Below, piece after piece: positions 1 to 64,000 of a stretch of DNA of 64,000 nucleotides. The DNA is from an uncultured Acidobacteriota bacterium (GTDB lineage Bacteria; Acidobacteriota; Vicinamibacteria; Vicinamibacterales; SCN-69-37), in the NCBI GenBank assembly GCA_963780895.1, contig CAWAEG010000001.1, positions 1,114,607-1,178,606 of the forward strand, read 5' to 3'. Position 1 is the first letter of the stretch; each line of letters starts with the position of its first letter. The notes beneath the pieces are model-generated. The model had not been told where the DNA came from. It worked only from the letters and a program-made list of their open reading frames with translations, and searched no databases. The position numbers and the translations under genes are program-made.

Positions 1-382
1 GCTCCTGATCGATGAGGTGCAGGCGACCGGCCTCACGCCGCTGCAGCTCAAGGCCGAGTTGACGCAGGCGTACTCGAAGTTCTTCCAGGAGCCCATGATT
101 CTGGTCAATCCGAAAGAGATCAACAGCCGCAAGGTCGGCATCAGCGGCATGGTCTTCAAGTCGGGCGAGTATGCGATCAACGAACCGATGGACATCCTCC
201 AGCTCATCACGAGGGCCGGCGGGCTGCAGGAGTACGCGGACAAGTCGAATATCCGTCTGATCCGGCGGCACCCGGACGGGAAGATCGAGACCATCGTCTT
301 CAATTACAAGAAAGTCTTCGAAGGGAAAGGCCTGACCCATATTCCTCAGCTCAGGCCGGGCGATCAGGTGATCGTCCGGTAG
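1..382 (+). CDS. Polysaccharide export protein (Wza/SLBB type, PEP-CTERM-locus export family), C-terminal part; 5' end outside window
   Basis: Frame 2 is open from nt 2 with no upstream stop and ends at TAG 380-382. SLBB-like C-terminus (MDILQLITRAGGL...IRLIRR...LRPGDQVIV). First gene of an export/barrel/chain-length/ATPase/kinase block. Confidence 0.75.
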   Translation, partial: LLIDEVQATGLTPLQLKAELTQAYSKFFQEPMILVNPKEINSRKVGISGMVFKSGEYAINEPMDILQLITRAGGLQEYADKSNIRLIRRHPDGKIETIVFNYKKVFEGKGLTHIPQLRPGDQVIVR

Positions 383-1804
383 TGGATTTCGTGCGCGCCC
401 TCATCTTCTCTCTCGTCGCCGCCGCTGCGGTGTTGACTGCCGGGCCGGCGTACGCCCGGCAGCAGCCGTCGCCGCAACAACCGGACCCGAGCGAGCCGAT
501 CCGCGTCTTCACTCAGCGGCCGTATCGGGGCGTTTTCGGCGGCGGCTACAGCGAGACCGAGCAATTGCTGACGCTGGGACTGAACATGGGCGGCGGCTTC
601 GACTCGAGCGTGTTTGTGGACAACCGTCCGAACACGAATCCAACGGTCCCAACGGTCCCAACGCCCCCAACGACTCCGGTGACCCCGGTGAGTCCGGTGA
701 GCCGCGACGAGAGCGGATTCGTATCGGGCTCCGCGAGCCTTTCGTACAGGCTCAACAGGGAGTCGCTGTCGTTTTCGGCGGGTGCCGGCGGCGCGTACCT
801 CGTACTACCCGGGGATCAACGAACCGGGCGCCCGCCGCTACTACGCCGACGCTGGTGCGTCGTGGCTCATGTCGACCCGTACGGCCTTGTCAGGTGGGTT
901 TGCGGTCTCGTACCAGCCCATGTACCATCTGTCGCCTCTGCCGGGCGTCGTCGATCCCAACCTTGGCCCCGGCAATCCGTTCGACGCGACGATCGGCTCC
1001 CACGCGGAGACCTACCGCAACGAGAACGCCGATGTTCGCTTGGGCTACGCCATCAATCGCCGGATTGGCGCCTCGTTCGGCTACGGCATGTGGCGCCTGG
1101 TGTCGCCGGATGGCGATCGTGACAGCGCCAGTCACGGCGCCTCGGCGCGGGTCTCGTTCGGACTGACACGCGGGCTCGGGTTCCACACGTCCTACCAGTT
1201 CACGGCTTCGCGGTTCGAGGGTGCCGCGACGGTGTCGCCCGCGGCGGTGTCGCGATACACGAACCACAACGTCGATTTCGGTCTTTACTTCGGCCGGGCG
1301 CTCTCGCTCACGCGCAAGACGACCATGACGTTTGCCACGGGGACCTCGACGGTGACCGACGGCAATAGCACCCACTTCGGGCTGGTCGGGAATGTGCGTG
1401 TCGGGTACGAACTCGCGCGCACCTGGAGTCTCTCCGCGTGGTATGCGCGCGATGTCCAGTTCGTCCAGGCGTTCCTTCAGCCGGTTTCCACCGACACCGC
1501 TTCGGTGCAGTTCGGCGGATTGATCAGCCGCCGGCTGCGGTTCGACGCCGAGAACGGGTATGCCTTCGGAAGGGTCGGATTCGGGACGCGAAACAACGAT
1601 TACCGGGCGCTGTCGGTATCGTCCGGGCTGGGCATGGCCATCAACCGGCACCTGAACGCCGGCGTGCGGTATTTGTACACGCGCTATCACTTCGGGAGCG
1701 CCGTGGACGTCCCCCTGGACATGACGTTTCAGACGAATCGACACGCCGTGAACGCCTATCTTTCAAGCTGGCTTCCCCTCTTTTCCCGCTCGAGGAGACC
1801 CTGA
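382..1804 (+). pseudogene. Outer-membrane beta-barrel protein of PEP-CTERM-type EPS loci, interrupted by one +1 frame disruption near nt 785-795 (true frameshift or assembly indel)
   Basis: GTG 382 overlaps the upstream TAG. Signal peptide MDFVRALIFSLVAAAAVLTAGPAYA. Reading passes from frame 1 to frame 2 (...LSFSAGAGGA|RTSYYPGINEPG...). Alternating beta-strand pattern runs to the C-terminus. 1423 nt = 3n+1. Confidence 0.6.
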
Positions 1805-3369
1805 TGCTGCCCGGCAAGATATACACGCCTGACGAGGTGTTGCGGATCGCCAAGAAGCGGATCTGGTTCGTCATCGTTCCGTTCGCGCTCGTCGCAGCGG
1901 GGACCGCCGTCGTCTCCAAGATGCTGCCGGACATGTACATGGCCGAGACGACGATCCTCACCGTCCCGCAGCGCATTCCGGAGGACTACGTCAAGTCCAC
2001 CATCACGATGCGCATCGAAGATCGGATGCAGACGATCAAGCAGCAGCTCTACAGCCGCACGCTGCTCGAGGCCACGATCAAGGAGTTCAACCTCTATCCC
2101 GACCTGCGCAGGGCCGGCACGCCGATGGAGGACATCGTCGGCAAGATGCGCGGCGAACTCAAAACGGAAGTCTACAAGGGCGAGGCGTTCCGCATCTGGT
2201 ACGTCGGCTACGACCCGAGCACGGTCATGAAGGTCGTCGAGCGTCTGACGAGCACCTTCATCGGCCAGAGTTTCAAAGACCGCTCGGCGATCGCCGAGAG
2301 CACCAACCAGTTCCTCGAGCAGGCGGCCCTGGACGCGCGCCGGCGGCTGCTCGAGCAGGAAAAGAAACTGGAGGGGTACAACCAGCTGCACTCCGGCGAG
2401 CTGCCGACGCAGCAGCCGGCGAACATGCAGGCGGTTTTGAACCTCCAGGTGCAGATTCGCTCCGTGCTGACCCAGATTGAAACGGCGCAGGATCGCCGGC
2501 AGAACCTGGAGCGGGACCTTTCCGACACCCAGATGATGATGGAGCTGTTCCCGCCGCCGCCCCCGCCGACAACCGGCGGAGCGGCCCTGGGCACGGCGAC
2601 TCAGAGGCTCGCGGCGAAACGCGCGGACCTCGCCAACGCCCATGCCAAAAAGTACACCGACGAGCATCCCGAGGTTCGTACGATTCGGCGTGACATCGCG
2701 GAACTCGAGAAACTGGTCGAAGCCGAGGCCCTGCAGCAGACGGTAACCCCGACGAAGCCGATCCCGATCACCCCCGGCCAGTTCGTGCAGCAGAAGCAGA
2801 TCGAAGGCAAACAGCTTCAGATACAGGCCTACACGAAGCAGATTGCCGATCTGCAGACCGAGGAGAGGCGGCTGCGGCAGCTCGCCGGGACGTACCAGTA
2901 CCGCGTGGACATGGCGCCGGCTCGCGCCTCGGAGCTCGTCGAATTGACGCGCGACTACGGGACGGTTCAGGGGCTCTACTCGAGCTTGCTCTCCAAGATG
3001 GAGGAATCGAAACTGGCCGCCGAAGTCGAGCAGCGCCAGATCGGCGAACAGTTCAAGCTGCTCGATCCGGCGCGCCTGCCTGAGAAGCCGTTCAAGCCGA
3101 ACCGCCAGCTGATCAACCTCGGCGGCGCGGTCGTCGGCTTTGGCCTCGGCATCCTGCTCGTCACGCTGCTCGAATGGCGGGACTCCAGCTTCCGGACCGA
3201 CGACGAGGTCTCGAGCGTGCTAACCCTGCCGGTGCTTGCGGTCGTGCCGCTCATGCAATCGGACGACGATCGCGCCCGCGAGAAGAGACGCAGACTGGTC
3301 ATGAACGTGGGACTGGGCAGCACGGTGATCGGATGTCTGGCCGTGCTGGTCTACACCCTGGTGCGTTAA
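1804..3369 (+). CDS. Polysaccharide chain-length determinant (Wzz/GumC-type, PCP family, PEP-CTERM-locus subfamily)
   Basis: ATG 1804 overlaps the upstream TGA (TGATG). N-terminal TM (IWFVIVPFALVAAGTAVV), long coiled-coil periplasmic region, C-terminal TM (LINLGGAVVGFGLGILLVTLL). The track ORF extension 1438-1803 overlaps the barrel gene and was trimmed. Confidence 0.85.
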   Translation: MLPGKIYTPDEVLRIAKKRIWFVIVPFALVAAGTAVVSKMLPDMYMAETTILTVPQRIPEDYVKSTITMRIEDRMQTIKQQLYSRTLLEATIKEFNLYPDLRRAGTPMEDIVGKMRGELKTEVYKGEAFRIWYVGYDPSTVMKVVERLTSTFIGQSFKDRSAIAESTNQFLEQAALDARRRLLEQEKKLEGYNQLHSGELPTQQPANMQAVLNLQVQIRSVLTQIETAQDRRQNLERDLSDTQMMMELFPPPPPPTTGGAALGTATQRLAAKRADLANAHAKKYTDEHPEVRTIRRDIAELEKLVEAEALQQTVTPTKPIPITPGQFVQQKQIEGKQLQIQAYTKQIADLQTEERRLRQLAGTYQYRVDMAPARASELVELTRDYGTVQGLYSSLLSKMEESKLAAEVEQRQIGEQFKLLDPARLPEKPFKPNRQLINLGGAVVGFGLGILLVTLLEWRDSSFRTDDEVSSVLTLPVLAVVPLMQSDDDRAREKRRRLVMNVGLGSTVIGCLAVLVYTLVR

Positions 3370-3372
3370 CCG

Positions 3373-4422
3373 ATGTACGAACAATTCTACGGTTTGCGGG
3401 AACGGCCCTTCGACCTCACGCCGAATCCGCGGTTCCTCGTCCTCACGGAATCGCACAAAGAGGCGTTGGCCAATCTCGAATACGGCATCGGCAGCCGGAA
3501 AGGCGTCACGCTGCTCGTCGGCGAAGCGGGATCGGGCAAGACCACGATGATCCGCGCAGCCGTCGACAAGATGCCCGCCCGCGTGCACTGCGTACACCTG
3601 CACAACCCGACCCTGTCGCGGACCGAGTTCGTCGAGATGCTCGCCGCCCGGTTCGGGTTGTCGGATGAAGCGTCGCAGTCCAAGGCGGCCATGCTCATCG
3701 AGCTGGAGGCGCTCCTGCGCGCGCGGCGCGCGAGCGGCGAGACCAGCGTGCTGGTCGTGGACGAAGCTCAGAGCCTGCCGGCCGAGCTGCTCGAGGAAAT
3801 CCGGCTGCTGGCCAATATCGAGACGAACGACGAGAAGCTGCTCTCACTCATCATCGCCGGTCAGCCGGAGCTGGCCGAGCGGCTGAACGATCAGTCGCTG
3901 CGGCAGCTGAAGCAGCGCATCGCGCTGCGCTGCGAGTTGCAGCCGCTTTCGGCGCAGGAAACTGCCGGATACCTCGCCGGCCGCATCCGGGCCGCGGGCG
4001 GCACGGGCGCCAGGGTGTTCACGCGCGAAGCGGTCGCACTCATTCACGAACGGTCGCTGGGTATTCCGCGCACCATCAGCGTGATCGCCGACAACGCGCT
4101 CGTGGGCGGGCTGGCCGCCGGGCAACGACCGGTGGGCAGCGAGCTCGTGCGTGAAATCTGCAGGGACTTCGACCTGAAGGGCACGCTCGGGCGCGCGATG
4201 GCCCAGACGGTGCCCGCCGAAATCGACGGCGCCAGGCCGGCGGCGGCCGCCACGAATGGAGGTGACGGCACGGGTCAGTCCGCGCTGTTGGACCTCGCAG
4301 ATCGTCTTCGCTACGCGCCGCGACCGACGGCGCCAGCGGCGGGCAACAAGCCAGCCACCCATGGCTTTTTCGCTCCCGGCACGGCGAAGCGCAGAAAGTT
4401 GCTCTCTTTTTTTCGGGGCTGA
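3373..4422 (+). CDS. ExeA-like AAA ATPase (putative secretion ATPase, PEP-CTERM-locus subfamily)
   Basis: N-terminus MYEQFYGLRERPFDLTPNPRF. Walker A GEAGSGKT and Walker B VLVVDEAQ. Conserved position after the chain-length gene. Confidence 0.85.
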   Translation: MYEQFYGLRERPFDLTPNPRFLVLTESHKEALANLEYGIGSRKGVTLLVGEAGSGKTTMIRAAVDKMPARVHCVHLHNPTLSRTEFVEMLAARFGLSDEASQSKAAMLIELEALLRARRASGETSVLVVDEAQSLPAELLEEIRLLANIETNDEKLLSLIIAGQPELAERLNDQSLRQLKQRIALRCELQPLSAQETAGYLAGRIRAAGGTGARVFTREAVALIHERSLGIPRTISVIADNALVGGLAAGQRPVGSELVREICRDFDLKGTLGRAMAQTVPAEIDGARPAAAATNGGDGTGQSALLDLADRLRYAPRPTAPAAGNKPATHGFFAPGTAKRRKLLSFFRG

Positions 4423-4434
4423 GGAGCGATCCTG

Positions 4435-5532
4435 ATGGGCCGGTTGACCGAGGCGTTGCGTCGTGCCGCTGATGCGGCGGGCCAGGAACCGCGCGATGCC
4501 AATGACACCCCTGCCACGCCGGCGGGGGCGATGAATGACGCGACGGACGACCTGTTCCCCATCGAGTTCGCCGACTCGGGGCCGGAGAGAGCGGACGCTC
4601 TGGCTGGCGTCGCCGCCGAGCCGGCCGGCGGAGCCGTGGTGGTGCCATCCGCGCCGCCGCCGGTCGTGGTGGCCGCGCCGGCCGTCGAACCGCCGTCCGC
4701 GGCGCCGGCCGCGACTCCGCAGATCTCCGTCGCAGCATCCGGCAACGGATCCGCGCGCCAGGAGCCGCCGCCGGTCCCGCTGGACGAGCCGCGGGCCATC
4801 GGGCGGCAGACCGAGCTGTTCGAACGCCTGGACGCGACGCTCGCCCAGAAAGTCGTCGTGGATCAGAACATCATGCCGGTGTCGCGCGAACAGTACCGGC
4901 GGCTCGCGGCGACGCTGCACCACGCCCAGGAGGACGCGGGCGTCAAAGTGGTGCTCGTCGCGAGCGCGGTCGTCGGGGAGGGCAAGACCCTGACGGCGTC
5001 GAACCTCGCGCTGACGTTGAGCGAGTCCTATCAGCGCACCGTCCTGCTCATTGATGGCGATTTCCGCCGGCCGGCGCTGCACATCGTGTTCAACATCGAC
5101 GCGCCGTCGGGACTGAGCGAAGGGCTCATGTCGGTCGTGGAACAGAAGCTTCCGCTGTACCGCGTGTCGCAGCGGTTGACGATCCTGCCGGCAGGCAGGC
5201 CCAGTTCGGACCCGATGGCCGGCCTGACGTCCAACCGCATGCGCCGCGTGATTCAGGAAGCGCGCGAAGCGTTCGACTGGGTGATCATCGACACGCCGCC
5301 GGTCGGGTTGTTGCCCGACGCGAACCTGCTCGCGACGATGGTCGACGGCGCCGTGCTCGTCGTCCGGGCCAACTCGACGCCGTATCACCAGGTGATGCGC
5401 GCGATCGACGCGCTCGATCGCGACCGGCTGCTCGGCGTCGTGCTCAATTCCGTGGCGGCGGCGAACGGGTCGTCGCACAACTATTACTCCTACTATCACG
5501 GCGCCCGGACGCAGACGCTCGACAATCGGTAA
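4435..5532 (+). CDS. Exopolysaccharide tyrosine autokinase (BY-kinase, CpsD/CapB type)
   Basis: Walker A-like VGEGKT, LLIDGDFRRP, VIIDTPP. C-terminal Tyr cluster SSHNYYSYYHG. Ala/Pro-rich N-terminal region. Split PCP/kinase arrangement with the gene at 1804-3369. Confidence 0.85.
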   Translation: MGRLTEALRRAADAAGQEPRDANDTPATPAGAMNDATDDLFPIEFADSGPERADALAGVAAEPAGGAVVVPSAPPPVVVAAPAVEPPSAAPAATPQISVAASGNGSARQEPPPVPLDEPRAIGRQTELFERLDATLAQKVVVDQNIMPVSREQYRRLAATLHHAQEDAGVKVVLVASAVVGEGKTLTASNLALTLSESYQRTVLLIDGDFRRPALHIVFNIDAPSGLSEGLMSVVEQKLPLYRVSQRLTILPAGRPSSDPMAGLTSNRMRRVIQEAREAFDWVIIDTPPVGLLPDANLLATMVDGAVLVVRANSTPYHQVMRAIDALDRDRLLGVVLNSVAAANGSSHNYYSYYHGARTQTLDNR

Positions 5533-5540
5533 CAGGCGCC

Positions 5541-6923
5541 ATGCACCGGCTCACGATTCGCTCGCTCACGCTCGTCGTGTTTGAGACCGTGCTGATCGTG
5601 GCGGCGGTCGCCGCCGCGGCATACATCCGGCTCGGCGACTGGGCGTGGGTGATCCTCGTTCAGGAAAACGGCGCGGCCAAGACGCTCCTCGCCGCCGGCG
5701 TCGCGCAGGCGTGCCTCTATTACGCCGATCTCTATGACCTGCGCATCGCGGCCGACCGGCCGGAGCTCTTCGTCCGCATCGTGCAGGCCCTGGGCGCCGC
5801 GTCGTTCATCCTCGCGGTCATCTACTTCTGGTTTCCAGCGCTGATCATCGGCCGCGGCGTCTTCGTGATCGCGGCGTTCCTGGTGATCACGTTCGTCATC
5901 ACCTGGCGGCTCGCCTTCGTGTGGATGAGCGGGTACCTGGGCCCGCGCGAACGGCTGCTCCTCGTGGGCACCAGCCCGGCCGCGGTCAGCCTCGCGCGTG
6001 AGCTGCACGAGCACCGGCACGAGCTCGGCGTGGAGATCGTCGGCTTCGTGGACGCCGATCCGCGGCTCGTGGGGACACCCGTCGTGAACCCCGGCGTGAT
6101 CGGCCTCATTGACGACATTCCGTCGATCGTCCGCGACAAATCGGTCGACCGCGTGGTGGTGAGCCTGTCGGACGCGCGAGGCAAGCTGCCGATGGAGAAG
6201 CTCCTCGAGATGAAGCTCGACGGCGTGACGTTCGACCATCTCGCGTCGGTCTACGAGGAGTTCATGGGCAAGATCGCCGTCGAGAATCTCCGGCCCAGCT
6301 GGCTGATTTTCTCGTCGGGCTTCCGCAAGAGCCGCATCCACGCCGCGAGCAAGCGTGCCGTGGACATCGTGGTCTCGGTCCTCGCGCTGGCTCTTGGCCT
6401 GCCCGTCATGGCCGTGATCGCGCTCGCCGTCAGGCTGACGTCGGACGGTCCCGTGATCTATCACCAGCGGCGCGTCGGCCACCTCGGCCACATCTTCGAC
6501 GTGCACAAGTTCCGGACGATGCGGGCCGACGCGGAGGCGACGACCGGCCCCGTCTGGGCGTCGAAGGAAGGCGACACCCGCGTCACCTCGATCGGCCAGT
6601 GGCTCAGGCGGGCTCGCCTGGACGAGCTGCCCCAGTTCTGGAACGTCCTGAAAGGCGAGATGAGCCTCGTCGGACCTCGCCCGGAGCGTCCCGAGTTCGT
6701 CGAGGACCTCACCCGGCTCATTCCGTACTACGGCCAGCGGCACGTCGTCCGGCCCGGAATCACCGGCTGGGCACAAGTGCGCTATACCTACGGCGCGAGC
6801 ACCGAGGACGCGCTGCAGAAGCTGCAGTACGACCTCTACTACATCAAGAACTCGTCGATCGCGCTCGACGTCTTCATCATCTTCGACACGATCAAGACGG
6901 TCATCCGGCGAAAGGGCGCCTGA
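5541..6923 (+). CDS. Initiating polyprenyl-phosphate sugar-1-phosphate transferase (WbaP/EpsB type, PEP-CTERM system associated)
   Basis: N-terminal TM helices and a C-terminal bacterial sugar transferase domain (KFRTM...DELPQFWNVLKGEMSLVGPRPERPEF...GITGWAQV). Confidence 0.9.
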   Translation: MHRLTIRSLTLVVFETVLIVAAVAAAAYIRLGDWAWVILVQENGAAKTLLAAGVAQACLYYADLYDLRIAADRPELFVRIVQALGAASFILAVIYFWFPALIIGRGVFVIAAFLVITFVITWRLAFVWMSGYLGPRERLLLVGTSPAAVSLARELHEHRHELGVEIVGFVDADPRLVGTPVVNPGVIGLIDDIPSIVRDKSVDRVVVSLSDARGKLPMEKLLEMKLDGVTFDHLASVYEEFMGKIAVENLRPSWLIFSSGFRKSRIHAASKRAVDIVVSVLALALGLPVMAVIALAVRLTSDGPVIYHQRRVGHLGHIFDVHKFRTMRADAEATTGPVWASKEGDTRVTSIGQWLRRARLDELPQFWNVLKGEMSLVGPRPERPEFVEDLTRLIPYYGQRHVVRPGITGWAQVRYTYGASTEDALQKLQYDLYYIKNSSIALDVFIIFDTIKTVIRRKGA

Positions 6924-6970
6924 CCGTGGCGGCGGCCGTCCAGGCCTCGGCGGGCGATGTCGTGAACGCG

Positions 6971-7839
6971 ATGAGCGTCGACGTCGAGGACTACTTCCAC
7001 GTCAACGCGTTCGACGGCGTGGTCCCCCGCGATCGCTGGGAAAATCTCGAGAGCCGTGTGACCCGCAACACCGAGCGGCTGCTCGGCCTGTTCGAGGCCG
7101 GTGGTGTCACGGCCACGTTCTTCGTCCTCGGCTGGGTCGCGGAACGGTTTCCGTCTCTCGTCGCGGCCATTGCGAAACAGGGTCACGAGGTCGCGTCGCA
7201 CGGCTACGCGCATCGGCTGATCTACAACCAGACGCGCGAGGCGTTCCGGGACGACGTCCGGCGCGCGAAAGCATCTGCTCGAATCGGCCACGGGCGTCCA
7301 CGTGGATGGCTATCCGCGCGCCCAGCTACTCGGTCACCGAGCAGACGCTCTGGGCGCTCGACGTGCTGATCGAAGAAGGGTACCGCTACGACGCCAGCAT
7401 CTTTCCGATCCGGCACGACCGGTACGGCATGCCGTCGTCGCCTCGCCACCCGCACGTCCTCACACGAGACGGCGGCTCGCTGGTCGAGGCGCCTGCCTCT
7501 ACCGTTCGCTGGGCCGGGATGAACCTTCCCGTCGCCGGCGGCGGCTATTTCCGCATCTTTCCGTATGCGTGGACGCGGTGGGGCATCGGCCGGATCAACA
7601 GGCGTGAGGGGCGTCCGGCCATCTTCTATCTGCACCCGTGGGAGATCGATCCGGCGCAGCCACGGTTCAACGCCGGGTTCGTCAGCCGGTTCCGTCATTA
7701 CCGCAACCTGGACAAGACCGAGGCGCGGCTGCGCCGGCTGCTGCGCGATTTCCGGTTCTCGACCGTGCGGCGCGTGCTGGCGACCGTTCATCCGGAAGCG
7801 GCGGGCGCTCCGACGGCGCTGCGCCTGGCGGGACGCTGA
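6971..7839 (+). pseudogene. Polysaccharide deacetylase (PEP-CTERM-locus subfamily) with two +1 frame disruptions
   Basis: ATG 6971 (GTG 6926 also possible). Frame 2 (...AFRDDVRRAK) shifts to frame 3 at ~7270 (HLLESATGVHVDGY) and to frame 1 at ~7313 (RAPSYSVTEQTLW...), ending at TGA 7837-7839. Motifs NAMSVDVEDYFHVNAF and SHGYAH. 869 nt = 3n+2. Confidence 0.7.
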
Positions 7840-7846
7840 GGCCGCG

Positions 7847-8890
7847 ATGACGCCGTACACCGAGCTCGCGCCCGCACCCGTGTCGCCGGACTTCTTCACG
7901 CCCGCGACGCTGCCGGCGAACACTCGTCCGCAGCTGTTCGTGATCGTCGACACCGAAGAAGAGTTCGACTGGTCCGCGCCGTTTTCGCGGGGCGCCGTCG
8001 GCGTCACGGCCATTCAGGAAGTCGGCCGGCTGCAGCACGTTCTCACGCCGTACGGCGTGGCGCCGACCTACGTCATCGATTATCCGGTGGCGACGACGCC
8101 GTCGTCGGTCGCGCGCCTCGGTGAATTTGCGGTCCGCGGCGAGTGTCACATCGGCGCGCACATGCACCCCTGGGTGAACCCTCCTTACGTCGAGGAACTG
8201 ACCCGCTCGACGAGCTATGCCTGCAACCTGGGCTACGACCTCGAGCACGACAAGATCGCGCAGCTGCGCGGAGCGATCGTCGAGCATCTCGGCGTCGTCC
8301 CGCGCGTCTACAAGGCCGGCCGGTACGGGTTCGGCCAGACGACGGCGGAGATTCTCGAGTCGATCGGGTTCGACGTGGACGCGAGCGTGAATCCGCACAT
8401 GGATTTCCGCGCCGACGGCGGCCCGTCGTTCGAAGGCTTCTCGGCCGAGCCTTCGTTCTTCGGCAAGCGGCGCCGGCTGCTGGAGCTGCCGTGCACGATG
8501 GGCTTCGTCGGGCGCGGCCCGGCGCATGGGCCCTGCCCTGCACCGAGCCGCGTCGACCCGCTGGCTCGAGCCGCTGCGCGCGGTCGGCGTCCTGGCGCGG
8601 AGCGGCGCGCTGAACAAGGTGATGCTCTCGCCCGAGGGCAACACGTGCGCCGAGATGCAGTGCGCTGACCGAGGCGCTCCATCAGGACGGCGTCCGCACG
8701 TTTTCACTGACGCTGCACAGCCCGAGTCTCAAGCCTGGCTGCACGCCGTACGCGACGTCGGCCGCCGAGCGCGACGCGCTGCTCGGGACGATCGATCGGT
8801 ACTGCGACTACTTTTTCGGCAAGCTCGGCGGCGTGGCCGGCACACCGGCCGGCCTGTTCGATCAGATCGCACGAGGAATCGCTGTCATGA
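7847..8890 (+). pseudogene. WalW-type polysaccharide deacetylase-like protein with two or three +1 frame disruptions
   Basis: ATG 7847. Frame 2 shifts to frame 3 at ~8525 and to frame 1 at ~8660. Motifs FVIVDTEEEFDWSAPF, IGAHMHPWVNPP, YKAGRYGFG, LHSPSLKPGCTPY. No in-frame stop before ATG 8887; TGA 8888-8890 lies in frame 2, so the 3' end is uncertain. Confidence 0.55.
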
Positions 8891-10732
8891 AAGTGCTTGG
8901 GCTCTCCCCCCTGGACAAGGACTCGACCGTCACCCTCGTCGAGGACGGCGCGATCACGTACGCCGCCGCGGAAGAGCGGTTCACGCGCGTCAAGCTGCAG
9001 GACGGGTTCCCGTGGCACGCGCTCGACAGCGCGCTCGAGACGACGGGCACGCAGATCGGCGAGATCGACCGCGTGGTCTATCCGTTCCTGACCTTCGACG
9101 AGGAGACGCGGCTGTTCGAGCGGAACCTGGCGAAGGAGCGCGACTTTCTCGACGAGACGGAGGCGGGCGCGACGGCCGACGAGCTGCGCGAGCGCGCGGG
9201 CGCGCGTTCCCGCGGGCCGGCCGCCGGTCCCGGGCCTGCGCCGATCCGAACGAGCGGATGGAGAAGGGCCTGCTCAAGAGCCTCGCGTACCGCGTCCTCG
9301 CGAGCGAGGGCGTCGTGTCGCGCAACGTCGCCAAGCGCGGCTCCGAGCGGTGGGGCCGCGATGCCTCGGCGTTCCACATGCGGTGGCAGCAGGAGCTCGA
9401 AGCCGGCGCTCGACGGAGCTCGGGCTGGCCGGCAAGCTCAAGCGCGTCGAGCACCACGTCAGCCACGCCGCCAACGCGTATTTCACCAGCGGCTTCGACG
9501 AGGCGCTGATCGTCACGCTCGACGGCTACGGGTCGGGCCTGTCCGGCAGCGTGAGCATCGGCCGCGGCGGCCGCATCGAGCGGATTCACGGTCAGGAGTA
9601 CCCGCACTCGCTCGGCACGTTCTACGAATCGGTGACGTCGGCGCTCGGGTTCACAGCCGAGCCGCCACGAGGGCAAGATCGTCGGCCTCGCGGCCTACGG
9701 CGACCCCGCGGTGCTCGGCGACGTGCTGCGGCGCCGGTTCGTGCAGAACAACGGCGGCTTCCGCATCGTCGAGACGAACAACATCTACTTCGCGCGGACT
9801 GCTGGCGACGCAGTTCCCGAAGATCGACGTCGCGGCGGCCTACCAGCGCGTGCTCGAGGAAGTCGCCACCGCGTACGTCTCGCAGTACGTGCGGAAGACC
9901 GGGCTCCGCAACCTCGTGCTGTCCGGCGGCGTCGTCGCCAACGTCAAGCTGAACCAGCGGCTCCGGGAGATCGACGGCGTCGAGCGGCATCTTCATCCAT
10001 CCGAACATGGGCGACGGCGGCTGCGGCACCGGCGCCGCGCTGCTCGAGTTCGCCGGGCAGGCGCAGACCTGCGCCGGCGGCTCGATCGACGTCTATCTCG
10101 GGCCCGGCGTTCTCGAGCGGCGAGATCGCCGACGCGCTCGACGCGCGCGCAGCTGCCGTTCACGCGAGTACCGGCCGATCGAGCCCAAGGTCGCGATGCT
10201 GCTGGCGGCCGGCAAGGTCGTGGCGCGCTTCGACGGGCGCATGGAGTACGGCCCGCGCGCGCTCGGCCACCGGTCGATCCTCTACCACGCGAAGGAGCCG
10301 GCCGTGAACCAGTGGCTGAACCAGCGGCTGGGCCGCACGGAGTTCATGCCGTTCGCGCCGGCGACGCTGTACGAGCATCGCGACGCCTGCTACCAGAACA
10401 TCGACGGCGCCGAGTACGCCGCGCGAGTTCATGACGCTCACGTTCGACTGCACGGACGCGATGAAGCGCGACTGTCCGGCCGCGGTCCACGTCGACGGCA
10501 CGGCGCGGCCGCAGCTCGTGTCGCGCGGAGTCGAGCCCGGGCTTCCACCGGATCCTGACGGAGTACCACAAGCTCACCGGGCATCCCGTCGGTCATCAAC
10601 ACCAGCTTCAACATGCACGAGGAGCCGATCGTCTGCACGCCGGACGACGCGATCCGCGCGTTCCTGCAGGGGAATCTCGACTACCTCGCCATCGGCGATT
10701 TCCTCGTCGAGCACCCTTCGGCGCGGCAGTAA
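8887..10732 (+). pseudogene. Carbamoyltransferase (NodU/CmcH family), paralog 1, broken by 13 successive +1 frame disruptions
   Basis: ATG 8887 to TAA 10730-10732. 1846 nt = 3x611+13. The protein reconstructs only by stepping +1 frame at about 9195, 9243, 9410, 9420, 9665, 9795, 9985, 10105, 10145, 10165, 10425, 10540 and 10590. Motifs AAEERFTRVK, VEHHVSHAANAY, LDGYGSG, HEGKIVGLAAYG, LSGGVVANVKLN, IHPNMGDGGCGTGAAL, GRMEYGPRALGHRSIL, EFMPFAP, VDGTARPQ, INTSFNMHEEPIVCTP. Confidence 0.75.
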
Positions 10733-10742
10733 ACCAGCGTCG

Positions 10743-12348
10743 ATGAAGGTCCTCGGCATCTCCGGGCGATATCGCGACGCGGCGGCGGCGCTGGCCGTTG
10801 ACGGCCGGGTGATCGCGGCGGCGTCCGAGGACTGCTTCACGAAGGTGCCGGGCATCGGGTACCTGCAGACGGGCGGTTTTCCATCGCAGGCGGTGGACGC
10901 GTGTCTGCACGCCGCCGGTTTCGAGATGGGCGACGTCGATCAGCTCACGGTCGTCGAGCACGAGGGACCTGGCAGCCACGACGCGTCGAGCCTCCACGAT
11001 GACTACAAGACGCTCGACGTGCAGCGCATCGACGCGGTGCGCGCCGATGCCGTGCAGGCCGCGGCGTCGGCCGACGGCCCGCGCGCGGTCCTCGTGTGCA
11101 GCACGCAGCCGGCGGTGATGGCCGCGTTCGTGACGGACCAGAACCGGGTCACCTCGGAGACCGTGGTGCCCGGCGGCGATCGTCTGGCGCGGGCCGCGCA
11201 AGTTCTGGCCGGCACGCTGGGTGTCGGCGGCGCCGATCCGTACGGCGCCCTCGATCGGCTCAGCATCGGCGCCGAACCGGAGTTCCAGTCCGAGCTTGGG
11301 GCCGCGATCGCCTGGCGCGACCGGGAAGGTGTTTCCGTCGATACGGACGATCTCACCGAGCGGGTCGACGCGATCGCCGGCGAGCACGCCGCGTCACTTG
11401 CCGACGCCGGCATCGTTGAACGTCCGCCTGCAGCAGAAGCGGCGCGCGCTCGCGGCGAGCTTTACCTGCCAAATCGCGCAGGTGGTGCGTGATGCCGCCG
11501 AACGGCGTGTGCGTCCGCGGCGACCTGGACGCGGTTGTTTTCGGCGGCGCGATGTTCGCGAACCGGCGGCTGAGCAACGAGCTCGGCCGCCTGCTCGGCG
11601 ACCGGCTGGCGCTTGCCGCCGTTCCGGAGCCGGCAGGCCGCGCGCTCGGCGCCGCGCTCTCGACGCCCGCCGGCTTCGGCGAACCGCTGGCCGGGCTCGC
11701 GCTCGGACCGTCGTTCTCGGACCCCGACATCAAGCGCACGCTCGACAACTGCCGGCTCGACTACGTCTACGAACCCGACTGGCAGCGGCTGTTCCTGCGG
11801 ACGTCGAAGCTGCTGTCGCAGGGCAAGGTGGTCGCCTGGTTTCAGGGCGCGATGGGATTCGGTCCGCGCGCGATGGGCACGCGCAGCATCCTCTGCGATC
11901 CGTCGAGCCGGTACGCCCGGCCACAACATGAACGAGTATCTCAGACAGGTCCCGCTCGACGAGCCGCTGCCCGTCGTCTTCGCGCCATCGATCGCCGCCG
12001 ACTGCCTGATGCGTCCGGTCTCGGGCCGGCCCGCCGTGATGGACGCGGCGGTGGCGTCGGAGTGGCGCGACCGATTGGTCGCCGCGCTCGACTGGCGCCA
12101 CTTCGTCAGGGTCCACGCCGTGAGCCCGGTGCAGGCGCATGAGCTGTGCGAGCTGCTCGAGTGTCACTACCGCCGCACGCAGGTGCCGGCGCTGATCGAG
12201 ACCAATCTCTGCGGTCCGGGCGAGCCGCTCGCCTGCACGTCCGCGCGACGCCGTCCGGACGGTCTATTCCTCGGCGATCGACGTCCTCGTCATCGGCCGG
12301 TTCGTCCTGATGAAGGACCACTGGCTCCTGAGAAGCGATGTTGGCTGA
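10743..12348 (+). pseudogene. Divergent carbamoyltransferase-like protein, paralog 2, with four +1 frame disruptions
   Basis: ATG 10743 to TGA 12346-12348. 1606 nt = 3x534+4. Frame 3 to 1 (~11410), 1 to 2 (~11505), 2 to 3 (~11920), 3 to 1 (~12238). C-terminal-domain motifs WFQGAMGFGPRAMGTRSIL and LIETNLCGPGEPLACT. N-terminus MKVLGISGRYRDAAAALAVDG is a divergent ASKHA-like domain. Confidence 0.6.
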
Positions 12349-13430
12349 CGCGGTCGCCGTGCGCGACGTGACGATGCCTGCCGAAGCGGCTTCCACGGTA
12401 ACCGTCGCGGGCGACGCCGACCGCGCCGCTTGGTCGGCGTACGTCTCGAGCCGGGCGTCGGCCACCGGATATCACGACTGGGCGTGGCGCGACGTCATCG
12501 AACGGACGTTCGGCCACGCGTGCTTCTACCTGATCGCCCGGCGCGGCGGGCACGGCGACATCACGGGCGTGCTGCCGCTCGTCGAGATCCGCAGCCTGCT
12601 TTTTGGCCGCACGATGACGTCGCTGCCGTTCGTGAACTACGGCGGCGTGCTCGCCGATTCGTCGACGGTCGCTGACGCGCTCGTCGCATCGCGCCCGGGA
12701 TCTCGCCCGAACGCGCGGCTGCCGTCACGTCGAACTGCGCCACATCGGCCGGCGCTTCGAGGCGCTGCCGTGCAAGCAGCACAAGGTCACGATGCGGCTG
12801 GAGCTTGCCGTCGGCATGTGGGACCGGCTCGATCGAAAGGTTCGGAACCAGATTCGCAAGGCGATGAAATCGGATCTCACGGTCGCGCGCGGCGGCGCCG
12901 AGCTCGCTGACCGACTTCTACACCGTCTTCGCGCGCAACATGCGCGATCTCGGCACGCCGGTGTACACGCCGCCGCCTGTTCGAAGAAGTGCTGCGGGCG
13001 TTTCCGGAACGTGCGCGCATGGTCGTCGTGCGGCACGCCTCCCGTGGCGGCGCGCCGATCGCAGCGGGCCTGACGTTCCGGACCGGTCCGATGGTCGAAG
13101 TCCCCTGGGCGTCGTCGATCCACGACTTCAACGCCCTCTGTCCGAATCATCTCTTGTACTGGAGCGTGATCGAGACGGCGATCGCCGACGGCTGCACGAC
13201 GCTCGACTTCGGCCGGTCGACGCCCAACGAAGGGACCTACAAGTTCAAGGCGCAGTGGGGCGCCGACGCCGGTGCCGCTGCACTGGGAGTATTGCCTTCT
13301 TCAAGGCGACACGATTCCCGACCAGAGTCCGAAGAACCCCAAGCTGCGGCTGGTCGTGGACACGTGGAAGCGGATGCCGTTGTGGGCGGCGAACCTCGTT
13401 GGGCCGTACGTCGTGAGGTCAATCCCGTGA
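12338..13430 (+). pseudogene. FemAB-related GNAT-fold protein (PEP-CTERM system-associated type), paralog of 50676-51740, with four +1 frame disruptions
   Basis: ATG 12338 overlaps the end of the upstream gene. Stop TGA 13428-13430. 1093 nt = 3x363+4. Frame 2 to 3 (~12688), 3 to 1 (~12904), 1 to 2 (~12970), 2 to 3 (~13268). Collinear with the intact paralog (GVLPL...SLPF.NYGG; FYTVFARNMRDLGTPVY; LLYWSVIETAIADGCTTLDFGRS). Confidence 0.65.
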
Positions 13431-13467
13431 CCGCCGCGCTGAGTGAGAACCGGGCCTCCCCAAAGCG

Positions 13468-15324
13468 ATGACCTCGATCCTCGGCATCTCGGCCTTCTAC
13501 CACGACAGCGCGGCGTGTCTCGTCGTCGACGGCGAGATCGTTGCCGCGGCGCAGGAGGAGCGGTTCACCCGCAAGAAGCACGACCCGGATTTTCCCTCCA
13601 ACGCGGTCCGCTTCTGTCTGGAGCGCGCCGGTCAGACGGCCGCGGATCTCGACTACGTCGTGTTCTACGAGAAGCCGATCCGCAAGTTCGAGCGCCTGCT
13701 CGAGACCTACGTGGCCTTCGCGCCGTCCGGGTTCAAGAGCTTCAAGATGGCGATCCCGGTCTGGCTCAAGGAGAAGACGCGGCTGCCCGCGCTCATCCGC
13801 AGGGGCATCGGCCCGGGCCTGCGCGCGCCGCTGGTCTTCACCGATCACCACGAGAGCCATGCGGCCAGCGCGTTTTTCCCGAGCCCGTTCGAGGAAGCCG
13901 CGATTCTGACGCTCGACGGCGTCGGCGAGTGGAGCACGACCGCGCTCGGCGCCGGCCGCGGCAACCGGATCCAGCTCAACCGGCACATTCAGTTCCCGCA
14001 CTCGCTCGGCCTGCTCTATTCCGCGTTCACGTACTACTGCGGCTTCAAGGTGAACAGCGGCGAATACAAGCTGATGGGCCTCGCGCCGTACGGACGCCCG
14101 CTCTACAAGGAACTGATCACGCGCCATCTCTTCCGCTTGCGGAACGACGGCAGCTTCTGGCTGAACATGGACTACTTCAACTACTGCCAGGGACTGACGA
14201 TGACAAACCGGGCGTTCGACGAACTGTTCGGCGGACCGCCGCGGAAGCCTGAGGCCGACATCGAGCAGCGGCACATGGACCTGGCGGCCAGCATCCAGGC
14301 CGTGACCGACGACGCGGTGCTCGCCATCGGCCGGGAGCTCTTCCGCGAGACGGGCATGACGCGGCTGGTGCTGGCGGGCGGCGTCGCGCTCAACTGCGTC
14401 GCGAACGGCCGGCTGCTCCGCGAAGGTCCGTTCGACGACATCTGGATCCAGCCCGCGGCCGGCGACGCCGGCGGCGCGCTGGGCGCGGCGATGTTCGTCT
14501 GGCACCAGCTGCTCGAGAAGCCCCGGACACGCCGGGCGCGACCGATCGCCAGCGCGGCAGCTTCCTCGGCCCCGAGTTCTCGACGCAGGACATCTGCGCG
14601 TATCTCGACCGCGTCGGCATCGCCTACCGGCGCGCGGCCGATGACGCGGACCTCTGGACGCGTGTCGCCGATCTGCTCGAAGCCGAGCGGATCGTCGGCT
14701 GGTTCCAGGGCCGCATGGAGTTCGGCCCGCGCGCGCTCGGCGCGCGCAGCATCCTCGGCGATCCGCGGTCGCCCCGGATGCAGGCGACGATGAACCTCAA
14801 AATCAAGTTTCGCGAGAGCTTCCGTCCGTTCGCGCCGTGCGTCCTGCAGGACGAGGCGCATCGCTGGTTCGATCTCGAGCCGAGGCAGGAGAGCCCTTAC
14901 ATGCTGCTCGTCGCGCCCGTCCTCGAGCCGCACCGCATTCCGGTCACGAACGAGCAGCGCGTGACGATGCGGACCGATCCGGACCTGAGAAACCGCGTCA
15001 ACATTCCGCGGTCGACTATTCCGGCGGTCACGCACGTGGACTACAGCGCGCGGATTCAGACGGTCGATCACGACCGAAATCCGAAGCTGCGCGGGACTGC
15101 TCGCCACGTTTTTCCAGCGCACCGGCTGCCCCGTGCTCGTCAACACGAGCTTCAACGTGCGGGGTGAACCGATCGTGTGCACGCCCGAGGACGCATACCG
15201 CTGCTTTCTCGCGACGGAAATGGACGCGCTCGTGCTGGGCGACGTGATTGTGCTGAAGCAGGACGCGCGGGGGATCGATCAGGCGGCGCGGGCCAGGCAC
15301 CTTTCGCAGTTCCAGCTGGATTGA
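13468..15324 (+). pseudogene. Carbamoyltransferase (NodU/CmcH family), paralog 3, with one 1-nt deletion and one 1-nt insertion
   Basis: ATG 13468 (MTSILGISAFYHDSAACLVVDGEIVAAAQEERFTRKKHD). Frame 1 to 3 at ~14522 (C-run) and frame 3 to 1 at ~15090. TGA 15322-15324. Length is 3n. Motifs FTDHHESHAASAFF, LDGVGEW, GEYKLMGLAPYG, LAGGVALNCVAN, WIQPAAGDAGGALGAA, GRMEFGPRALGARSIL, FRPFAP, VDYSARIQTV, VNTSFNVRGEPIVCTP. Confidence 0.8.
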
Positions 15325-15327
15325 TCC

Positions 15328-15741
15328 ATGCAGTGGTCTGATGTCATCGCTCCGCCGCCCAGAAAGGTGCTCCGTCAGTTCGCGGTGCTGTGCCTCGTCG
15401 TCTTCGGTACGATGGCGGCGCTCGGTTTCTGGCGCGGCGGATCGAGCACGATCATGACCGCGATCGCGGCCGCCGGCGTTGTCGTGGGCCTGGTTGGCGT
15501 GATCAGCCCGGGAGCGATCCGGTGGATCTATTCCGGTTGGATGGTGGCGGTGTTTCCGATCGGATGGACGATCTCGCGCATCATCCTGGCCGCGCTGTTC
15601 TACCTGGTCTTCACGCCGGTGGCGCTGGTCTTCCGGCTGATCGGCCGCGACGCGCTTCGGCTGCGGCCCCAGGACGCGTCATCGCAATGGGCGCCCAAGC
15701 CGGGCGCGGGGTCGAGCGATCAGTATTTCCGGCAATTCTGA
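15328..15741 (+). CDS. SxtJ-family small membrane protein
   Basis: 137 aa with predicted TM helices (FAVLCLVVFGTMAALGF; MTAIAAAGVVVGLVGVI; WMVAVFPIGWTISRIILAALFYLVFTPVALVF). Starts 3 nt after the carbamoyltransferase stop, the position SxtJ homologs occupy next to carbamoyltransferases. Confidence 0.65.
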   Translation: MQWSDVIAPPPRKVLRQFAVLCLVVFGTMAALGFWRGGSSTIMTAIAAAGVVVGLVGVISPGAIRWIYSGWMVAVFPIGWTISRIILAALFYLVFTPVALVFRLIGRDALRLRPQDASSQWAPKPGAGSSDQYFRQF

Positions 15742-15760
15742 CGTCTGAGGAGACGAGGGC

Positions 15761-15946
15761 ATGTCCAATTTCGAAGATGCGGCGCGGGGGAGGCGGCAAA
15801 GCGGCTTTGCGGGCGAGTTCTGGCAATTCCTCCGGCAGAGCAAGAAATGGTGGCTGTTGCCGATAGTCGTCATCCTCACAGTCTTCGGGCTGCTGATGGT
15901 CCTCTCCGGTACGGCGGCCGCACCCTTCATCTACACGCTGTTCTGA
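15761..15946 (+). CDS. DUF5989 (SxtK-like) small membrane protein
   Basis: 61 aa. Signature EFWQFLRQSKKWWLLPIVVILTVFGLLMVLSGTAAAPFIYTLF at the C-terminus. Third member of the carbamoyltransferase/SxtJ/DUF5989 trio. Confidence 0.75.
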   Translation: MSNFEDAARGRRQSGFAGEFWQFLRQSKKWWLLPIVVILTVFGLLMVLSGTAAAPFIYTLF

Positions 15947-15960
15947 GCCTCGAAAGAGCC

Positions 15961-16005
15961 CGGGAGTCACCTCCAGACGGCCCGCGGCCGTGGACGTGAC
16001 TCCCG
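15961..16005. terminator. Bidirectional hairpin between convergent genes
   Basis: Perfect 10-bp inverted repeat CGGGAGTCAC (15961-15970) / GTGACTCCCG (15996-16005), with further imperfect pairing inside. Lies between stop 15946 (+) and stop 16019 (-). No clear U-tract. Confidence 0.5.
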
Positions 16006-16018
16006 AGTCAGGTCGGCG

Positions 16019-19000
16019 TTACTTCCGGTAAATCGTGATCACGCCTGCGCTGGGAATGTTCGTCGAGAGCGTCTGTCCCGCGATCAGGGTCACGTTCGAC
16101 CAGTTCGTGGTCTGCTGGGTCCCGGTTCGCTCGGTCGAGAAGATGCCGTAGACGCCGGCCGGGAGACCGCTCACCGAGAACGATCCCCCGGTGTCGGACT
16201 TGACGACCACGACGTACCGCCCGTCGGCGTTGACGAAGGCCACCGGACTGAAGTTCGCGTTGCCGGTTGCCTCGATTCGCTCGGCGCCGGGTCGCACGTA
16301 CTTCGTGTACTGACGGTTCAGCTTCGCGTTCGGGCAGAGCTCGGCGACGCCGTTCGTGAGGCGCGTCCACTGATTGATGCACCCGTAGGCGTCGGCGAAC
16401 ACACCCTGCTGCCAGGCGGAGTTCCGGCCCTCGGTGAGATCCTGGTGGAGCATCTCGTAGTTGGCGCCCGAGTTGGGGGTCGTGAAGTCACCCCAGGTAC
16501 TCGAGCATCGACGTTCGCTTGCCCTGCTGCACGGCGCGCGACGCGATCTGCTGGAGATCGGAGAGGGTGCCGCCATAGCGGTGGTACGAGAACTCCTTGA
16601 TCAACGGCGCCGCGCCGGGCACCGCGAGGATGCCGTCGATGAACGACGGCGCCGCGCCCATGTTCGACGTGGAGGGGCCGATGAAGTCCGGCACCGCGAA
16701 GCCCGCCGCCTGGAGCCGCGCCGCGGTCGCGACGATGACCGCGCCGAGCTTGTCGGGACTCCAGCCGCTCACGTCGTTCGGCGCGAGCATGACCTCGATC
16801 CCGTTCGGCACGAAGCCGTACTTCGCGTTCAGGTGCTGGAACGTCGCGAGCATGAACTCCGCGTACTCCTGCGGGTTCTGGTGGTGCTCGAATGCCGACG
16901 CGCCGAAATCGACATACAAGAGGTTGATGTACGGCGTCTCGCCGCGGGCGATCACGCGCTGCCGCCATGGCTGGATGATGTGATCGATCCGCCAGTCCAC
17001 GGTCGTGAAGTTGAACCCGGCCGCGTTGATCACGTTCGGGTCGGCGTTGTCGTTGACGATGTTGTAGCCGCTCCCGTTGCCCGGGCCCTCGACGCCGGAG
17101 CTGATCTCGAGCCGCACGCGATTGATGCCGAGCTCGTTCACCGCGAGCTCGAGGAGCGCCGCCCACTGGCTGTCGCTGATCGACGTGTAGTCGCCGATCG
17201 AGCTGAGAACGCCCGCCTCCCAGCCGGTCATGGTCTGGTACCGGACCGACGGGTTCAGCGTGATCGTGGCGGCGGTCGACGGCGCCGGGACGCTTGCCGA
17301 TGGCGGCGGCACAGGTGCCGGCGGGGGGGTGGTGGGTGGCAACCAGCCGCCGTTCGCACAGGTTCCGCCGCCAAGTGACACATACGGGTCTGGCGTCGTG
17401 CACCCGGTAGTGCCGTTACCGGGTGGTGCCGGGATCGGCGCCGGGATCACCGGCGTCGGCGCGGGAGTGATCGGCCCGGCCGACATGCCCGGCGGAAGCC
17501 AGCCACCGTTGACACACGTGCCACCGCCCATCGCCGCGAACGGATCGGGAGTCGTGCAGCTGTTCGGCGGCGGCGGGGGGGAGCCGTTCGAGGGCGGTGG
17601 GGCCGACGCGCTGGGTGGCGGAGGCGGCGGCGTTGCGCTCGGCGGCGGCGACGTCGGGGCCGGCGGCAGCGCAGGCAGCGAGCCGGCCGGACAGGTGAAG
17701 CCGACGATGCCGGTGCGGGTGGTCGAGCACGGGGTGATCGCGCCGGAGATCGAGATGCCGGCGACGCTCCGGGCCTGCGCGTTGGTCAGGCCGGCCACAC
17801 TGGTGGTGAGCGGCGTCGACGGGATCACGAATGTCGGCGCCTGCTCGTTGGCGAAGACCTCGAAGTTGTCGTTCGCATTGCCGTTGAAACTCTCGACGAC
17901 CATGCGGTCGGAGACAATGATGTTCTGATTCGTGCCCTGATTCGGGGTAAAGTGTCGGAAGACGTGCGCCTGGCCCTGCGTGCCCGAGACGCCCGGAACG
18001 TTGCTGAACTGGACGTTGCGCGCGACCACCAGCCGCGGCGGAATCGCGCTGCCGCCGCCGGTGACGCCGTACGGCGTGTTCATGTACACGTTCCAGTAGT
18101 TCTTGAGCGTGCTGTTCTCGACGGTCAGCGTGCCGGGGGTGTTGCCGTAGATATCGCTGGTGTCGCCGGCCTTGATCGGCGCCTGGATGCCGATGCGGAG
18201 CCCCTGGATATCCGCCTGCCGGATGACGATGTTGCGGGCGATGTAGTCGCCGAAGAAGAACGACACCGCGTTCTCGTGCGGGTTCGTCAGCATCGACGGG
18301 TCGTTGTAGTGGACCCAGCCGTCGAACGTGACGCGGTTCTCGCCGTAGCCATAGAAACCCAGGACGCCGACGTTCCACATCCGCGTGTTGAGGAACGTAC
18401 TGACCGGCACGTCGTAGACTTCGGTGCAGCAGTTGGCGCCGAGGTTCCAGACGGTGATGCCGCGGTGCACGCCGTAGAACTCGTTGGCGCTGAACTCGCG
18501 CAGCGGCACGGCCATCATGTTGACCGTGTGGCCCGACACGTTCGGGTCGGCGCCCGGCGTGCTCGGCACGCGCACGCTGCCGACGCCCAGCATCATATAG
18601 GTGACCGCGAACGAGTTGGCGTTGGCGACGACGTTGTTCCGGATGATGTTGTCGGGTCCGCGCAGCCAGATGCCCGATCCTTCCCAGCCCCAGTCGTTGA
18701 TGCCCTGGCGGCCGTCCGCCCGTTCGAGGCCCGTGCCCCAGGCCCGGACGACGAAGTTGTTCTGGATGACGTTGGCCGTCTCCGAGCCGTCCTCCGTCAT
18801 GATGCCCGCGCCGGCGGCGTTGTACACGACGTTGTCCTGCACCAGCCCGTAGTGGGTGTCGTGGATCGTGATTCCCCACTTGGTACCGCCGTCAATCGCA
18901 TTGCCGATCACGATGAACTGATAGCTGTTGGACAGCGGTGACGCCGGACCGAACAGATGGTGCAGGTGCAGCGAGTAGCGGCCGATCTGGTTGGTTCCAA

Positions 19001-19985
19001 TGTGCGTGGCATGCCCGGAGCTCATGACCGTCGAATCGAGCGGCGAAATCGTCGTGCGCCCGAGGTCCTTGAACGCCGTGTACCGGATGTCCACTTCAGC
19101 CCGATCGGTCATCAGCACGTGCCCGCGCGTGCCCTGCGGGTTCTGTGAGCGGATGACGATGTTCCGCGTAATGTTGCCGACGTGCGGCAGGAAGACGAGC
19201 GCGCCGGCCACATTGCGGCCGCCGCCGTGCGGGAACGCGAGGCCACCCGCCAGCGCCAGGCCCGATCCCGACGCGGCCGCGAGCGTCGGCGTCTCCCACT
19301 GACCGACATACGACGCCGGACTCTGCGACGACTGATTCGTGCCCGGCAGGACGAGCCGATCGCCGCCCTGCCAGCCGGCGACGCCGGCTGCCAGTGCCAA
19401 GGACGACTGACCGGCGTTGGCTTCAGCCGAGAGCCGCACGAACGTCGGCGACTTCACCGATCCGTGCATGGTGATCCGGCCGAAGCCGAGCAGGCCCGTG
19501 CCGTACTGTTCGGGATCCGTCCCGGTATCGACCGGCCGATCGGCGATCACGATCTCGGCGACCGCGTTGGCCGCGACGGGCGCTCCGCTCGTTCCGATCT
19601 GCAAGCCCGCCCCGGGCATGATCGTGAGCGTGCCCACCGTGAGCCGCGTGGAGACGTCCGTGCGGAAGGTGAGCTGGCCGTGGACATTCACGCACGTGAG
19701 GTCCGCGTCGCTCTGGCGATCGTAGGTGACGGTCGTGCCGGCCGAGACCGCGACGCGGTCGTTCACCGTCGGCACCTGCCCGATCGACCAGGTGGCGGGA
19801 TCGGACCACGAACCGCTTCGGACCGACGCGATCGTCGGGTTCGTACAGAGATTCGGAATGCCGTTGGCGAGCTGCGCTTCAGCGAGGCCGGGAGCCGCCG
19901 CGAGGGCGCTCAACGAGATGCAAAGAATGTGTGCTGCAGTCTGTGTACGACGGGGAAGAGTAATCAGATTCAGCGATTGCTTCAT
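16019..19985 (-). pseudogene. Giant secreted G8 + parallel beta-helix + 2x Cys-repeat + GH30-like protein, tandem copy 1, one 1-nt insertion
   Basis: ATG at 19985 (MKQSLNLITLPRRTQTAAHILCISLSALAAAPGLAEA signal). Copy 1 reads CCCCAGGTACTC at 16491-16502 where copy 2 reads CCCCAGTACTC; the extra G at 16496/16497 splits the ORF into 16488-19985 and 16019-16576. 3967 nt = 3n+1. Confidence 0.8.
17336..17557 (-). repeat. Two copies of the 23-aa two-Cys module (copy 1 linker)
   Basis: Encodes CTTPDPFAAMGGGTCVNGGWLPP (~17490-17557) and CTTPDPYVSLGGGTCANGGWLPP (~17336-17403), separated by a Pro/Ala-rich spacer. Confidence 0.85.
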
Positions 19986-20015
19986 GCCACACCTGGGAGA
20001 GCGGCGGAACAGGGG

Positions 20016-20030
20016 GCAATCCGGGTGCCA
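20016..20030 (-). promoter_or_regulatory. Sigma-54 (-24/-12) promoter of tandem copy 1
   Basis: Minus strand reads TGGCAC-CCGGA-TTGC, an exact match to TGGCAC-N5-TTGC. 30 nt separate the -12 element from ATG 19985, with AGGTG 5 nt before the ATG. Confidence 0.7.
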
Positions 20031-20208
20031 TCGGCTGATATCTCAATTCGTGCGCAATCTGGCGGAATTGTGCGCGATCCGGTCGACCACGTTACGAAAT
20101 CGCAGAGGGGGGTGAACGGTAAGAACGCGCATGTTTACGAATGCAAACCGCAACGCCGAGATCACGCCATGAGCCAATTCCTTGTGGGGAATTGCTTACT
20201 GGAATGAT

Positions 20209-20245
20209 CGACCCGGGGGCCCCGGTCGGCCCCCGAATCGATTCG
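20209..20245 (-). terminator. GC-rich hairpin plus palindrome downstream of tandem copy 2
   Basis: CGACCCGGGGGCCCCGGTCG (20209-20228) forms a stem with one bulge. It is followed by the perfect palindrome CGAATCGATTCG (20234-20245), 13 nt 3' of stop codon 20258-20260. No U-tract. Confidence 0.35.
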
Positions 20246-20257
20246 TCTGTAGACTAA

Positions 20258-23200
20258 CTACTTCCGGTAAATCGTGATCACGCCTGCGCTGGGAATGTTC
20301 GTCGAGAGCGTCTGTCCCGCGACCAGGGTCACGTTCGACCAGTTCGTGGTCTGCTGCAGCGTCCCGCCCCGCTCGGTCGAGAAGATGCCGTAGACGCCGG
20401 CCGGGAGACCGCTCACCGAGAACGATCCCCCGGTGTCGGACTTGACGACCACGACGTACCGCCCGTCGGCGTTGACGAAGGCCACCGGATTGAAGTTCGC
20501 GTTGCCGGTTGCGTCGATCCGCTGGGCGCCGGGCCGCACGTACTTCGTGTACTGACGGTTCAGCTTCGCGTTCGTGCAGAGCTCGGCGACGCCATTCGTG
20601 AGGCGCGTCCATTGACTGATGCACCCGTAGGCATCGGCGAACACACCCTGCTGCCAGGCGGAGTTCCGGCCCTCGGTGAGATCCTGGTGGAGCATCTCGT
20701 AGTTGGCGCCCGAGTTGGGGGTCATGAAGTCACCCCAGTACTCGAGCATCGACGTCCGCTTGCCCTGCTGCGCGGCGCGCGACGCGATCTGCTGGAGATC
20801 GGAAAGGGTGCCGCCATAGCGGTGGTACGAGAACTCCTTGATCAGCGGCGCCGCGCCGGGTACCGCGAGGATGCCGTCGATGAACGACGGCGCCGCGCCC
20901 ATGTTCGACGTGGAGGGGCCGATGAAGTCCGGCACCGCGAAGCCCGTCCCCTGGAGCCGCGCCGCGGTCGCGACGATGACCGCGCCGAGCTTGTCGGGAC
21001 TCCAGCCGCTCACGTCGTTCGGCTCGAGCATGACCTCGATCCCGTTCGGCACGAAGCCGTACTTCGCGTTCATGTGCTGGAACATCGCGAGCATGAACTC
21101 CGCGTACTCCTGCGGGTTCTGGTTGTGCTCGAACGTCGACGCACCAAAATCGACATACAAGAGGTTGACGTAGGGGGTTTCGCCGCGGGCGATCACGCGC
21201 TGCCGCCATGGCTGGATGATGTGATCGATCCGCCAGTCCAGATTCGTGAAATTGAACCCGGCCGCGTTGATCACGTTCGGGTCAGCGTTGTCGTTGACGA
21301 TGTTATAGCCGCTGCCGTTGCCCGGGCCCTCGGCGCCGGAGCTGATCTCGAGCCGCACGCGATTGATGCCGAGCTCGTTCACGGCGAGATCGAGAAGCGC
21401 CGACCACTGGCTGTCGGTGATCGAGGTGTAGTCGCCGATCGAGCTGAGGACGGCTGCCTCCCAGCCGGTCATGGTCTGGTACCGGACCGACGGGTTCAGC
21501 GTGATCGTGGCGGCGGTCGACGGCGCCGGAACAGACGATGACGGCGGAGGCGGTGCTGGCGCAGGTGCAGGCGCTGGGGCAGGCGCCGGTGCGGGAACAG
21601 ACGATGACGGCGGAGGCGGTGCTGGCGCCGGCGCAGGCGCTGGGGCAGGCGCCGGTGCGGGAGCGGTCGGACTCGTCGGAACGGGAATCCAGCCACCGTT
21701 CTGGCACACGCCAACCAGTCCGGGTATTCCTACGAACGGATCGGTTCCGGGGCAGGTGCCAGGCGCGGGCGCGGGCGCGGGCGCCGGAACAGACGACGAC
21801 GGCGGTGGCGGTGCTGGCGCAGGTGCAGGTGCCGGGCTCGTGGGCGGCAGCCAGCCGCCGTTCGAGCATGTTCCGCCGCCAAGTGCGGCAAACGGGTCGG
21901 GCGTGGTGCACCCGCCCGGCGCGGGCGCTGGCGTGGGACTGGTCGGCGGCAGCCAGCCGCCGTTGACGCACGTGCCGCCACCAAGCGCGACAAACGGATC
22001 GGGCGTCGTGCACCCGGTAATTCCGGAACTGGGTGGGGCAGGCGCCGTCATGGTCGGGGGTAGCCACCCGCCGTTCACGCACGTGCCGCCGCCAAGCGCG
22101 ACAAACGGATCGGGCGTCCGGCATTTGTCGCCGCCCTTGCCGTTGCTCTTGTCTCCAGGGCCGTTCCCTTTCTTCCCGTCGCCAGGCGCCGTCGACGTCA
22201 TGGTCGGCGGCAGCCAGCCACCGTTGACACACGTGCCACCGCCCATCGCCGCGAACGGATCGGGCGTCGTGCAACTGATCGTTGGCGTCGGCGTCGGCGT
22301 CGGCGTCGGCGTTGGCGTCGGCGTTGGCGTCGGCGTCGGCGTGGGCCCGCTCGGCGGCGGCGCCGTTGCGCTCGGCGGAGGCGGAGGCGTCGTGGTCGGC
22401 GGCGGCGACGTCGGGGCCGGCGGCAGCGCAGGCAGCGAGCCGGCCGGACAGGTGAAGCCGACGATGCCGGTGCGGGTGGTCGAGCACGGGGTGATCGCGC
22501 CGGAGATCGAGATGCCGGCGACGCTCCGGGCTTGCGCGTTGGTCAGGCCGGCCACACTGGTGGTGAGCGGCGTCGACGGGATCACGAACGTCGGCGCCTG
22601 CTCGTTGGCGAAGACCTCGAAGTTGTCGTTCGCATTCCCGTTGAAGCTCTCGACGACCATCCGATCCTGGACGATGATGTTCTGGTTCGTGCCGAAGGTG
22701 GGCGTGAAATGGCGGAAGACGTGGGCCTGGCCCTGCGTGCCCGAGAAGCCGGGCACATTGCTGAACTGCACGTTGCGCGCGACCACCAGCCGCGGCGGAA
22801 TCGCGCTGCCGCCGCCGGTGACGCCGTACGGCGTGTTCATGTACACGTTCCAGTAGTTCTTGAGCGTGCTGTTCTCGACGGTCAGCGTGCCGGGGGTGTT
22901 GCCGTAGATATCGCTGGTGTCGCCGGCCTTGATCGGCGCCTGGATGCCGATGCGGAGCCCCTGGATGTCCGCCTGCCGGATGACGATGTTGCGGGCGATG
23001 TAGTCGCCGAAGAAGAACGACGCCGGGTTCTCATGCGTGTTCGTCAGCATCGACGGGTCGTTGTAGTGGACCCAGCCGTCGAACGTGACGCGGTTCTCGC
23101 CGTAGCCGTAAAAGCCCAGGACGCCGACGTTCCACATCCGCGTGTTGAGGAACGTACTGACCGGCACGTCGTAGACGTCGGTGCAGCAGGCGGCGCCGAG

Positions 23201-24742
23201 GTTCCAGACGGTGATGCCGCGGTGCACGCCGTAGAACTCGTTGGCGCTGAACTCCCGCAGCGGCACGGCCATCATGTTGACCGAATGCCCCGACAGTTTC
23301 GGGTCGGCGCCGGGAGCGCTCGGCACTTGTACGCTGCCGACGCCCAGCATCATGTAGGTGACTGCGTAGGAATTCGCGTTGGCGACGACGTTGTTCCGGA
23401 CGATGTTGTCGGGTCCGCGCAGCCAGATGCCCGATCCTTCCCAGCCCCAGTCGTTGATGCCCTGGCGCCCGTCCGCCCGGTCGTGGCCGGTGCCCCAGGC
23501 CCGGACGATGAAGTTGTTCTGGATGACGTTGGCCGTCTCCGAGCCGTCCTCCGTCATGATGCCCGCGCCGGCGGCGTTGTACACGACGTTGTCCTGCACC
23601 AGCCCGTAGTGGGTGTTGTGGATCGTGATTCCCCACTTGGTACCGCCGTCAATCGCATTGCCGATCACGATGAACTGATAGCTGTTGGGCGGCGGCGATG
23701 CCGGGCCGAACAGATGGTGCAGGTGCAGCGAGTAGCGGCCGATCTGGTTGGTTCCAATGTGCGTGGCATGCCCGGAGCTCATGACCGTCGAATCGAGCGG
23801 CGAAATCGTCGTGCGCCCGAGCTCCCTGAAGGCCGTGTAGCGAATGTCCACTTCAGCCCGATCGGTCATCAGCACGTGCCCGCGCGTACCCTGCGGGTTC
23901 TGCGATCGAATGACGACGTTCCGCGTGATGTTGCCGACGTGGGGCAGGAACACCAGGGCGCCGGCCGCGTTGCGGCCGCCGCCGTGCGGGAACGCGAGGC
24001 CACCCGCCAGCGCCAGGCCCGATCCCGACGCGGCCGCGAGCGTCGGCGTCTCCCACTGACCGACATACGACGCCGGACTCTGCGACGACTGATTCGTGCC
24101 CGGCAGGACGAGCCGATCGCCGCCCTGCCAGCCGGCGACGCCGGCTGCCAGTGCCAAGGACGACTGACCGGCGTTGGCTTCAGCCGAGAGCCGCACGAAC
24201 GTCGGCGACTTCACCGATCCGTGCATGGTGATCCGGCCGAAGCCGAGCAGGCCCGTGCCGTACTGTTCGGGATCCGTCCCGGTATCGACCGGCCGATCGG
24301 CGATCACGATCTCGGCGGTCACGTTGGCCGCGACGGGCGCTCCGCTCGTCCCGATCTGCAAGCCCGCCCCGGGCATGATCGTGAGCGTGCCCACCGTGAG
24401 CCGCGTCGAGACGTCCGTGCGGAAGGTGAGCTGGCCGTGAACATTCACGCACGTGAGGTCCGCGTCGCTCTGGCGATCGTAGGTGACGGTCGTGCCGGCC
24501 GAGACCGCGACGCGGTCGTTCACCGTCGGCACCTGCCCGATCGACCAGGTGGCGGGATCGGACCACGAACCGCTTCGGACCGACGCGATCGTCGGGTTCG
24601 TACAGAGATTCGGAATGCCGTTGGCGAGCTGCGCTTCAGCGAGGCCGGGAGCCGCCGCGAGGGCGCTCAACGAGATGCAAAGAATGTGTGCTGCAGTCTG
24701 TGTACGACGGGGAAGAGTAATCAGATTCAGCGATTGATTCAT
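20258..24742 (-). CDS. Giant secreted G8 + parallel beta-helix + 5x Cys-repeat + GH30-like protein, tandem copy 2 (intact, 1494 aa)
   Basis: ATG at 24742 (MNQSLNLITLPRRTQTAAHILCISLSALAAAPGLAEA); the track ORF start 24862 is an upstream extension. G8-like SGSWSDPATWSIGQVPTVNDRVAV...VNVHGQLTF. PbH1-like repeats NAIDGGTKWGITIHNTHYGLVQDNVVYNAAGAGIMTEDGSETANVIQNNF. Pro-rich linker. C-terminal ITLNPSVRYQTMTGWEA...EVMLEPND... TIM-barrel-like domain plus beta-sandwich tail. Confidence 0.85.
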   Translation of the reverse strand: MNQSLNLITLPRRTQTAAHILCISLSALAAAPGLAEAQLANGIPNLCTNPTIASVRSGSWSDPATWSIGQVPTVNDRVAVSAGTTVTYDRQSDADLTCVNVHGQLTFRTDVSTRLTVGTLTIMPGAGLQIGTSGAPVAANVTAEIVIADRPVDTGTDPEQYGTGLLGFGRITMHGSVKSPTFVRLSAEANAGQSSLALAAGVAGWQGGDRLVLPGTNQSSQSPASYVGQWETPTLAAASGSGLALAGGLAFPHGGGRNAAGALVFLPHVGNITRNVVIRSQNPQGTRGHVLMTDRAEVDIRYTAFRELGRTTISPLDSTVMSSGHATHIGTNQIGRYSLHLHHLFGPASPPPNSYQFIVIGNAIDGGTKWGITIHNTHYGLVQDNVVYNAAGAGIMTEDGSETANVIQNNFIVRAWGTGHDRADGRQGINDWGWEGSGIWLRGPDNIVRNNVVANANSYAVTYMMLGVGSVQVPSAPGADPKLSGHSVNMMAVPLREFSANEFYGVHRGITVWNLGAACCTDVYDVPVSTFLNTRMWNVGVLGFYGYGENRVTFDGWVHYNDPSMLTNTHENPASFFFGDYIARNIVIRQADIQGLRIGIQAPIKAGDTSDIYGNTPGTLTVENSTLKNYWNVYMNTPYGVTGGGSAIPPRLVVARNVQFSNVPGFSGTQGQAHVFRHFTPTFGTNQNIIVQDRMVVESFNGNANDNFEVFANEQAPTFVIPSTPLTTSVAGLTNAQARSVAGISISGAITPCSTTRTGIVGFTCPAGSLPALPPAPTSPPPTTTPPPPPSATAPPPSGPTPTPTPTPTPTPTPTPTPTPTISCTTPDPFAAMGGGTCVNGGWLPPTMTSTAPGDGKKGNGPGDKSNGKGGDKCRTPDPFVALGGGTCVNGGWLPPTMTAPAPPSSGITGCTTPDPFVALGGGTCVNGGWLPPTSPTPAPAPGGCTTPDPFAALGGGTCSNGGWLPPTSPAPAPAPAPPPPSSSVPAPAPAPAPGTCPGTDPFVGIPGLVGVCQNGGWIPVPTSPTAPAPAPAPAPAPAPAPPPPSSSVPAPAPAPAPAPAPAPPPPSSSVPAPSTAATITLNPSVRYQTMTGWEAAVLSSIGDYTSITDSQWSALLDLAVNELGINRVRLEISSGAEGPGNGSGYNIVNDNADPNVINAAGFNFTNLDWRIDHIIQPWRQRVIARGETPYVNLLYVDFGASTFEHNQNPQEYAEFMLAMFQHMNAKYGFVPNGIEVMLEPNDVSGWSPDKLGAVIVATAARLQGTGFAVPDFIGPSTSNMGAAPSFIDGILAVPGAAPLIKEFSYHRYGGTLSDLQQIASRAAQQGKRTSMLEYWGDFMTPNSGANYEMLHQDLTEGRNSAWQQGVFADAYGCISQWTRLTNGVAELCTNAKLNRQYTKYVRPGAQRIDATGNANFNPVAFVNADGRYVVVVKSDTGGSFSVSGLPAGVYGIFSTERGGTLQQTTNWSNVTLVAGQTLSTNIPSAGVITIYRK
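21528..21659 (-). repeat. 2 x 66-bp tandem direct repeat encoding PAPAPAPAPAPAPPPPSSSV-type linker
   Basis: Unit 21528-21593 and unit 21594-21659 differ at only a few positions. A third, diverged copy lies at about 21785-21840. Confidence 0.85.
21678..22273 (-). repeat. Array of five copies (4 canonical, 1 degenerate) of the 23-aa two-Cys module (copy 2 linker)
   Basis: CTTPDPFAAMGGGTCVNGGWLPP (~22208-22273), CRTPDPFVALGGGTCVNGGWLPP (~22050-22115), CTTPDPFVALGGGTCVNGGWLPP (~21946-22013), CTTPDPFAALGGGTCSNGGWLPP (~21846-21911), and the degenerate CPGTDPFVGIPGLVGVCQNGGWIP (~21678-21757). Confidence 0.85.
22281..22346 (-). repeat. Hexanucleotide microsatellite (GGCGTY)x11 encoding (PT)11
   Basis: gttggcgtcggcgtcggcgtcggcgtcggcgttggcgtcggcgttggcgtcggcgtcggcgtgggc. 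In-frame coding repeat present only in copy 2. Confidence 0.9.
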
Positions 24743-24772
24743 GCCACACCCGGGAGAGCCGCGGGTCAGGGG

Positions 24773-24787
24773 GCAATCCGGGTGCCA
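24773..24787 (-). promoter_or_regulatory. Sigma-54 (-24/-12) promoter of tandem copy 2
   Basis: Minus strand reads TGGCAC-CCGGA-TTGC, identical to the copy 1 promoter. 30 nt separate it from ATG 24742. Confidence 0.7.
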
Positions 24788-24916
24788 TCGTACTGCAGCT
24801 AATTTTGTTCGGGATCTCGCGGAATTGTGAGGTGCCCTGTGCGGAGGAGTGCGTCTACACACCTTACGATGTCGTAAGAGGTTCGGATTTGTAAGGATGC
24901 TCTCCGTTGATTCGGA

Positions 24917-26119
24917 TCAACCCGCGGCGACAGCGAGCGGTTGCGCCGCACTCCGCATGATGGGCTCGACCTCGCGAAGCTGCTCTGACCATCGCAATGA
25001 ATCGAGCGGCGCCGACGCCGCGAGCCGGCGCCGTTCCTCCGCCGGGCGTCTCAACAGATCGATGACCGCGCGCGCGAACAGCTCCGCTTCCTCCGCCACG
25101 GAACAGACGCTGACGACGCCGGAGGGCAGTCCGCGCGCCACCGCAGGCGTGATGACGGAGGGCAGACCCGCAGCGAGCGCTTCGAACACTTTCGTCTGGA
25201 TGCCCTGGGCCAGGTGGATCGGCGCAACCGCCACGGCGGACTTCCAGAGATAGGGCTGCACGCTCGGCACTTGCCCGACGATCTCGATCGACGCATCCAC
25301 TTCTGCGAGCTGCTTCACCGCGCGGGTCGGCGACGAGCCAACGATCATGAACCGCGCATCCGGGATCGCGGATCGCACCTGCGGCCAGACGTTGCCGGCG
25401 AACCAGGCGACCGCGCGTTCGTTCGGGTGGTAGTTCATCACGCCGCAAAAGACGACGATGGGCTCGGCAGCCGGAGGACCGGACGGCTTGAAGACGTCGA
25501 GGTCGATGCCGGCGGGTACCACCACCACGCGCGCGGTGGGCGCAATTCTTTCAAGGGCGATCCGTTCACGATCATTCACGACGAGCGACGCCCGCGCGCG
25601 TGTCGCGGCGGTGCGCTCGAACGCGCGCAGCGTTCGCGCCTCGCGGCGGTAGATCCAGCGTCGCGGACCGCGAGACACGTTCGCGAGCTGGTCCCACTTG
25701 ACCGAATCGACGTCGACCATGTCCAGCACGAACGGGAGATCGACGAGCGGCGGCTCGAGCGCAAAGCGCGCCATCCCGGAGCAGAACGCCACGACGAGAT
25801 CGAACGGGTGCCGGTCGACGAGCGCCCGGAGGTCGGAATGAATGTCGGCGGCGTCGAGGAGGCTGTGGGTCAAGGGCCGGGTCGTGGCCAGTCGCGTCGC
25901 CCCTCGGGCGAGATTCGCCAGATAGTGGACGCGTCGGCACGTGACGTCATGCGTGAACGGAACAGCGGTGCTCTTGGCCAGCTCCTCGTCGTCGTGCACC
26001 AGCGAGAACAGCGAGACGTCCGCGAACCGCGACATCTCGCGCAGCAGGTAAAACGCGCGGATTCGATCGCCGCGATTGGGAGCGTACGGCAGCCGGTGAG
26101 TCAGGAAGAGAATCCTCAT
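24917..26119 (-). CDS. Glycosyltransferase family 4 (PEP-CTERM/EpsH1 system-associated sugar transferase, stp1-like)
   Basis: ATG at 26119 (MRILFLTHRLPYAPNRGDRIRAFYLLREM, typical stp1-type N-terminus). ATGA overlap with the upstream gene. The track ORF start 26431 is an extension. Confidence 0.8.
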   Translation of the reverse strand: MRILFLTHRLPYAPNRGDRIRAFYLLREMSRFADVSLFSLVHDDEELAKSTAVPFTHDVTCRRVHYLANLARGATRLATTRPLTHSLLDAADIHSDLRALVDRHPFDLVVAFCSGMARFALEPPLVDLPFVLDMVDVDSVKWDQLANVSRGPRRWIYRREARTLRAFERTAATRARASLVVNDRERIALERIAPTARVVVVPAGIDLDVFKPSGPPAAEPIVVFCGVMNYHPNERAVAWFAGNVWPQVRSAIPDARFMIVGSSPTRAVKQLAEVDASIEIVGQVPSVQPYLWKSAVAVAPIHLAQGIQTKVFEALAAGLPSVITPAVARGLPSGVVSVCSVAEEAELFARAVIDLLRRPAEERRRLAASAPLDSLRWSEQLREVEPIMRSAAQPLAVAAG

Positions 26120-26715
26120 GCGCCCGCGGTCACCGGCTGCCGGCTGCGAATGACCCGGGCCGGCACACCCGCCGCGATGGCGTAATCGGGAATCGGCACG
26201 GTCACGACGGCACCGGCGCCGATCACGCAGTGCCGGCCGACATCGGCGAGCACGACGGCGCCGCTTCCGACCCACGTGCCTTCGCCGATGCGCACGAGCG
26301 TGCGGGCCCCCGGCTGCTCGCGGATGGGCCGATCGAGATCGGTGATGCCGTGGGTCTCCGCCCCGCTCGGGACGTGGACGGCTGCCGCGAGCAGGACGTC
26401 GCGCTCGAGGTGCACCAGCCCGAGATGGCATCTCGGTCCGACGTAGACGTTGGCGTCGATCCGGGCGCCGGCCTGGCTGAAGATCGTCCCGAACTGGATG
26501 GTCGCGGATCGGTCGCAGTGCGCGAGCGTCCGGGCCAGGAACGCGCGCCGGAGGTACTCGCCGGCCAGTCCCGGCAGGAGCGACAGCATCTGCGTCGAGC
26601 CCTCGAGGGCGCGGTCCGTGCCCAGAGCCGCCCTCCGGATCGCGAACGAGATCAGGCCGGGCACGACGACAATCGTCGCCAGACCGTGCGCCACCGCTTT
26701 GGCCGCCTCACGCAT
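26116..26715 (-). CDS. Hexapeptide-repeat (LbH) acyl/acetyltransferase
   Basis: ATG at 26715 (MREAAKAV...). Left-handed beta-helix repeats (ANVYVGPRCHLG...; IGEGTWVGSGAVVLADVGRHCVIGAGAVV). 8-nt overlap with the upstream gene. Confidence 0.75.
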   Translation of the reverse strand: MREAAKAVAHGLATIVVVPGLISFAIRRAALGTDRALEGSTQMLSLLPGLAGEYLRRAFLARTLAHCDRSATIQFGTIFSQAGARIDANVYVGPRCHLGLVHLERDVLLAAAVHVPSGAETHGITDLDRPIREQPGARTLVRIGEGTWVGSGAVVLADVGRHCVIGAGAVVTVPIPDYAIAAGVPARVIRSRQPVTAGA

Positions 26716-27889
26716 GGTGAGGCACTCCGCCCATCGCGTTGACCTCGCGGTGTTCGCGGGCCAGCTCCTCGTAGACCTGCTCGAGCCGGCGCGTTCTCGC
26801 CTCGAAGGACAGCTCGGTTTCCACCCGGTGCCGGGCCGCAGCCGCGCGCTGTCGCGCGCCGCTCCCGTCGTCGAGCATCCGCTGCATCGCCGCCTGGAGC
26901 CCACGGACGTCACGAGGCTGGACGAGCAGCGCGTGGAAGTCGTGCGCGGCCAGTTCGCCTGTGCCCCCGACGTCCGTGGCGACAATCGGCGTGCTCATGG
27001 CCATGGCTTCGAGCACCGCGTTGGGCGTGCCTTCGTATTCGGACGACTGCGCGAAGAGGTCGAATGCGTGATGGAGATCGGCGATGTCCAGCCGGTGACC
27101 CAGAAGTGTGCACGCCTGTCCGAGACCCAGGGCGGCGATCCGGGCGGCGAGTTCGCCGCGCAGGCTGCCGTCACCGACGATCACCAGGCGCAGATTCGGC
27201 TCGGTCCGCGCGAGCGGCGCGAACGCTTCGAGCAGGAGATCGAAACGTTTCTGTCGCTCGAGCCGGCCGACAGCGCCGATGACGACGTCCGTGAGATCGA
27301 GACCGAGCTCCCGGCGGACAATCTCGTCCCGGCCGTCGATCCGCCTGAACGCGTCGGGATCGATGCCGTTCAGGATCACGGTGACGCGGTCTTCCCGCAT
27401 GCCGTGCCGGACGAGCTCGTTCTTGATGTCGCTCGAGACGGCAATCACACGCGGGAATCTGGCGAGGAGCCGCTTGCCGGCCGGGTAATAGAGGTAGCGC
27501 TCGCGCGCCGATTGGCCGGTCCAGCCGTGCGCGGTCGAGAGAGGAATCACGCCGGTCCGCCGCGCGAGCAACAGCGCCAGCAGATCCGTCTTGTAGTCGT
27601 GCGAGTGCACGATGTCGATCCGCCGATCCCGCACCAGCGACGCGAGCGGCCTCCAGATGCCGAGATCGAAGGAGTGCCGCTCGTGAACCTCGACGTAGTC
27701 GATGTTCAGCTGGCTCGCGCGCTCGTCGATGCCGAAAATCGGATCGCGCAGGTCGCGCAGGTAGCACACGGTCACCGCGAAGCGCTTCCGATCCGTGCAT
27801 TCGGTGCCGAGGAGAATCGTCTTCTCGGGACCGCCGCCCGTGCCGCGGACGCTCCGGAGTTCCAGGATCGACAGACGGTTGCTCGTCAC
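26708..27889 (-). CDS. Glycosyltransferase family 4
   Basis: GTG at 27889 forms a GTGA overlap with the upstream stop. GT4 C-terminal motifs (GRLERQKRFDLLLEAF...SEYEGTPNAVLEAMAMSTPIVATDVGG). Confidence 0.8.
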   Translation of the reverse strand: MTSNRLSILELRSVRGTGGGPEKTILLGTECTDRKRFAVTVCYLRDLRDPIFGIDERASQLNIDYVEVHERHSFDLGIWRPLASLVRDRRIDIVHSHDYKTDLLALLLARRTGVIPLSTAHGWTGQSARERYLYYPAGKRLLARFPRVIAVSSDIKNELVRHGMREDRVTVILNGIDPDAFRRIDGRDEIVRRELGLDLTDVVIGAVGRLERQKRFDLLLEAFAPLARTEPNLRLVIVGDGSLRGELAARIAALGLGQACTLLGHRLDIADLHHAFDLFAQSSEYEGTPNAVLEAMAMSTPIVATDVGGTGELAAHDFHALLVQPRDVRGLQAAMQRMLDDGSGARQRAAAARHRVETELSFEARTRRLEQVYEELAREHREVNAMGGVPHHA

Positions 27890-28860
27890 GCCGTCGCTCC
27901 ACGCCGCCGCCGGCCGTAGCCGACGCGAGCGGTCAACGCGAGCGCCCGCCCCAGCTCGTACGCAGCGGCGACGGCAAAGGCCTGAGGGAAATCGCGCGAC
28001 GGCGCGCCGCCGACCATGACCGACGCCCGGAGCGCCATCAGAACGAGTACGGAGACACCCGAGACCACCGCGATCGCGAGACCCGCCAGGGTCCCGGAGA
28101 TCAGCCCGATGACGACGAGTGCCAGCGCGACCAGATTGAACACCGGGATCGCGGCGCTCACGATCATCCGCCACGATCGCGGCGGTCGCAGGCTGACGCG
28201 AACGTTGTCGCGCCCCCGCCAGAGCTCGCCGAAGAACACGTGCCGCAACGTGCTGGGATCGCCGAAGTGCACGTTGTGAAGGCGGGCGTCGGCCACCAGC
28301 GTGAATCCCTGCGCGCGCAGCTTGCGGCACAGGTCGACGTCTTCGCAGGTTTCGAGCGTGGTGTCGAAGCCGCCGACGCGCTCGAAGGCCGTGCGCCGGA
28401 CGGCCATGTTGCCGCTGCCCAGCCAGGAGACGGCTTCCTGGGTGCGGGGGTGGCGGCGCAGTCCGTCATACAGCCGCTGGACCCATGTCGCGGGCGACGG
28501 CGGCCGGCAGGGCGCCCCCACCGCGGCGACCTGCGCGTCGGCCAGGGCGCTGATCGCGGCGGGAACCCAGTCGGCGCCAATCTCATGGTCGGCGTCCACG
28601 AAGGCCAGCACGTCTCCGCGCGCCGCCTGGACAGCCCGGTTGCGCAACTCGCCAAGCCGGACATCCGGCAGCATGATCACGGTCGCGCCGGCCTGGCGCG
28701 CCACCGCGGCGGATTCGTCCGTGGATCCGTTGTCAGCGACGACAACTTCAACACGGCCCGCGGGGTGCGCGCCGGTGGTGATGCTTCGCAGGCAGTGTTC
28801 GAGCCGCCGCGCGTCGTTTCGCACCGGGATGATGAACGACACGATCGGGCCGCCCGTCAT
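27886..28860 (-). CDS. Glycosyltransferase family 2 with C-terminal TM segments
   Basis: VSFIIPVRNDARRLEHCL, VVADNGSTDES, FVDADH and CEDVDL (DxD/ED motifs), followed by hydrophobic C-terminal helices. Confidence 0.85.
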   Translation of the reverse strand: MTGGPIVSFIIPVRNDARRLEHCLRSITTGAHPAGRVEVVVADNGSTDESAAVARQAGATVIMLPDVRLGELRNRAVQAARGDVLAFVDADHEIGADWVPAAISALADAQVAAVGAPCRPPSPATWVQRLYDGLRRHPRTQEAVSWLGSGNMAVRRTAFERVGGFDTTLETCEDVDLCRKLRAQGFTLVADARLHNVHFGDPSTLRHVFFGELWRGRDNVRVSLRPPRSWRMIVSAAIPVFNLVALALVVIGLISGTLAGLAIAVVSGVSVLVLMALRASVMVGGAPSRDFPQAFAVAAAYELGRALALTARVGYGRRRRGATA

Positions 28861-30122
28861 TCCCGCTGGTTCCTGCCCCTGCCGGAACGTCCGGCTCCCG
28901 GCATCGCCGACTCGAACGCGCCGGCATCAGGCGCGCGGCCCGCCGGACGGACGGCTCGGTCGAAATCATCGGTCGCGTCGGCAATCGGCACGCCCGCGTC
29001 GATGGCCGGCCGGCCGTCGGGCGTGAGGCGCATGTCCGCTCTCGATGGGTCCACGAACCAGCTGCGCCGCGCGCTCATGACGTTGCCGTCCAGGCTGGCC
29101 CGGCCGCCGTCGCGCAGGAAGATCCGGTGATTGGTCAGGTTGTTGCGCACGAGGGCGTCCGAGGCCGGAAAGCGCACCTCGATCGACCAGGGCGTCAAAC
29201 CCTCGACGAAAATCGTGTTGTGCTCGATCCGCAATTCACGCGCGGCGTTCGCTTCGATGGCCTCGTCCGCCCACCGGTTCAGGTTGACGATGACGTTGTT
29301 GCGCACCACGCCGCCCGTATGATCGTACCCGCGTTCGCCGTTTCGTGCGAAGCGGGACGGCTCCTCCGTGAGGCCGAGCGCGATGCCTCGGAACGAATCG
29401 ACGATCAGGTTGCGTTCGACGACGGTTCCGGCGGAGGCGGCCCAGACGAGGATGGCCGGGCCGGATTTCCAGCCATCTGCTTCGCGACCCCGGATGCGGG
29501 CGAACCGATTGTCGCGAATCACCCAGCCGCTGGTCGCGAGCAGGTCGACGCCGTTGGTGTAGTCACTCGGCGCGCCGGTCGTGTAGGCGAAGTCCGAGCA
29601 GGCGACAAGGCCGTTGTCCGCGTACACCGTTCCTTCCGAGACGCTTCCCTTGAACAGCTGCTGGCCGGTGTCCCGCAGCCGGGCGTTGTGCAGCGTGAAA
29701 TGCGACGCGCCCTGCTCACCGCGGACCTGGACGGCGTGATAGCCGAGGTCGCGGATGGTCACGTCCGCGATCGTCACATGCGCCGCGCTCACCGAGAGCC
29801 CGACGCCGACCGAGTCGCCCGTCATCCCGCGGCCGCGAAGGGTGACCCGTTCCGGATCGCCGTGCTCTCCGCGAACGGTCACGTTCGGCGTCGCGATGTC
29901 GATCGCGCGGCGAAGATTATAGGTACCATCGGCGAGCAGGATCGTCTCGCCCGGCCTGACGGACGAGGCCGCGCGCTCGAGCTCGGCGACGTTCCTGACT
30001 TTGATCGTCGATCCATCGGGCGGCTTCCATCCGCACCGGCGGCATACCGCCGGCGCGGCCGGCTGGAGAGGCCAGAGGACGAGGAGCAGTGCCGCGATCC
30101 GGGTCAAGAGGGCCGGCCTCAT
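28857..30122 (-). CDS. Secreted right-handed parallel beta-helix protein (PL6/chondroitinase-B-like putative polysaccharide lyase or epimerase)
   Basis: ATG at 30122 (MRPALLTRIAALLLVLWPLQPAAP signal). VRNVAELERAASSVRPGETILLADGTYNL resembles the PL6-type N-terminal motif. Repeated ...VIRDNRF.../...VVERNLIV.../...VVRNNVIV.../...IEHNTIF.../...LVRNNL. ATGA overlaps on both sides. Confidence 0.6.
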   Translation of the reverse strand: MRPALLTRIAALLLVLWPLQPAAPAVCRRCGWKPPDGSTIKVRNVAELERAASSVRPGETILLADGTYNLRRAIDIATPNVTVRGEHGDPERVTLRGRGMTGDSVGVGLSVSAAHVTIADVTIRDLGYHAVQVRGEQGASHFTLHNARLRDTGQQLFKGSVSEGTVYADNGLVACSDFAYTTGAPSDYTNGVDLLATSGWVIRDNRFARIRGREADGWKSGPAILVWAASAGTVVERNLIVDSFRGIALGLTEEPSRFARNGERGYDHTGGVVRNNVIVNLNRWADEAIEANAARELRIEHNTIFVEGLTPWSIEVRFPASDALVRNNLTNHRIFLRDGGRASLDGNVMSARRSWFVDPSRADMRLTPDGRPAIDAGVPIADATDDFDRAVRPAGRAPDAGAFESAMPGAGRSGRGRNQRE

Positions 30123-31970
30123 GCCGCCGCCTCGACGTGGTTCTCGCGCTGCCAGAGCTCGAGAATCAGGAGGACCTGCAGCAGATAGCTGCGATCGGCT
30201 TCGCCGCTGCGCGTCTGCCGCACCAGCTCCTGCAACGTCGTCTTCGCCACGATGGACTGCACGCGAGCCCCCGGTGTGAGGAGCTCCGACTCGACGCTGT
30301 CGAGCAGCCCCTTGCGCATCCAGCCGTCGAAGTTGTGATAGTGACGATACCCCCGCACGTTGAGCCGCTTGAACGCGCTGTTGCACTTGTCGAGCACGAA
30401 CTCCAGCAGCGGACCGGCGTCCGCGGGAGCGCCTGTGTTCGAGTTCCGGACCTTCAGCAGCCGCCGACACCCGCGGCCGGTCAATGCCTGGTGGATTCGC
30501 GTGCTGTCGCGCCAGCTGGACGGCGCCGCGAGGAGGACTTTGAGAAACTCGACGTCCAGGAACGGCAAGCGCACCTGCACCCGCGTTCGAAAGAGCTCCA
30601 GCGAGGGAATCGTGAACCGGCGGTTGAGCTCGCGCAGATAGAGATAGCTGCAGCACTCAGCCGGCGAGAGGTTCGTGCCGGCAAGCGCGGCCGCGAACGC
30701 CTCGCGGCCGCCGGAGCCCGCTCGTGCCCGGACTTCAGGCCGCAGGAGCCGTTCGAGCGGGAAATGGTCCTTCGTGTGGACGAGAGTGTCCCGGCTCGCA
30801 AGGTAAGGAATCAGCTCGTCCACTGTCTTGACTTCATAGACGTGCGCGTCGGTGTGAAGCGGCCATGCCAGATGCGCTTTGGCCAGCTCGCCGCCGTGGC
30901 CACGAAGGAGCACGCCGATGTCGGTCTCGCCCGAGTACCCTGACGGCAAGCATTTCGGTCAGGCCGTGGCTCAGGTACATCCCGTCGGTCATCGACACCA
31001 TCTCGGCCATATTGGCGAGAAAATTGTCGAGGTACGACCCGTCGAGCGGGAAATACCGGTGCCGCGTTCCCGCAATGCGCGCGAGCTTCTCGGCAATCAC
31101 CTGGTCGGCGCACCCCTCGACACCGAGGGTGTATGTCTGAATCGCCGGGGCCCGTTCGTTCACCGCGCTCAGAATTGCGCGGCTGTCGAGGCCACCCGAC
31201 AGCGACAGGCCGATGGGTACGGTGGTGTTCAAGGCGCGTCCCACAGCCCGCGTGAACGCCGCTTGAACCGCCTCCAGGTATTCGGCCTGGCTCGTCCACT
31301 GTTGTCGGAAGAACGTCTGCAGCTGCAGGTACGGCCGCAGCTGGGTCTGCCGCTCCTCGAGGTCGTACATCAGCACGGTGCCCGGGTCGAGCACGTGCAC
31401 GCCCTCGGCGAGGGTCTTGTCGCCGATCACGGCGCCCACAGTGAGGTAATCAGCGACGGCGCGCAAGTCCAGGCGCGTGACGTCGGGCGCGGCTCGCAAC
31501 AGTGCGGAGAGATCGGAGCTGAAGATGAACCCGTCGCTGTCGGCGTGCCAGTACAACGGATGACTGCCGATCGGGTCTGTCGCCAGCACGAGCCGCCGGC
31601 GAGCGTCGTCGAACAGCGCCAGAGAGAACTCGCCTTCGAGCCGCTCGACGAATCCGGCTCCCGCCTGCAGGTAGAGGTGCCACAAGAGGGCGTTGCGCGA
31701 CTCGATCGGCTCCGGGGCATCCAGCCCTGATCGCAGCGCCGCTTCATTGTGCAGGACGCCGTGGAAGACCACTTGCGGCGTGTCGGTCGGGGTGCCGGAC
31801 CGAGCGGCCCGCATGCTGGCGAGCGAGACCTCGGCCAGCCGCCACACGCGGCCGGCCGTCGACTGGACCGAAAGTCCGGGATACCGGCGCATGCGTTCGA
31901 GCGCCGCCCCGAACCGCTCGCCGCCGACGTCGAGATCGCGTGCGGCGACGTGCCCGACGAGTCCAGGCAC
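30119..31970 (-). pseudogene. Asparagine synthetase-like amidotransferase lacking the N-terminal Cys nucleophile, one +1 frame disruption near 30950
   Basis: GTG at 31970 overlaps the UbiA TAG (TAGTG). N-terminus (M)PGLVGHV instead of MCG. PP-loop LSLSGGLDSRAIL. Junction ...GLTEML|LPSGYSGETDIGVLLRGHGGE. 1852 nt = 3n+1. Confidence 0.7.
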
Positions 31971-32967
31971 TAGCCGCCTCCCAACGTCCAGAGCGGCTCC
32001 ATCCTGGCGGGGTCGACGTTGAAGAGGTCGTACAGCCCGGGGATCGACGTGAACATCAGCAGGATGAACACCAGCGTCGCGAACAACATGTACAGCGAAG
32101 AACCCGCGCTGCTGGTACAGCTTTTCAGGATTCTGCACCGGGCTGTTCGGCAGCAGTCCGATCTGGAGGTAGTACGCGAACACCCCGGCGCCGATCGGCG
32201 TGAAGAGGATCAGCTCGAGGTGATAGCGGACGATGAAGATGCCCGCGAACAGCGCGCAGGTCGTCGCGTAGAAGAAGAGGCTCACGAGCAGCCGCTCTTC
32301 CGTGTAGAACTGGAACGATCGGCGGTACGCGGCGGCCACGCGCGGGATCGCCGATGTGCCGGTACTCGGCGAATCGCTTCATCGCCATGAAAAACGCGCC
32401 GAGCATCCAGTAGGCAATCGCGAGCGACATGGGCGGGACGCGCAGCGTCACCAGCGCGAACCAGCCGAGGAACAGCCGAATCGGGTTGTTGACCGATTCG
32501 CTGAGCACGTCGAGGTACGGCCACTCCTTGGTTCGAAGCGGCGGCACGTTGTAGGCGATGCCCATGATCCAGAGCGCCAGGGCCGACGCGAAGAAATAGA
32601 CGTTGATCGACAGGGCCAGCGCGAAGCCCGCGGCGGCGAGCGCCAGCCACTCGACGTACGCAATCGCCGGCCGGATTCGACCCGACGGCACGGGCCGGTG
32701 CCGCTTCTCGGGATGCAGCCGGTCGCGCGGGCCGTCGAGCAGCTCGTTCAGCACGTAGTTGCTCGAGGCGACCAGACAGGTGGCGAGCACGGCGATCGAG
32801 AGCGGCACGAGGCTCGACCAGGTGAGGAGCGACGGCTCGTAGAACACCGCCAGGACGACGCCGAGCAGCATGAAGGCGTTCTTGAACCAGTGGTCGACGC
32901 GCGCGATCTGGACGTACGGCCAGATCGTGGACTGCGCGCGCCGGTCAGCTGCGATCGTCAAGGACAT
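31970..32967 (-). pseudogene. UbiA-family prenyltransferase (polyprenyl-phosphate phosphoribosyltransferase / DPPR-synthase-like), two +1 frame disruptions
   Basis: ATG at 32967 (MSLTIAADRRAQSTIWPYVQIARVDHWFKNAFMLLG). NYVLNELLDGPRDRLHPEKRHRPVPSG motif. Junctions ~32340 (...EYRHIGDPA|VAAAYRRSFQFY...) and ~32095 (...QQRGFF|LYMLFATLVFILLMF...PLWTLGGG). Stop TAG 31970-31972. 998 nt = 3n+2. Confidence 0.65.
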
Positions 32968-33731
32968 CGAGGAGCCTTTCGAGCGAGCGGAACACGCGGT
33001 ACCCCGCGGTCCGCCGCCTGGATCTGAATCCGCCGCCGATAATCACGCAGGGCATGCCGGCGGCCGACGCGCCCGCCGCGTCCACGTCGGGCCGATCGCC
33101 GACGAACAGCACGTCACCCGGCGCCATCCGCCACGCCCGGCACGCGAGCAGGAATCCTCGCGGGCTGGGTTTGAGCGCCGCGACTTCCGGCGCGCTCGTG
33201 CACAGCACGGGCGAAAAGCGTCCGTCGAGACCGAGCGCCTGCAGCTTCGATTCCGGCGGGATAGTCCGACAGCACGCCCGTCCGGACGCCTGCCTGCTCG
33301 AGAAATCCGAGCAGCCGGTCGAGGCCTTTTGCGCGGCAGAACTGGAGGTATTTGAGCGGCCTGGCGAGCATCCATTCGTCGACCAGCCGCTCGACTTCGG
33401 GGACGGTGAGCCCCGTCGCGCGTGCCGCGGCCAACAGCTGTGCCGCGGCCGCCGAGCCCCGCTCGTCGGTCGCTCGAAGCTGTTCCTGGGTCTTGCGGTA
33501 CGTCCGGAGCGCCTGCCAGCGCTGCGGCGCTTTCAGGAATCCGGAGAAGGGCAGGGTGAGCAGCTCCATCGCCATCAGCGATCGCAGCAGCGCCTGCCGA
33601 TACAGCGTGCCGTCGAGATCGAACAGCACCGCCTGAATGCGGCGGCTCGGGTCGAGCGGGTTCAACACGCCGCTCGTCCGCCTGGTCGGATTCCCCACAC
33701 GCCGATTGAGGGGAATCGCGTTAGCCGACAT
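32945..33731 (-). pseudogene. HAD-superfamily hydrolase (phosphatase), one +1 frame disruption near 33257
   Basis: ATG at 33731 (start uncertain). HAD motifs VLFDLDGTLY, GVLSDYP, KPSPRGF, FVGDRPDVD. Junction ...LSDYPA|ESKLQALGLDGRFSPVLCTSAPE with an extra G in GCCGGAA. 787 nt = 3n+1. Confidence 0.65.
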
Positions 33732-35112
33732 GATCGAGCAAGGCCCGGATGCGGGCCGCGTCCACGAGGGCCACCTGACGGACCCAGACGCCGACGAGCA
33801 AGAGCACGGTCGCGGCCGCACCGACCAGAGCCGGCCGGCTTTGACGGAATCCGGCCGCGTGGGGCGTCGCCAGAAACGCGGCGCCGTAGAGCGCGAAGAT
33901 CGGAATCAGCGGCAGGTGGTACCGCGAATGGCCGAAGACGAGTGTGTGCACGCCCGTGATCAGGACGACAGGCAGCAAGAGCAGGATGTGCAGGCGCGCG
34001 GGCGGGCGTGCCAGCCAGACGCCGGCCGCGCCGCACAGAATGACGGCGAGGTACCCGACGACAATCAGGACGGACGCGCTCGCGCCGAGCCAGGCCGGCG
34101 GCGCGTATTTGCCCTGCTGAATCCCCGCCGCGTATTCGCGTTCGAGTCCCCAGAAGTCCGCGAACTTGATGAGCGCCCGCCGCGCCGTGATCTCGGGATG
34201 CTCCCGCATGTAGGCGATCGCCTTGCGCTGCGCCCATTTTTCTTTCTGACCCTCGGTCAGACGCTGCCCTGGAAACTCCCGCGCGATTGGATACGACCAG
34301 CTCTTTTCGCCGGTCAGTCCGACGGCGGCCCACATCCGGTCGTCGGGCGTGTGCTCGTAGTTGCCCATCCGGAGATTCATGCCACCCATCGTGTCGACGA
34401 TCGTCAGGACGCCCTGCAGCCTGGTGTTGCGCGCGGCCCACGGCACGACGACCGCCGCGTAACCGGCGAGCACGGCGGCCGGCAGCGCGACACGCGTCCG
34501 GAGCGGCGCGCGAAGCAGCAGCGCCAGGAGCGGACAGAAGAGGAGCGGCAGCGGCCAGAGGACGCTGCGTGTGAGCGCGGCCAGACCCAGCGCCAGCCCG
34601 CACAGAAGCGCCGTTGACACCCGCGGTGTCTGCACGAGCATCACTGACAGCAGCACGAACGCAATCAGGAGCAGCGTAAACAGTATCTCGGTGAGGATCG
34701 TGAAGTTGAAGAACACGTAGGACGGGTAGAGAAAGAACGCGGCCGCCGCAAACCGGCCCGCCGCGGGACTGAACACGCGCCGTCCAAGCTCGCAGATGAG
34801 CGCCACCGTCGCCAGCGAGAGCAGGATGTGCACGAGCCGAACCGCCTGCAGGTTGCCGACGCCGGCGACCGAAAAAATCGCCGCGAGCAGGCCTGGATAG
34901 AGTGGTGGCCGAATCGATGTCGGCTGTCCAGGTCGCGACGCGAACCCGTCGCCGTTGACGATGCTGGTGGCGAGCTGGACGTAGTGCTGTTCGTCTTCGA
35001 TTTCAGTTCCGAGCGCCGGCGTATGCCAAAATATGGCGAGACGGACGAGCAGCCCGAGGGCGATCGCCACCCTGAGCGCAACCCGGCCATCCGATGAGAA
35101 GACAAAAGTCAC
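33721..35112 (-). CDS. Polytopic membrane glycosyltransferase, GT-C fold (ArnT/PMT_2-like)
   Basis: GTG at 35112. 463 aa with many TM helices. N-terminal loop DEQHYVQLATSIVNGDGF...RPPLYPGLLA is typical of ArnT-like GT-C enzymes. Confidence 0.75.
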   Translation of the reverse strand: MTFVFSSDGRVALRVAIALGLLVRLAIFWHTPALGTEIEDEQHYVQLATSIVNGDGFASRPGQPTSIRPPLYPGLLAAIFSVAGVGNLQAVRLVHILLSLATVALICELGRRVFSPAAGRFAAAAFFLYPSYVFFNFTILTEILFTLLLIAFVLLSVMLVQTPRVSTALLCGLALGLAALTRSVLWPLPLLFCPLLALLLRAPLRTRVALPAAVLAGYAAVVVPWAARNTRLQGVLTIVDTMGGMNLRMGNYEHTPDDRMWAAVGLTGEKSWSYPIAREFPGQRLTEGQKEKWAQRKAIAYMREHPEITARRALIKFADFWGLEREYAAGIQQGKYAPPAWLGASASVLIVVGYLAVILCGAAGVWLARPPARLHILLLLPVVLITGVHTLVFGHSRYHLPLIPIFALYGAAFLATPHAAGFRQSRPALVGAAATVLLLVGVWVRQVALVDAARIRALLDHVG

Positions 35113-35174
35113 GCTGCTTGCCGACTATTGTCGGTCCTGTCTCGACATACCGCCTCTGAATCTCAGACCAACGC

Positions 35175-37742
35175 GTGGCGGCGACTGATAATTCAATTCG
35201 CGTTCCGCTCGGCCCCTTGAATCCGCTGAGATGGGGCTCGGAACGACGCGGGGAACCGATCACAATTGGCGTTCCCATTCCTGCCGGCCTGGCGCGTGCC
35301 GCGAGTCAGATCTTGCTCGACGCGCCGTTCACTTCTGTAACGCCGCCGCAAGTTCGCGTGCTCGATGCGTGGCCCGATGGATCGATCCGCTGGGCGCTCG
35401 TCGATCTGCTGGCCGACACGCCCGCACCGCCGGCGATGAAACCATCGGACCTCGGTGTGACCTCGTCCGTGACGCCGCCCAAAAACGTCCGCGTCTCCAT
35501 GAACGAGAAGACCGTCAACGTCGACACTGGCGCGGCGACGTTCGGCTTCGAATTTGGAGGCGCGTTCCCGTTTTCGTCGATCGACGTCGGAAGCCAGTCG
35601 CCGATCGACATCAGCGCCTCGGGACTTCAGCTCGACACGAGCGGTGCGGCGATGCACTTTCGAATCACCGATGTGCAGGTGCACGAGACAGGCCCTGTCC
35701 GTGCGGAAATCGAATTGCGAGCCGGCGGGGTCGGGCCCGCGCCGCTCGATGTCTCGGCGCGAATCGAGTTGTTCGCGGGCAGCGCGACCGCCCGTCTGCA
35801 CCTGACGCTGCTCAACCGGCGCCGCGCCCGGCACCCGAACGGCCAGTGGGTGCTCGGCGACGAAGGATCGGTGTCGCTGCGATCCGCGGCGCTCGTGCTG
35901 ACCGTCGCGGGATCGATCGACCGCGTGCGATGCGCGGCGGAAGATGGTTCGCCCCTGTCAGACGTCGAGCTGCCGTTCGAGCTGTTCCAGGAATCGAGCG
36001 GCGGCGATCACTGGAACGGGCCCATTCATCGCAACCGCGATGGCCGGGTGCCGCTCCGGTTTCGCGGGTACCGGCTCCGGGCGGGCGCCAGCGAGCGCAC
36101 AGGCGATCGCGCGACGCCCATCGTGGTCGTCGAGACGGATCGCGGGGAGATCGCGGTCACGGCCCCGCGGTTCTGGCAGAATTTTCCGCGCGCGATCGGC
36201 GTCGACGGGCGGACGATCGAAATCGGTCTGTTTCCCAGTCAGGCGCCGGAACCGCACGAGCTGCAGGGCGGCGAACAGAAAACGCACGAGGTTCTGATCG
36301 CGTTCGGCAAGGATGCCGTGTCGGATCCGCCGCTCGCGTGGTGCCACGATCCCCAGTTTGCCTATCCCCCGCCGCAGTGGTGCTGCTCGAGCGGCGCCGT
36401 GCCGTTTCTGATTCCGGAGTGCGACGACGCCAAGCGCGAGTATCTGGACCTCGTTTCGCTCGCGCTCGATCCGGCCAGGGGCTTGGACGCCAAGAACGAG
36501 CGCGCCGACGAATACGGATGGCGGAACTTCGGTGATCTGCACGCGGACCACGAATCCGCGTTCCAGTCGCCGGACCAGCCCCACGTCTCGCACTACAACA
36601 ATCAGTACGACGCGATGGCCGGCTTCGCCATGCACTTCCTGCGAACCGGCGACCGGCGCTGGTGGCGGTTGATGACGGACCTCGCGCGCCACGTCCGCGA
36701 CATCGACATCTACCGGACGACCGGGGACAAGGCCGCGTACAACGGCGGCCTGTTCTGGCACACGTGTCACTACACCGATGCCGGGACCGCGACGCACCGG
36801 ACATACCCGCGCGGCGTGCCGGGCGGCGGACCGTCGTCCGAGCACAACTACAACGCGGGGCTGATGCTCCACTACTTCATGACCGGCGAGCGCGCGTCGC
36901 GCGACGTCGCGATCGATCTCGGCCGCTGGGTCATCGACATGGACGACGGCCGCAAAACGCTGTTCCGCTGGCTGGCGGGCGGCGCGACCGGCCTGGCGAG
37001 CGCGAGCGGATCGATGTCGTACCACGGACCGGGCCGAGGGCCGGCCAATTCGATCCTGGCCTGCCTCGTCGCGGCGCGGCTGACGAATGCGCCCGAATAC
37101 GCCGCGAAGGCCGACGCGTTGATCAGGCGGTGCATCCATCCGGAAGACGACGTCAACGCGAGAAACCTGCTCGACGTCGAGCCGCGGTGGTACTACACCG
37201 TTTTTCTGCAGTCGCTCGGCTGGTACCTGCACCAGAAAGGCGAGCTGGGGCGGTTGGACGAGATGTACGCGTACGCGCGCGCCAGCCTGCTTCGCTACGC
37301 GCGATGGATGGCGGTGCACGAGCGGCCGTACCTCGACCGGCCCGAGGTGCTCGAGTTCCCGACGGAAACGTGGGCCGCGCAGGATATCCGGAAAGCCGAC
37401 GTGTTCCTCTGGGCGGCGCAACACACCACCGCGCACGAACGCGCTCAGTTCCTGGAGCGGGCACGGCACTTTTTCGAATACTCGGTCAGCACGCTGGCGA
37501 CGAAGCCCACGCGTCACTACACGCGGCCGGTTGTCCTGCTGCTGACGAGCGGGATTCGCTCCGGCTGGTTCGGCGTCAACGCGTCGGCCCTGCCGGAGCC
37601 GGCGGGCGTACAGCCTCCACCGGCCGGTCCACCGCCCGCGTCGTTCGAATCGCAGAAGACCCGCGCCAAGCGTCACGCGCTCATCGTGACCGTTCTGTCG
37701 ATCGTGGCGACGACGATGGCCGTCGGGTTCTGGATCCTTTGA
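35175..37742 (+). CDS. Large putative glycan lyase/hydrolase (PcRGLX/YetA-like: N-terminal barrel + alpha/alpha toroid) with C-terminal TM anchor
   Basis: GTG 35175 (start uncertain). N-terminal ...GEPITIGVPIPAGLA...VRVLDAWPDGSIRWALVDLL pattern. YGWRNFGDLHADHE...SHYNNQYD...GGLFWHTCHY...EHNYNAGLMLHYFMTGE in the toroid-like part. Terminal hydrophobic helix HALIVTVLSIVATTMAVGFWIL. Confidence 0.5.
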   Translation: MAATDNSIRVPLGPLNPLRWGSERRGEPITIGVPIPAGLARAASQILLDAPFTSVTPPQVRVLDAWPDGSIRWALVDLLADTPAPPAMKPSDLGVTSSVTPPKNVRVSMNEKTVNVDTGAATFGFEFGGAFPFSSIDVGSQSPIDISASGLQLDTSGAAMHFRITDVQVHETGPVRAEIELRAGGVGPAPLDVSARIELFAGSATARLHLTLLNRRRARHPNGQWVLGDEGSVSLRSAALVLTVAGSIDRVRCAAEDGSPLSDVELPFELFQESSGGDHWNGPIHRNRDGRVPLRFRGYRLRAGASERTGDRATPIVVVETDRGEIAVTAPRFWQNFPRAIGVDGRTIEIGLFPSQAPEPHELQGGEQKTHEVLIAFGKDAVSDPPLAWCHDPQFAYPPPQWCCSSGAVPFLIPECDDAKREYLDLVSLALDPARGLDAKNERADEYGWRNFGDLHADHESAFQSPDQPHVSHYNNQYDAMAGFAMHFLRTGDRRWWRLMTDLARHVRDIDIYRTTGDKAAYNGGLFWHTCHYTDAGTATHRTYPRGVPGGGPSSEHNYNAGLMLHYFMTGERASRDVAIDLGRWVIDMDDGRKTLFRWLAGGATGLASASGSMSYHGPGRGPANSILACLVAARLTNAPEYAAKADALIRRCIHPEDDVNARNLLDVEPRWYYTVFLQSLGWYLHQKGELGRLDEMYAYARASLLRYARWMAVHERPYLDRPEVLEFPTETWAAQDIRKADVFLWAAQHTTAHERAQFLERARHFFEYSVSTLATKPTRHYTRPVVLLLTSGIRSGWFGVNASALPEPAGVQPPPAGPPPASFESQKTRAKRHALIVTVLSIVATTMAVGFWIL

Positions 37743-37771
37743 TTGACGCGCCGTCGCCGGGCGGGTATAAG
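37743..37771 (+). promoter_or_regulatory. Sigma-70-like promoter candidate for the third G8/beta-helix gene
   Basis: TTGACG (37743-37748), 17-nt spacer, TATAAG (37766-37771), ending 18 nt upstream of ATG 37790. Starts immediately after the upstream stop codon. Confidence 0.4.
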
Positions 37772-37789
37772 CGGTAGAACGGTGTTCTC

Positions 37790-40066
37790 ATGCATCCCCA
37801 GCGGCCAGGAGCTGTTGTCTTCATCTTCGTTCTGGCCGCTCAGGTGGCGACTCCGGCGGTCGACGTCGCGGCGCAGCACAGTCACGTGCGCGAAGCCGGT
37901 TTTCCGCACGACATTCCCGACTTCGCCCACAACCCGACGAACCGAGCGGTGAAGAGTGGCGCCTGGTCGGCCGCGGCGACGTGGTCGGCCGGCCGGCCGC
38001 CGGCGGCGAATGACGTCGTGAGAATTCCGGCCGAAGTGACCGTCACCTACGACGTCGTGAGCGACGCGGCGCTCGACGCCATCGGGATCGAAGGCGCGCT
38101 GATCTTTCGAACCGACACCGACACCCGGCTGGTGGCGGGAGTCGTGCAGGTCATGCCGGCCGGCCGACTCGAGATCGGACGGGAGGACGCGCCGGTCGCC
38201 GGCGGTGTGAAAGCGGAGCTTCTGATCGCCGATCGTCCGCTCGACACCCGGGCCGATCCAGAGCAATACGGCACGGCGCTCATCGGCCTCGGGACCATCC
38301 GCATGCACGGCGCCGTCGTCTCGCCGACGTTTTCACGGCTGGCCGCGGAGCCGGCGGCGGGTCAGTCGTCGCTGCGGCTCCAGACGGCACCGACCAGCGG
38401 GTGGCAGTCGGCCCGCCTGATCCTCCCCGGAACGAATCAGTTCGCCCTGAACACCGGACCGTACCAGCCCCAGTGGGAAGAGCTGGTCGCGACATCGGTG
38501 AAGGGCGACCAGATCGGTCTTCGGGCTCCGCTCGCCTTCAATCATCGCGGTGCGCGTGACGCGGAGGGTGCGCTCAATTTCCTGCCGCACGTCGGCAACC
38601 TGACACGCAATGTCATCGTTCGTTCGGTCAACCCTGAAGGGACCCGGGGTCACGTGATCTTCGTTCACCGGGTGGATGTCGATATCCGCTACAGCCTCTT
38701 CAAGGACCTGGGCCGGACGACGACCGCGCCGCTCAATGCGGCCAGGAACCACATCGGCCGGTACCCGCTGCACATGCATCACGTGTTCGGTCCGCCGACG
38801 CCGCAGCCGAACGGCTATCAGTTCACGCTCATCGGCAACGCCATCGATGGCGGGTTGAAGTGGGGCATCACCGTTCACAACGCGCACTACGGTCTCATCC
38901 GCGACAACGTCATCTACAACACCGGCGGGGCCGGTGTCATGACGGAAGACGGTTCGGAGACCGGCAACGTCTTCGACCACAACTTCGTCGTCCGCAGCTG
39001 GGGAACCGGCACGGAACGCGCGGACGAGCGGCGCGAGGCGAAAGACTGGGGCTACGAGGGATCGGCGTTCTGGTTTCGCGGACCGAACAATTACGTCCGC
39101 AACAACGTTGGCGCCAACGCGAATTCGTTCGCCGTGACCTACATGATGGTCGACGTCAGCGACGTCACGATCCCCGAGCGGCAGGGGGCTGACCCGGGCC
39201 GGTCAGGCCGAACCGTGAACATGATGGCGACGCCGCTGCTGGAATTCGCCAACAACGAGATGTATGCGTCGCTGGCCGGACTCACGGTCTGGAACCTTGG
39301 CGCGAACTGCTGCCTGGACGTCTACGACGTGCATGAGAGCGTGGTGGCCAACACGACGATGTGGCACGTCGGGTCAAAGGGGTATTACGGCTACGGTTCC
39401 AACCGCGTCGTCTTCGATGGATGGGTCCAACGCGGTGACCCGGCTGTGCTGGCCAACATCCACGAACCGGTATGGGGCTTTTACTTCGGCGACTACCTTG
39501 TCAGAAACACGGTCATCAGGAACGCCGACCTGCAAGGGCTTCGAATCGGAATCTTCCTGCCGTCGAAAGTCGGCGACACGGGCGACATATACGGATCCGC
39601 CCCCGGCACGCTGGTGGTCGAGAACGCGATTCTCCGAAACGCGGTGAATGTGTTTGCGTCGCCCATGTACGGCGTGACGGGCGGCGGCGCGAGATTGCCG
39701 CCGCGCGTGACCACGATCCGCAACGTGCGGTTCGGCCGGGTTCCGGGTAACGTCGGCGGCTCGCCGCAGTACGACGTCAAAATGGAATTCTGGATTGACC
39801 GGGCGAACGTCAACCTCGTCGTCCGCGACGAAGTGCTCGTGTACGATTTCAACGGCACGCCGGGCGACAGTTTCCGCGTTTACTACAAGGAGCAGGCGCC
39901 GACGTTCACGCTGCCCGTTTCGGGGCCCAATCTCCTGGGCGCGCCCGTACCCGGGCTCACGAATCTGGACGCCTGGTCGCGCTACAAAATCGCCGTCGCC
40001 GGAGCCGTGGCGCCGTGTCAGACTGCGCGTCCCGGCTTTGACGGCTTCACCTGCGCCATCAAATAG
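37790..40066 (+). CDS. Secreted G8 + parallel beta-helix protein (third, shorter paralog of the tandem pair)
   Basis: Signal-like N-terminus MHPQRPGAVVFIFVLAAQVATPAVDVAAQ. SGAWSAAATWSAGRPPAANDVVRIPAEVTVTYD...IEGALIFR (G8-like). NAIDGGLKWGITVHNAHYGLIRDNVIYNTGGAGVMTEDGSETGNVFDHNF. Collinear with residues ~1-760 of the tandem copies and ends (...VAPCQTARPGFDGFTCAIK) where their linker begins. Confidence 0.8.
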   Translation: MHPQRPGAVVFIFVLAAQVATPAVDVAAQHSHVREAGFPHDIPDFAHNPTNRAVKSGAWSAAATWSAGRPPAANDVVRIPAEVTVTYDVVSDAALDAIGIEGALIFRTDTDTRLVAGVVQVMPAGRLEIGREDAPVAGGVKAELLIADRPLDTRADPEQYGTALIGLGTIRMHGAVVSPTFSRLAAEPAAGQSSLRLQTAPTSGWQSARLILPGTNQFALNTGPYQPQWEELVATSVKGDQIGLRAPLAFNHRGARDAEGALNFLPHVGNLTRNVIVRSVNPEGTRGHVIFVHRVDVDIRYSLFKDLGRTTTAPLNAARNHIGRYPLHMHHVFGPPTPQPNGYQFTLIGNAIDGGLKWGITVHNAHYGLIRDNVIYNTGGAGVMTEDGSETGNVFDHNFVVRSWGTGTERADERREAKDWGYEGSAFWFRGPNNYVRNNVGANANSFAVTYMMVDVSDVTIPERQGADPGRSGRTVNMMATPLLEFANNEMYASLAGLTVWNLGANCCLDVYDVHESVVANTTMWHVGSKGYYGYGSNRVVFDGWVQRGDPAVLANIHEPVWGFYFGDYLVRNTVIRNADLQGLRIGIFLPSKVGDTGDIYGSAPGTLVVENAILRNAVNVFASPMYGVTGGGARLPPRVTTIRNVRFGRVPGNVGGSPQYDVKMEFWIDRANVNLVVRDEVLVYDFNGTPGDSFRVYYKEQAPTFTLPVSGPNLLGAPVPGLTNLDAWSRYKIAVAGAVAPCQTARPGFDGFTCAIK

Positions 40067-40098
40067 CCGGAAACCGGGCAACGGCATCGAGACGTTTC

Positions 40099-41301
40099 TT
40101 GCCACCACCGAAGATTCTCCTGCTGTCCGAGATATTCCCCCCGAGAATCGGCGGCAGCGGCAGGTGGCTCTGGGAGCTTCATCGCCGGCTGACCGGTTTC
40201 GACATTGACGTCGTTGCGGACGATGGTCCAGGCGCCGCCGAGTTCGATGCGAACGCCGAACTGCGCATTCATCGCCTTCCGATGTCATTTCCCGACTGGG
40301 GCCTCCTCGAGCCGCGCGGAGGGTTGAAGTACGTCGAAACGTTTTTCCGGCTCAGGCGGCTCGTCGATCGGATCAGACCTGATGTCATTCACAGCGCCAG
40401 GTGCCTGCCGGAAGGTCTGCTCGCGCTCCTGATCAACCAGCGCCGCACGATTCCGTTCCGCTGTTTCGCGCACGGTGAGGAGCTGACGCTCACGGACCGG
40501 AGCCGCGAGCTCCGCTGGCTCATCCGGCGTGTGGCGACGTCGGCGGCGGGTTTCGTCTGCAATACGGAACACACCCGGGAAATCCTCGTACGAACCTGCG
40601 GGCCGTACGACGAAAAGTGCATCGTCCTCCATCCGGGCGTCGACGCGAGCCGGTTCACACCCGCGCCGCCTGATCCGGCCGTGCGCGATCGGCTGGGCTG
40701 GACGGGACGCCGCGTAGTGCTGACGGTCGGCGCCCTCCAGAAGCGCAAGGGTCAGGACATGATGATTCGCGCGCTTCCGGAAATCCGGCGCCGGTGTCCC
40801 GACGTTTTGTACGCGATGATGGGCGAGGGCTGGGAGAAGCCGTACATCGACAGCCTCGTCGCCGAGTATCAGGTGGCAGATCTCGTCCAGTTCCGCGGCG
40901 TTCCGGACGATGACGAGCTGGTTCAGTGCTATCAGCAGTGCGATTTGTTCGTGCTGGCCAATCGGCAGGTCGACTGGGACATCGAAGGATTCGGGATCGT
41001 CCTGATCGAAGCGCAGGCGTGCGGCAAGCCCGTGATCGCGGGCGTGTCGGGCGGGACGCTCGAGACGCTCGAGCCCGGCAGGACGGGGGAGTTGATTCCC
41101 TGCGAGACCCCCGACGAGCTGACTCGCGTCGTCAGCGAGTTTCTCGTGGACCCGGAGCGGCGGCACAGGTTCGGCGCGCGCGCGCGCCAGCACGTCGTCG
41201 AGCGATTCGACTGGACCGTTCTCACCCGGCGGGCCGAGACCCTGTTCGGCGGCCCGGCGGCGATGGATCAGCCCGAACCCGTTCCGGCCGGACGGGCCTG
41301 A
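40099..41301 (+). CDS. Glycosyltransferase family 4
   Basis: TTG 40099 start (uncertain). ILLLSEIFPPRIGGSGRW N-terminus. VGALQKRKGQDMMIRAL...EGFGIVLIEAQACGKPVIAGVSGG. Confidence 0.8.
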   Translation: MPPPKILLLSEIFPPRIGGSGRWLWELHRRLTGFDIDVVADDGPGAAEFDANAELRIHRLPMSFPDWGLLEPRGGLKYVETFFRLRRLVDRIRPDVIHSARCLPEGLLALLINQRRTIPFRCFAHGEELTLTDRSRELRWLIRRVATSAAGFVCNTEHTREILVRTCGPYDEKCIVLHPGVDASRFTPAPPDPAVRDRLGWTGRRVVLTVGALQKRKGQDMMIRALPEIRRRCPDVLYAMMGEGWEKPYIDSLVAEYQVADLVQFRGVPDDDELVQCYQQCDLFVLANRQVDWDIEGFGIVLIEAQACGKPVIAGVSGGTLETLEPGRTGELIPCETPDELTRVVSEFLVDPERRHRFGARARQHVVERFDWTVLTRRAETLFGGPAAMDQPEPVPAGRA

Positions 41302-41435
41302 TTCCCCGCTTCTGAAAAACCCACGCCAAGGCGACTAATAGCCCGGCCAGTCGAGATAATGGTCGGCACAAGGGCTGTCAGCCGCGTAAACACGGGCCCC
41401 GGGGCTTATTTGCGGGGCCCCCCTTGGGGGGTCAT

Positions 41436-41451
41436 TGGACCTAGGTTTGCT
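41436..41451 (+). promoter_or_regulatory. Sigma-54-like promoter candidate upstream of the 41499-50719 operon
   Basis: TGGACC-TAGGT-TTGCT: the GG (-24) and GC (-12) dinucleotides are correctly spaced, with two mismatches to TGGCAC. About 47 nt upstream of ATG 41499, in an unusually long 197-nt intergenic region. Confidence 0.35.
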
Positions 41452-41498
41452 TTCTAGGACCCCCGCCGAAGACCCTCGGATTGGGCCGAAATCGTCAG

Positions 41499-42347
41499 AT
41501 GCCGACCACCCCCGACGCTCCGCCGCTCGCCGCCGTCCATCTGGATCTGGACGGCGCCCGGCACATTTACCGGGCTCATGGGTGGCGGTACGACCCGACG
41601 GATGATCCGCTGTTCGAGTCAGGACTTCGCGGCGCGCTCGATCTGCTCGCGCGGCGCAATGTCGCGGCGACGCTCTTCGTCGTCGCCGAGGACGTGTTCG
41701 ACGCGCGGAAGCGCACGCTGCTTCGCGAGGCGGTGCGTGCGGGCCACGAGATCGCGTCGCATTCCCTCAGTCACGGCCTGCTCACCACGCTCGACGGGGC
41801 CGGTAAGCGCCGCGAGATCGCCGAAAGCCGGGCCTGCCTGTCGTCGGAGCTGGGGACCGAGGTCCGCGGGTTTCGCGCGCCCGGATTCCGAATCGATCGC
41901 GAGTGTCTCGAGATCGTGAACGAGGCCGGTTACGCGTACGACTCGTCGATGCTCGCGGCGGAGCCCCATCGGCCGATTCCCGGCCAACCGCTGTACGAGC
42001 TGCCGGTGCCGACGGCAGGCCCGTTTTCGTTTCCCTTCCATCCCTCGTACAGCCTCGTGATTGGCCACTGGTGGTTCCGCGCGGGCCTGAGCGACTATCG
42101 CCGCCGGCGGTCGCCGCTCGTGCTGCTCTTTCATCTGACCGATTTCGCCGATCCGCTCCCCCGCGCGCGCATGCGCGGCATTCAGCAGCGGCTCTTTACA
42201 CTGTCGTATCTGTCGACCGAGCACAAGCGCGCCCGCTGTTCTGCGATTCTCGATCTCGTGCGCCGGCACTTCACGATCGGGAGCACGTCGCACATGCTGT
42301 CGGCGTGCACGAATGGTTTTCATGAGAGGGTGACTGACGAGCGATGA
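41499..42347 (+). CDS. Polysaccharide deacetylase (NodB/CE4-like)
   Basis: ATG 41499 (TTG 41481 is the track alternative). LDLDGARHIY, ATLFVVAEDV, GHEIASHSLSH, FRAPGF motifs. Confidence 0.75.
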   Translation: MPTTPDAPPLAAVHLDLDGARHIYRAHGWRYDPTDDPLFESGLRGALDLLARRNVAATLFVVAEDVFDARKRTLLREAVRAGHEIASHSLSHGLLTTLDGAGKRREIAESRACLSSELGTEVRGFRAPGFRIDRECLEIVNEAGYAYDSSMLAAEPHRPIPGQPLYELPVPTAGPFSFPFHPSYSLVIGHWWFRAGLSDYRRRRSPLVLLFHLTDFADPLPRARMRGIQQRLFTLSYLSTEHKRARCSAILDLVRRHFTIGSTSHMLSACTNGFHERVTDER

Positions 42348-44518
42348 AAGCCGTGACGCAGAATCTGAAGACCGGGAAATTGCTGGTGCAGGAGCTTCCG
42401 TCGCCCATCCTGCGTCCGGACGGCCTCCTCGTCCGCGTGCGCCGTTCTCTCATCAGCCTCGGGACAGAGCGCGCGGTGATCGCGCTCGCCAACAAGGGCC
42501 CGATCGGCAAGGCGAAAGATCGTCCCGATCTCTTCCGCAAGGTCCTCAACAAAGCGAAGCAGGAGGGGTACTGGAGCACGTACAAGGTCGTCAAGAACCT
42601 CATGAGCACGCCCATTCCGCTCGGCTACTCCTGCGCCGGAGACGTGCTCGAGGTGGGGGCGGCCGCGACGGACTTCCACGTCGGCGATCGGGTGGCGTGC
42701 GCGGGACTCGGACATGCCAATCACGCCGAAATCGACTACGTGCCGCGAAACCTCGCCGCGCGGATGCCCGACGCGGTGTCCTACGACGACGGCTGCTTCG
42801 TGACGGTCGGGACCATCGCGCTTCACGGGGTCCGTCTGGCGGAGATCACGCTTGGTGATCGCGTCGTCGTGCTGGGGCTCGGGCTCGTCGGCCAGATTAC
42901 CGCGCAGCTGGCGCGATGCCACGGCGCCACGGTCATCGCGTCTGACATCGATCCCGGCAAGCTCGAAATGGCGAAGCAGCTCGGCGTGCATCACGTCGTG
43001 CCCGCGAGCGCGCTGGCGAGCACCGTGTCCGAGCTCACCGGCGGACTCGGCGCGGATGCGGTGCTGCTCTGCGCCGCCGCCAAATCCGACGAGCCGATGC
43101 GGCAGGCGGCCGCGATTTCGCGCCTTCGGGGCCGCGTCATCGTCGTCGGCGACGTCGGCATGGCGATCGAGCGCCGGCCGTTCTTCGAAAAGGAGTTGAC
43201 GCTCCTCGTCAGCCGGTCCTACGGCCCCGGCCGCTACGATCCGGACTACGAGCTCCGCGGCCGCGATTATCCGGCGGCCTACGTGCGATGGACCGAAGGA
43301 CGCAACATGCAGGCGTTCCTCGATCTCCTCGCGCGCGGCGACGTCTCGCTCGCTCCGCTCGTGACACACCGGTTCGCGATCGACGAAGCGGAATCCGCGT
43401 ATGAAGTCGTGACGGGCGAGCGGCCCGAGCCGGCTGTCGCGATTCTCCTCGAATACAACGGCGAGCCGTCATCCGGGTCGCGGGTGACCCTGGCGGCTGG
43501 CGCGCCCGCCGTCAGGCGTGCGCCGGGCGACCGGCTCCGGTGCGGGGTCATCGGCGCCGGGCAGTTCGCGAAGGGCGTGCTCCTGCCGGCGCTCACCGCG
43601 CAGCCGGGCGTGCACCTGCAGGCGGTCTGTACGGCGTCCGGCTTCACGAGCCGTCACGTCGGCACGAAATACGGCGCCGAGTACTGCACATCCGATCCGG
43701 ACGAAGTGATCGTCGATCCAAACGTCGACGCGCTCATCATCGCCACCCGCCACGATCAGCACGCGCGGCTGGCGGCGGCAGCCATCCGCGCCGGCAAGGC
43801 GGTATTCGTCGAAAAACCGCTGGCGCTCGACGCCGCCGGGCTGGCCGACGTCGTCGACGCCATTCAGTCGAGTCCCAACTCGCGGCTCATGATCGGGTTC
43901 AACCGCCGTTTCGCGCCGCTCGCGCTTCGCTGCCGCGAATTCTTCGCCGGCGTGGCCGAGCCCCTGTTCGTGTCCTATCGCGTGAACGCGGGCGCGGTGC
44001 CCGCCGACAGCTGGGTGTTCGATCCGGTCGAGGGCGGCGGGCGCATTCTGGGGGAGATCTGCCACTTCGTCGATCTCGTCGCCTTCCTCGGGGGCGCGTT
44101 GCCGGTCCGTGTATTCGCGGAAGAAGTCGGCCGGGATGCGCGCAGCCGCCAGAACGTCACCGTCACGCTCCGGCTCGCGAACGGCGGCGTTGGCGTGATC
44201 AACTACCTCGCGACGGGCGATCCGGCCGTCCCGAAGGAATACGTCGAAGTGTTTGGCGGCGGCCGCACGGCACAGCTCGACAACTTCCGCAGCCTGGCGA
44301 TGTTCCGAGACAATCGCCGGCGGCGGCACCGGCTGTTCAATCAGGCCAAGGGCCACGCCGAGGAGATGGCGGCGTTCGTGGCGGCGGTGCGGAACGGCGG
44401 GCCGATGCCGATCGATCTCGACGCGATCGTGGCGGTGACCGAAGCGACGTTCCTGATTCCGCAGAGCCTCGAGCAAGGCGTGCCGCTCACGATCGGCGCG
44501 CATCGTGACGAGTCGTGA
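42344..44518 (+). CDS. Bi-domain oxidoreductase (N-terminal Zn-ADH/MDR-like + C-terminal Gfo/Idh/MocA-like)
   Basis: ATGA overlap at 42344. VLGLGLVGQITAQLA Rossmann motif in the first half. GVIGAGQFAKGVLLPAL Rossmann motif plus NRRFAP in the second half. Confidence 0.8.
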   Translation: MKAVTQNLKTGKLLVQELPSPILRPDGLLVRVRRSLISLGTERAVIALANKGPIGKAKDRPDLFRKVLNKAKQEGYWSTYKVVKNLMSTPIPLGYSCAGDVLEVGAAATDFHVGDRVACAGLGHANHAEIDYVPRNLAARMPDAVSYDDGCFVTVGTIALHGVRLAEITLGDRVVVLGLGLVGQITAQLARCHGATVIASDIDPGKLEMAKQLGVHHVVPASALASTVSELTGGLGADAVLLCAAAKSDEPMRQAAAISRLRGRVIVVGDVGMAIERRPFFEKELTLLVSRSYGPGRYDPDYELRGRDYPAAYVRWTEGRNMQAFLDLLARGDVSLAPLVTHRFAIDEAESAYEVVTGERPEPAVAILLEYNGEPSSGSRVTLAAGAPAVRRAPGDRLRCGVIGAGQFAKGVLLPALTAQPGVHLQAVCTASGFTSRHVGTKYGAEYCTSDPDEVIVDPNVDALIIATRHDQHARLAAAAIRAGKAVFVEKPLALDAAGLADVVDAIQSSPNSRLMIGFNRRFAPLALRCREFFAGVAEPLFVSYRVNAGAVPADSWVFDPVEGGGRILGEICHFVDLVAFLGGALPVRVFAEEVGRDARSRQNVTVTLRLANGGVGVINYLATGDPAVPKEYVEVFGGGRTAQLDNFRSLAMFRDNRRRRHRLFNQAKGHAEEMAAFVAAVRNGGPMPIDLDAIVAVTEATFLIPQSLEQGVPLTIGAHRDES

Positions 44519-46053
44519 CCCCGGCCCCACCAGCCACACAGCACGGCGGGAACGGATGGCGGCGTCCGGGCGTTGCCGCGTGGATCGCCGGGCTGCTCAC
44601 CATCTACGTCGCGTTCAGCGTCATTGGCTGGCGTCGCACGCTGATCAACGACGAGATCTGGCATCTCATCAATGCCGCGCTGCCGTTCGACCAGTTCCTC
44701 GCAACGCTTCTGCTCGATCTGACGCATCCGCCGCTGATGTACGTTCTCGATCGGCAGGTGATGAACGCATTCGGTCACACCGACACGGTCGTGAAGACGA
44801 TGGTCGTGATGCTGGGGGCGAGCAGCCTCGCCGCCTTTACTGTCCTGAGCTCGCTGGTGGTCGATCGCTGGCGCCTCGCATCGGCGCTCTTCGGCACGGC
44901 GTATCTGCAGGTGGGCGGTGTGCCAAACCTGGCCCGTGGGTACAGCCTCGGGCTACTGCTGACCGTGGTCGCGCTCCTGTTCTGGGAACTGTGGCGCCGC
45001 CGTCCCCGGACGCTCCTGCTCGTGTCGTGGGCGGCGGTCATGATCGCGCTCATCTACACGCATTACGTCGGGATCCTACTCCTCCTGCCGTTCGTCATCG
45101 CGAACTGGTGGTATGGACATCGGCCCTGGCTGTTTGCCATCGTCGCGTGCGCTGTCGCGGCGTCGTTCCTGCCATGGTTCTTCGCGGTGCTCCCGGTGTA
45201 TCTCTCGAGGGGTCTTGGCGAAAATCTCGGCTGGATCACGCTCAGCCCGCCAGTCATCCTGGCGACGTTGCCGTTTCACGTGCTGACGTATCTTCCATCG
45301 GGCTGGAATCCGCTCGGCGAGAACGACTGGCCGCGCTCACTCGCCGGCAAGCAGGTCCTGGTCATCGGGGCGCTCGCGGTTCATGCCATGCTGGGGGTGC
45401 TGGTCTGGCGCCGCAGCCATGGGCTGTGGCCGCCGACGGCCGACCGCGCGACCCGGCGCGTCTGGCTCTGGTCGGCGCTGTTGTTCCTCGTCATACCGAT
45501 CCTTGCGCTCTTTCTGTTTTCAGTCAGCGTCCACCCGACGCTTGACGCGCGGTTCGTGGCGTTCGTGCTCCCGCTGTATTGGCTGCTGGTCGCGCTTGCT
45601 GTGGAGCTTGGCGGGCCGACGGTTCGGCGCGTGGTCTATCTCGTCGTCGTGCCCTGGGTGCTCGTCAGTGTCGTCGTGCCACTCGCGCGGGTCGTGAAGG
45701 GGGGACTCCATCAGAGCGTCGCCGGCGTCGCTCGGGAAATCCGTCCGGGCGATCTGGTGCTTGCCGAGCGGCTGGCCGGACCGCAGGTCTACTGGGAGTG
45801 GACGCGAGCGCTGGCCCGGAACGAACCCATCGCAATTGTGTCGCATCTTCGGCCGCTCAACACCCCGCGCGAGTTCCCGCTGCGACGCCTCGACGAGGTC
45901 AATCTGAAGGCGACCGACCGCGTCTGGTTCTTCTGGACGCGGCACAACCCGGACAACATCGCCGAAATCAGGGCGTACATCGTCAATCATGGGTTCAGAG
46001 AAGCGCGGCAGCACTCGGCGGCCTATCTCACGGTCTTCGATCGACAGCGATGA
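44515..46053 (+). CDS. Polytopic membrane protein, GT-C-like glycosyltransferase (PMT_2/ArnT-like)
   Basis: GTGA overlap at 44515. About 12 hydrophobic helices. N-terminal loop INDEIWHLINAALPF...HPPLMYVL. C-terminal soluble domain. Confidence 0.6.
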   Translation: MTPAPPATQHGGNGWRRPGVAAWIAGLLTIYVAFSVIGWRRTLINDEIWHLINAALPFDQFLATLLLDLTHPPLMYVLDRQVMNAFGHTDTVVKTMVVMLGASSLAAFTVLSSLVVDRWRLASALFGTAYLQVGGVPNLARGYSLGLLLTVVALLFWELWRRRPRTLLLVSWAAVMIALIYTHYVGILLLLPFVIANWWYGHRPWLFAIVACAVAASFLPWFFAVLPVYLSRGLGENLGWITLSPPVILATLPFHVLTYLPSGWNPLGENDWPRSLAGKQVLVIGALAVHAMLGVLVWRRSHGLWPPTADRATRRVWLWSALLFLVIPILALFLFSVSVHPTLDARFVAFVLPLYWLLVALAVELGGPTVRRVVYLVVVPWVLVSVVVPLARVVKGGLHQSVAGVAREIRPGDLVLAERLAGPQVYWEWTRALARNEPIAIVSHLRPLNTPREFPLRRLDEVNLKATDRVWFFWTRHNPDNIAEIRAYIVNHGFREARQHSAAYLTVFDRQR

Positions 46054-47750
46054 ATCCCCTGGCCGATCCGGCGATCGTCACGTCACACGGGGCCGAACGC
46101 GGGGCCGCGGCGGTCTACGCCGACGCGATTCTGGCTGAAGCGCCGCGCGTGCTGAGCCTGATGGATCGGGAGGCATTCAGCCCGACGGCCGGATGCGGCG
46201 ATCGGACGTACTGGTCGTGGAAGTTCGTCGATTTCCCGGCGTCGCGGCTTCAGGAGTCGGTGTGCGTGCTCGCGTTCCTGTACGCGACGCCGCTTGCCGG
46301 CAGCCCCTACTACCGTCGCGGCAAACTCCTCGACTGGATCGCGCGCGGCCTGGAGTTCTGGTCCCGTATCCAGCATTCGGACGGCAGCTTCGACGAGGCG
46401 TACCCCTTCGAGCGTTCGCTCGCGGCCACGTCGTTCACGTCGTTCTACATCGGCGAGGCGCTCGAGATGATCGCCGGCGACCTGCCGGCCGCCACGGTCG
46501 CCCGCACGAGAGACACGCTGTCGCGTTCCGGAGCGTGGCTTGCCGCCAACGACGAGACGCACGGCTTTCTCTCGAACCATCTCGCCGCGGCCGCCGCGGC
46601 GCTCGCCCACGCGCACCGCCAGACGGGTGAGACGCGGTTCAAGGAACGCAGCGCCTACTTCCTCGACAAGATCCTGCGCCGGCAGTCGTCGGAAGGCTGG
46701 TACGACGAATACGGTGGACCCGATCCCGGGTACCAGACGCACGGCAGCTTCTACATGGCCCGCTGCTGGCAGTTCAGCGGCGATGAACGGCTCCTGGATT
46801 CCCTGACGCGCGCGTCGCGTTTTCTCGCGCACTTCATCCATCCCGACGGGAGCATCGGGGGCGAATACGCGAGCCGCAACACGCAGACCTATTACCCGGC
46901 CGCCTTTGAAATGCTGGCGCACCGCGATCCGGCGTCGGCCTGGATCGCCCGCACGATGCGTCCGGTGGTCGGCACCGCCGGGGCCGCGGGACTTCATTGC
47001 GTCGATCTCTTCAACTATTTCCCGTTCCTGAACAATTACGTGTTCGCGCACCTGGCGTCGGCGTCGCGGGCCGACCAGCCGCCCGCTCTCGAGCCGTCGG
47101 CGGAGCCCGGGCTGGTGTGGTTTCCGCAGGCGGGTCTCGCCCGGATGCGAACGGCGCGGTACGACGCCTATGTCGGCACCGCCAAAGGCGGCGTGGTCAA
47201 GGTGTTCGACCGGCGTCGGCGCGAGCTGACGTATGCCGACTGCGGGTACGTCGGACGTCTGCGGAGCGGTCCGTCGGTCTCCAGTCAGTATTACGACGCG
47301 AGCCGGCCCACGCGGATGGAGAGCGCGAGCGTCGAAATCGAAGGCGACTTCGTCGAATTCTCGCGGCCGACGATGACGCCGGTGCTGTTCGTGGGCTTCC
47401 GGTTGTTCACGTTGACCGTCGGACGCTTCGCGGGTCTCGGGCGGTGGCTCAAGGCCAGACTCGTCAAGACGCTCATCTATCGGCGGCGTGTGATTCCCGT
47501 TCGTTTCGTCCGCCGCATCGAGTTCACCGAGCTCGGCGTCCGGGTAAGCGACCGTCTCGACGGCCCCGGGGGCGCCGAGATCGACGAGCTTCGCCGGGAG
47601 ACGACGTTCACAACCATCCACATGGGCTCGTCGCGGTACTTCATCGCCAACGAGCTCTCGGACTCGCCGGCGGCCGAGCGGATCGATCCGAAGGCGATCG
47701 TGAACGGCGTCGCCCTCGAGCGATCGATCACGGTGGCCGGGAGCAACTGA
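46050..47750 (+). CDS. Hypothetical protein with alpha/alpha-toroid-like repeats (possible glycan lyase/hydrolase), function unknown
   Basis: ATGA overlap at 46050 (MNPLADPAIV...); the track ORF start 45579 is an extension overlapping the previous gene. Recurrent HSDGSFDEAYPF / SSEGWYDEYGG / HPDGSIGGEYASR repeats. Confidence 0.45.
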   Translation: MNPLADPAIVTSHGAERGAAAVYADAILAEAPRVLSLMDREAFSPTAGCGDRTYWSWKFVDFPASRLQESVCVLAFLYATPLAGSPYYRRGKLLDWIARGLEFWSRIQHSDGSFDEAYPFERSLAATSFTSFYIGEALEMIAGDLPAATVARTRDTLSRSGAWLAANDETHGFLSNHLAAAAAALAHAHRQTGETRFKERSAYFLDKILRRQSSEGWYDEYGGPDPGYQTHGSFYMARCWQFSGDERLLDSLTRASRFLAHFIHPDGSIGGEYASRNTQTYYPAAFEMLAHRDPASAWIARTMRPVVGTAGAAGLHCVDLFNYFPFLNNYVFAHLASASRADQPPALEPSAEPGLVWFPQAGLARMRTARYDAYVGTAKGGVVKVFDRRRRELTYADCGYVGRLRSGPSVSSQYYDASRPTRMESASVEIEGDFVEFSRPTMTPVLFVGFRLFTLTVGRFAGLGRWLKARLVKTLIYRRRVIPVRFVRRIEFTELGVRVSDRLDGPGGAEIDELRRETTFTTIHMGSSRYFIANELSDSPAAERIDPKAIVNGVALERSITVAGSN

Positions 47751-47753
47751 TCG

Positions 47754-49679
47754 ATGTGCGGCATCGCCGGCTTCGTCGGCATTCAGGAGCCCGGGCTGCT
47801 CGAGCGCATGACCGACAGCCTGCGCCATCGAGGCCCGGATGGCGATGGGTACTTCTGCGCCGAGGGCGTCGGGCTCGGCCATCGGCGGCTGAGCATCATC
47901 GACGTGGCCGGCGGCCGCCAGCCGATTGAAAACGAAGACGGGTCGCTCGTCCTCATCCACAACGGCGAGATCTACAACCATCGCGTGCTCCGCCGAGAGC
48001 TTCAGGCGCGCGGTCACCGTTTCCGGACCGCCTCCGACTCCGAGGTGATCCTGCACCTCTACGAGGAATTCGGTCCCGGGTGCCTGGAGAAGATGGCGGG
48101 CATGTGGACGTTCGCGCTCTACGACCGGGCGAAGCGCCGGCTCATGCTCGCGCGCGATCGGCTGGGGATCAAGCCGTTGTACTACGTCGAGGCCGGCGGC
48201 GGCGTCCTGTTCGCCTCCGAGATCAAGTCGTTGCTGCGCTTCGACGGGTTTCAGCCGACGCTCGATCTCCAGGCCGTGCACGACTATCTCGCGCTGCGCT
48301 ACGTGCCGGGTCCGGGCGGCATGTTCAAGGAAGTCCGCAAGCTCCCGGCCGCGCACTACGCGATGGTCGAGGACGGACGTCTGACGCTCACGCGCTACTG
48401 GTCGCCGGCCGCGCCCGCGCCGGAGGCACAGCGGACCGACGAGGAGTACATCGACGAGTTCGCGGAGCGGTTCGAGCGGAGCATCAGCCGGCGCCTGATG
48501 TCCGAGGTGCCGCTCGGCGCGTACCTCAGCGCCGGTCTCGACTCGAGCACCATCGTCGCGGCGATGGCACGCCTGACGTCGAAGCCCGTGCGCACGTTCA
48601 CCGTGGGCTTCGACTTCGAGCACGACGAACTGGAGCAGGCGGCCGCGACGGCACGACATCTCGGCTGCATCCACACAGAGATCCCGTGCCGGGCCGCGGA
48701 CGTCGAGCTCCTGCCGCAGATCGTCTGGCACCTCGACGAGCCGGTCGGCGATCCGATCGTCATTCCGATGTACCAGCTCGCGCGCCGCGCGAAGCAGGAC
48801 GTCACGGTCGTCCTCACCGGCGAGGGCGCGGACGAGACCCTTGCGGGCTATCTGTTCCACAAAGCCCTTCTGGGCGGCTCGTATCTCGCGCGCCTGCCCG
48901 GTCCCGTGCGCCGCGGCATTGTCGCGCCGCTCGTCAAGGCGACGCCCGCCAGCGTTCTCAACGTGGCGTTTCAATATCCGGCGGCTCTCGGGAATCGCGG
49001 AAAGCTGAAGCTGCTCGACTACCTGCCACTCGTGGGCGGCGCGCACCTGCCCGAGGCCTACCGGCATCTCATTTCGCTCTTCGACGACCGCGACACGGAT
49101 TGGCTGTACAGCGACGACTTCAAAGCCGGTCTTCGGTCACGGCCGGCGGCCGGTTCTGTCAACGGATCCCCCAACGGCGCTCAGGACACGTCGCGGCCGA
49201 TGCTCGACCGGATTCTGGCCCTGCAGTACGAGTCCTGGCTGCCTGAAGACATCCTGACCAAGCAGGACAAGATGTCGATGGCGCACGGCATCGAGGCGCG
49301 CGTGCCGTTCCTCGACCACGAGCTGGTGGAGTTCACGCTCCGTCTACCGCCGTCGTTGAAGCTCCGGCGCGGCATTTCGAAATACATCCTCCGGCGGTAC
49401 GCGTCGCGGCTGCTGCCGCCGGCGACCGTTCGCCGCCGCAAGATGCCCTTTTACGTCCCGGCAGAGCGTTACCTCGCGGAGCCGGCGTTCCAGGCGCTCG
49501 TAGCCGACACGTTGTCCGAGCGCGCGGTCAGGGCGCGCGGGCTGCTCAAACCCGAGGCGGTCACGCGCGTTCGCAACAGCATGCAGACGGGCGAATTCCT
49601 CTACGTGAAACAGGCCATCAGTCTGATGGTGCTGGAGCTGTGGTTCCGAATGGCGGTCGATCGCCGGGGGGTGGCATGA
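47754..49679 (+). CDS. asnB: Asparagine synthetase (glutamine-hydrolysing) family amidotransferase (exosortase A system-associated type)
   Basis: MCGIAGFVG Ntn nucleophile, HRGPDG, SDSEVILHLY, PP-loop YLSAGLDSSTI. 641 aa. Confidence 0.85.
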   Translation: MCGIAGFVGIQEPGLLERMTDSLRHRGPDGDGYFCAEGVGLGHRRLSIIDVAGGRQPIENEDGSLVLIHNGEIYNHRVLRRELQARGHRFRTASDSEVILHLYEEFGPGCLEKMAGMWTFALYDRAKRRLMLARDRLGIKPLYYVEAGGGVLFASEIKSLLRFDGFQPTLDLQAVHDYLALRYVPGPGGMFKEVRKLPAAHYAMVEDGRLTLTRYWSPAAPAPEAQRTDEEYIDEFAERFERSISRRLMSEVPLGAYLSAGLDSSTIVAAMARLTSKPVRTFTVGFDFEHDELEQAAATARHLGCIHTEIPCRAADVELLPQIVWHLDEPVGDPIVIPMYQLARRAKQDVTVVLTGEGADETLAGYLFHKALLGGSYLARLPGPVRRGIVAPLVKATPASVLNVAFQYPAALGNRGKLKLLDYLPLVGGAHLPEAYRHLISLFDDRDTDWLYSDDFKAGLRSRPAAGSVNGSPNGAQDTSRPMLDRILALQYESWLPEDILTKQDKMSMAHGIEARVPFLDHELVEFTLRLPPSLKLRRGISKYILRRYASRLLPPATVRRRKMPFYVPAERYLAEPAFQALVADTLSERAVRARGLLKPEAVTRVRNSMQTGEFLYVKQAISLMVLELWFRMAVDRRGVA

Positions 49680-50719
49680 GCGCGCAGTTTCAGTCGCCGG
49701 ACCGCGTGGACGTCTCGGTCGTCTGTCCGTTCTTCAACGAGGGCGGCATCATCGAACACGCGATCCGGCAGATGCTCGAGCAGCTCCGTACGTTGCCGGG
49801 GTCGTGGGAGCTGATCGTCGTCAACGACGGCTCGACCGACGACTCGGCGACGATCGCCGACGCCGTCGCGCACGAGAACCCGCGCCTGCGCGTGCTCGGG
49901 TACGCGCGCAACCAGGGCCGCGGGCACGCGCTCCACACCGGGATCCTCGCCGCCCGCGGCAACGTGATCGTGACGACCGAAATCGATCTGTCGTGGGGCG
50001 ACGCGGTGGTCCACGACCTCGTGAACGCGATGGCCCGCTGGCCCGAAGCCGACATCGTCGTCGCCAGCCCCAACCTGCCTGGGGGCGGGTACAAACACGT
50101 GCCGGCGAAGCGCGTGTGGGTCAGCCGCTTCGGCAACCGCGTGATCCGGCTCTGCATGGCCAACACGGTGACGATGAACACGGGGATGACGCGCGCGTAC
50201 CGCCGGGACGTGATTCAGTCGCTCCCGCTCACCGAGCCCGGCAAGGAGTTCCATCTCGAGGTCATCCTGAAAGCCACCGCGTTCGGCCACAAGATCCGCG
50301 AGATTCCGGCCGTGCTCGAGTGGAAACAGCACAAGCGGCAGGGACAGGTGGTGAAGCGGAAGAGCTCGTCGAAAGTGAACCGGCTCATCGTCTCGCACAG
50401 CCTGTTCAGCATCTTCGCCAATCCGGTGCGGTACGTCTGGCTCCTGAGCGTCCTGTTCGTCGCGATGGGGTTTGTCTTCATCGCAGGTGCCTTCGTGCTC
50501 TTTTACCTCCGGCAGGTATCCGCCTACACCATGCTGTTTGGCTTGTCCCTCTCGATCGTGGGCATGTTGCTCTTCGTGCTGGGGGTGGTGCTGAAACAGG
50601 GCAACATCATTCAGCGCGAGCTCTGGCTGATGCAACGCGCCGGCCTGCAGCCGGGCGTCGGCGCGCGCGAGCCGGTCAGCAGTACCAGCGATTCAGAAGA
50701 GCCCCGCCCGCACGTGTGA
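49676..50719 (+). CDS. Glycosyltransferase family 2, polyprenyl-phosphate glycosyltransferase-like (DPM1/ArnC/GtrB type) with C-terminal TMs
   Basis: ATGA overlap at 49676. VSVVCPFFNEGG, VVNDGSTDDS, RNQGRGHALHTG, TEIDLSW, then two C-terminal TM helices. Confidence 0.8.
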   Translation: MSAQFQSPDRVDVSVVCPFFNEGGIIEHAIRQMLEQLRTLPGSWELIVVNDGSTDDSATIADAVAHENPRLRVLGYARNQGRGHALHTGILAARGNVIVTTEIDLSWGDAVVHDLVNAMARWPEADIVVASPNLPGGGYKHVPAKRVWVSRFGNRVIRLCMANTVTMNTGMTRAYRRDVIQSLPLTEPGKEFHLEVILKATAFGHKIREIPAVLEWKQHKRQGQVVKRKSSSKVNRLIVSHSLFSIFANPVRYVWLLSVLFVAMGFVFIAGAFVLFYLRQVSAYTMLFGLSLSIVGMLLFVLGVVLKQGNIIQRELWLMQRAGLQPGVGAREPVSSTSDSEEPRPHV

Positions 50720-51740
50720 CGCCGAGCGGCAGCTTCCGCCAGACCCGGCGCGCGAGTCCGCCGGAATCGTAGTACGACGCGATGTCCGGCGCGTGGCCGC
50801 GCACGTCGAGGTCGTAGAGCACCACCGGCTGGGTCGTCGACCCCCATCGCTCCTTGAACTCGATCAGCCCGGCTTGGTCCCTCGACGACGTGCCCCAGCT
50901 CAAGCGGGTGTAACCGCCCGCGAGCCCGAACTCGATCGCGCGCCAGTAGAGCGCCGCGTACGCGCGCAACGGGACCGCCTCCGGCAGGCACGCGGCGAAC
51001 TTGCTCACGAGCGTCTGCCGCCAGCAGAACATCGTGAGGCCGCCGATGCAGCGGCCGCCTGTTTCGGCGAGGAAGAGCTTCACGCCTCCGGTCGACTGCA
51101 GCCGCCGCCATAATTCCGAGAAGTAGCGTGCGGCATATGGCGGCGTGCCGAAATCGCGGAACACGCGCAGGTAGACATCGTAGAACGACATGAAGTCTTC
51201 GAGCGTCTCGGCTTCGCGGACCGTGACGCCCCGCGAGCTGGCTTTGCGAACCGCCTTTCGGTGATCCGAGGCGATCCGCTTCGCCACGGCGGCTTCACTC
51301 TCGAGGGTCATGTCGGAAATCAGCACCGGCTCCTGCGTCCGAAGGCCGAGGGACGCGAGCGCCGGCCGCGCCGAGCCGTGGCGAAGCTCGAGGTAGTCCA
51401 CACCGAGCTCACGCGCCAGAGTCATCGCGGCTGTCGCGAGGTGCTGCTCGATAGCATCGCTCTCGGCGAGCGCGCCGCCCGATCCGATGTCGTACGGCAG
51501 CGAAATGAGCTTCGATCCGACGAGCGGCACCCTGATATGGAACAGCGGCAGCACGCCGGTAATCCGATCGCCGTCCCGCGCGACGAGATACCGGGGCGTA
51601 TGTCCGAAGACGTCCGCGATGAAGTCGCGCCACACGGTTGTGTGGTACAGCGTCGCGTCAGGGTGCGACTGGACGAACGTCGTCCAGTGCGCGTCCGGGA
51701 ACTCGGCGTGAACCTCGATGGGCTGCCCCGGTGCGGTCAT
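50676..51740 (-). CDS. FemAB-related GNAT-fold protein (PEP-CTERM system-associated type), intact paralog
   Basis: ATG at 51740 (MTAPGQPIEVHAEF...) with an ATGA overlap to the upstream stop. HTTVWRDFIADVFGH, GVLPLFHI, LISLPYDIGSGG. The 3' end overlaps the convergent gene by 44 nt. Confidence 0.75.
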   Translation of the reverse strand: MTAPGQPIEVHAEFPDAHWTTFVQSHPDATLYHTTVWRDFIADVFGHTPRYLVARDGDRITGVLPLFHIRVPLVGSKLISLPYDIGSGGALAESDAIEQHLATAAMTLARELGVDYLELRHGSARPALASLGLRTQEPVLISDMTLESEAAVAKRIASDHRKAVRKASSRGVTVREAETLEDFMSFYDVYLRVFRDFGTPPYAARYFSELWRRLQSTGGVKLFLAETGGRCIGGLTMFCWRQTLVSKFAACLPEAVPLRAYAALYWRAIEFGLAGGYTRLSWGTSSRDQAGLIEFKERWGSTTQPVVLYDLDVRGHAPDIASYYDSGGLARRVWRKLPLGVTRAGGALLNRWYC

Positions 51741-52885
51741 GCGGCGGCCACTTCTACGACCAGGGCCGAGATGCGCTGACGGTGCTCTGCCGTGATGTCG
51801 GGCTCGGTGGGCAGGCCAATCAGCTGGGACGCGATCGCTTCGGCGACGGGACACGACCCCGGCTCGTATCCGTACTGACGCAGCCCCTCGAGCCGCTCGA
51901 GCGGATACATCGGCGTCGAGCCGGGCCACGGGATCGTGGGCAGCCGCTTCGCGCGCGCGGCCTTGAGCGTTTCCTCCTTGCGCGGCGTCAGGACCGGGAA
52001 ATAGAGCAGAGGCCTGTCCAGGGCAATCGCCGGCAGCTCGATGGCGGATCGTCCCGCGAGCGTCTCCTGGTAGTCGCGACAGCACGACCGGCGATGGTTC
52101 GCGATCGACGGCATGCGCTCCAGCCATCGGAGGCCTTCATCGAGTTGGGCTCGTCCCGGCCTGGTCGCGAGTCGCGTCACCTCGCCTGCGATCTCTTCGG
52201 CGAGCGGCCGCTCGCGGTAGCTGGCGCTGATCCGCCGGTATGCCTCGAGAATCGTCCAGTACGAAGAGGGGCGGACGGCGCGGCGGTAGAGCCAGGTCTG
52301 GACGCGGTCCACGAGTGCGCTCCCCGCCGTTCTCTCCGGGAGCTTGTCGCGGGCGTCGCGCACGCGCGCGGCCAGATCCGGGTCGTTCGTGGTCAGGAGA
52401 CCGCCGCTGGCCGCGGGGAGCGGTTTCGTGAGGTTGTTGCTGAAGACGGCGGCGCGTCCGGCGCGTCCTGGCGCATAGGCCCCGTCCCTCATGGGCATGC
52501 ACTGCGCGCAGTCCTCGACGAGCAGGCGGTCACGATCGCGCGCCACACGGGCGACGTCATCCAGGCCGGCGTCGCTTCCGTACGTGTGTTGAAACATGAT
52601 GGCTCGCGTCCTGGACCCGAGCCGGGGCTCGAGACGACCTGGATCGATGTTGAGGGTCGCCGGCGCCACGTCAACGTAGACCGGACGCAGTCCCGCCGCC
52701 AGGATCGCCAGTGGCACCACTTTGCAGGTGAGCGGCGACAACGCGACTTCGTCGCCCGGTTCAAGTCCCGCGCACGTGAGCACCGACCCGAGGGCGTGAC
52801 GCGCAAAGGCGAACGCCACGGCATGGCGCGCGCCGATCGCGCGCGCCGAAACGGATTCGTAGTCGGCGCCATGAGCGTCGCTCAT
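51737..52885 (-). CDS. DegT/DnrJ/EryC1/StrS-family PLP-dependent aminotransferase-like protein
   Basis: 382 aa. GDEVALSPLTC, YVDVAPATLNID, IMFQHTYG, LVEDCAQC, FSNNLTKPL pattern characteristic of the family. Confidence 0.7.
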   Translation of the reverse strand: MSDAHGADYESVSARAIGARHAVAFAFARHALGSVLTCAGLEPGDEVALSPLTCKVVPLAILAAGLRPVYVDVAPATLNIDPGRLEPRLGSRTRAIMFQHTYGSDAGLDDVARVARDRDRLLVEDCAQCMPMRDGAYAPGRAGRAAVFSNNLTKPLPAASGGLLTTNDPDLAARVRDARDKLPERTAGSALVDRVQTWLYRRAVRPSSYWTILEAYRRISASYRERPLAEEIAGEVTRLATRPGRAQLDEGLRWLERMPSIANHRRSCCRDYQETLAGRSAIELPAIALDRPLLYFPVLTPRKEETLKAARAKRLPTIPWPGSTPMYPLERLEGLRQYGYEPGSCPVAEAIASQLIGLPTEPDITAEHRQRISALVVEVAAA

Positions 52886-52916
52886 GCGATCGTCCGGGGA
52901 GCGATCGGGAGGCGCC

Positions 52917-53705
52917 TCACCGGGCAGCTGCGTCCGCTGTCCGTGCGGGACCCGGAAGACGCCGGAACGTGCTCAGCAGTCCGTTGCCGCGCGAGAGCGG
53001 CGGCAAGACGACCTGCGAGAGGCCCAGCAGCGCCTGCCGCGTATGGAAGTTGATCGAGAACGCGAGCGACGAGCCGAGCCAGTCCCGCCGGAGCTCCGTC
53101 GAGAACGAGCTGAACTGAAAGTCGCCGAATCCATGACGGCCGAAACAGTCGGCGATGTCCGATCGCCACAGCGCGCGTTGATTCGGGGTAAGCCAGCTCA
53201 GCGGGCGCACGCGGTGCATCACGTTGAAGAACAGCCAGACGAACGGATTGTGCGCGTTGGCGTCGGTTGCGAGCACCACGCCGCCCGGCCGCACGATGCG
53301 GCGCAACTCGCTCGCCACGGTCTCGAGGGAACTGAAGTGGTGCAGGAACAGGCTGCAGACGCACACGTCAATCGATCCGTCGCGGAACGGCAGTGTCTCC
53401 GCGTCCGCGTTGATGATGCCGAGCATGCTGGACGCGCCGGCGGTCTTCGTATGGCAGAGCTTCGTCGCTTCGAACGACAGATCCGCGGAGACGACGGCGA
53501 AGCCCTGCTTCATGAGGCACACGGCCTGCGTGCCCGATCCACATCCGAGATCCAGCGCGACCGTACCGCTCGTGGCCTGCCGGGCGGCCGCGGCCACTTC
53601 TTCGTACAGCCGGTCGTCCGTGAACTGGTCGAACCGCTTGCGCGACGCGAACAGATCGTCGTAATACTGCCGCTCGGAACTCTTGTCCTGAAAAAACATG
53701 CCCAC
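52917..53705 (-). CDS. Class I SAM-dependent methyltransferase
   Basis: ALDLGCGSGTQAV (motif I) and LRRIVRPGGVVL (post-motif). GTG 53705, or ATG 53699 as an alternative start. Confidence 0.8.
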   Translation of the reverse strand: MGMFFQDKSSERQYYDDLFASRKRFDQFTDDRLYEEVAAAARQATSGTVALDLGCGSGTQAVCLMKQGFAVVSADLSFEATKLCHTKTAGASSMLGIINADAETLPFRDGSIDVCVCSLFLHHFSSLETVASELRRIVRPGGVVLATDANAHNPFVWLFFNVMHRVRPLSWLTPNQRALWRSDIADCFGRHGFGDFQFSSFSTELRRDWLGSSLAFSINFHTRQALLGLSQVVLPPLSRGNGLLSTFRRLPGPARTADAAAR

Positions 53706-53720
53706 TTCGCTCTCCCGTCC

Positions 53721-54740
53721 CTACCGGCCTGTCACACGCACCGACGATTCGAAATGATCCGGGTCTCGAGCCGCAGTGACCGTCCCGCCCCTGTCGCTGA
53801 AGACGTACAACCCCGCGCCGACGATCGAGACGCCGATCATCCCGACGCGCCACGCCGCGACGAGCGCGGCGCCTCCCGGTACGCCGACGGCGCGGAAGAG
53901 CGCTTCGGCCGCCGCCTCGCCCACGCCAACGCCTCCTGGCGTAATCGGCAGCGCGTTCGCGATGAGCCCGAGAAGCGACAGGGTCGCGACCAGCACCGAG
54001 GGCACCGACGGCACGAGCACCGTCCCCGCGAGCGCGAAGCTGCCCGCGAGCAGCAGGTGGCCGGCCAATGAGTACAGCCCGGCTGTGATGAGGGCGCCGG
54101 GCTTCGATCGAAACGCATAAACGGCGTCGGCCGCACGGCCAAGATATCGGCCGAACGGAGCCTTCGTCGTGATCCAGTGGTGGAAGCCGCTCCCCCGCAG
54201 CCGTGGCGACCACATCGCCAGGAGCCCGGCCAGCAGGACGGCCAGGCCGATGGTGACAACGAGCATCGCCCGTTCGATCGCCGGCGCGACCGTGGGAACC
54301 GACCGCTCGGCGATCAGCAGCCCGAGAATCAGCGCGAGCATCGCGAACAGCGCCACGGCACGGTCCACCAGCAGGATCGTCGCGACCTCGACGCCACGCC
54401 CGCGGTTCCGCTGCGAGAGGTAGTACAGCTTCATCACGTCGCCGCCCGTGCCGCCAGGAATCCAGAGGTTGAACAGCGTCCCGATGGCGACGACACGGAA
54501 CCCGGTCCAGAACGGCACGGCGAGGCCCTGGGCGCCGAAGAGAACGCCCAGCCTCAGCGCTTCGATCGATCCGCCGATGAACGGCACGAGATTCAGGATC
54601 GCGACGAGCCAGACGACCCCGAGCATTCCCTTGAGCGATTCCCACGCGCCGCCCGACTTGAGGACCGACACGAGCAGGGCGACGCCAAGCACAGCTCGCG
54701 CGATCATGAAGAGCGTCGAACGCCAGCGCGCGGCCGTCAT
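53721..54740 (-). CDS. Flippase-like membrane protein (UPF0104 / lysylphosphatidylglycerol-synthase TM-region family)
   Basis: ATG at 54740 with an ATGA overlap. About 8 TM helices. NLWIPGGTGGDVMKLYYL and ALPITPGGVGVGEAA signatures. Confidence 0.7.
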   Translation of the reverse strand: MTAARWRSTLFMIARAVLGVALLVSVLKSGGAWESLKGMLGVVWLVAILNLVPFIGGSIEALRLGVLFGAQGLAVPFWTGFRVVAIGTLFNLWIPGGTGGDVMKLYYLSQRNRGRGVEVATILLVDRAVALFAMLALILGLLIAERSVPTVAPAIERAMLVVTIGLAVLLAGLLAMWSPRLRGSGFHHWITTKAPFGRYLGRAADAVYAFRSKPGALITAGLYSLAGHLLLAGSFALAGTVLVPSVPSVLVATLSLLGLIANALPITPGGVGVGEAAAEALFRAVGVPGGAALVAAWRVGMIGVSIVGAGLYVFSDRGGTVTAARDPDHFESSVRVTGR

Positions 54741-56530
54741 CGCAGCTCTCCGTGCGCGGCTGACAACGTGCCGCCGGAGCCGTCGCGCGGGCTGGCCGTG
54801 CCGCTGCGGACGAAGACCCGTACCGGCGGCGCGACCGAGGGACTGTCCAGATGCGGCCGGCTGAACGGCGCCGGCCAAAGGGTGACCGGCGGGAAATAGG
54901 CGGCGAGCGTATAGCCCGCCGATCCATCGAGGAGCGCCGCGTACACCTCGGGCGGGCAGTCCGCGCTATGCGGCATGTCAGGGCGGCTCGTCCAGTCCGG
55001 GACGACGACGAGGTACGCCGGGCCGGCGTCGCGCAGATACTTCAGAACCGCCGGGCCGTGACCCGACTCGCCGACCCATTGCTGACGGCCCATCACACGC
55101 CGGCTGACCACACCGGCATCGAGTGGCGGCAGGGTCTCCGTCACGCCGAAGTATTCGAGGCGATCGCCGGCGCGGTAGTGCGCGCGCAGCCAGTCGGCCG
55201 CCGCGTACCGCGTGTCGTTCCTCTGCGCGAAGCTGAGGTCCAGGACGGCGAGAAGGCGGAACATCACGACCGCCGCGAGCACGGGCACGAACGCGGGCCG
55301 GAACCGCGACGCACGGAGGCTGACCAGCGCCGCCGCCGCGAATCCGTCGACGAACAGCGTGAGCGGGAGGAGGTACCGTACGACCACAATGCCCGGGAGC
55401 CAGATGAAGAAGACGAACGTGGCAACAAACGGCACCAGCCAGATGACGTGCCAGACCGAGCGCCGCACCGCGATGACAAAACCCACCGCCGCGAGGACCA
55501 GGACCGGCAGCGACATCATCGATGCCAGAGCCCTGACGAACTGCCAGGCGATGGTCGTCAAACCCGGCCACGTGTGAGCGACCGGGGTGAAATACGCGGC
55601 CGCGCGCGAGAGGCGATCCGGATCGAAGAGCAGCGCATGCAGGTGCGCCATGTGACGCTGAGGATCGACAAGCATGCCGGTCGCGGCGACGTAGACAGCC
55701 AGTCCGACGAGAACCGCGACGACGATGGCCGGCCAGGGCCTGGCCGCTCCGGCGAGACCCGTGAAACGACGCATCGTGAGCACGAAAAATGCCGGCAGCA
55801 CCAGGGCCGCAGCTTGTTCCTTTGTCGCCACCGCGAGCGCGGCGAGCGCGGCAAACCACGCCGCGCGCCGGATCGTGACGCCCTCGACCGTCATCGTGGC
55901 AAGTATCGCGAGCGCGACCGCGCTCCAGAAAAACGCGGGGACATCGAGGTTTCCGGTCCGGCTGTAATACGCCATCAAATAACTGACGGCTGTCAGCAGG
56001 CCTGCGACGGCTCCGGCGCCGTCGCCCCAAAGCGTCCTCGCGAACGACAACGACGCCATCACGATGCCCACGCCCATCAACACGCTGACCAGGCGCCCGA
56101 TGATCGTCAGCGTCTGGAGAGCCGTGACCGGATCGCGCAAGCCGTACGGGTAGGTCGGGCTGGTCTGCGTCACGCCGCCTGTGATCCACAACACGCCAAG
56201 GTACGGCGCCTGGGCCGCCGATACGACGAAGTAGTGCCACCAGGGGTAGCCGAGGTTGCGGTCGGGCGCGGCGCTCACGAACGTGTTCCGCATCTCCGCC
56301 AGGCCTTCGAGCGGCAGGATCTCGTCCGTGACGAACGTCTTGATGCGATCTGGCGTCGTCGCGTAGGGCAGGCCCCATCCAACGAGTGGGGCGTACAACA
56401 CGAACGCGCCGAGCCCAAGCGCGATCATCGCCACACGAACCTGCCTGGGCAGCCGGACCGCGCCGGCGAACACCGCGGCGTTCGCAGGCTCGTCGACCGT
56501 CGTCACGGCCGCGATGATCGGTCCGATCAT
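54737..56530 (-). CDS. Polytopic membrane glycosyltransferase-like protein, GT-C fold (PMT_2/DUF2723-like)
   Basis: ATG at 56530 with an ATGA overlap. 597 aa. N-terminal loop ...FVTDEILPLEGLAEMRNTF..., many TM helices, C-terminal soluble domain. Confidence 0.6.
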   Translation of the reverse strand: MIGPIIAAVTTVDEPANAAVFAGAVRLPRQVRVAMIALGLGAFVLYAPLVGWGLPYATTPDRIKTFVTDEILPLEGLAEMRNTFVSAAPDRNLGYPWWHYFVVSAAQAPYLGVLWITGGVTQTSPTYPYGLRDPVTALQTLTIIGRLVSVLMGVGIVMASLSFARTLWGDGAGAVAGLLTAVSYLMAYYSRTGNLDVPAFFWSAVALAILATMTVEGVTIRRAAWFAALAALAVATKEQAAALVLPAFFVLTMRRFTGLAGAARPWPAIVVAVLVGLAVYVAATGMLVDPQRHMAHLHALLFDPDRLSRAAAYFTPVAHTWPGLTTIAWQFVRALASMMSLPVLVLAAVGFVIAVRRSVWHVIWLVPFVATFVFFIWLPGIVVVRYLLPLTLFVDGFAAAALVSLRASRFRPAFVPVLAAVVMFRLLAVLDLSFAQRNDTRYAAADWLRAHYRAGDRLEYFGVTETLPPLDAGVVSRRVMGRQQWVGESGHGPAVLKYLRDAGPAYLVVVPDWTSRPDMPHSADCPPEVYAALLDGSAGYTLAAYFPPVTLWPAPFSRPHLDSPSVAPPVRVFVRSGTASPRDGSGGTLSAAHGELR

Positions 56531-58023
56531 GCGGACCTCCGGAGCTTCCGGCGGCGCCGGTGAACGATCGCCAGGGCTCCCGTCATCACCAGGAGGGTGC
56601 TCCCTCCCGCGAGACGGACCGTCCAGGCCAATCGCCGACGTGCTTCATAATCCGCCACGAGATCCTGCAGCAACGCCGCCGGCTCGTACACGTGCCCGCC
56701 CTTGACCACGCGAAAGATGCGTCGGAGATTGGCAGGGTCCGCGACCGGATCGCCTGTGAGGACGACCATGTCGGCGCGCTTTCCAGGCGCCAGCGTGCCG
56801 AGATCGTCGCGCCTGACCGCAGCGGCCGCTCGCTCAGTCGCGGCGCGGAGGGCTGCGATCGGCGTCAAGCCGCATCCGGTCAGGAAGGCGATCTCATCGA
56901 GGAGCCCTATGCCAGGCTGCATGTCGTCCGTGCCCGTGACCACCATGCCGCCGTGCGCGTGGAACCGCCGGACGAACTCGCACATCTTTCCGTAGACGGC
57001 GTCGATCCGATCGTGACGCTTCCCGCGCGCCGCCCAGCCGGTGTCGCCCACCGGCAGCGCGAGGCGCACCAGCTTTTCGAGCGAACGGACCTCGCCGAGA
57101 TACGCGACGTCCGCCGGAAGAGGGTAGTCGAATGTGAAATGCTTTTCGGTGACGAGCATCGGCTCTATCCAGGCGCCGCGCTCGATGAGCTTGTCGCTCG
57201 CCTCACGGAGGCGAGTCTCATCCTGGTAGTTCCACAGCTCCTTGGCCCACACCCAGTACGCGAGGCCCGCGGGCGCCGGCGGTCGCGCCGGGTCGGCGCG
57301 TTTGCCGAACTCCGAGAACGTGTACATGTGCGACACGCCGTCGAACCCGGCGTCGAGCGCGGCCAGGAGAAACGAGTCCCGTCCCCACGTGTGTCCGAAG
57401 ACCGGCAGCCCGAAGGCGTCTGCTTCGCGTCCGATCGCGGCCAGAGTCTCGGCGCCGAAGTCACCTTTGATCTTGACTGCGTCGACGCCCATGTCGGCCA
57501 GGCGCCGTACGATCGCCGCGGCTGCGGGCGGGGTGCTTTGACCCAGTTCCGGCTGCACCAGACCCGACACGATGACTCGGGGTTCCGGCAGGTCGGCTGA
57601 TTCGGCGCGCGCCCGGGCCTTCAGGTTCTCTTCGAGTTGATCGAAGGTACCCGCTTCACGTGTGGCGGTCGTGCCGAAGGCGAAGCGGACGAGCTGCGAC
57701 CTGGATGCGTCCCCTTCGTGACTCCAGTTGAGATGGACGTGCGTGTCGATGAGCCCGGGAATGATCCACTTGCCGGCCGCGTTGACGGTCGCGGCGCCCA
57801 CTGGAATGCTGCAACCGGTGGTCGTCCCGACGCAGGCAATCCGATCGCCATGCCCGACGATCACCGACGCCGGAAGCGGTGGCTCGCCCGTTCCGTCGAT
57901 CAGCACGCCCCCGATGATGGCCCACGGTAAGCTGGATTCCTGGGTACGCGCGCGCGGCGACGGCGGCGCCATCATCGCCATCAGAAACGAGCTGAGGAGA
58001 CAGGCGTACACCTTCACGGGCAC
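56527..58023 (-). CDS. Amidohydrolase-superfamily metallohydrolase with N-terminal signal and C-terminal TM anchor
   Basis: GTG at 58023. AGKWIIPGLIDTHVHL (HxH metal motif). C-terminal LAGGSTLLVMTGALAIVHRRRRKLRR. Confidence 0.7.
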   Translation of the reverse strand: MPVKVYACLLSSFLMAMMAPPSPRARTQESSLPWAIIGGVLIDGTGEPPLPASVIVGHGDRIACVGTTTGCSIPVGAATVNAAGKWIIPGLIDTHVHLNWSHEGDASRSQLVRFAFGTTATREAGTFDQLEENLKARARAESADLPEPRVIVSGLVQPELGQSTPPAAAAIVRRLADMGVDAVKIKGDFGAETLAAIGREADAFGLPVFGHTWGRDSFLLAALDAGFDGVSHMYTFSEFGKRADPARPPAPAGLAYWVWAKELWNYQDETRLREASDKLIERGAWIEPMLVTEKHFTFDYPLPADVAYLGEVRSLEKLVRLALPVGDTGWAARGKRHDRIDAVYGKMCEFVRRFHAHGGMVVTGTDDMQPGIGLLDEIAFLTGCGLTPIAALRAATERAAAAVRRDDLGTLAPGKRADMVVLTGDPVADPANLRRIFRVVKGGHVYEPAALLQDLVADYEARRRLAWTVRLAGGSTLLVMTGALAIVHRRRRKLRRSA

Positions 58024-58082
58024 GCCTGCCGCAGCGCTGGCTCCGCCGAACGGCCGGCCTCTGCATGTGATTTAGTAGCCGC

Positions 58083-59192
58083 GTGACCCGACCGTTTACC
58101 ATCCTGAACATCGTCGGCGCCCGGCCGAACTTCATGAAGATCGCGCCGATCTGCGCCGCGCTGGCGGCCGAGCGCGATCGTCTGGCGTCGATCATCGTCC
58201 ACACCGGCCAGCACTACGACGATCAGCTCTCGAAGGTCTTTTTCGACGATCTGGCCATTCCCCGGCCCGATGTGAACCTGGAAGTCGGCTCCGCCAGTCA
58301 TGCGCAGCAGACGGCGGGCATCATGTCGGCATTCGAGCCGGTCCTGCTGGAACGGCGCGCCGATCTCGTGCTGGTCGTCGGCGACGTGAACTCGACCATC
58401 GCGTGCGCGCTCGTGGCCGTGAAGCTCGGCGTGCCCGTCGCGCACGTCGAGGCCGGGCTTCGGAGCTTCGATCGAACGATGCCCGAAGAGGTCAACCGGG
58501 TGCTGACCGATCAGATCTCGGATCTTCTGTTCACCACGGAGGCCTCGGCCGAAACCAATCTCCGCCGCGAGGGAATCCCGGCGGATCGAATCCATTTCAC
58601 CGGCAACGTGATGATCGACACGCTTCTCGCGCATCGCGAGCGCGCTCGGGCGCTGGCCGTGCACGAATCGCTGGGGCTGACGCCCCGCGGCTACGGGCTG
58701 CTCACCCTGCACCGGCCGAGCAACGTGGACGATCCTGCCGTATTCGACCGGTTGATGAGCGCCATCGGCCAGATCGCGGAGGACGTCCCGGTTCTGTTCC
58801 CGGTCCACCCGAGAACCCGGCCGGTCGTCGGCCGCTCCAGGATCGCGGATGCACTCGTCGAACGCGGCCGGCTGCGGCTGCTCGATCCGCTTGGCTATCT
58901 CGAGTTCATCGGGCTCATGGAACAGGCGCGGATCGTCCTCACGGATTCGGGCGGCATTCAGGAGGAGACGACGATTCTCGGCGTGCCGTGTCTCACGCTC
59001 CGCGAGAACACGGAGCGGCCCGTGACCGTGACGCACGGCACGAACCGGATCGCCGGCACGCAGCCGGAATCGATCGTCGCGGCCTGGCGTGACGTTCGGG
59101 GTCAACAGCATGAACCGGTCCGTCCGCCGCTCTGGGACGGCGGCGCCGCGCGGAGGATCGTCGAGGTGCTCACGAGGTTTGCGCAGCGGTGA
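58083..59192 (+). CDS. wecB: UDP-N-acetylglucosamine 2-epimerase (non-hydrolysing)
   Basis: GTG 58083. ILNIVGARPNFMKIAPI, HTGQHYD, VVGDVNSTIACALVAVKLGVPVAHVEAGLRSFDRTMPEEVNR, TDSGGIQEETT. Confidence 0.9.
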   Translation: MTRPFTILNIVGARPNFMKIAPICAALAAERDRLASIIVHTGQHYDDQLSKVFFDDLAIPRPDVNLEVGSASHAQQTAGIMSAFEPVLLERRADLVLVVGDVNSTIACALVAVKLGVPVAHVEAGLRSFDRTMPEEVNRVLTDQISDLLFTTEASAETNLRREGIPADRIHFTGNVMIDTLLAHRERARALAVHESLGLTPRGYGLLTLHRPSNVDDPAVFDRLMSAIGQIAEDVPVLFPVHPRTRPVVGRSRIADALVERGRLRLLDPLGYLEFIGLMEQARIVLTDSGGIQEETTILGVPCLTLRENTERPVTVTHGTNRIAGTQPESIVAAWRDVRGQQHEPVRPPLWDGGAARRIVEVLTRFAQR

Positions 59193-59197
59193 GGCCC

Positions 59198-60556
59198 TCA
59201 TGAGCCGTTCCCGCGGAGGGGGCCGGCGAACGGTGCCAATTGCAGGATGCGGTCGGCGAGCGCAGCGGCGACGACGCGATGCCCGGCGGCGTTCCAGTGG
59301 AGATCGTCGGTGAGGTAGACGGATTCGCCTGCGGCAAGGGCCTGCCGGAGCGGTCCCATCGCGTCCAGGTACGCGATGCCCTGCGTCCGGCAGAAGGCCC
59401 CGAGCGCCTCCGGCATGCCGTTGGGCTGCCAGACGGCCGCGAAGCCGTCGGCTTTGACCTGGACGAACCCCTGATACGCCCGGTGCTTGCTCGGAATGTA
59501 GACCAGCAGCATCTCCGCACCGATGCCCTTGGACCGATCGCGTGCTTCAGTCAGGATGGCCGTGAGGCGCGACCATTGGTCGTCGTCCCACGGGCGCTCG
59601 TTCATGTCGAAGTACGTCGCTTCGGTGGTGGCGTCGGCCCGCGTGTAGATCATCTCGTGGCGGCGCGCCAGCGCAGACGGCTCCCGGCGCGGCGGTGTTG
59701 TGAGCCCCGCCAGGGCGTGGAGGGCGTTGCGCGTGAACGATCGCGCGGCCAGCGGCGGCGGGGCCAGCAACTCAGCGAGGTGCTGCCGCTGCCAGTCGTA
59801 CGCGCGGAGATCGCCCAGATCGTTGCCGCCGAAGAAGAACCACAGCACGACCTTCGGCGAAAGCGGCACTCCGTACCGCTTCAACACGACAAGTTCCTGC
59901 TGCGGTCCATAGCCGCTCTGTCCCAGATTGGCCACGGTCACGCCCAGCCGGCGCTCCAGCACGGCGACCAGCGTCGCCGCGCGTGGGAGCTCCGCCGCTT
60001 CCACGAACGAATCGCCGATCGCCACGATGTCGGCGCTCGCGAGATCGACGTCGTTCCGGAACCCGTGCCGGTCGTAGACGACGTCGACGGGATAGGTCCT
60101 GGGCGGCAGGCCGAGCCAGTTCAGGTTGCCGGGAACCGTTCCCTTGAAACGGCTGTGCGGCTGGTGAATGGTGATGAGCTCCTCATCGCGGCGGTTGATG
60201 CCCTGCGCGAGCTGCCGCCAGGTATTGTTGTCGCCTGTCCCGAACGCACGGGCGTGGTCGTACCCGAAGAACACCGCAGGTATCTCGAGCACCGCGAGCG
60301 TCGCGAGGACGCTCATCGCCGCCACCGCCACGTGTGCGGTGCGCGTCCCGGCGCCGGTCCGCCGGGAGAGGATGTATCCGGCGGCCGCGATGACGGCGCT
60401 GGCGGCGACGTTCAACGCCACGGTCGCCGCGCTGTACCGCCGCCAGAGCGCATACGCCACGTCAGCGCCGGCCGTCAACACCCACAGGAGGCCGATGGCT
60501 GCCGCGACGGCCAGGCCAGCAGCCCAGGTCTGCGCAGCAGCCGGCGGCGGCGTCAT
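59198..60556 (-). CDS. Membrane-anchored SGNH/GDSL hydrolase-type protein (AlgX/AlgJ/DltD-like polysaccharide O-acyltransferase candidate), paralog 1
   Basis: ATG at 60556 preceded by GGAGG (7-nt spacer); the track start 60577 is less likely. N-terminal TM helices. SGNH blocks IVAIGDSF, GQSGYGP, FGGNDL, DDLHWN. Confidence 0.7.
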   Translation of the reverse strand: MTPPPAAAQTWAAGLAVAAAIGLLWVLTAGADVAYALWRRYSAATVALNVAASAVIAAAGYILSRRTGAGTRTAHVAVAAMSVLATLAVLEIPAVFFGYDHARAFGTGDNNTWRQLAQGINRRDEELITIHQPHSRFKGTVPGNLNWLGLPPRTYPVDVVYDRHGFRNDVDLASADIVAIGDSFVEAAELPRAATLVAVLERRLGVTVANLGQSGYGPQQELVVLKRYGVPLSPKVVLWFFFGGNDLGDLRAYDWQRQHLAELLAPPPLAARSFTRNALHALAGLTTPPRREPSALARRHEMIYTRADATTEATYFDMNERPWDDDQWSRLTAILTEARDRSKGIGAEMLLVYIPSKHRAYQGFVQVKADGFAAVWQPNGMPEALGAFCRTQGIAYLDAMGPLRQALAAGESVYLTDDLHWNAAGHRVVAAALADRILQLAPFAGPLRGNGS

Positions 60557-60604
60557 CGAGTCGCCTCCACGGCACACGCCTGGGCCAGCTGGTCCTCGCG
60601 GCGG

Positions 60605-60862
60605 TCACGAGCGTGACGGGGCATTGATCCGCCCTCCGATGCGGGCCAGCAGCTCGCCGACGTTCTTGATCGCGGCAATCTCGCCCGTGCGAAAACGGAT
60701 GCCAAACGTCCTCTCGACCGCGACGATGATCTGGACGTTGGCCAGCGAGTCCCATCCCTCGACATCGGCGGCCGTGGTTCCATCCTCGAGCATCACGTCT
60801 TCCAACCCCAGCGTGTCGGCCACGATGGCCGCCACCCGTTCGCGAATCTCGTCAGGTGTCAT
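60605..60862 (-). CDS. Acyl carrier protein
   Basis: ATG at 60862 with an ATGA overlap. 85 aa. IVADTLGLEDVMLEDGTTAADVEGWDSLANVQIIVAVERTFGIRF with the phosphopantetheine-Ser context WDSL. Confidence 0.8.
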   Translation of the reverse strand: MTPDEIRERVAAIVADTLGLEDVMLEDGTTAADVEGWDSLANVQIIVAVERTFGIRFRTGEIAAIKNVGELLARIGGRINAPSRS

Positions 60863-62733
60863 GCCGAAGCGGTCCAGTCCGCCGGCGCAATCTCCTCGAC
60901 CGCGATGAACACCGGGAGAGGCTCGGTGTCGGCGACCGGCAGCCGCCACTGCTCCCGTCCGTCCAGGTCGCCGTCCCGGGCAAAACCCAGCCCTGCGTAG
61001 TGATTCCTGACCAGCCCATTCCTTGCGGTCGGCTTGTGGAAGCCGACGATCTCGCTGAGTCCGCGTGCACGCGCCTGGGCCACCAGATGGTTGAACACGA
61101 GCTGCTCGACGCCGCGCCCGAGGACGCGGCAGCTCATCAACCAGGCATCGATTTCGAGCCGTCCCTCGTGCGCGCGGCCGTAGACCACGCTGATGAGGCC
61201 GTGGTCGGCGAACCGGTCCTTGAGGCGAACCGTGCACGTCACGCAGGCCGGGTCGGCCGCCAGCCGCACGACGTCGGCCGGTACCACCCGAGGGGTCGTG
61301 AGATTGAACTGATTGGTCTTGTTGATGAGCTGCGTGATGCGATCGAACGAGACCGGCTCGAACGGCCGGACAGACGCGGTCATCGCGAGCGAGGCGAGGT
61401 AAGCCGGAATGTCGGTCGTGCCCCCGAGCGCCTCGAGCGTCTGCCGCCGCGCATGGTAGGTCGCGGTCCGCTGCAGGTCTTCGCGCGTCAGCGCCACGAC
61501 CTCGAACAGCCGCTCGCCATCGAGCGCGCGCATGAACCCGGACGGATCGTCCGGCAGCTCCGGAACCGTCACGTCAGCCAGCGCCTGACGGACCTCGTGG
61601 CGCTCGGCGGGATTGTCGTCCACGAACACGAACGCTTCGAGCGGAAGGTCCGTCTCCTGCGCAATCGCGCGGATGTTCTCCGACTTCGGCTGCCAGTTGG
61701 CCTTGAACACCACGAAGTCGTCGAGCTTGAGGATCATGTCGGGGTGATCGGTGAATGCCGACTTCGCGATGGCCTCGTCGTTCTTGCTGCACACGGCCAG
61801 CAGCACGCCCCGCTCCTTGAGCTGGCGAACATAGGCTTGAAAGGCCTTGAACGCTTCTCCTTCGGCGCCGCCTTCGCCGATCTGAATGCCGGCCAGACCG
61901 TCGTCGCCAATGACGCCGCCCCAGAGCGTGTTGTCGAGATCGAGGATCAGACACTTTTTCGTCCGGCCGAGGACCGCGCCGATGACGGCGGCCAGGCTGC
62001 GGCAGTATTCCGCCACGCAGTCGAACGACACGGGCTGCTTGGCCAGATGCCAATAGCGCTCGTCGAACCATGTTTCAAGCCCGCGGCGCTCGGCGAGCGA
62101 GGCGACGTCGTTGAGGTGCACATATCCCGGCGCCCGATCGCCGAGCATGAGGTTCACCCGACGCACGAACGTGGTCGGATCCCCGGGCAGCTTCGCGCCG
62201 AAGTTGCCGGCCGCACGCCACGAGAACGGGTGGAAGTTGTCGAGGACAATCTCCGATCCCGTACGCTCGTGAAAGGTCGCGCACGGATCGAGCAGCGCGC
62301 GGCACACTTCCCGGGCGCGCTGCTCGGCGTCTTCGAGCGAAGCGGTGAGCGGCGGCCACCCAGGCATCTGCGGCGCCGCGTTCAGCACGAGCGTGACCTG
62401 GGGACGGAATGCCGCGAGCGGCCCTTCCGGCTCGAGCAGTGAAGTGGTCACCTGCCCGTACGGCTCGACGTGCAGCGACGCGCGAAGCCCGACCCGGAAC
62501 AACGCGGCCTTCAGGATCGGCAGCAGGAAATCGGCGGTGGCGCTGCTCAGGACCGCGACGCTCACAGGCGTCAACCGGGATTCAATCTCGGCGTTCGCGG
62601 TCAGCTTCTCGGCCTGACGGCTGAGACGCAGAAGCGTCGAATAGTCCTGCGTGGCCCCCCAGGCCCGAAGACACTCGCGCCAGACCTCGGGCATGGAGCG
62701 AGCGGCTGCCGCCGGGGACTGCGGTCCGCTCAT
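60859..62733 (-). CDS. FkbH-like HAD-IIIC phosphatase/acyl-loading enzyme with C-terminal GNAT-like domain
   Basis: ATG at 62733 with an ATGA overlap. CLILDLDNTLWGGVIGDDG, LLAVCSKNDE, FKANWQPKSENIRAIA, FVDDNPAER (HAD-IIIC/FkbH motifs). C-terminal ...SCRVLGRGVEQ... Confidence 0.8.
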   Translation of the reverse strand: MSGPQSPAAAARSMPEVWRECLRAWGATQDYSTLLRLSRQAEKLTANAEIESRLTPVSVAVLSSATADFLLPILKAALFRVGLRASLHVEPYGQVTTSLLEPEGPLAAFRPQVTLVLNAAPQMPGWPPLTASLEDAEQRAREVCRALLDPCATFHERTGSEIVLDNFHPFSWRAAGNFGAKLPGDPTTFVRRVNLMLGDRAPGYVHLNDVASLAERRGLETWFDERYWHLAKQPVSFDCVAEYCRSLAAVIGAVLGRTKKCLILDLDNTLWGGVIGDDGLAGIQIGEGGAEGEAFKAFQAYVRQLKERGVLLAVCSKNDEAIAKSAFTDHPDMILKLDDFVVFKANWQPKSENIRAIAQETDLPLEAFVFVDDNPAERHEVRQALADVTVPELPDDPSGFMRALDGERLFEVVALTREDLQRTATYHARRQTLEALGGTTDIPAYLASLAMTASVRPFEPVSFDRITQLINKTNQFNLTTPRVVPADVVRLAADPACVTCTVRLKDRFADHGLISVVYGRAHEGRLEIDAWLMSCRVLGRGVEQLVFNHLVAQARARGLSEIVGFHKPTARNGLVRNHYAGLGFARDGDLDGREQWRLPVADTEPLPVFIAVEEIAPADWTASA

Positions 62734-64000
62734 TTCGAGGTCCCTTCGTCGGCTTGGCTCTGAAAATGCTGATGCACTCGGTTGGCGACGGCCATCGCGA
62801 CGACGCGGTGGCCTGCTTCGTTCCAATGAACGTCATCCGGCAGATAAACCGATTCACCGCCGGCGACGGCCCGCCGAAGGGAAACCGTGGAATCGAGAAA
62901 GGGGATTCCGTTCCTCTTGCAGAAATCCGCCAGCACGTCTGGCAGGTTGTTCGACGGCCACAGGTGCGCGAACGACTTCGGGGGGGCCTGGATGTATCCC
63001 TGATACACGCGCAGCTTGCGTGGAACAAAAACCACGAGGAGCTTGGCGCCGGCTTTCGATGACAGATCACGCGCTTCGAGGAGCGTCGCCGACGCGACGT
63101 CCCATTGATGCGGCTTCCATTCACCCTCGTGGGCGTCCAGGTAAAGAAGCTGGGTGGTTCCGTCCGCGCGCGTGAAGGTGACTTCGTGCCGCCGCGCAAC
63201 CGCCGATGCGGTCCGGCGTGTCGGCGTGGTCAGCCGTGCGAGGGCGGTGAGCGCATTGCGGGAAAAGAGCCGGTTGGCGAGCGGCTGCGGTGCAAGAAAC
63301 TCGTCCATGTGCCCGCGCCGCCATTCATACGCGTCCACGTCGCCGAGATCGTTGCCACCGAAGAAGAACCAGACAACGACGCGTGGCGACAACGGCAGAC
63401 CGTAACGCTTGAGCACGACGAGCTCTTGCTGGGGGCCGTAACCGCTTTGGCCGAGATTGACCGCCGTGACCTCGAGGCACCGGCCCATCTCGGCGACGAC
63501 CGTTTTCGACCCGGCGGTTTCCGCACCTTCCACAAAGGAATCGCCGATGACCACGACGTCGGCCTTCGCGACGTCGGTGTCATTGCGGAACCCATTTCGA
63601 TCGAACTTCAAATCCACCGCGTAGCGGGACCGGAACGGCAGACCGAGCCAGGCGAGGTTTCCCGCCACCGTACCGCGGAAGCTCGAGTTGGGCCGGTGAA
63701 CGTGGATCAGCTCGTCGTCGCGCCGGTTGATCCCCAGGGCAAGCTGGAGCCACGTATCGTTGTCATGCGTGCCAAGCGTCAATCCATAGTCGTGACCGAA
63801 GACGAGTGTTGGTACCTCGAGGACCGCGACCGTGCCAATCGCGCTTCCCGACAGAGCGATCACGTGCGCTGCCCGCCGGGCCATGCCGGCGCCCGAGCTC
63901 AACACGTACGCCGCGCCCAGGAAAATCGCGGAGCACACGACGTTCAGGCCGGTCGAGTGAACGCTGTAGTGCCGCCACAGCGCCCACTCGGCCTCATTGC
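62730..64000 (-). CDS. Membrane-anchored SGNH/GDSL hydrolase-type protein, paralog 2; 5' end outside window
   Basis: Frame stays open to nt 64000 (NEAEWALWRHYSVHSTGLNVVCSAIFLG aligns with paralog 1 ...YALWRRYSAATVALNVAASAVIAA). SGNH blocks VVVIGDSF, GQSGYGP, FGGNDL, DDVHWN. Confidence 0.7.
   Translation of the reverse strand, partial: NEAEWALWRHYSVHSTGLNVVCSAIFLGAAYVLSSGAGMARRAAHVIALSGSAIGTVAVLEVPTLVFGHDYGLTLGTHDNDTWLQLALGINRRDDELIHVHRPNSSFRGTVAGNLAWLGLPFRSRYAVDLKFDRNGFRNDTDVAKADVVVIGDSFVEGAETAGSKTVVAEMGRCLEVTAVNLGQSGYGPQQELVVLKRYGLPLSPRVVVWFFFGGNDLGDVDAYEWRRGHMDEFLAPQPLANRLFSRNALTALARLTTPTRRTASAVARRHEVTFTRADGTTQLLYLDAHEGEWKPHQWDVASATLLEARDLSSKAGAKLLVVFVPRKLRVYQGYIQAPPKSFAHLWPSNNLPDVLADFCKRNGIPFLDSTVSLRRAVAGGESVYLPDDVHWNEAGHRVVAMAVANRVHQHFQSQADEGTSK

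Follow-up and report, generated by a model that had tools for sequence, protein, structure and literature searches.

The choline- or cell-wall-binding repeats of Firmicutes (CW_binding_1) are beta-hairpin units of about 20 residues in which glycine and aromatic residues are conserved. Arrays of them, variable in unit number, stand at the C-terminus of unrelated secreted enzymes and retain these on a cell-envelope polymer non-covalently, by avidity. Fungal CBM1 and the bacterial CBM10 and CBM5/12 modules are very small, disulfide-stabilised and rich in aromatic residues and glycine, with Pro/Thr/Ser linkers that connect them to catalytic domains; a planar strip of three aromatic residues and demonstrated binding to polysaccharide are characteristic of CBM1 and such small modules. 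Type I dockerins consist of segments of about 22 residues that are found, behind Pro/Thr linkers, at the C-terminus of numerous mutually unrelated enzymes that one lineage secretes. Finally, the CysD domains of mucins are cysteine-containing folded units set within long, probably extended sequences rich in Pro, Thr and Ser.

The module described here comes from a stretch of DNA of 64,000 nucleotides (the window) from a member of Vicinamibacterales, which belong to the Acidobacteriota, an abundant and poorly cultured phylum of soil bacteria. It is a two-cysteine unit of about 22-27 residues that is repeated in the linkers of two putative glycanases, and it represents a mini-domain family that is new to Pfam, NCBIfam and the PDB.

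Two tandem host genes and their linkers

The window holds a polysaccharide-biosynthesis cluster (Bac_transf, GT1, GT2 and GT4 glycosyltransferases, carbamoyltransferases, DegT, PMT_2 genes at 33721-35124 and a third G8 paralogue), and the gene content of one orthologous locus (L040) resembles it. Copies 1 and 2 are tandem paralogous putative glycanases within this cluster, both built in the order G8/CEMIP beta-helix, module-bearing linker, GH30-like domain (Table 1). Copy 2, read from the ATG of MNQSLNL, encodes 1494 aa: a Sec-type signal peptide (MNQSLNLITLPRRTQTAAHILCISLSALAAAPGLAEA), the G8 domain, a CEMIP-like beta-helix, a Pro/Thr/Ala linker of 326 aa with five modules, and the GH30-like domain. 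The host protein is of the G8/CEMIP beta-helix type, as both Pfam models score above their gathering cut-offs in copy 2 (G8 at 1.2e-14 and 54.7 bits, cut-off 22.9; CEMIP_beta-hel at 2.2e-19 and 70.5 bits, cut-off 27.3), with similar values in copy 1, and the N-terminal part of copy 2 matches the TMEM2-type cell surface hyaluronidase 8c6i in the PDB (8.7e-5). The C-terminal part matches the GH30 xylanases 1nof (1.4e-6, a weak match) and 3gtn; Glyco_hydro_30C is found at 4.4e-5 and 24 bits (cut-off 22), and the NCBIfam GH30 matches are sub-threshold. A sub-threshold match of the NCBIfam model Por_Secre_tail (E 0.046) lies within the GH30C beta-sandwich of copy 2, outside the modules.

The linker of copy 2 extends from the Cys pair closing the beta-helix up to where the GH30-like domain begins. 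The third paralogue, which ends directly after the Cys pair, confirms this boundary. On either side of the linker the two copies can be aligned by blastn at about 95% identity, whereas the linker itself cannot be aligned. The frame of copy 1 is disrupted by a single extra C at 16497; after its removal the gene encodes 1321 aa, and a protein from an independent assembly (P0282) is 94% identical to it across all 1321 aa with an intact frame. A carbamoyltransferase gene of the window (13468-15247) is frameshifted as well.

Table 1. Positions of the host genes, linker and modules in the window
Feature	Position	Strand	Sequence or remark
Copy 2 gene	20258..24742	-	ORF
Copy 2 inter-domain linker	21512..22489	-	
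Copy 2 module 1	22208..22273	-	CTTPDPFAAMGGGTCVNGGWLP; DNA 97% identical to that of copy 1 module 1
Copy 2 Lys/Gly/Asn-rich spacer	22124..22183	-	GDGKKGNGPGDKSNGKGGDK
Copy 2 module 2	22058..22123	-	CRTPDPFVALGGGTCVNGGWLP
Copy 2 module 3	21947..22012	-	CTTPDPFVALGGGTCVNGGWLP; AlphaFold query
Copy 2 module 4	21845..21910	-	CTTPDPFAALGGGTCSNGGWLP; nearest DNA match (83%) of copy 1 module 2
Copy 2 module 5	21683..21754	-	CPGTDPFVGIPGLVGVCQNGGWIP; array-terminating subtype
Copy 1 gene	16019..19985	-	tandem paralogue; about 95.5% DNA identity outside the linker
Copy 1 module 1	17493..17558	-	CTTPDPFAAMGGGTCVNGGWLP
Copy 1 module 2	17337..17402	-	CTTPDPYVSLGGGTCANGGWLP

The modules were mapped by their motif on the translated minus strand, and no further instance was found in any frame of the window. 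The preliminary description, made from the letters alone, had reported five two-cysteine modules in the linker of copy 2 and two in that of copy 1, and this is what we find, at 21683-22273 and 17337-17558, respectively. Its statement that the two cysteines are always 14 residues apart holds for six of the seven; in the longer module 5 of copy 2 the spacing is 16. The NGGW string that it called invariant is indeed present in 7/7 window modules, but in the family as a whole (566 modules) only the Trp is (N 77%, G 97%, G 86%, W 100%).

Inside each array the modules share 71-89% of their DNA sequence and the codons that differ are mostly synonymous, a bias that is suggestive of purifying selection. 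The minus strand is taken as coding because its frame runs into the Pfam domains and because of these mostly synonymous differences between modules. A plus-strand ORF at 21471-22856 was rejected as a typical shadow ORF of high-GC DNA.

Family size, carriers and array length

A profile built from the seven window modules, searched against 1.84 billion proteins, retrieved 367 cluster representatives at E<=1e-3 (100 at E<=1e-30), each with 2-9 matched stretches. The family is thus large, real and far above chance. A profile of three modules found 119 proteins, every one of them unnamed or 'hypothetical', and a 66-aa query of two modules returned only 15 short fragments. The family consensus is G-G-C-T-T-P-D-P-F-[VA]-[AS]-[LIM]-G-G-G-T-C-V-N-G-G-W-L-P-P-G-M. 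Across 566 modules the two cysteines are conserved at 98% and 100%, D at 93%, P at 98%, F at 96%, the GGG turn at 89-96% and T at 68%, so that each module has two Cys and two conserved aromatic residues. In a narrow pattern scan of species-representative genomes, on which the taxonomic range rests since the cluster representatives carry no taxonomy, 38 of 39 loci were from Acidobacteriota MAGs, mostly Vicinamibacterales.

That the module corresponds to no named domain, as first supposed, is borne out by the searches. At E<=10 the linker and the single module gave only EGF in Pfam (E 0.29, 11.9 bits, cut-off 21.5) and no match within the modules in NCBIfam; a Pfam scan of 75 carrier proteins left the module covered by no family, and proteins consisting of arrays only had no precomputed Pfam domain. 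No similar solved chain was found in the PDB by sequence or fold, and no similarity to known carbohydrate-binding or wall-binding modules was detected in Pfam, NCBIfam or the PDB. Literature searches on Vicinamibacter repeats, cysteine and sorting, on the NGGW and PDPF motifs, and on G8 with Acidobacteria and exopolysaccharide yielded nothing relevant.

The last module of copy 2, earlier regarded as degenerate, turned out to be a conserved terminal subtype with a hydrophobic xPGLxG loop in place of the GGG turn. Among 477 modules counted with a regular expression, 34 contain the two additional residues, and all but one of these (33 of 34) close their array; the subtype is kept in the orthologues P0166, P0169, P0170, P0167 and P0179. 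The Lys/Gly-rich spacer is likewise present as reported and is conserved: the orthologues P0290, P0171 and P0166 have an equivalent K/G/N-rich spacer, behind which comes a C[RKS]xPDPF module. In copy 2 the parts follow one another as in P0166 (first module 1, then the K/G spacer, further modules and the terminal subtype); modules 2 and 3 and the terminal subtype are missing from copy 1.

Module number varies as the preliminary description had proposed, from 2 to 10 among orthologues, and it also differs between near-identical proteins: P0005 and P0285 are 100% identical save for one clean indel of 47 aa that comprises a module plus its spacer. Unequal recombination or deletion between modules might be what alters array length. 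For annotation it is relevant that the linker arrays of such glycanases change their module number rapidly and that frameshifts in long-read MAGs readily disrupt them.

The two against five modules of the window might in principle reflect chance low-complexity likeness, a wrong frame, or assembly collapse or expansion. The frameshifts of the window noted above imply assembly indel errors or pseudogenes, and some 'one-module' proteins in the databases are frameshift artefacts (e.g. P0178). However, the frame of the modules is continuous with Pfam domains on both sides, there are hundreds of homologues, the differences between modules are mostly synonymous, and the identity within arrays is too low for repeat collapse. 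Moreover, P0282 has two modules as does copy 1, and the order in copy 2 has its match in P0166. We give an artefact almost no probability.

The carriers differ from the proteins of the window in two respects. Firstly, the arrays, of 2-10 modules and often closed by the terminal subtype, usually occupy the extreme C-terminus of secreted proteins whose N-terminal domains are unrelated: in about 100 of 147 cases the array ends no more than 40 residues before the C-terminus, and only 2 of 147 are internal, so the inter-domain position seen first is not the typical one. Secondly, the expected link to glycanases did not hold, as the partner domains are heterogeneous and mostly not glycoside hydrolases (Flg_new_2, DUF11, Big_7, purple acid phosphatase, PLD, GSDH, NHL, DMFA2_C, G8). 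A simple heuristic finds a signal-peptide-like N-terminus in 84 of 110 full-length carriers. The spacers between modules consist of Pro, Ser, Thr, Gly and Ala (33% Pro, 22% Ser+Thr) with a median of 24 aa and a range of 5-101 aa, and the tails that follow the last module are mostly 3-17 aa long and often basic.

An extreme C-terminal, lineage-specific position on heterogeneous cargo is what one would expect of a secretion or sorting signal comparable to T9SS C-terminal domains, PEP-CTERM or the Gly-rich repeats of type I secretion. Yet the unit is repeated 2-10 times and may be internal, as in the window; no hydrophobic anchor, transmembrane helix or PEP motif was found in the tails behind the arrays, the sorting-domain models of NCBIfam have no match in the modules, and no Pfam sorting or anchoring domain of the PEP-CTERM or T9SS type is among the 25 families listed for the 75 carriers. 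A sorting signal is therefore very improbable. RTX/type I secretion repeats were rejected on account of the N-terminal Sec signals and the conserved cysteines, and a RiPP-like multi-core precursor was dropped because the modules stand behind large Sec-exported enzymes; no maturation genes were seen among the neighbouring genes scanned.

The same position on many unrelated secreted proteins of one lineage, a size close to that of one dockerin segment, and a distinct terminal module with a hydrophobic loop (IPGLVG) are also consistent with dockerin-like docking, in which a receptor or scaffold protein of the outer surface would receive the arrays or their terminal subtype and so gather many enzymes on one platform. 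We consider this improbable. There is neither a Dockerin_1 match nor a Ca-binding DxDxDG loop, a copy number of up to 10 per protein sets the module apart from known docking modules, and no recurrent candidate receptor gene adjoins the module genes at 39 loci, where only glycan-biosynthesis genes and TPR proteins recur, partly in orthologous loci.

Among these neighbours Wzx-type flippases, GDP-mannose dehydratase, DegT and PMT_2 recur, although the association with glycan clusters may lack significance, as the loci are partly orthologous and thus non-independent and there is no background rate. PMT_2 genes, which belong to the GT-C transferases, occur in the window and adjoin module genes at five other loci (L004, L006, L021, L030 and L040). 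Together with the C-T-T-P motif and the Pro- and Ser/Thr-rich spacers, which resemble O-glycosylated linkers such as those of the substrates of actinobacterial PMTs, this might suggest that the modules and their Thr/Ser/Pro-rich surroundings are acceptors of co-located PMT_2-type transferases in the periplasm and become mucin-like stalks. PMT_2-family GT-C enzymes are, however, numerous and functionally diverse in such genomes, and their adjacency may be due to chance or be tied to the polysaccharide itself; we regard glycosylation as quite improbable.

Predicted fold and proposed function

AlphaFold gives the single module a core pLDDT of 86-89 and a moderate mean of 76.8, with a helix at 14-16 and strands at 20-22 and 25-27. 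In a model of three modules each one shows the same elements, the spacers fall below a pLDDT of 50 and the pTM is 0.27. Each module is thus predicted to fold on its own, as a short helical turn after D-P-F and a beta-hairpin with an NG turn (T-C-V / G-W-L), and the modules would follow one another like beads on a string of disordered spacers. These values and the conservation of both cysteines agree with the small compact unit proposed at first. After export, the N-terminal Cys would hold the lead-in segment against the first strand of the hairpin through a putative disulfide. The Phe and Trp, called invariant, would form a small, partly exposed aromatic cluster.

The reading we tentatively favour, at somewhat short of an even chance, is that the arrays are polyvalent non-covalent tethers whose ligand is a cell-surface polymer or exopolysaccharide of the producer. 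A single module would be a weak, non-covalent binding unit, and its repetition might keep secreted enzymes and adhesin-like proteins on the polymer of the producer by avidity, as in choline/cell-wall-binding repeats or tandem small carbohydrate-binding modules (CBMs). In the window, two putative glycanase domains, encoded in a large polysaccharide-biosynthesis cluster, would have come to enclose an array, which could retain the two on the polymer and define the spacing between them. We prefer a generic tether over a substrate-targeting module because the partners are unrelated, the arrays are C-terminal and none of the 25 listed Pfam families is a sorting or anchoring domain; the sole binding-type domain among these families is BACON, in one protein. 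Conservation alone is no proof of a binding surface, as in a fold of 22 residues the F, W, G, P and C that are conserved may serve folding only.

This last point also speaks for a passive stalk or linker, in which ligand-free, disulfide-locked knots break up Pro-rich linkers, resist proteolysis and set reach, so that copy number means length only and, in the window, the distance from the beta-helix to the GH30-like domain. The regular alternation of modules with extended Pro-rich spacers, the isolated beads of the AlphaFold model with no packing between modules, and the placement of the window arrays between two domains all fit such a stalk. On the other hand, most arrays are at the very C-terminus, where there is nothing distal to hold unless the C-terminus is anchored, and both the conservation of D, N and T across unrelated proteins and a dedicated terminal subtype exceed what a spacer needs. 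We think a mere stalk rather unlikely.

The tether reading can be taken further. With about 22 residues and one disulfide, the module might be smaller than any other autonomous ligand-binding fold so far found in bacteria, and the family might be a surface-display system that extends throughout Vicinamibacterales. In each genome, cap-closed C-terminal arrays, their length tuned by recombination, would then attach several exoenzymes and adhesin-like proteins, unrelated to each other, to the outer surface of the cell or to its own exopolysaccharide. We speculate here, and regard this extended proposal as doubtful; if it were true, extracellular enzymes would be privatised in soil. If the modules merely stiffen linkers, the result is useful annotation and modest biology. 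Since the module is found at the C-termini of many secreted proteins that are otherwise unrelated, it offers a means of predicting, from sequence, some of the proteins that these organisms secrete or display at their surface; it is a candidate for a new entry in domain databases, and such a very small disulfide-stabilised scaffold might be of interest as a binding or display tag.

Comparison with known systems

At first sight, the C-x-N-G-x-W-x-P string of the module resembles the C-terminal part of the CCP modules of complement factor H. Homology to Sushi/CCP was rejected: the match has E = 1.4 across 9 residues, and CCP modules have about 60 residues and four cysteines. PEP-CTERM and the T9SS Por_Secre_tail are single C-terminal signals, consisting of a motif, a transmembrane helix and a basic tail in one case and of a beta-sandwich of about 80 aa in the other, and the module corresponds to neither. 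A type I dockerin has an EF-hand-like Ca loop, a duplicated segment and a cohesin partner, whereas the module has no Ca loop and a copy number of 2-10, and no cohesin-like partner was identified near the module genes at 39 loci. The likeness to the CysD domains of mucins is an analogy between non-homologous units, since CysD domains are eukaryotic, about 110 residues long and contain many cysteines.

The small CBMs are similar in as much as the window modules, too, are joined to putative glycanases. They differ in size and build, with 36-60 residues and 2-3 disulfides as opposed to about 22 residues, one inferred disulfide and up to 10 copies per protein, and also in their company, as most partner domains of the module are not glycoside hydrolases. 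No similarity between the two was found in Pfam or the PDB, and the aromatic strip of CBM1 has three residues where the module has two conserved aromatics.

There is no match between the CW_binding_1 profile and the module, and the underlying architectures are different: the cell-wall repeats are contiguous, Cys-free, form one solenoid and belong to Gram-positive bacteria, while the modules are Cys-containing beads, separated by spacers of variable length, in a Gram-negative lineage. The likeness is one of mechanism, in that the retention of a protein on a polymer by avidity, known for the CW_binding_1 repeats, is what we propose for the module arrays.

Host genes and the modules in their linkers

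The two tandem paralogous genes encode putative glycanases with a common domain order: a Sec-type signal peptide and a G8 domain come first, a CEMIP-type right-handed beta-helix follows, and a long Pro/Thr/Ala linker leads to the GH30-like domain at the end. For the N-terminal part the PDB match is the cell-surface hyaluronidase 8c6i. The GH30-like domain lies barely over the cut-off of Glyco_hydro_30C and its weak PDB matches are the GH30 xylanases 1nof and 3gtn. Motif mapping places five modules in copy 2 and two in copy 1; the module sequences, Cys spacing and coordinates of the preliminary description were right. The motif, scanned in all frames, gave no further module in the rest of the 64-kb window.

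Coordinates of the host genes, their modules and the surrounding cluster genes
Feature	Position (nt)	Strand	Remark
Copy 2 gene	20258-24742	minus	1494 aa counted from ATG
Copy 2 module 1	22208-22273	minus	motif mapping
Copy 2 module 2	22058-22123	minus	motif mapping
Copy 2 module 3	21947-22012	minus	motif mapping
Copy 2 module 4	21845-21910	minus	motif mapping
Copy 2 module 5	21683-21754	minus	motif mapping; longer form
Copy 1 gene	16019-19985	minus	tandem paralogue of copy 2
Copy 1 module 1	17493-17558	minus	motif mapping
Copy 1 module 2	17337-17402	minus	motif mapping
Bac_transf priming sugar transferase	5055-6923		window cluster
Carbamoyltransferase near copy 1	13468-15247	plus	split between frames
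SxtJ-like protein	15328-15741		window cluster
PMT_2 GT-C transferase	33721-35124	minus	window cluster
860-aa ORF	35160-37742	plus	coding-like GC3, no Pfam match; directly upstream of third G8 paralogue
Third G8/CEMIP beta-helix paralogue	37778-40066	plus	55% identical to copy 2 residues 17-765
ParA/BcsQ-like and AAA (AAA_22) ATPases			window cluster
GT1, GT2, GT4 glycosyltransferases			window cluster
Two carbamoyltransferases, hexapeptide acyltransferase, DegT aminotransferase, AsnB-type amidotransferase			window cluster
FkbH_N			window cluster

Linker aside, DNA identity between the two copies is 95.4-95.6%. Their linkers measure 841 nt and 325 nt and share a single alignable element, the first module, which is orthologous in both (97% DNA identity). 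The nearest DNA relative of copy 1 module 2 is copy 2 module 4 (83%), and the remaining pairs are 71-89% identical with mostly synonymous codon differences, which points to old modules under purifying selection. DNA this divergent is not collapsible by an assembler, and the intact homologue P0282, from an independent assembly, also has two modules; both speak against an assembly collapse behind the difference of two versus five. An artefact, be it of the modules or of their number, is hardly conceivable.

A single extra C at 16497 (TACCTGG vs TACTGG in copy 2) breaks the frame of copy 1; without it the product has 1321 aa and is 94% identical to P0282 over the full length. Since the adjoining carbamoyltransferase gene is also split (Carbam_trans_N in one frame to about 14500, Carbam_trans_C in the ORF 14715-15167), a long-read assembly indel error is a plausible cause of the copy 1 frameshift, and the two frame breaks together suggest such errors or pseudogenes.

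Copy number and module subtypes

Comparison of repeat number across relatives gave between 2 and 10 modules among orthologues with 61-94% identity in the catalytic parts (P-numbers denote database homologues): two in copy 1, P0282 and P0170, three in P0169 and P0173, four in P0166, P0058 and P0167 (the last including one terminal variant missed by the regular expression), five in copy 2, six in P0171 and ten in P0290. The pair P0005 and P0285 matches at 100% along 517 residues, the sole difference being a clean 47-residue module-plus-spacer indel, which may be an assembly collapse because their repeats are nearly identical. Some seeming one-module proteins are frameshift artefacts, e.g. P0178, in which more modules are read out of frame as the tail.

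The last module of copy 2, at first called degenerate, belongs instead to a longer, conserved array-terminating subtype, C-x-x-x-D-P-F-x-x-[IL]-P-G-L-x-G-x-C-x-N-G-G-W-[IV]-P. It occurs in many proteins, makes up 34 of 477 modules, is the last of its array in 33 of these (regular-expression count), and closes the array right before the GH30-like domain in the orthologues P0166, P0169, P0170, P0167 and P0179. It is missing from copy 1 and P0282; the simplest explanation would be that the copy 1 lineage lost it by deletion, as P0166 has the module order of copy 2. The Lys/Gly/Asn-rich spacer (22124-22183), earlier taken as an atypical insert, has counterparts in P0290, P0171 and P0166, each followed by a module starting with C-[RKS].

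A sister subtype with a shorter first loop and a Cys spacing of 11, C-T-x-P-Q-P-G-x-G-W-x-C-x-N-G-G-W-L-P-P-G-M, shares arrays with the standard module at two genomic loci (L012 3589-6489, L017 1-1644). In P0166, P0169 and P0170 the stretch that separates the terminal module from the GH30-like domain contains thrombospondin-type-3-like Ca-binding motifs (DSDGDGV.N..D.CPGT..G..VD..GCP), which are absent from copies 1 and 2.

An unnamed module family on secreted proteins

A profile of the seven modules, run against 1.84 billion cluster representatives, matched 367 proteins with E<=1e-3, of which 214 reach E<=1e-10 and 100 reach E<=1e-30; every one shows between 2 and 9 stretches that match. Residue conservation, counted over 566 modules of the 150 best proteins, is C 98%, T 68%, P 77%, D 93%, P 98%, F 96% and GGG 89-96% in the first half, and C 100%, N 77%, G 97%, G 86%, W 100%, P 91%, P 65%, G 62% and M 40% in the second. 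The early impression that this is not a named domain was borne out: the module has no match in Pfam or NCBIfam, no Pfam family covers it in the 75 carriers scanned, array-only proteins, labelled 'hypothetical', come without a precomputed Pfam domain, and a literature search returned nothing relevant and no name.

Scanning one genome per species for the pattern gave 39 loci, 38 of them in Acidobacteriota MAGs, mostly labelled Vicinamibacterales; several MAGs yield 2-3 loci. The genome of the window is not among these hits; its GC content, the module and the closest relatives suggest that it too is a Vicinamibacterales MAG. The array ends at most 40 residues from the C-terminus in 100 of 147 carriers and is clearly internal in only two, so the inter-domain site described earlier is true of the window and atypical of the family. 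In many locus genes (stop-delimited ORFs) real stops follow 0-8 residues past the last module; the tails are short, often basic (VPKG, IPVRR, LPPGMGGGR) and devoid of a hydrophobic anchor. A signal-peptide-like N-terminus is found in 84 of 110 full-length carriers. The partner domains are mutually unrelated (Flg_new_2 in 10 proteins, DUF11, Big_7, G8/CEMIP, purple acid phosphatase, fn3, DMFA2_C, NHL, PLD, GSDH, Exo_endo_phos), and the module is not specific to glycanases. Array position, tails, export and partners together make the module a promiscuous C-terminal appendage on secreted proteins and no glycanase accessory. That it is a sorting signal we regard as very improbable; in the membership tests run it fell outside the C-terminal sorting domains, as well as the cell-wall-binding repeats, small CBMs, dockerins, EGF and Sushi modules. 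Docking to a protein partner is unlikely in our view. We would class the module as a new mini-domain family, restricted to one lineage and of a general type already known.

In some carriers (L002 5284-6621, L003, L004, L007, L008, L024) the array is followed by an unnamed conserved domain of ~75 residues (..TGTLH..S....W.I.GDDG..Y.S....P...LVDG.RVTF.G..) with no Pfam match. Module genes often lie side by side as tandem paralogues, every one of them with a C-terminal array (L014, L016, L022, L026, L032, L037), the same tandem layout as in the window.

Predicted structure, gene neighbourhood and possible function

AlphaFold2, run on a module alignment of 68 sequences (mean pLDDT 76.8, core 86-89), predicts for the single module a short helical turn at V-A-L past D-P-F and a beta-hairpin T-C-V / G-W-L about the N-G turn. 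Each module of a three-module model shows these elements, with spacers at pLDDT <50 and a pTM of 0.27, as would be expected of independent beads on a flexible string. Conservation and export suggest a Cys-Cys disulfide and Phe/Trp packing. The modules could also be a passive stalk or stiffen the linker, a role that we consider rather unlikely.

Most ORFs scanned mark the window as a large cluster for polysaccharide biosynthesis. Its third G8 paralogue ends directly after the conserved Cys pair closing the beta-helix, where the linker starts in copies 1 and 2, and has no linker, modules or GH30-like domain. The orthologue locus L040 resembles the window and encodes three G8 paralogues besides glycosyltransferases, PMT_2 and enzymes of sulfate activation; a 770-aa gene without Pfam match (6110-8422) adjoins a G8 gene there. 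Across the 39 loci, module genes that are unrelated repeatedly have Wzx-type flippases, GDP-mannose dehydratase, DegT, PMT_2 and TPR proteins as neighbours, a link that is suggestive only, since several loci are orthologous and the count has no background rate. PMT_2-type GT-C genes adjoin module genes in several loci besides the window (among them L004 2755-4407 and L040 14509-15345). Such enzymes could glycosylate the Thr/Ser/Pro-rich linkers or simply be part of the polysaccharide pathway; that the modules are their acceptor sites seems improbable.

The module is exported, conserved and repeated, varies in copy number, lies in flexible stretches rich in Pro and is carried by mutually unrelated secreted proteins within a single lineage. 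We tentatively propose, as a possibility somewhat short of even, that its fold is disulfide-stapled and that the arrays would bind, polyvalently and non-covalently, to a ligand of the cell surface or the exopolysaccharide and so tether their carriers; in the window this would keep both putative glycanase domains attached to the polymer that the surrounding cluster makes. The family is real, unannotated and widespread in an abundant soil lineage; its putative function could prove mundane. In its proposed mode of action, the module is nearest to the cell-wall-binding repeats and small CBMs on Pro/Thr linkers, families in which the tests run did not place it, and the polyvalent non-covalent tethering of choline/cell-wall-binding repeats and tandem small CBMs is the mode we propose for its arrays.
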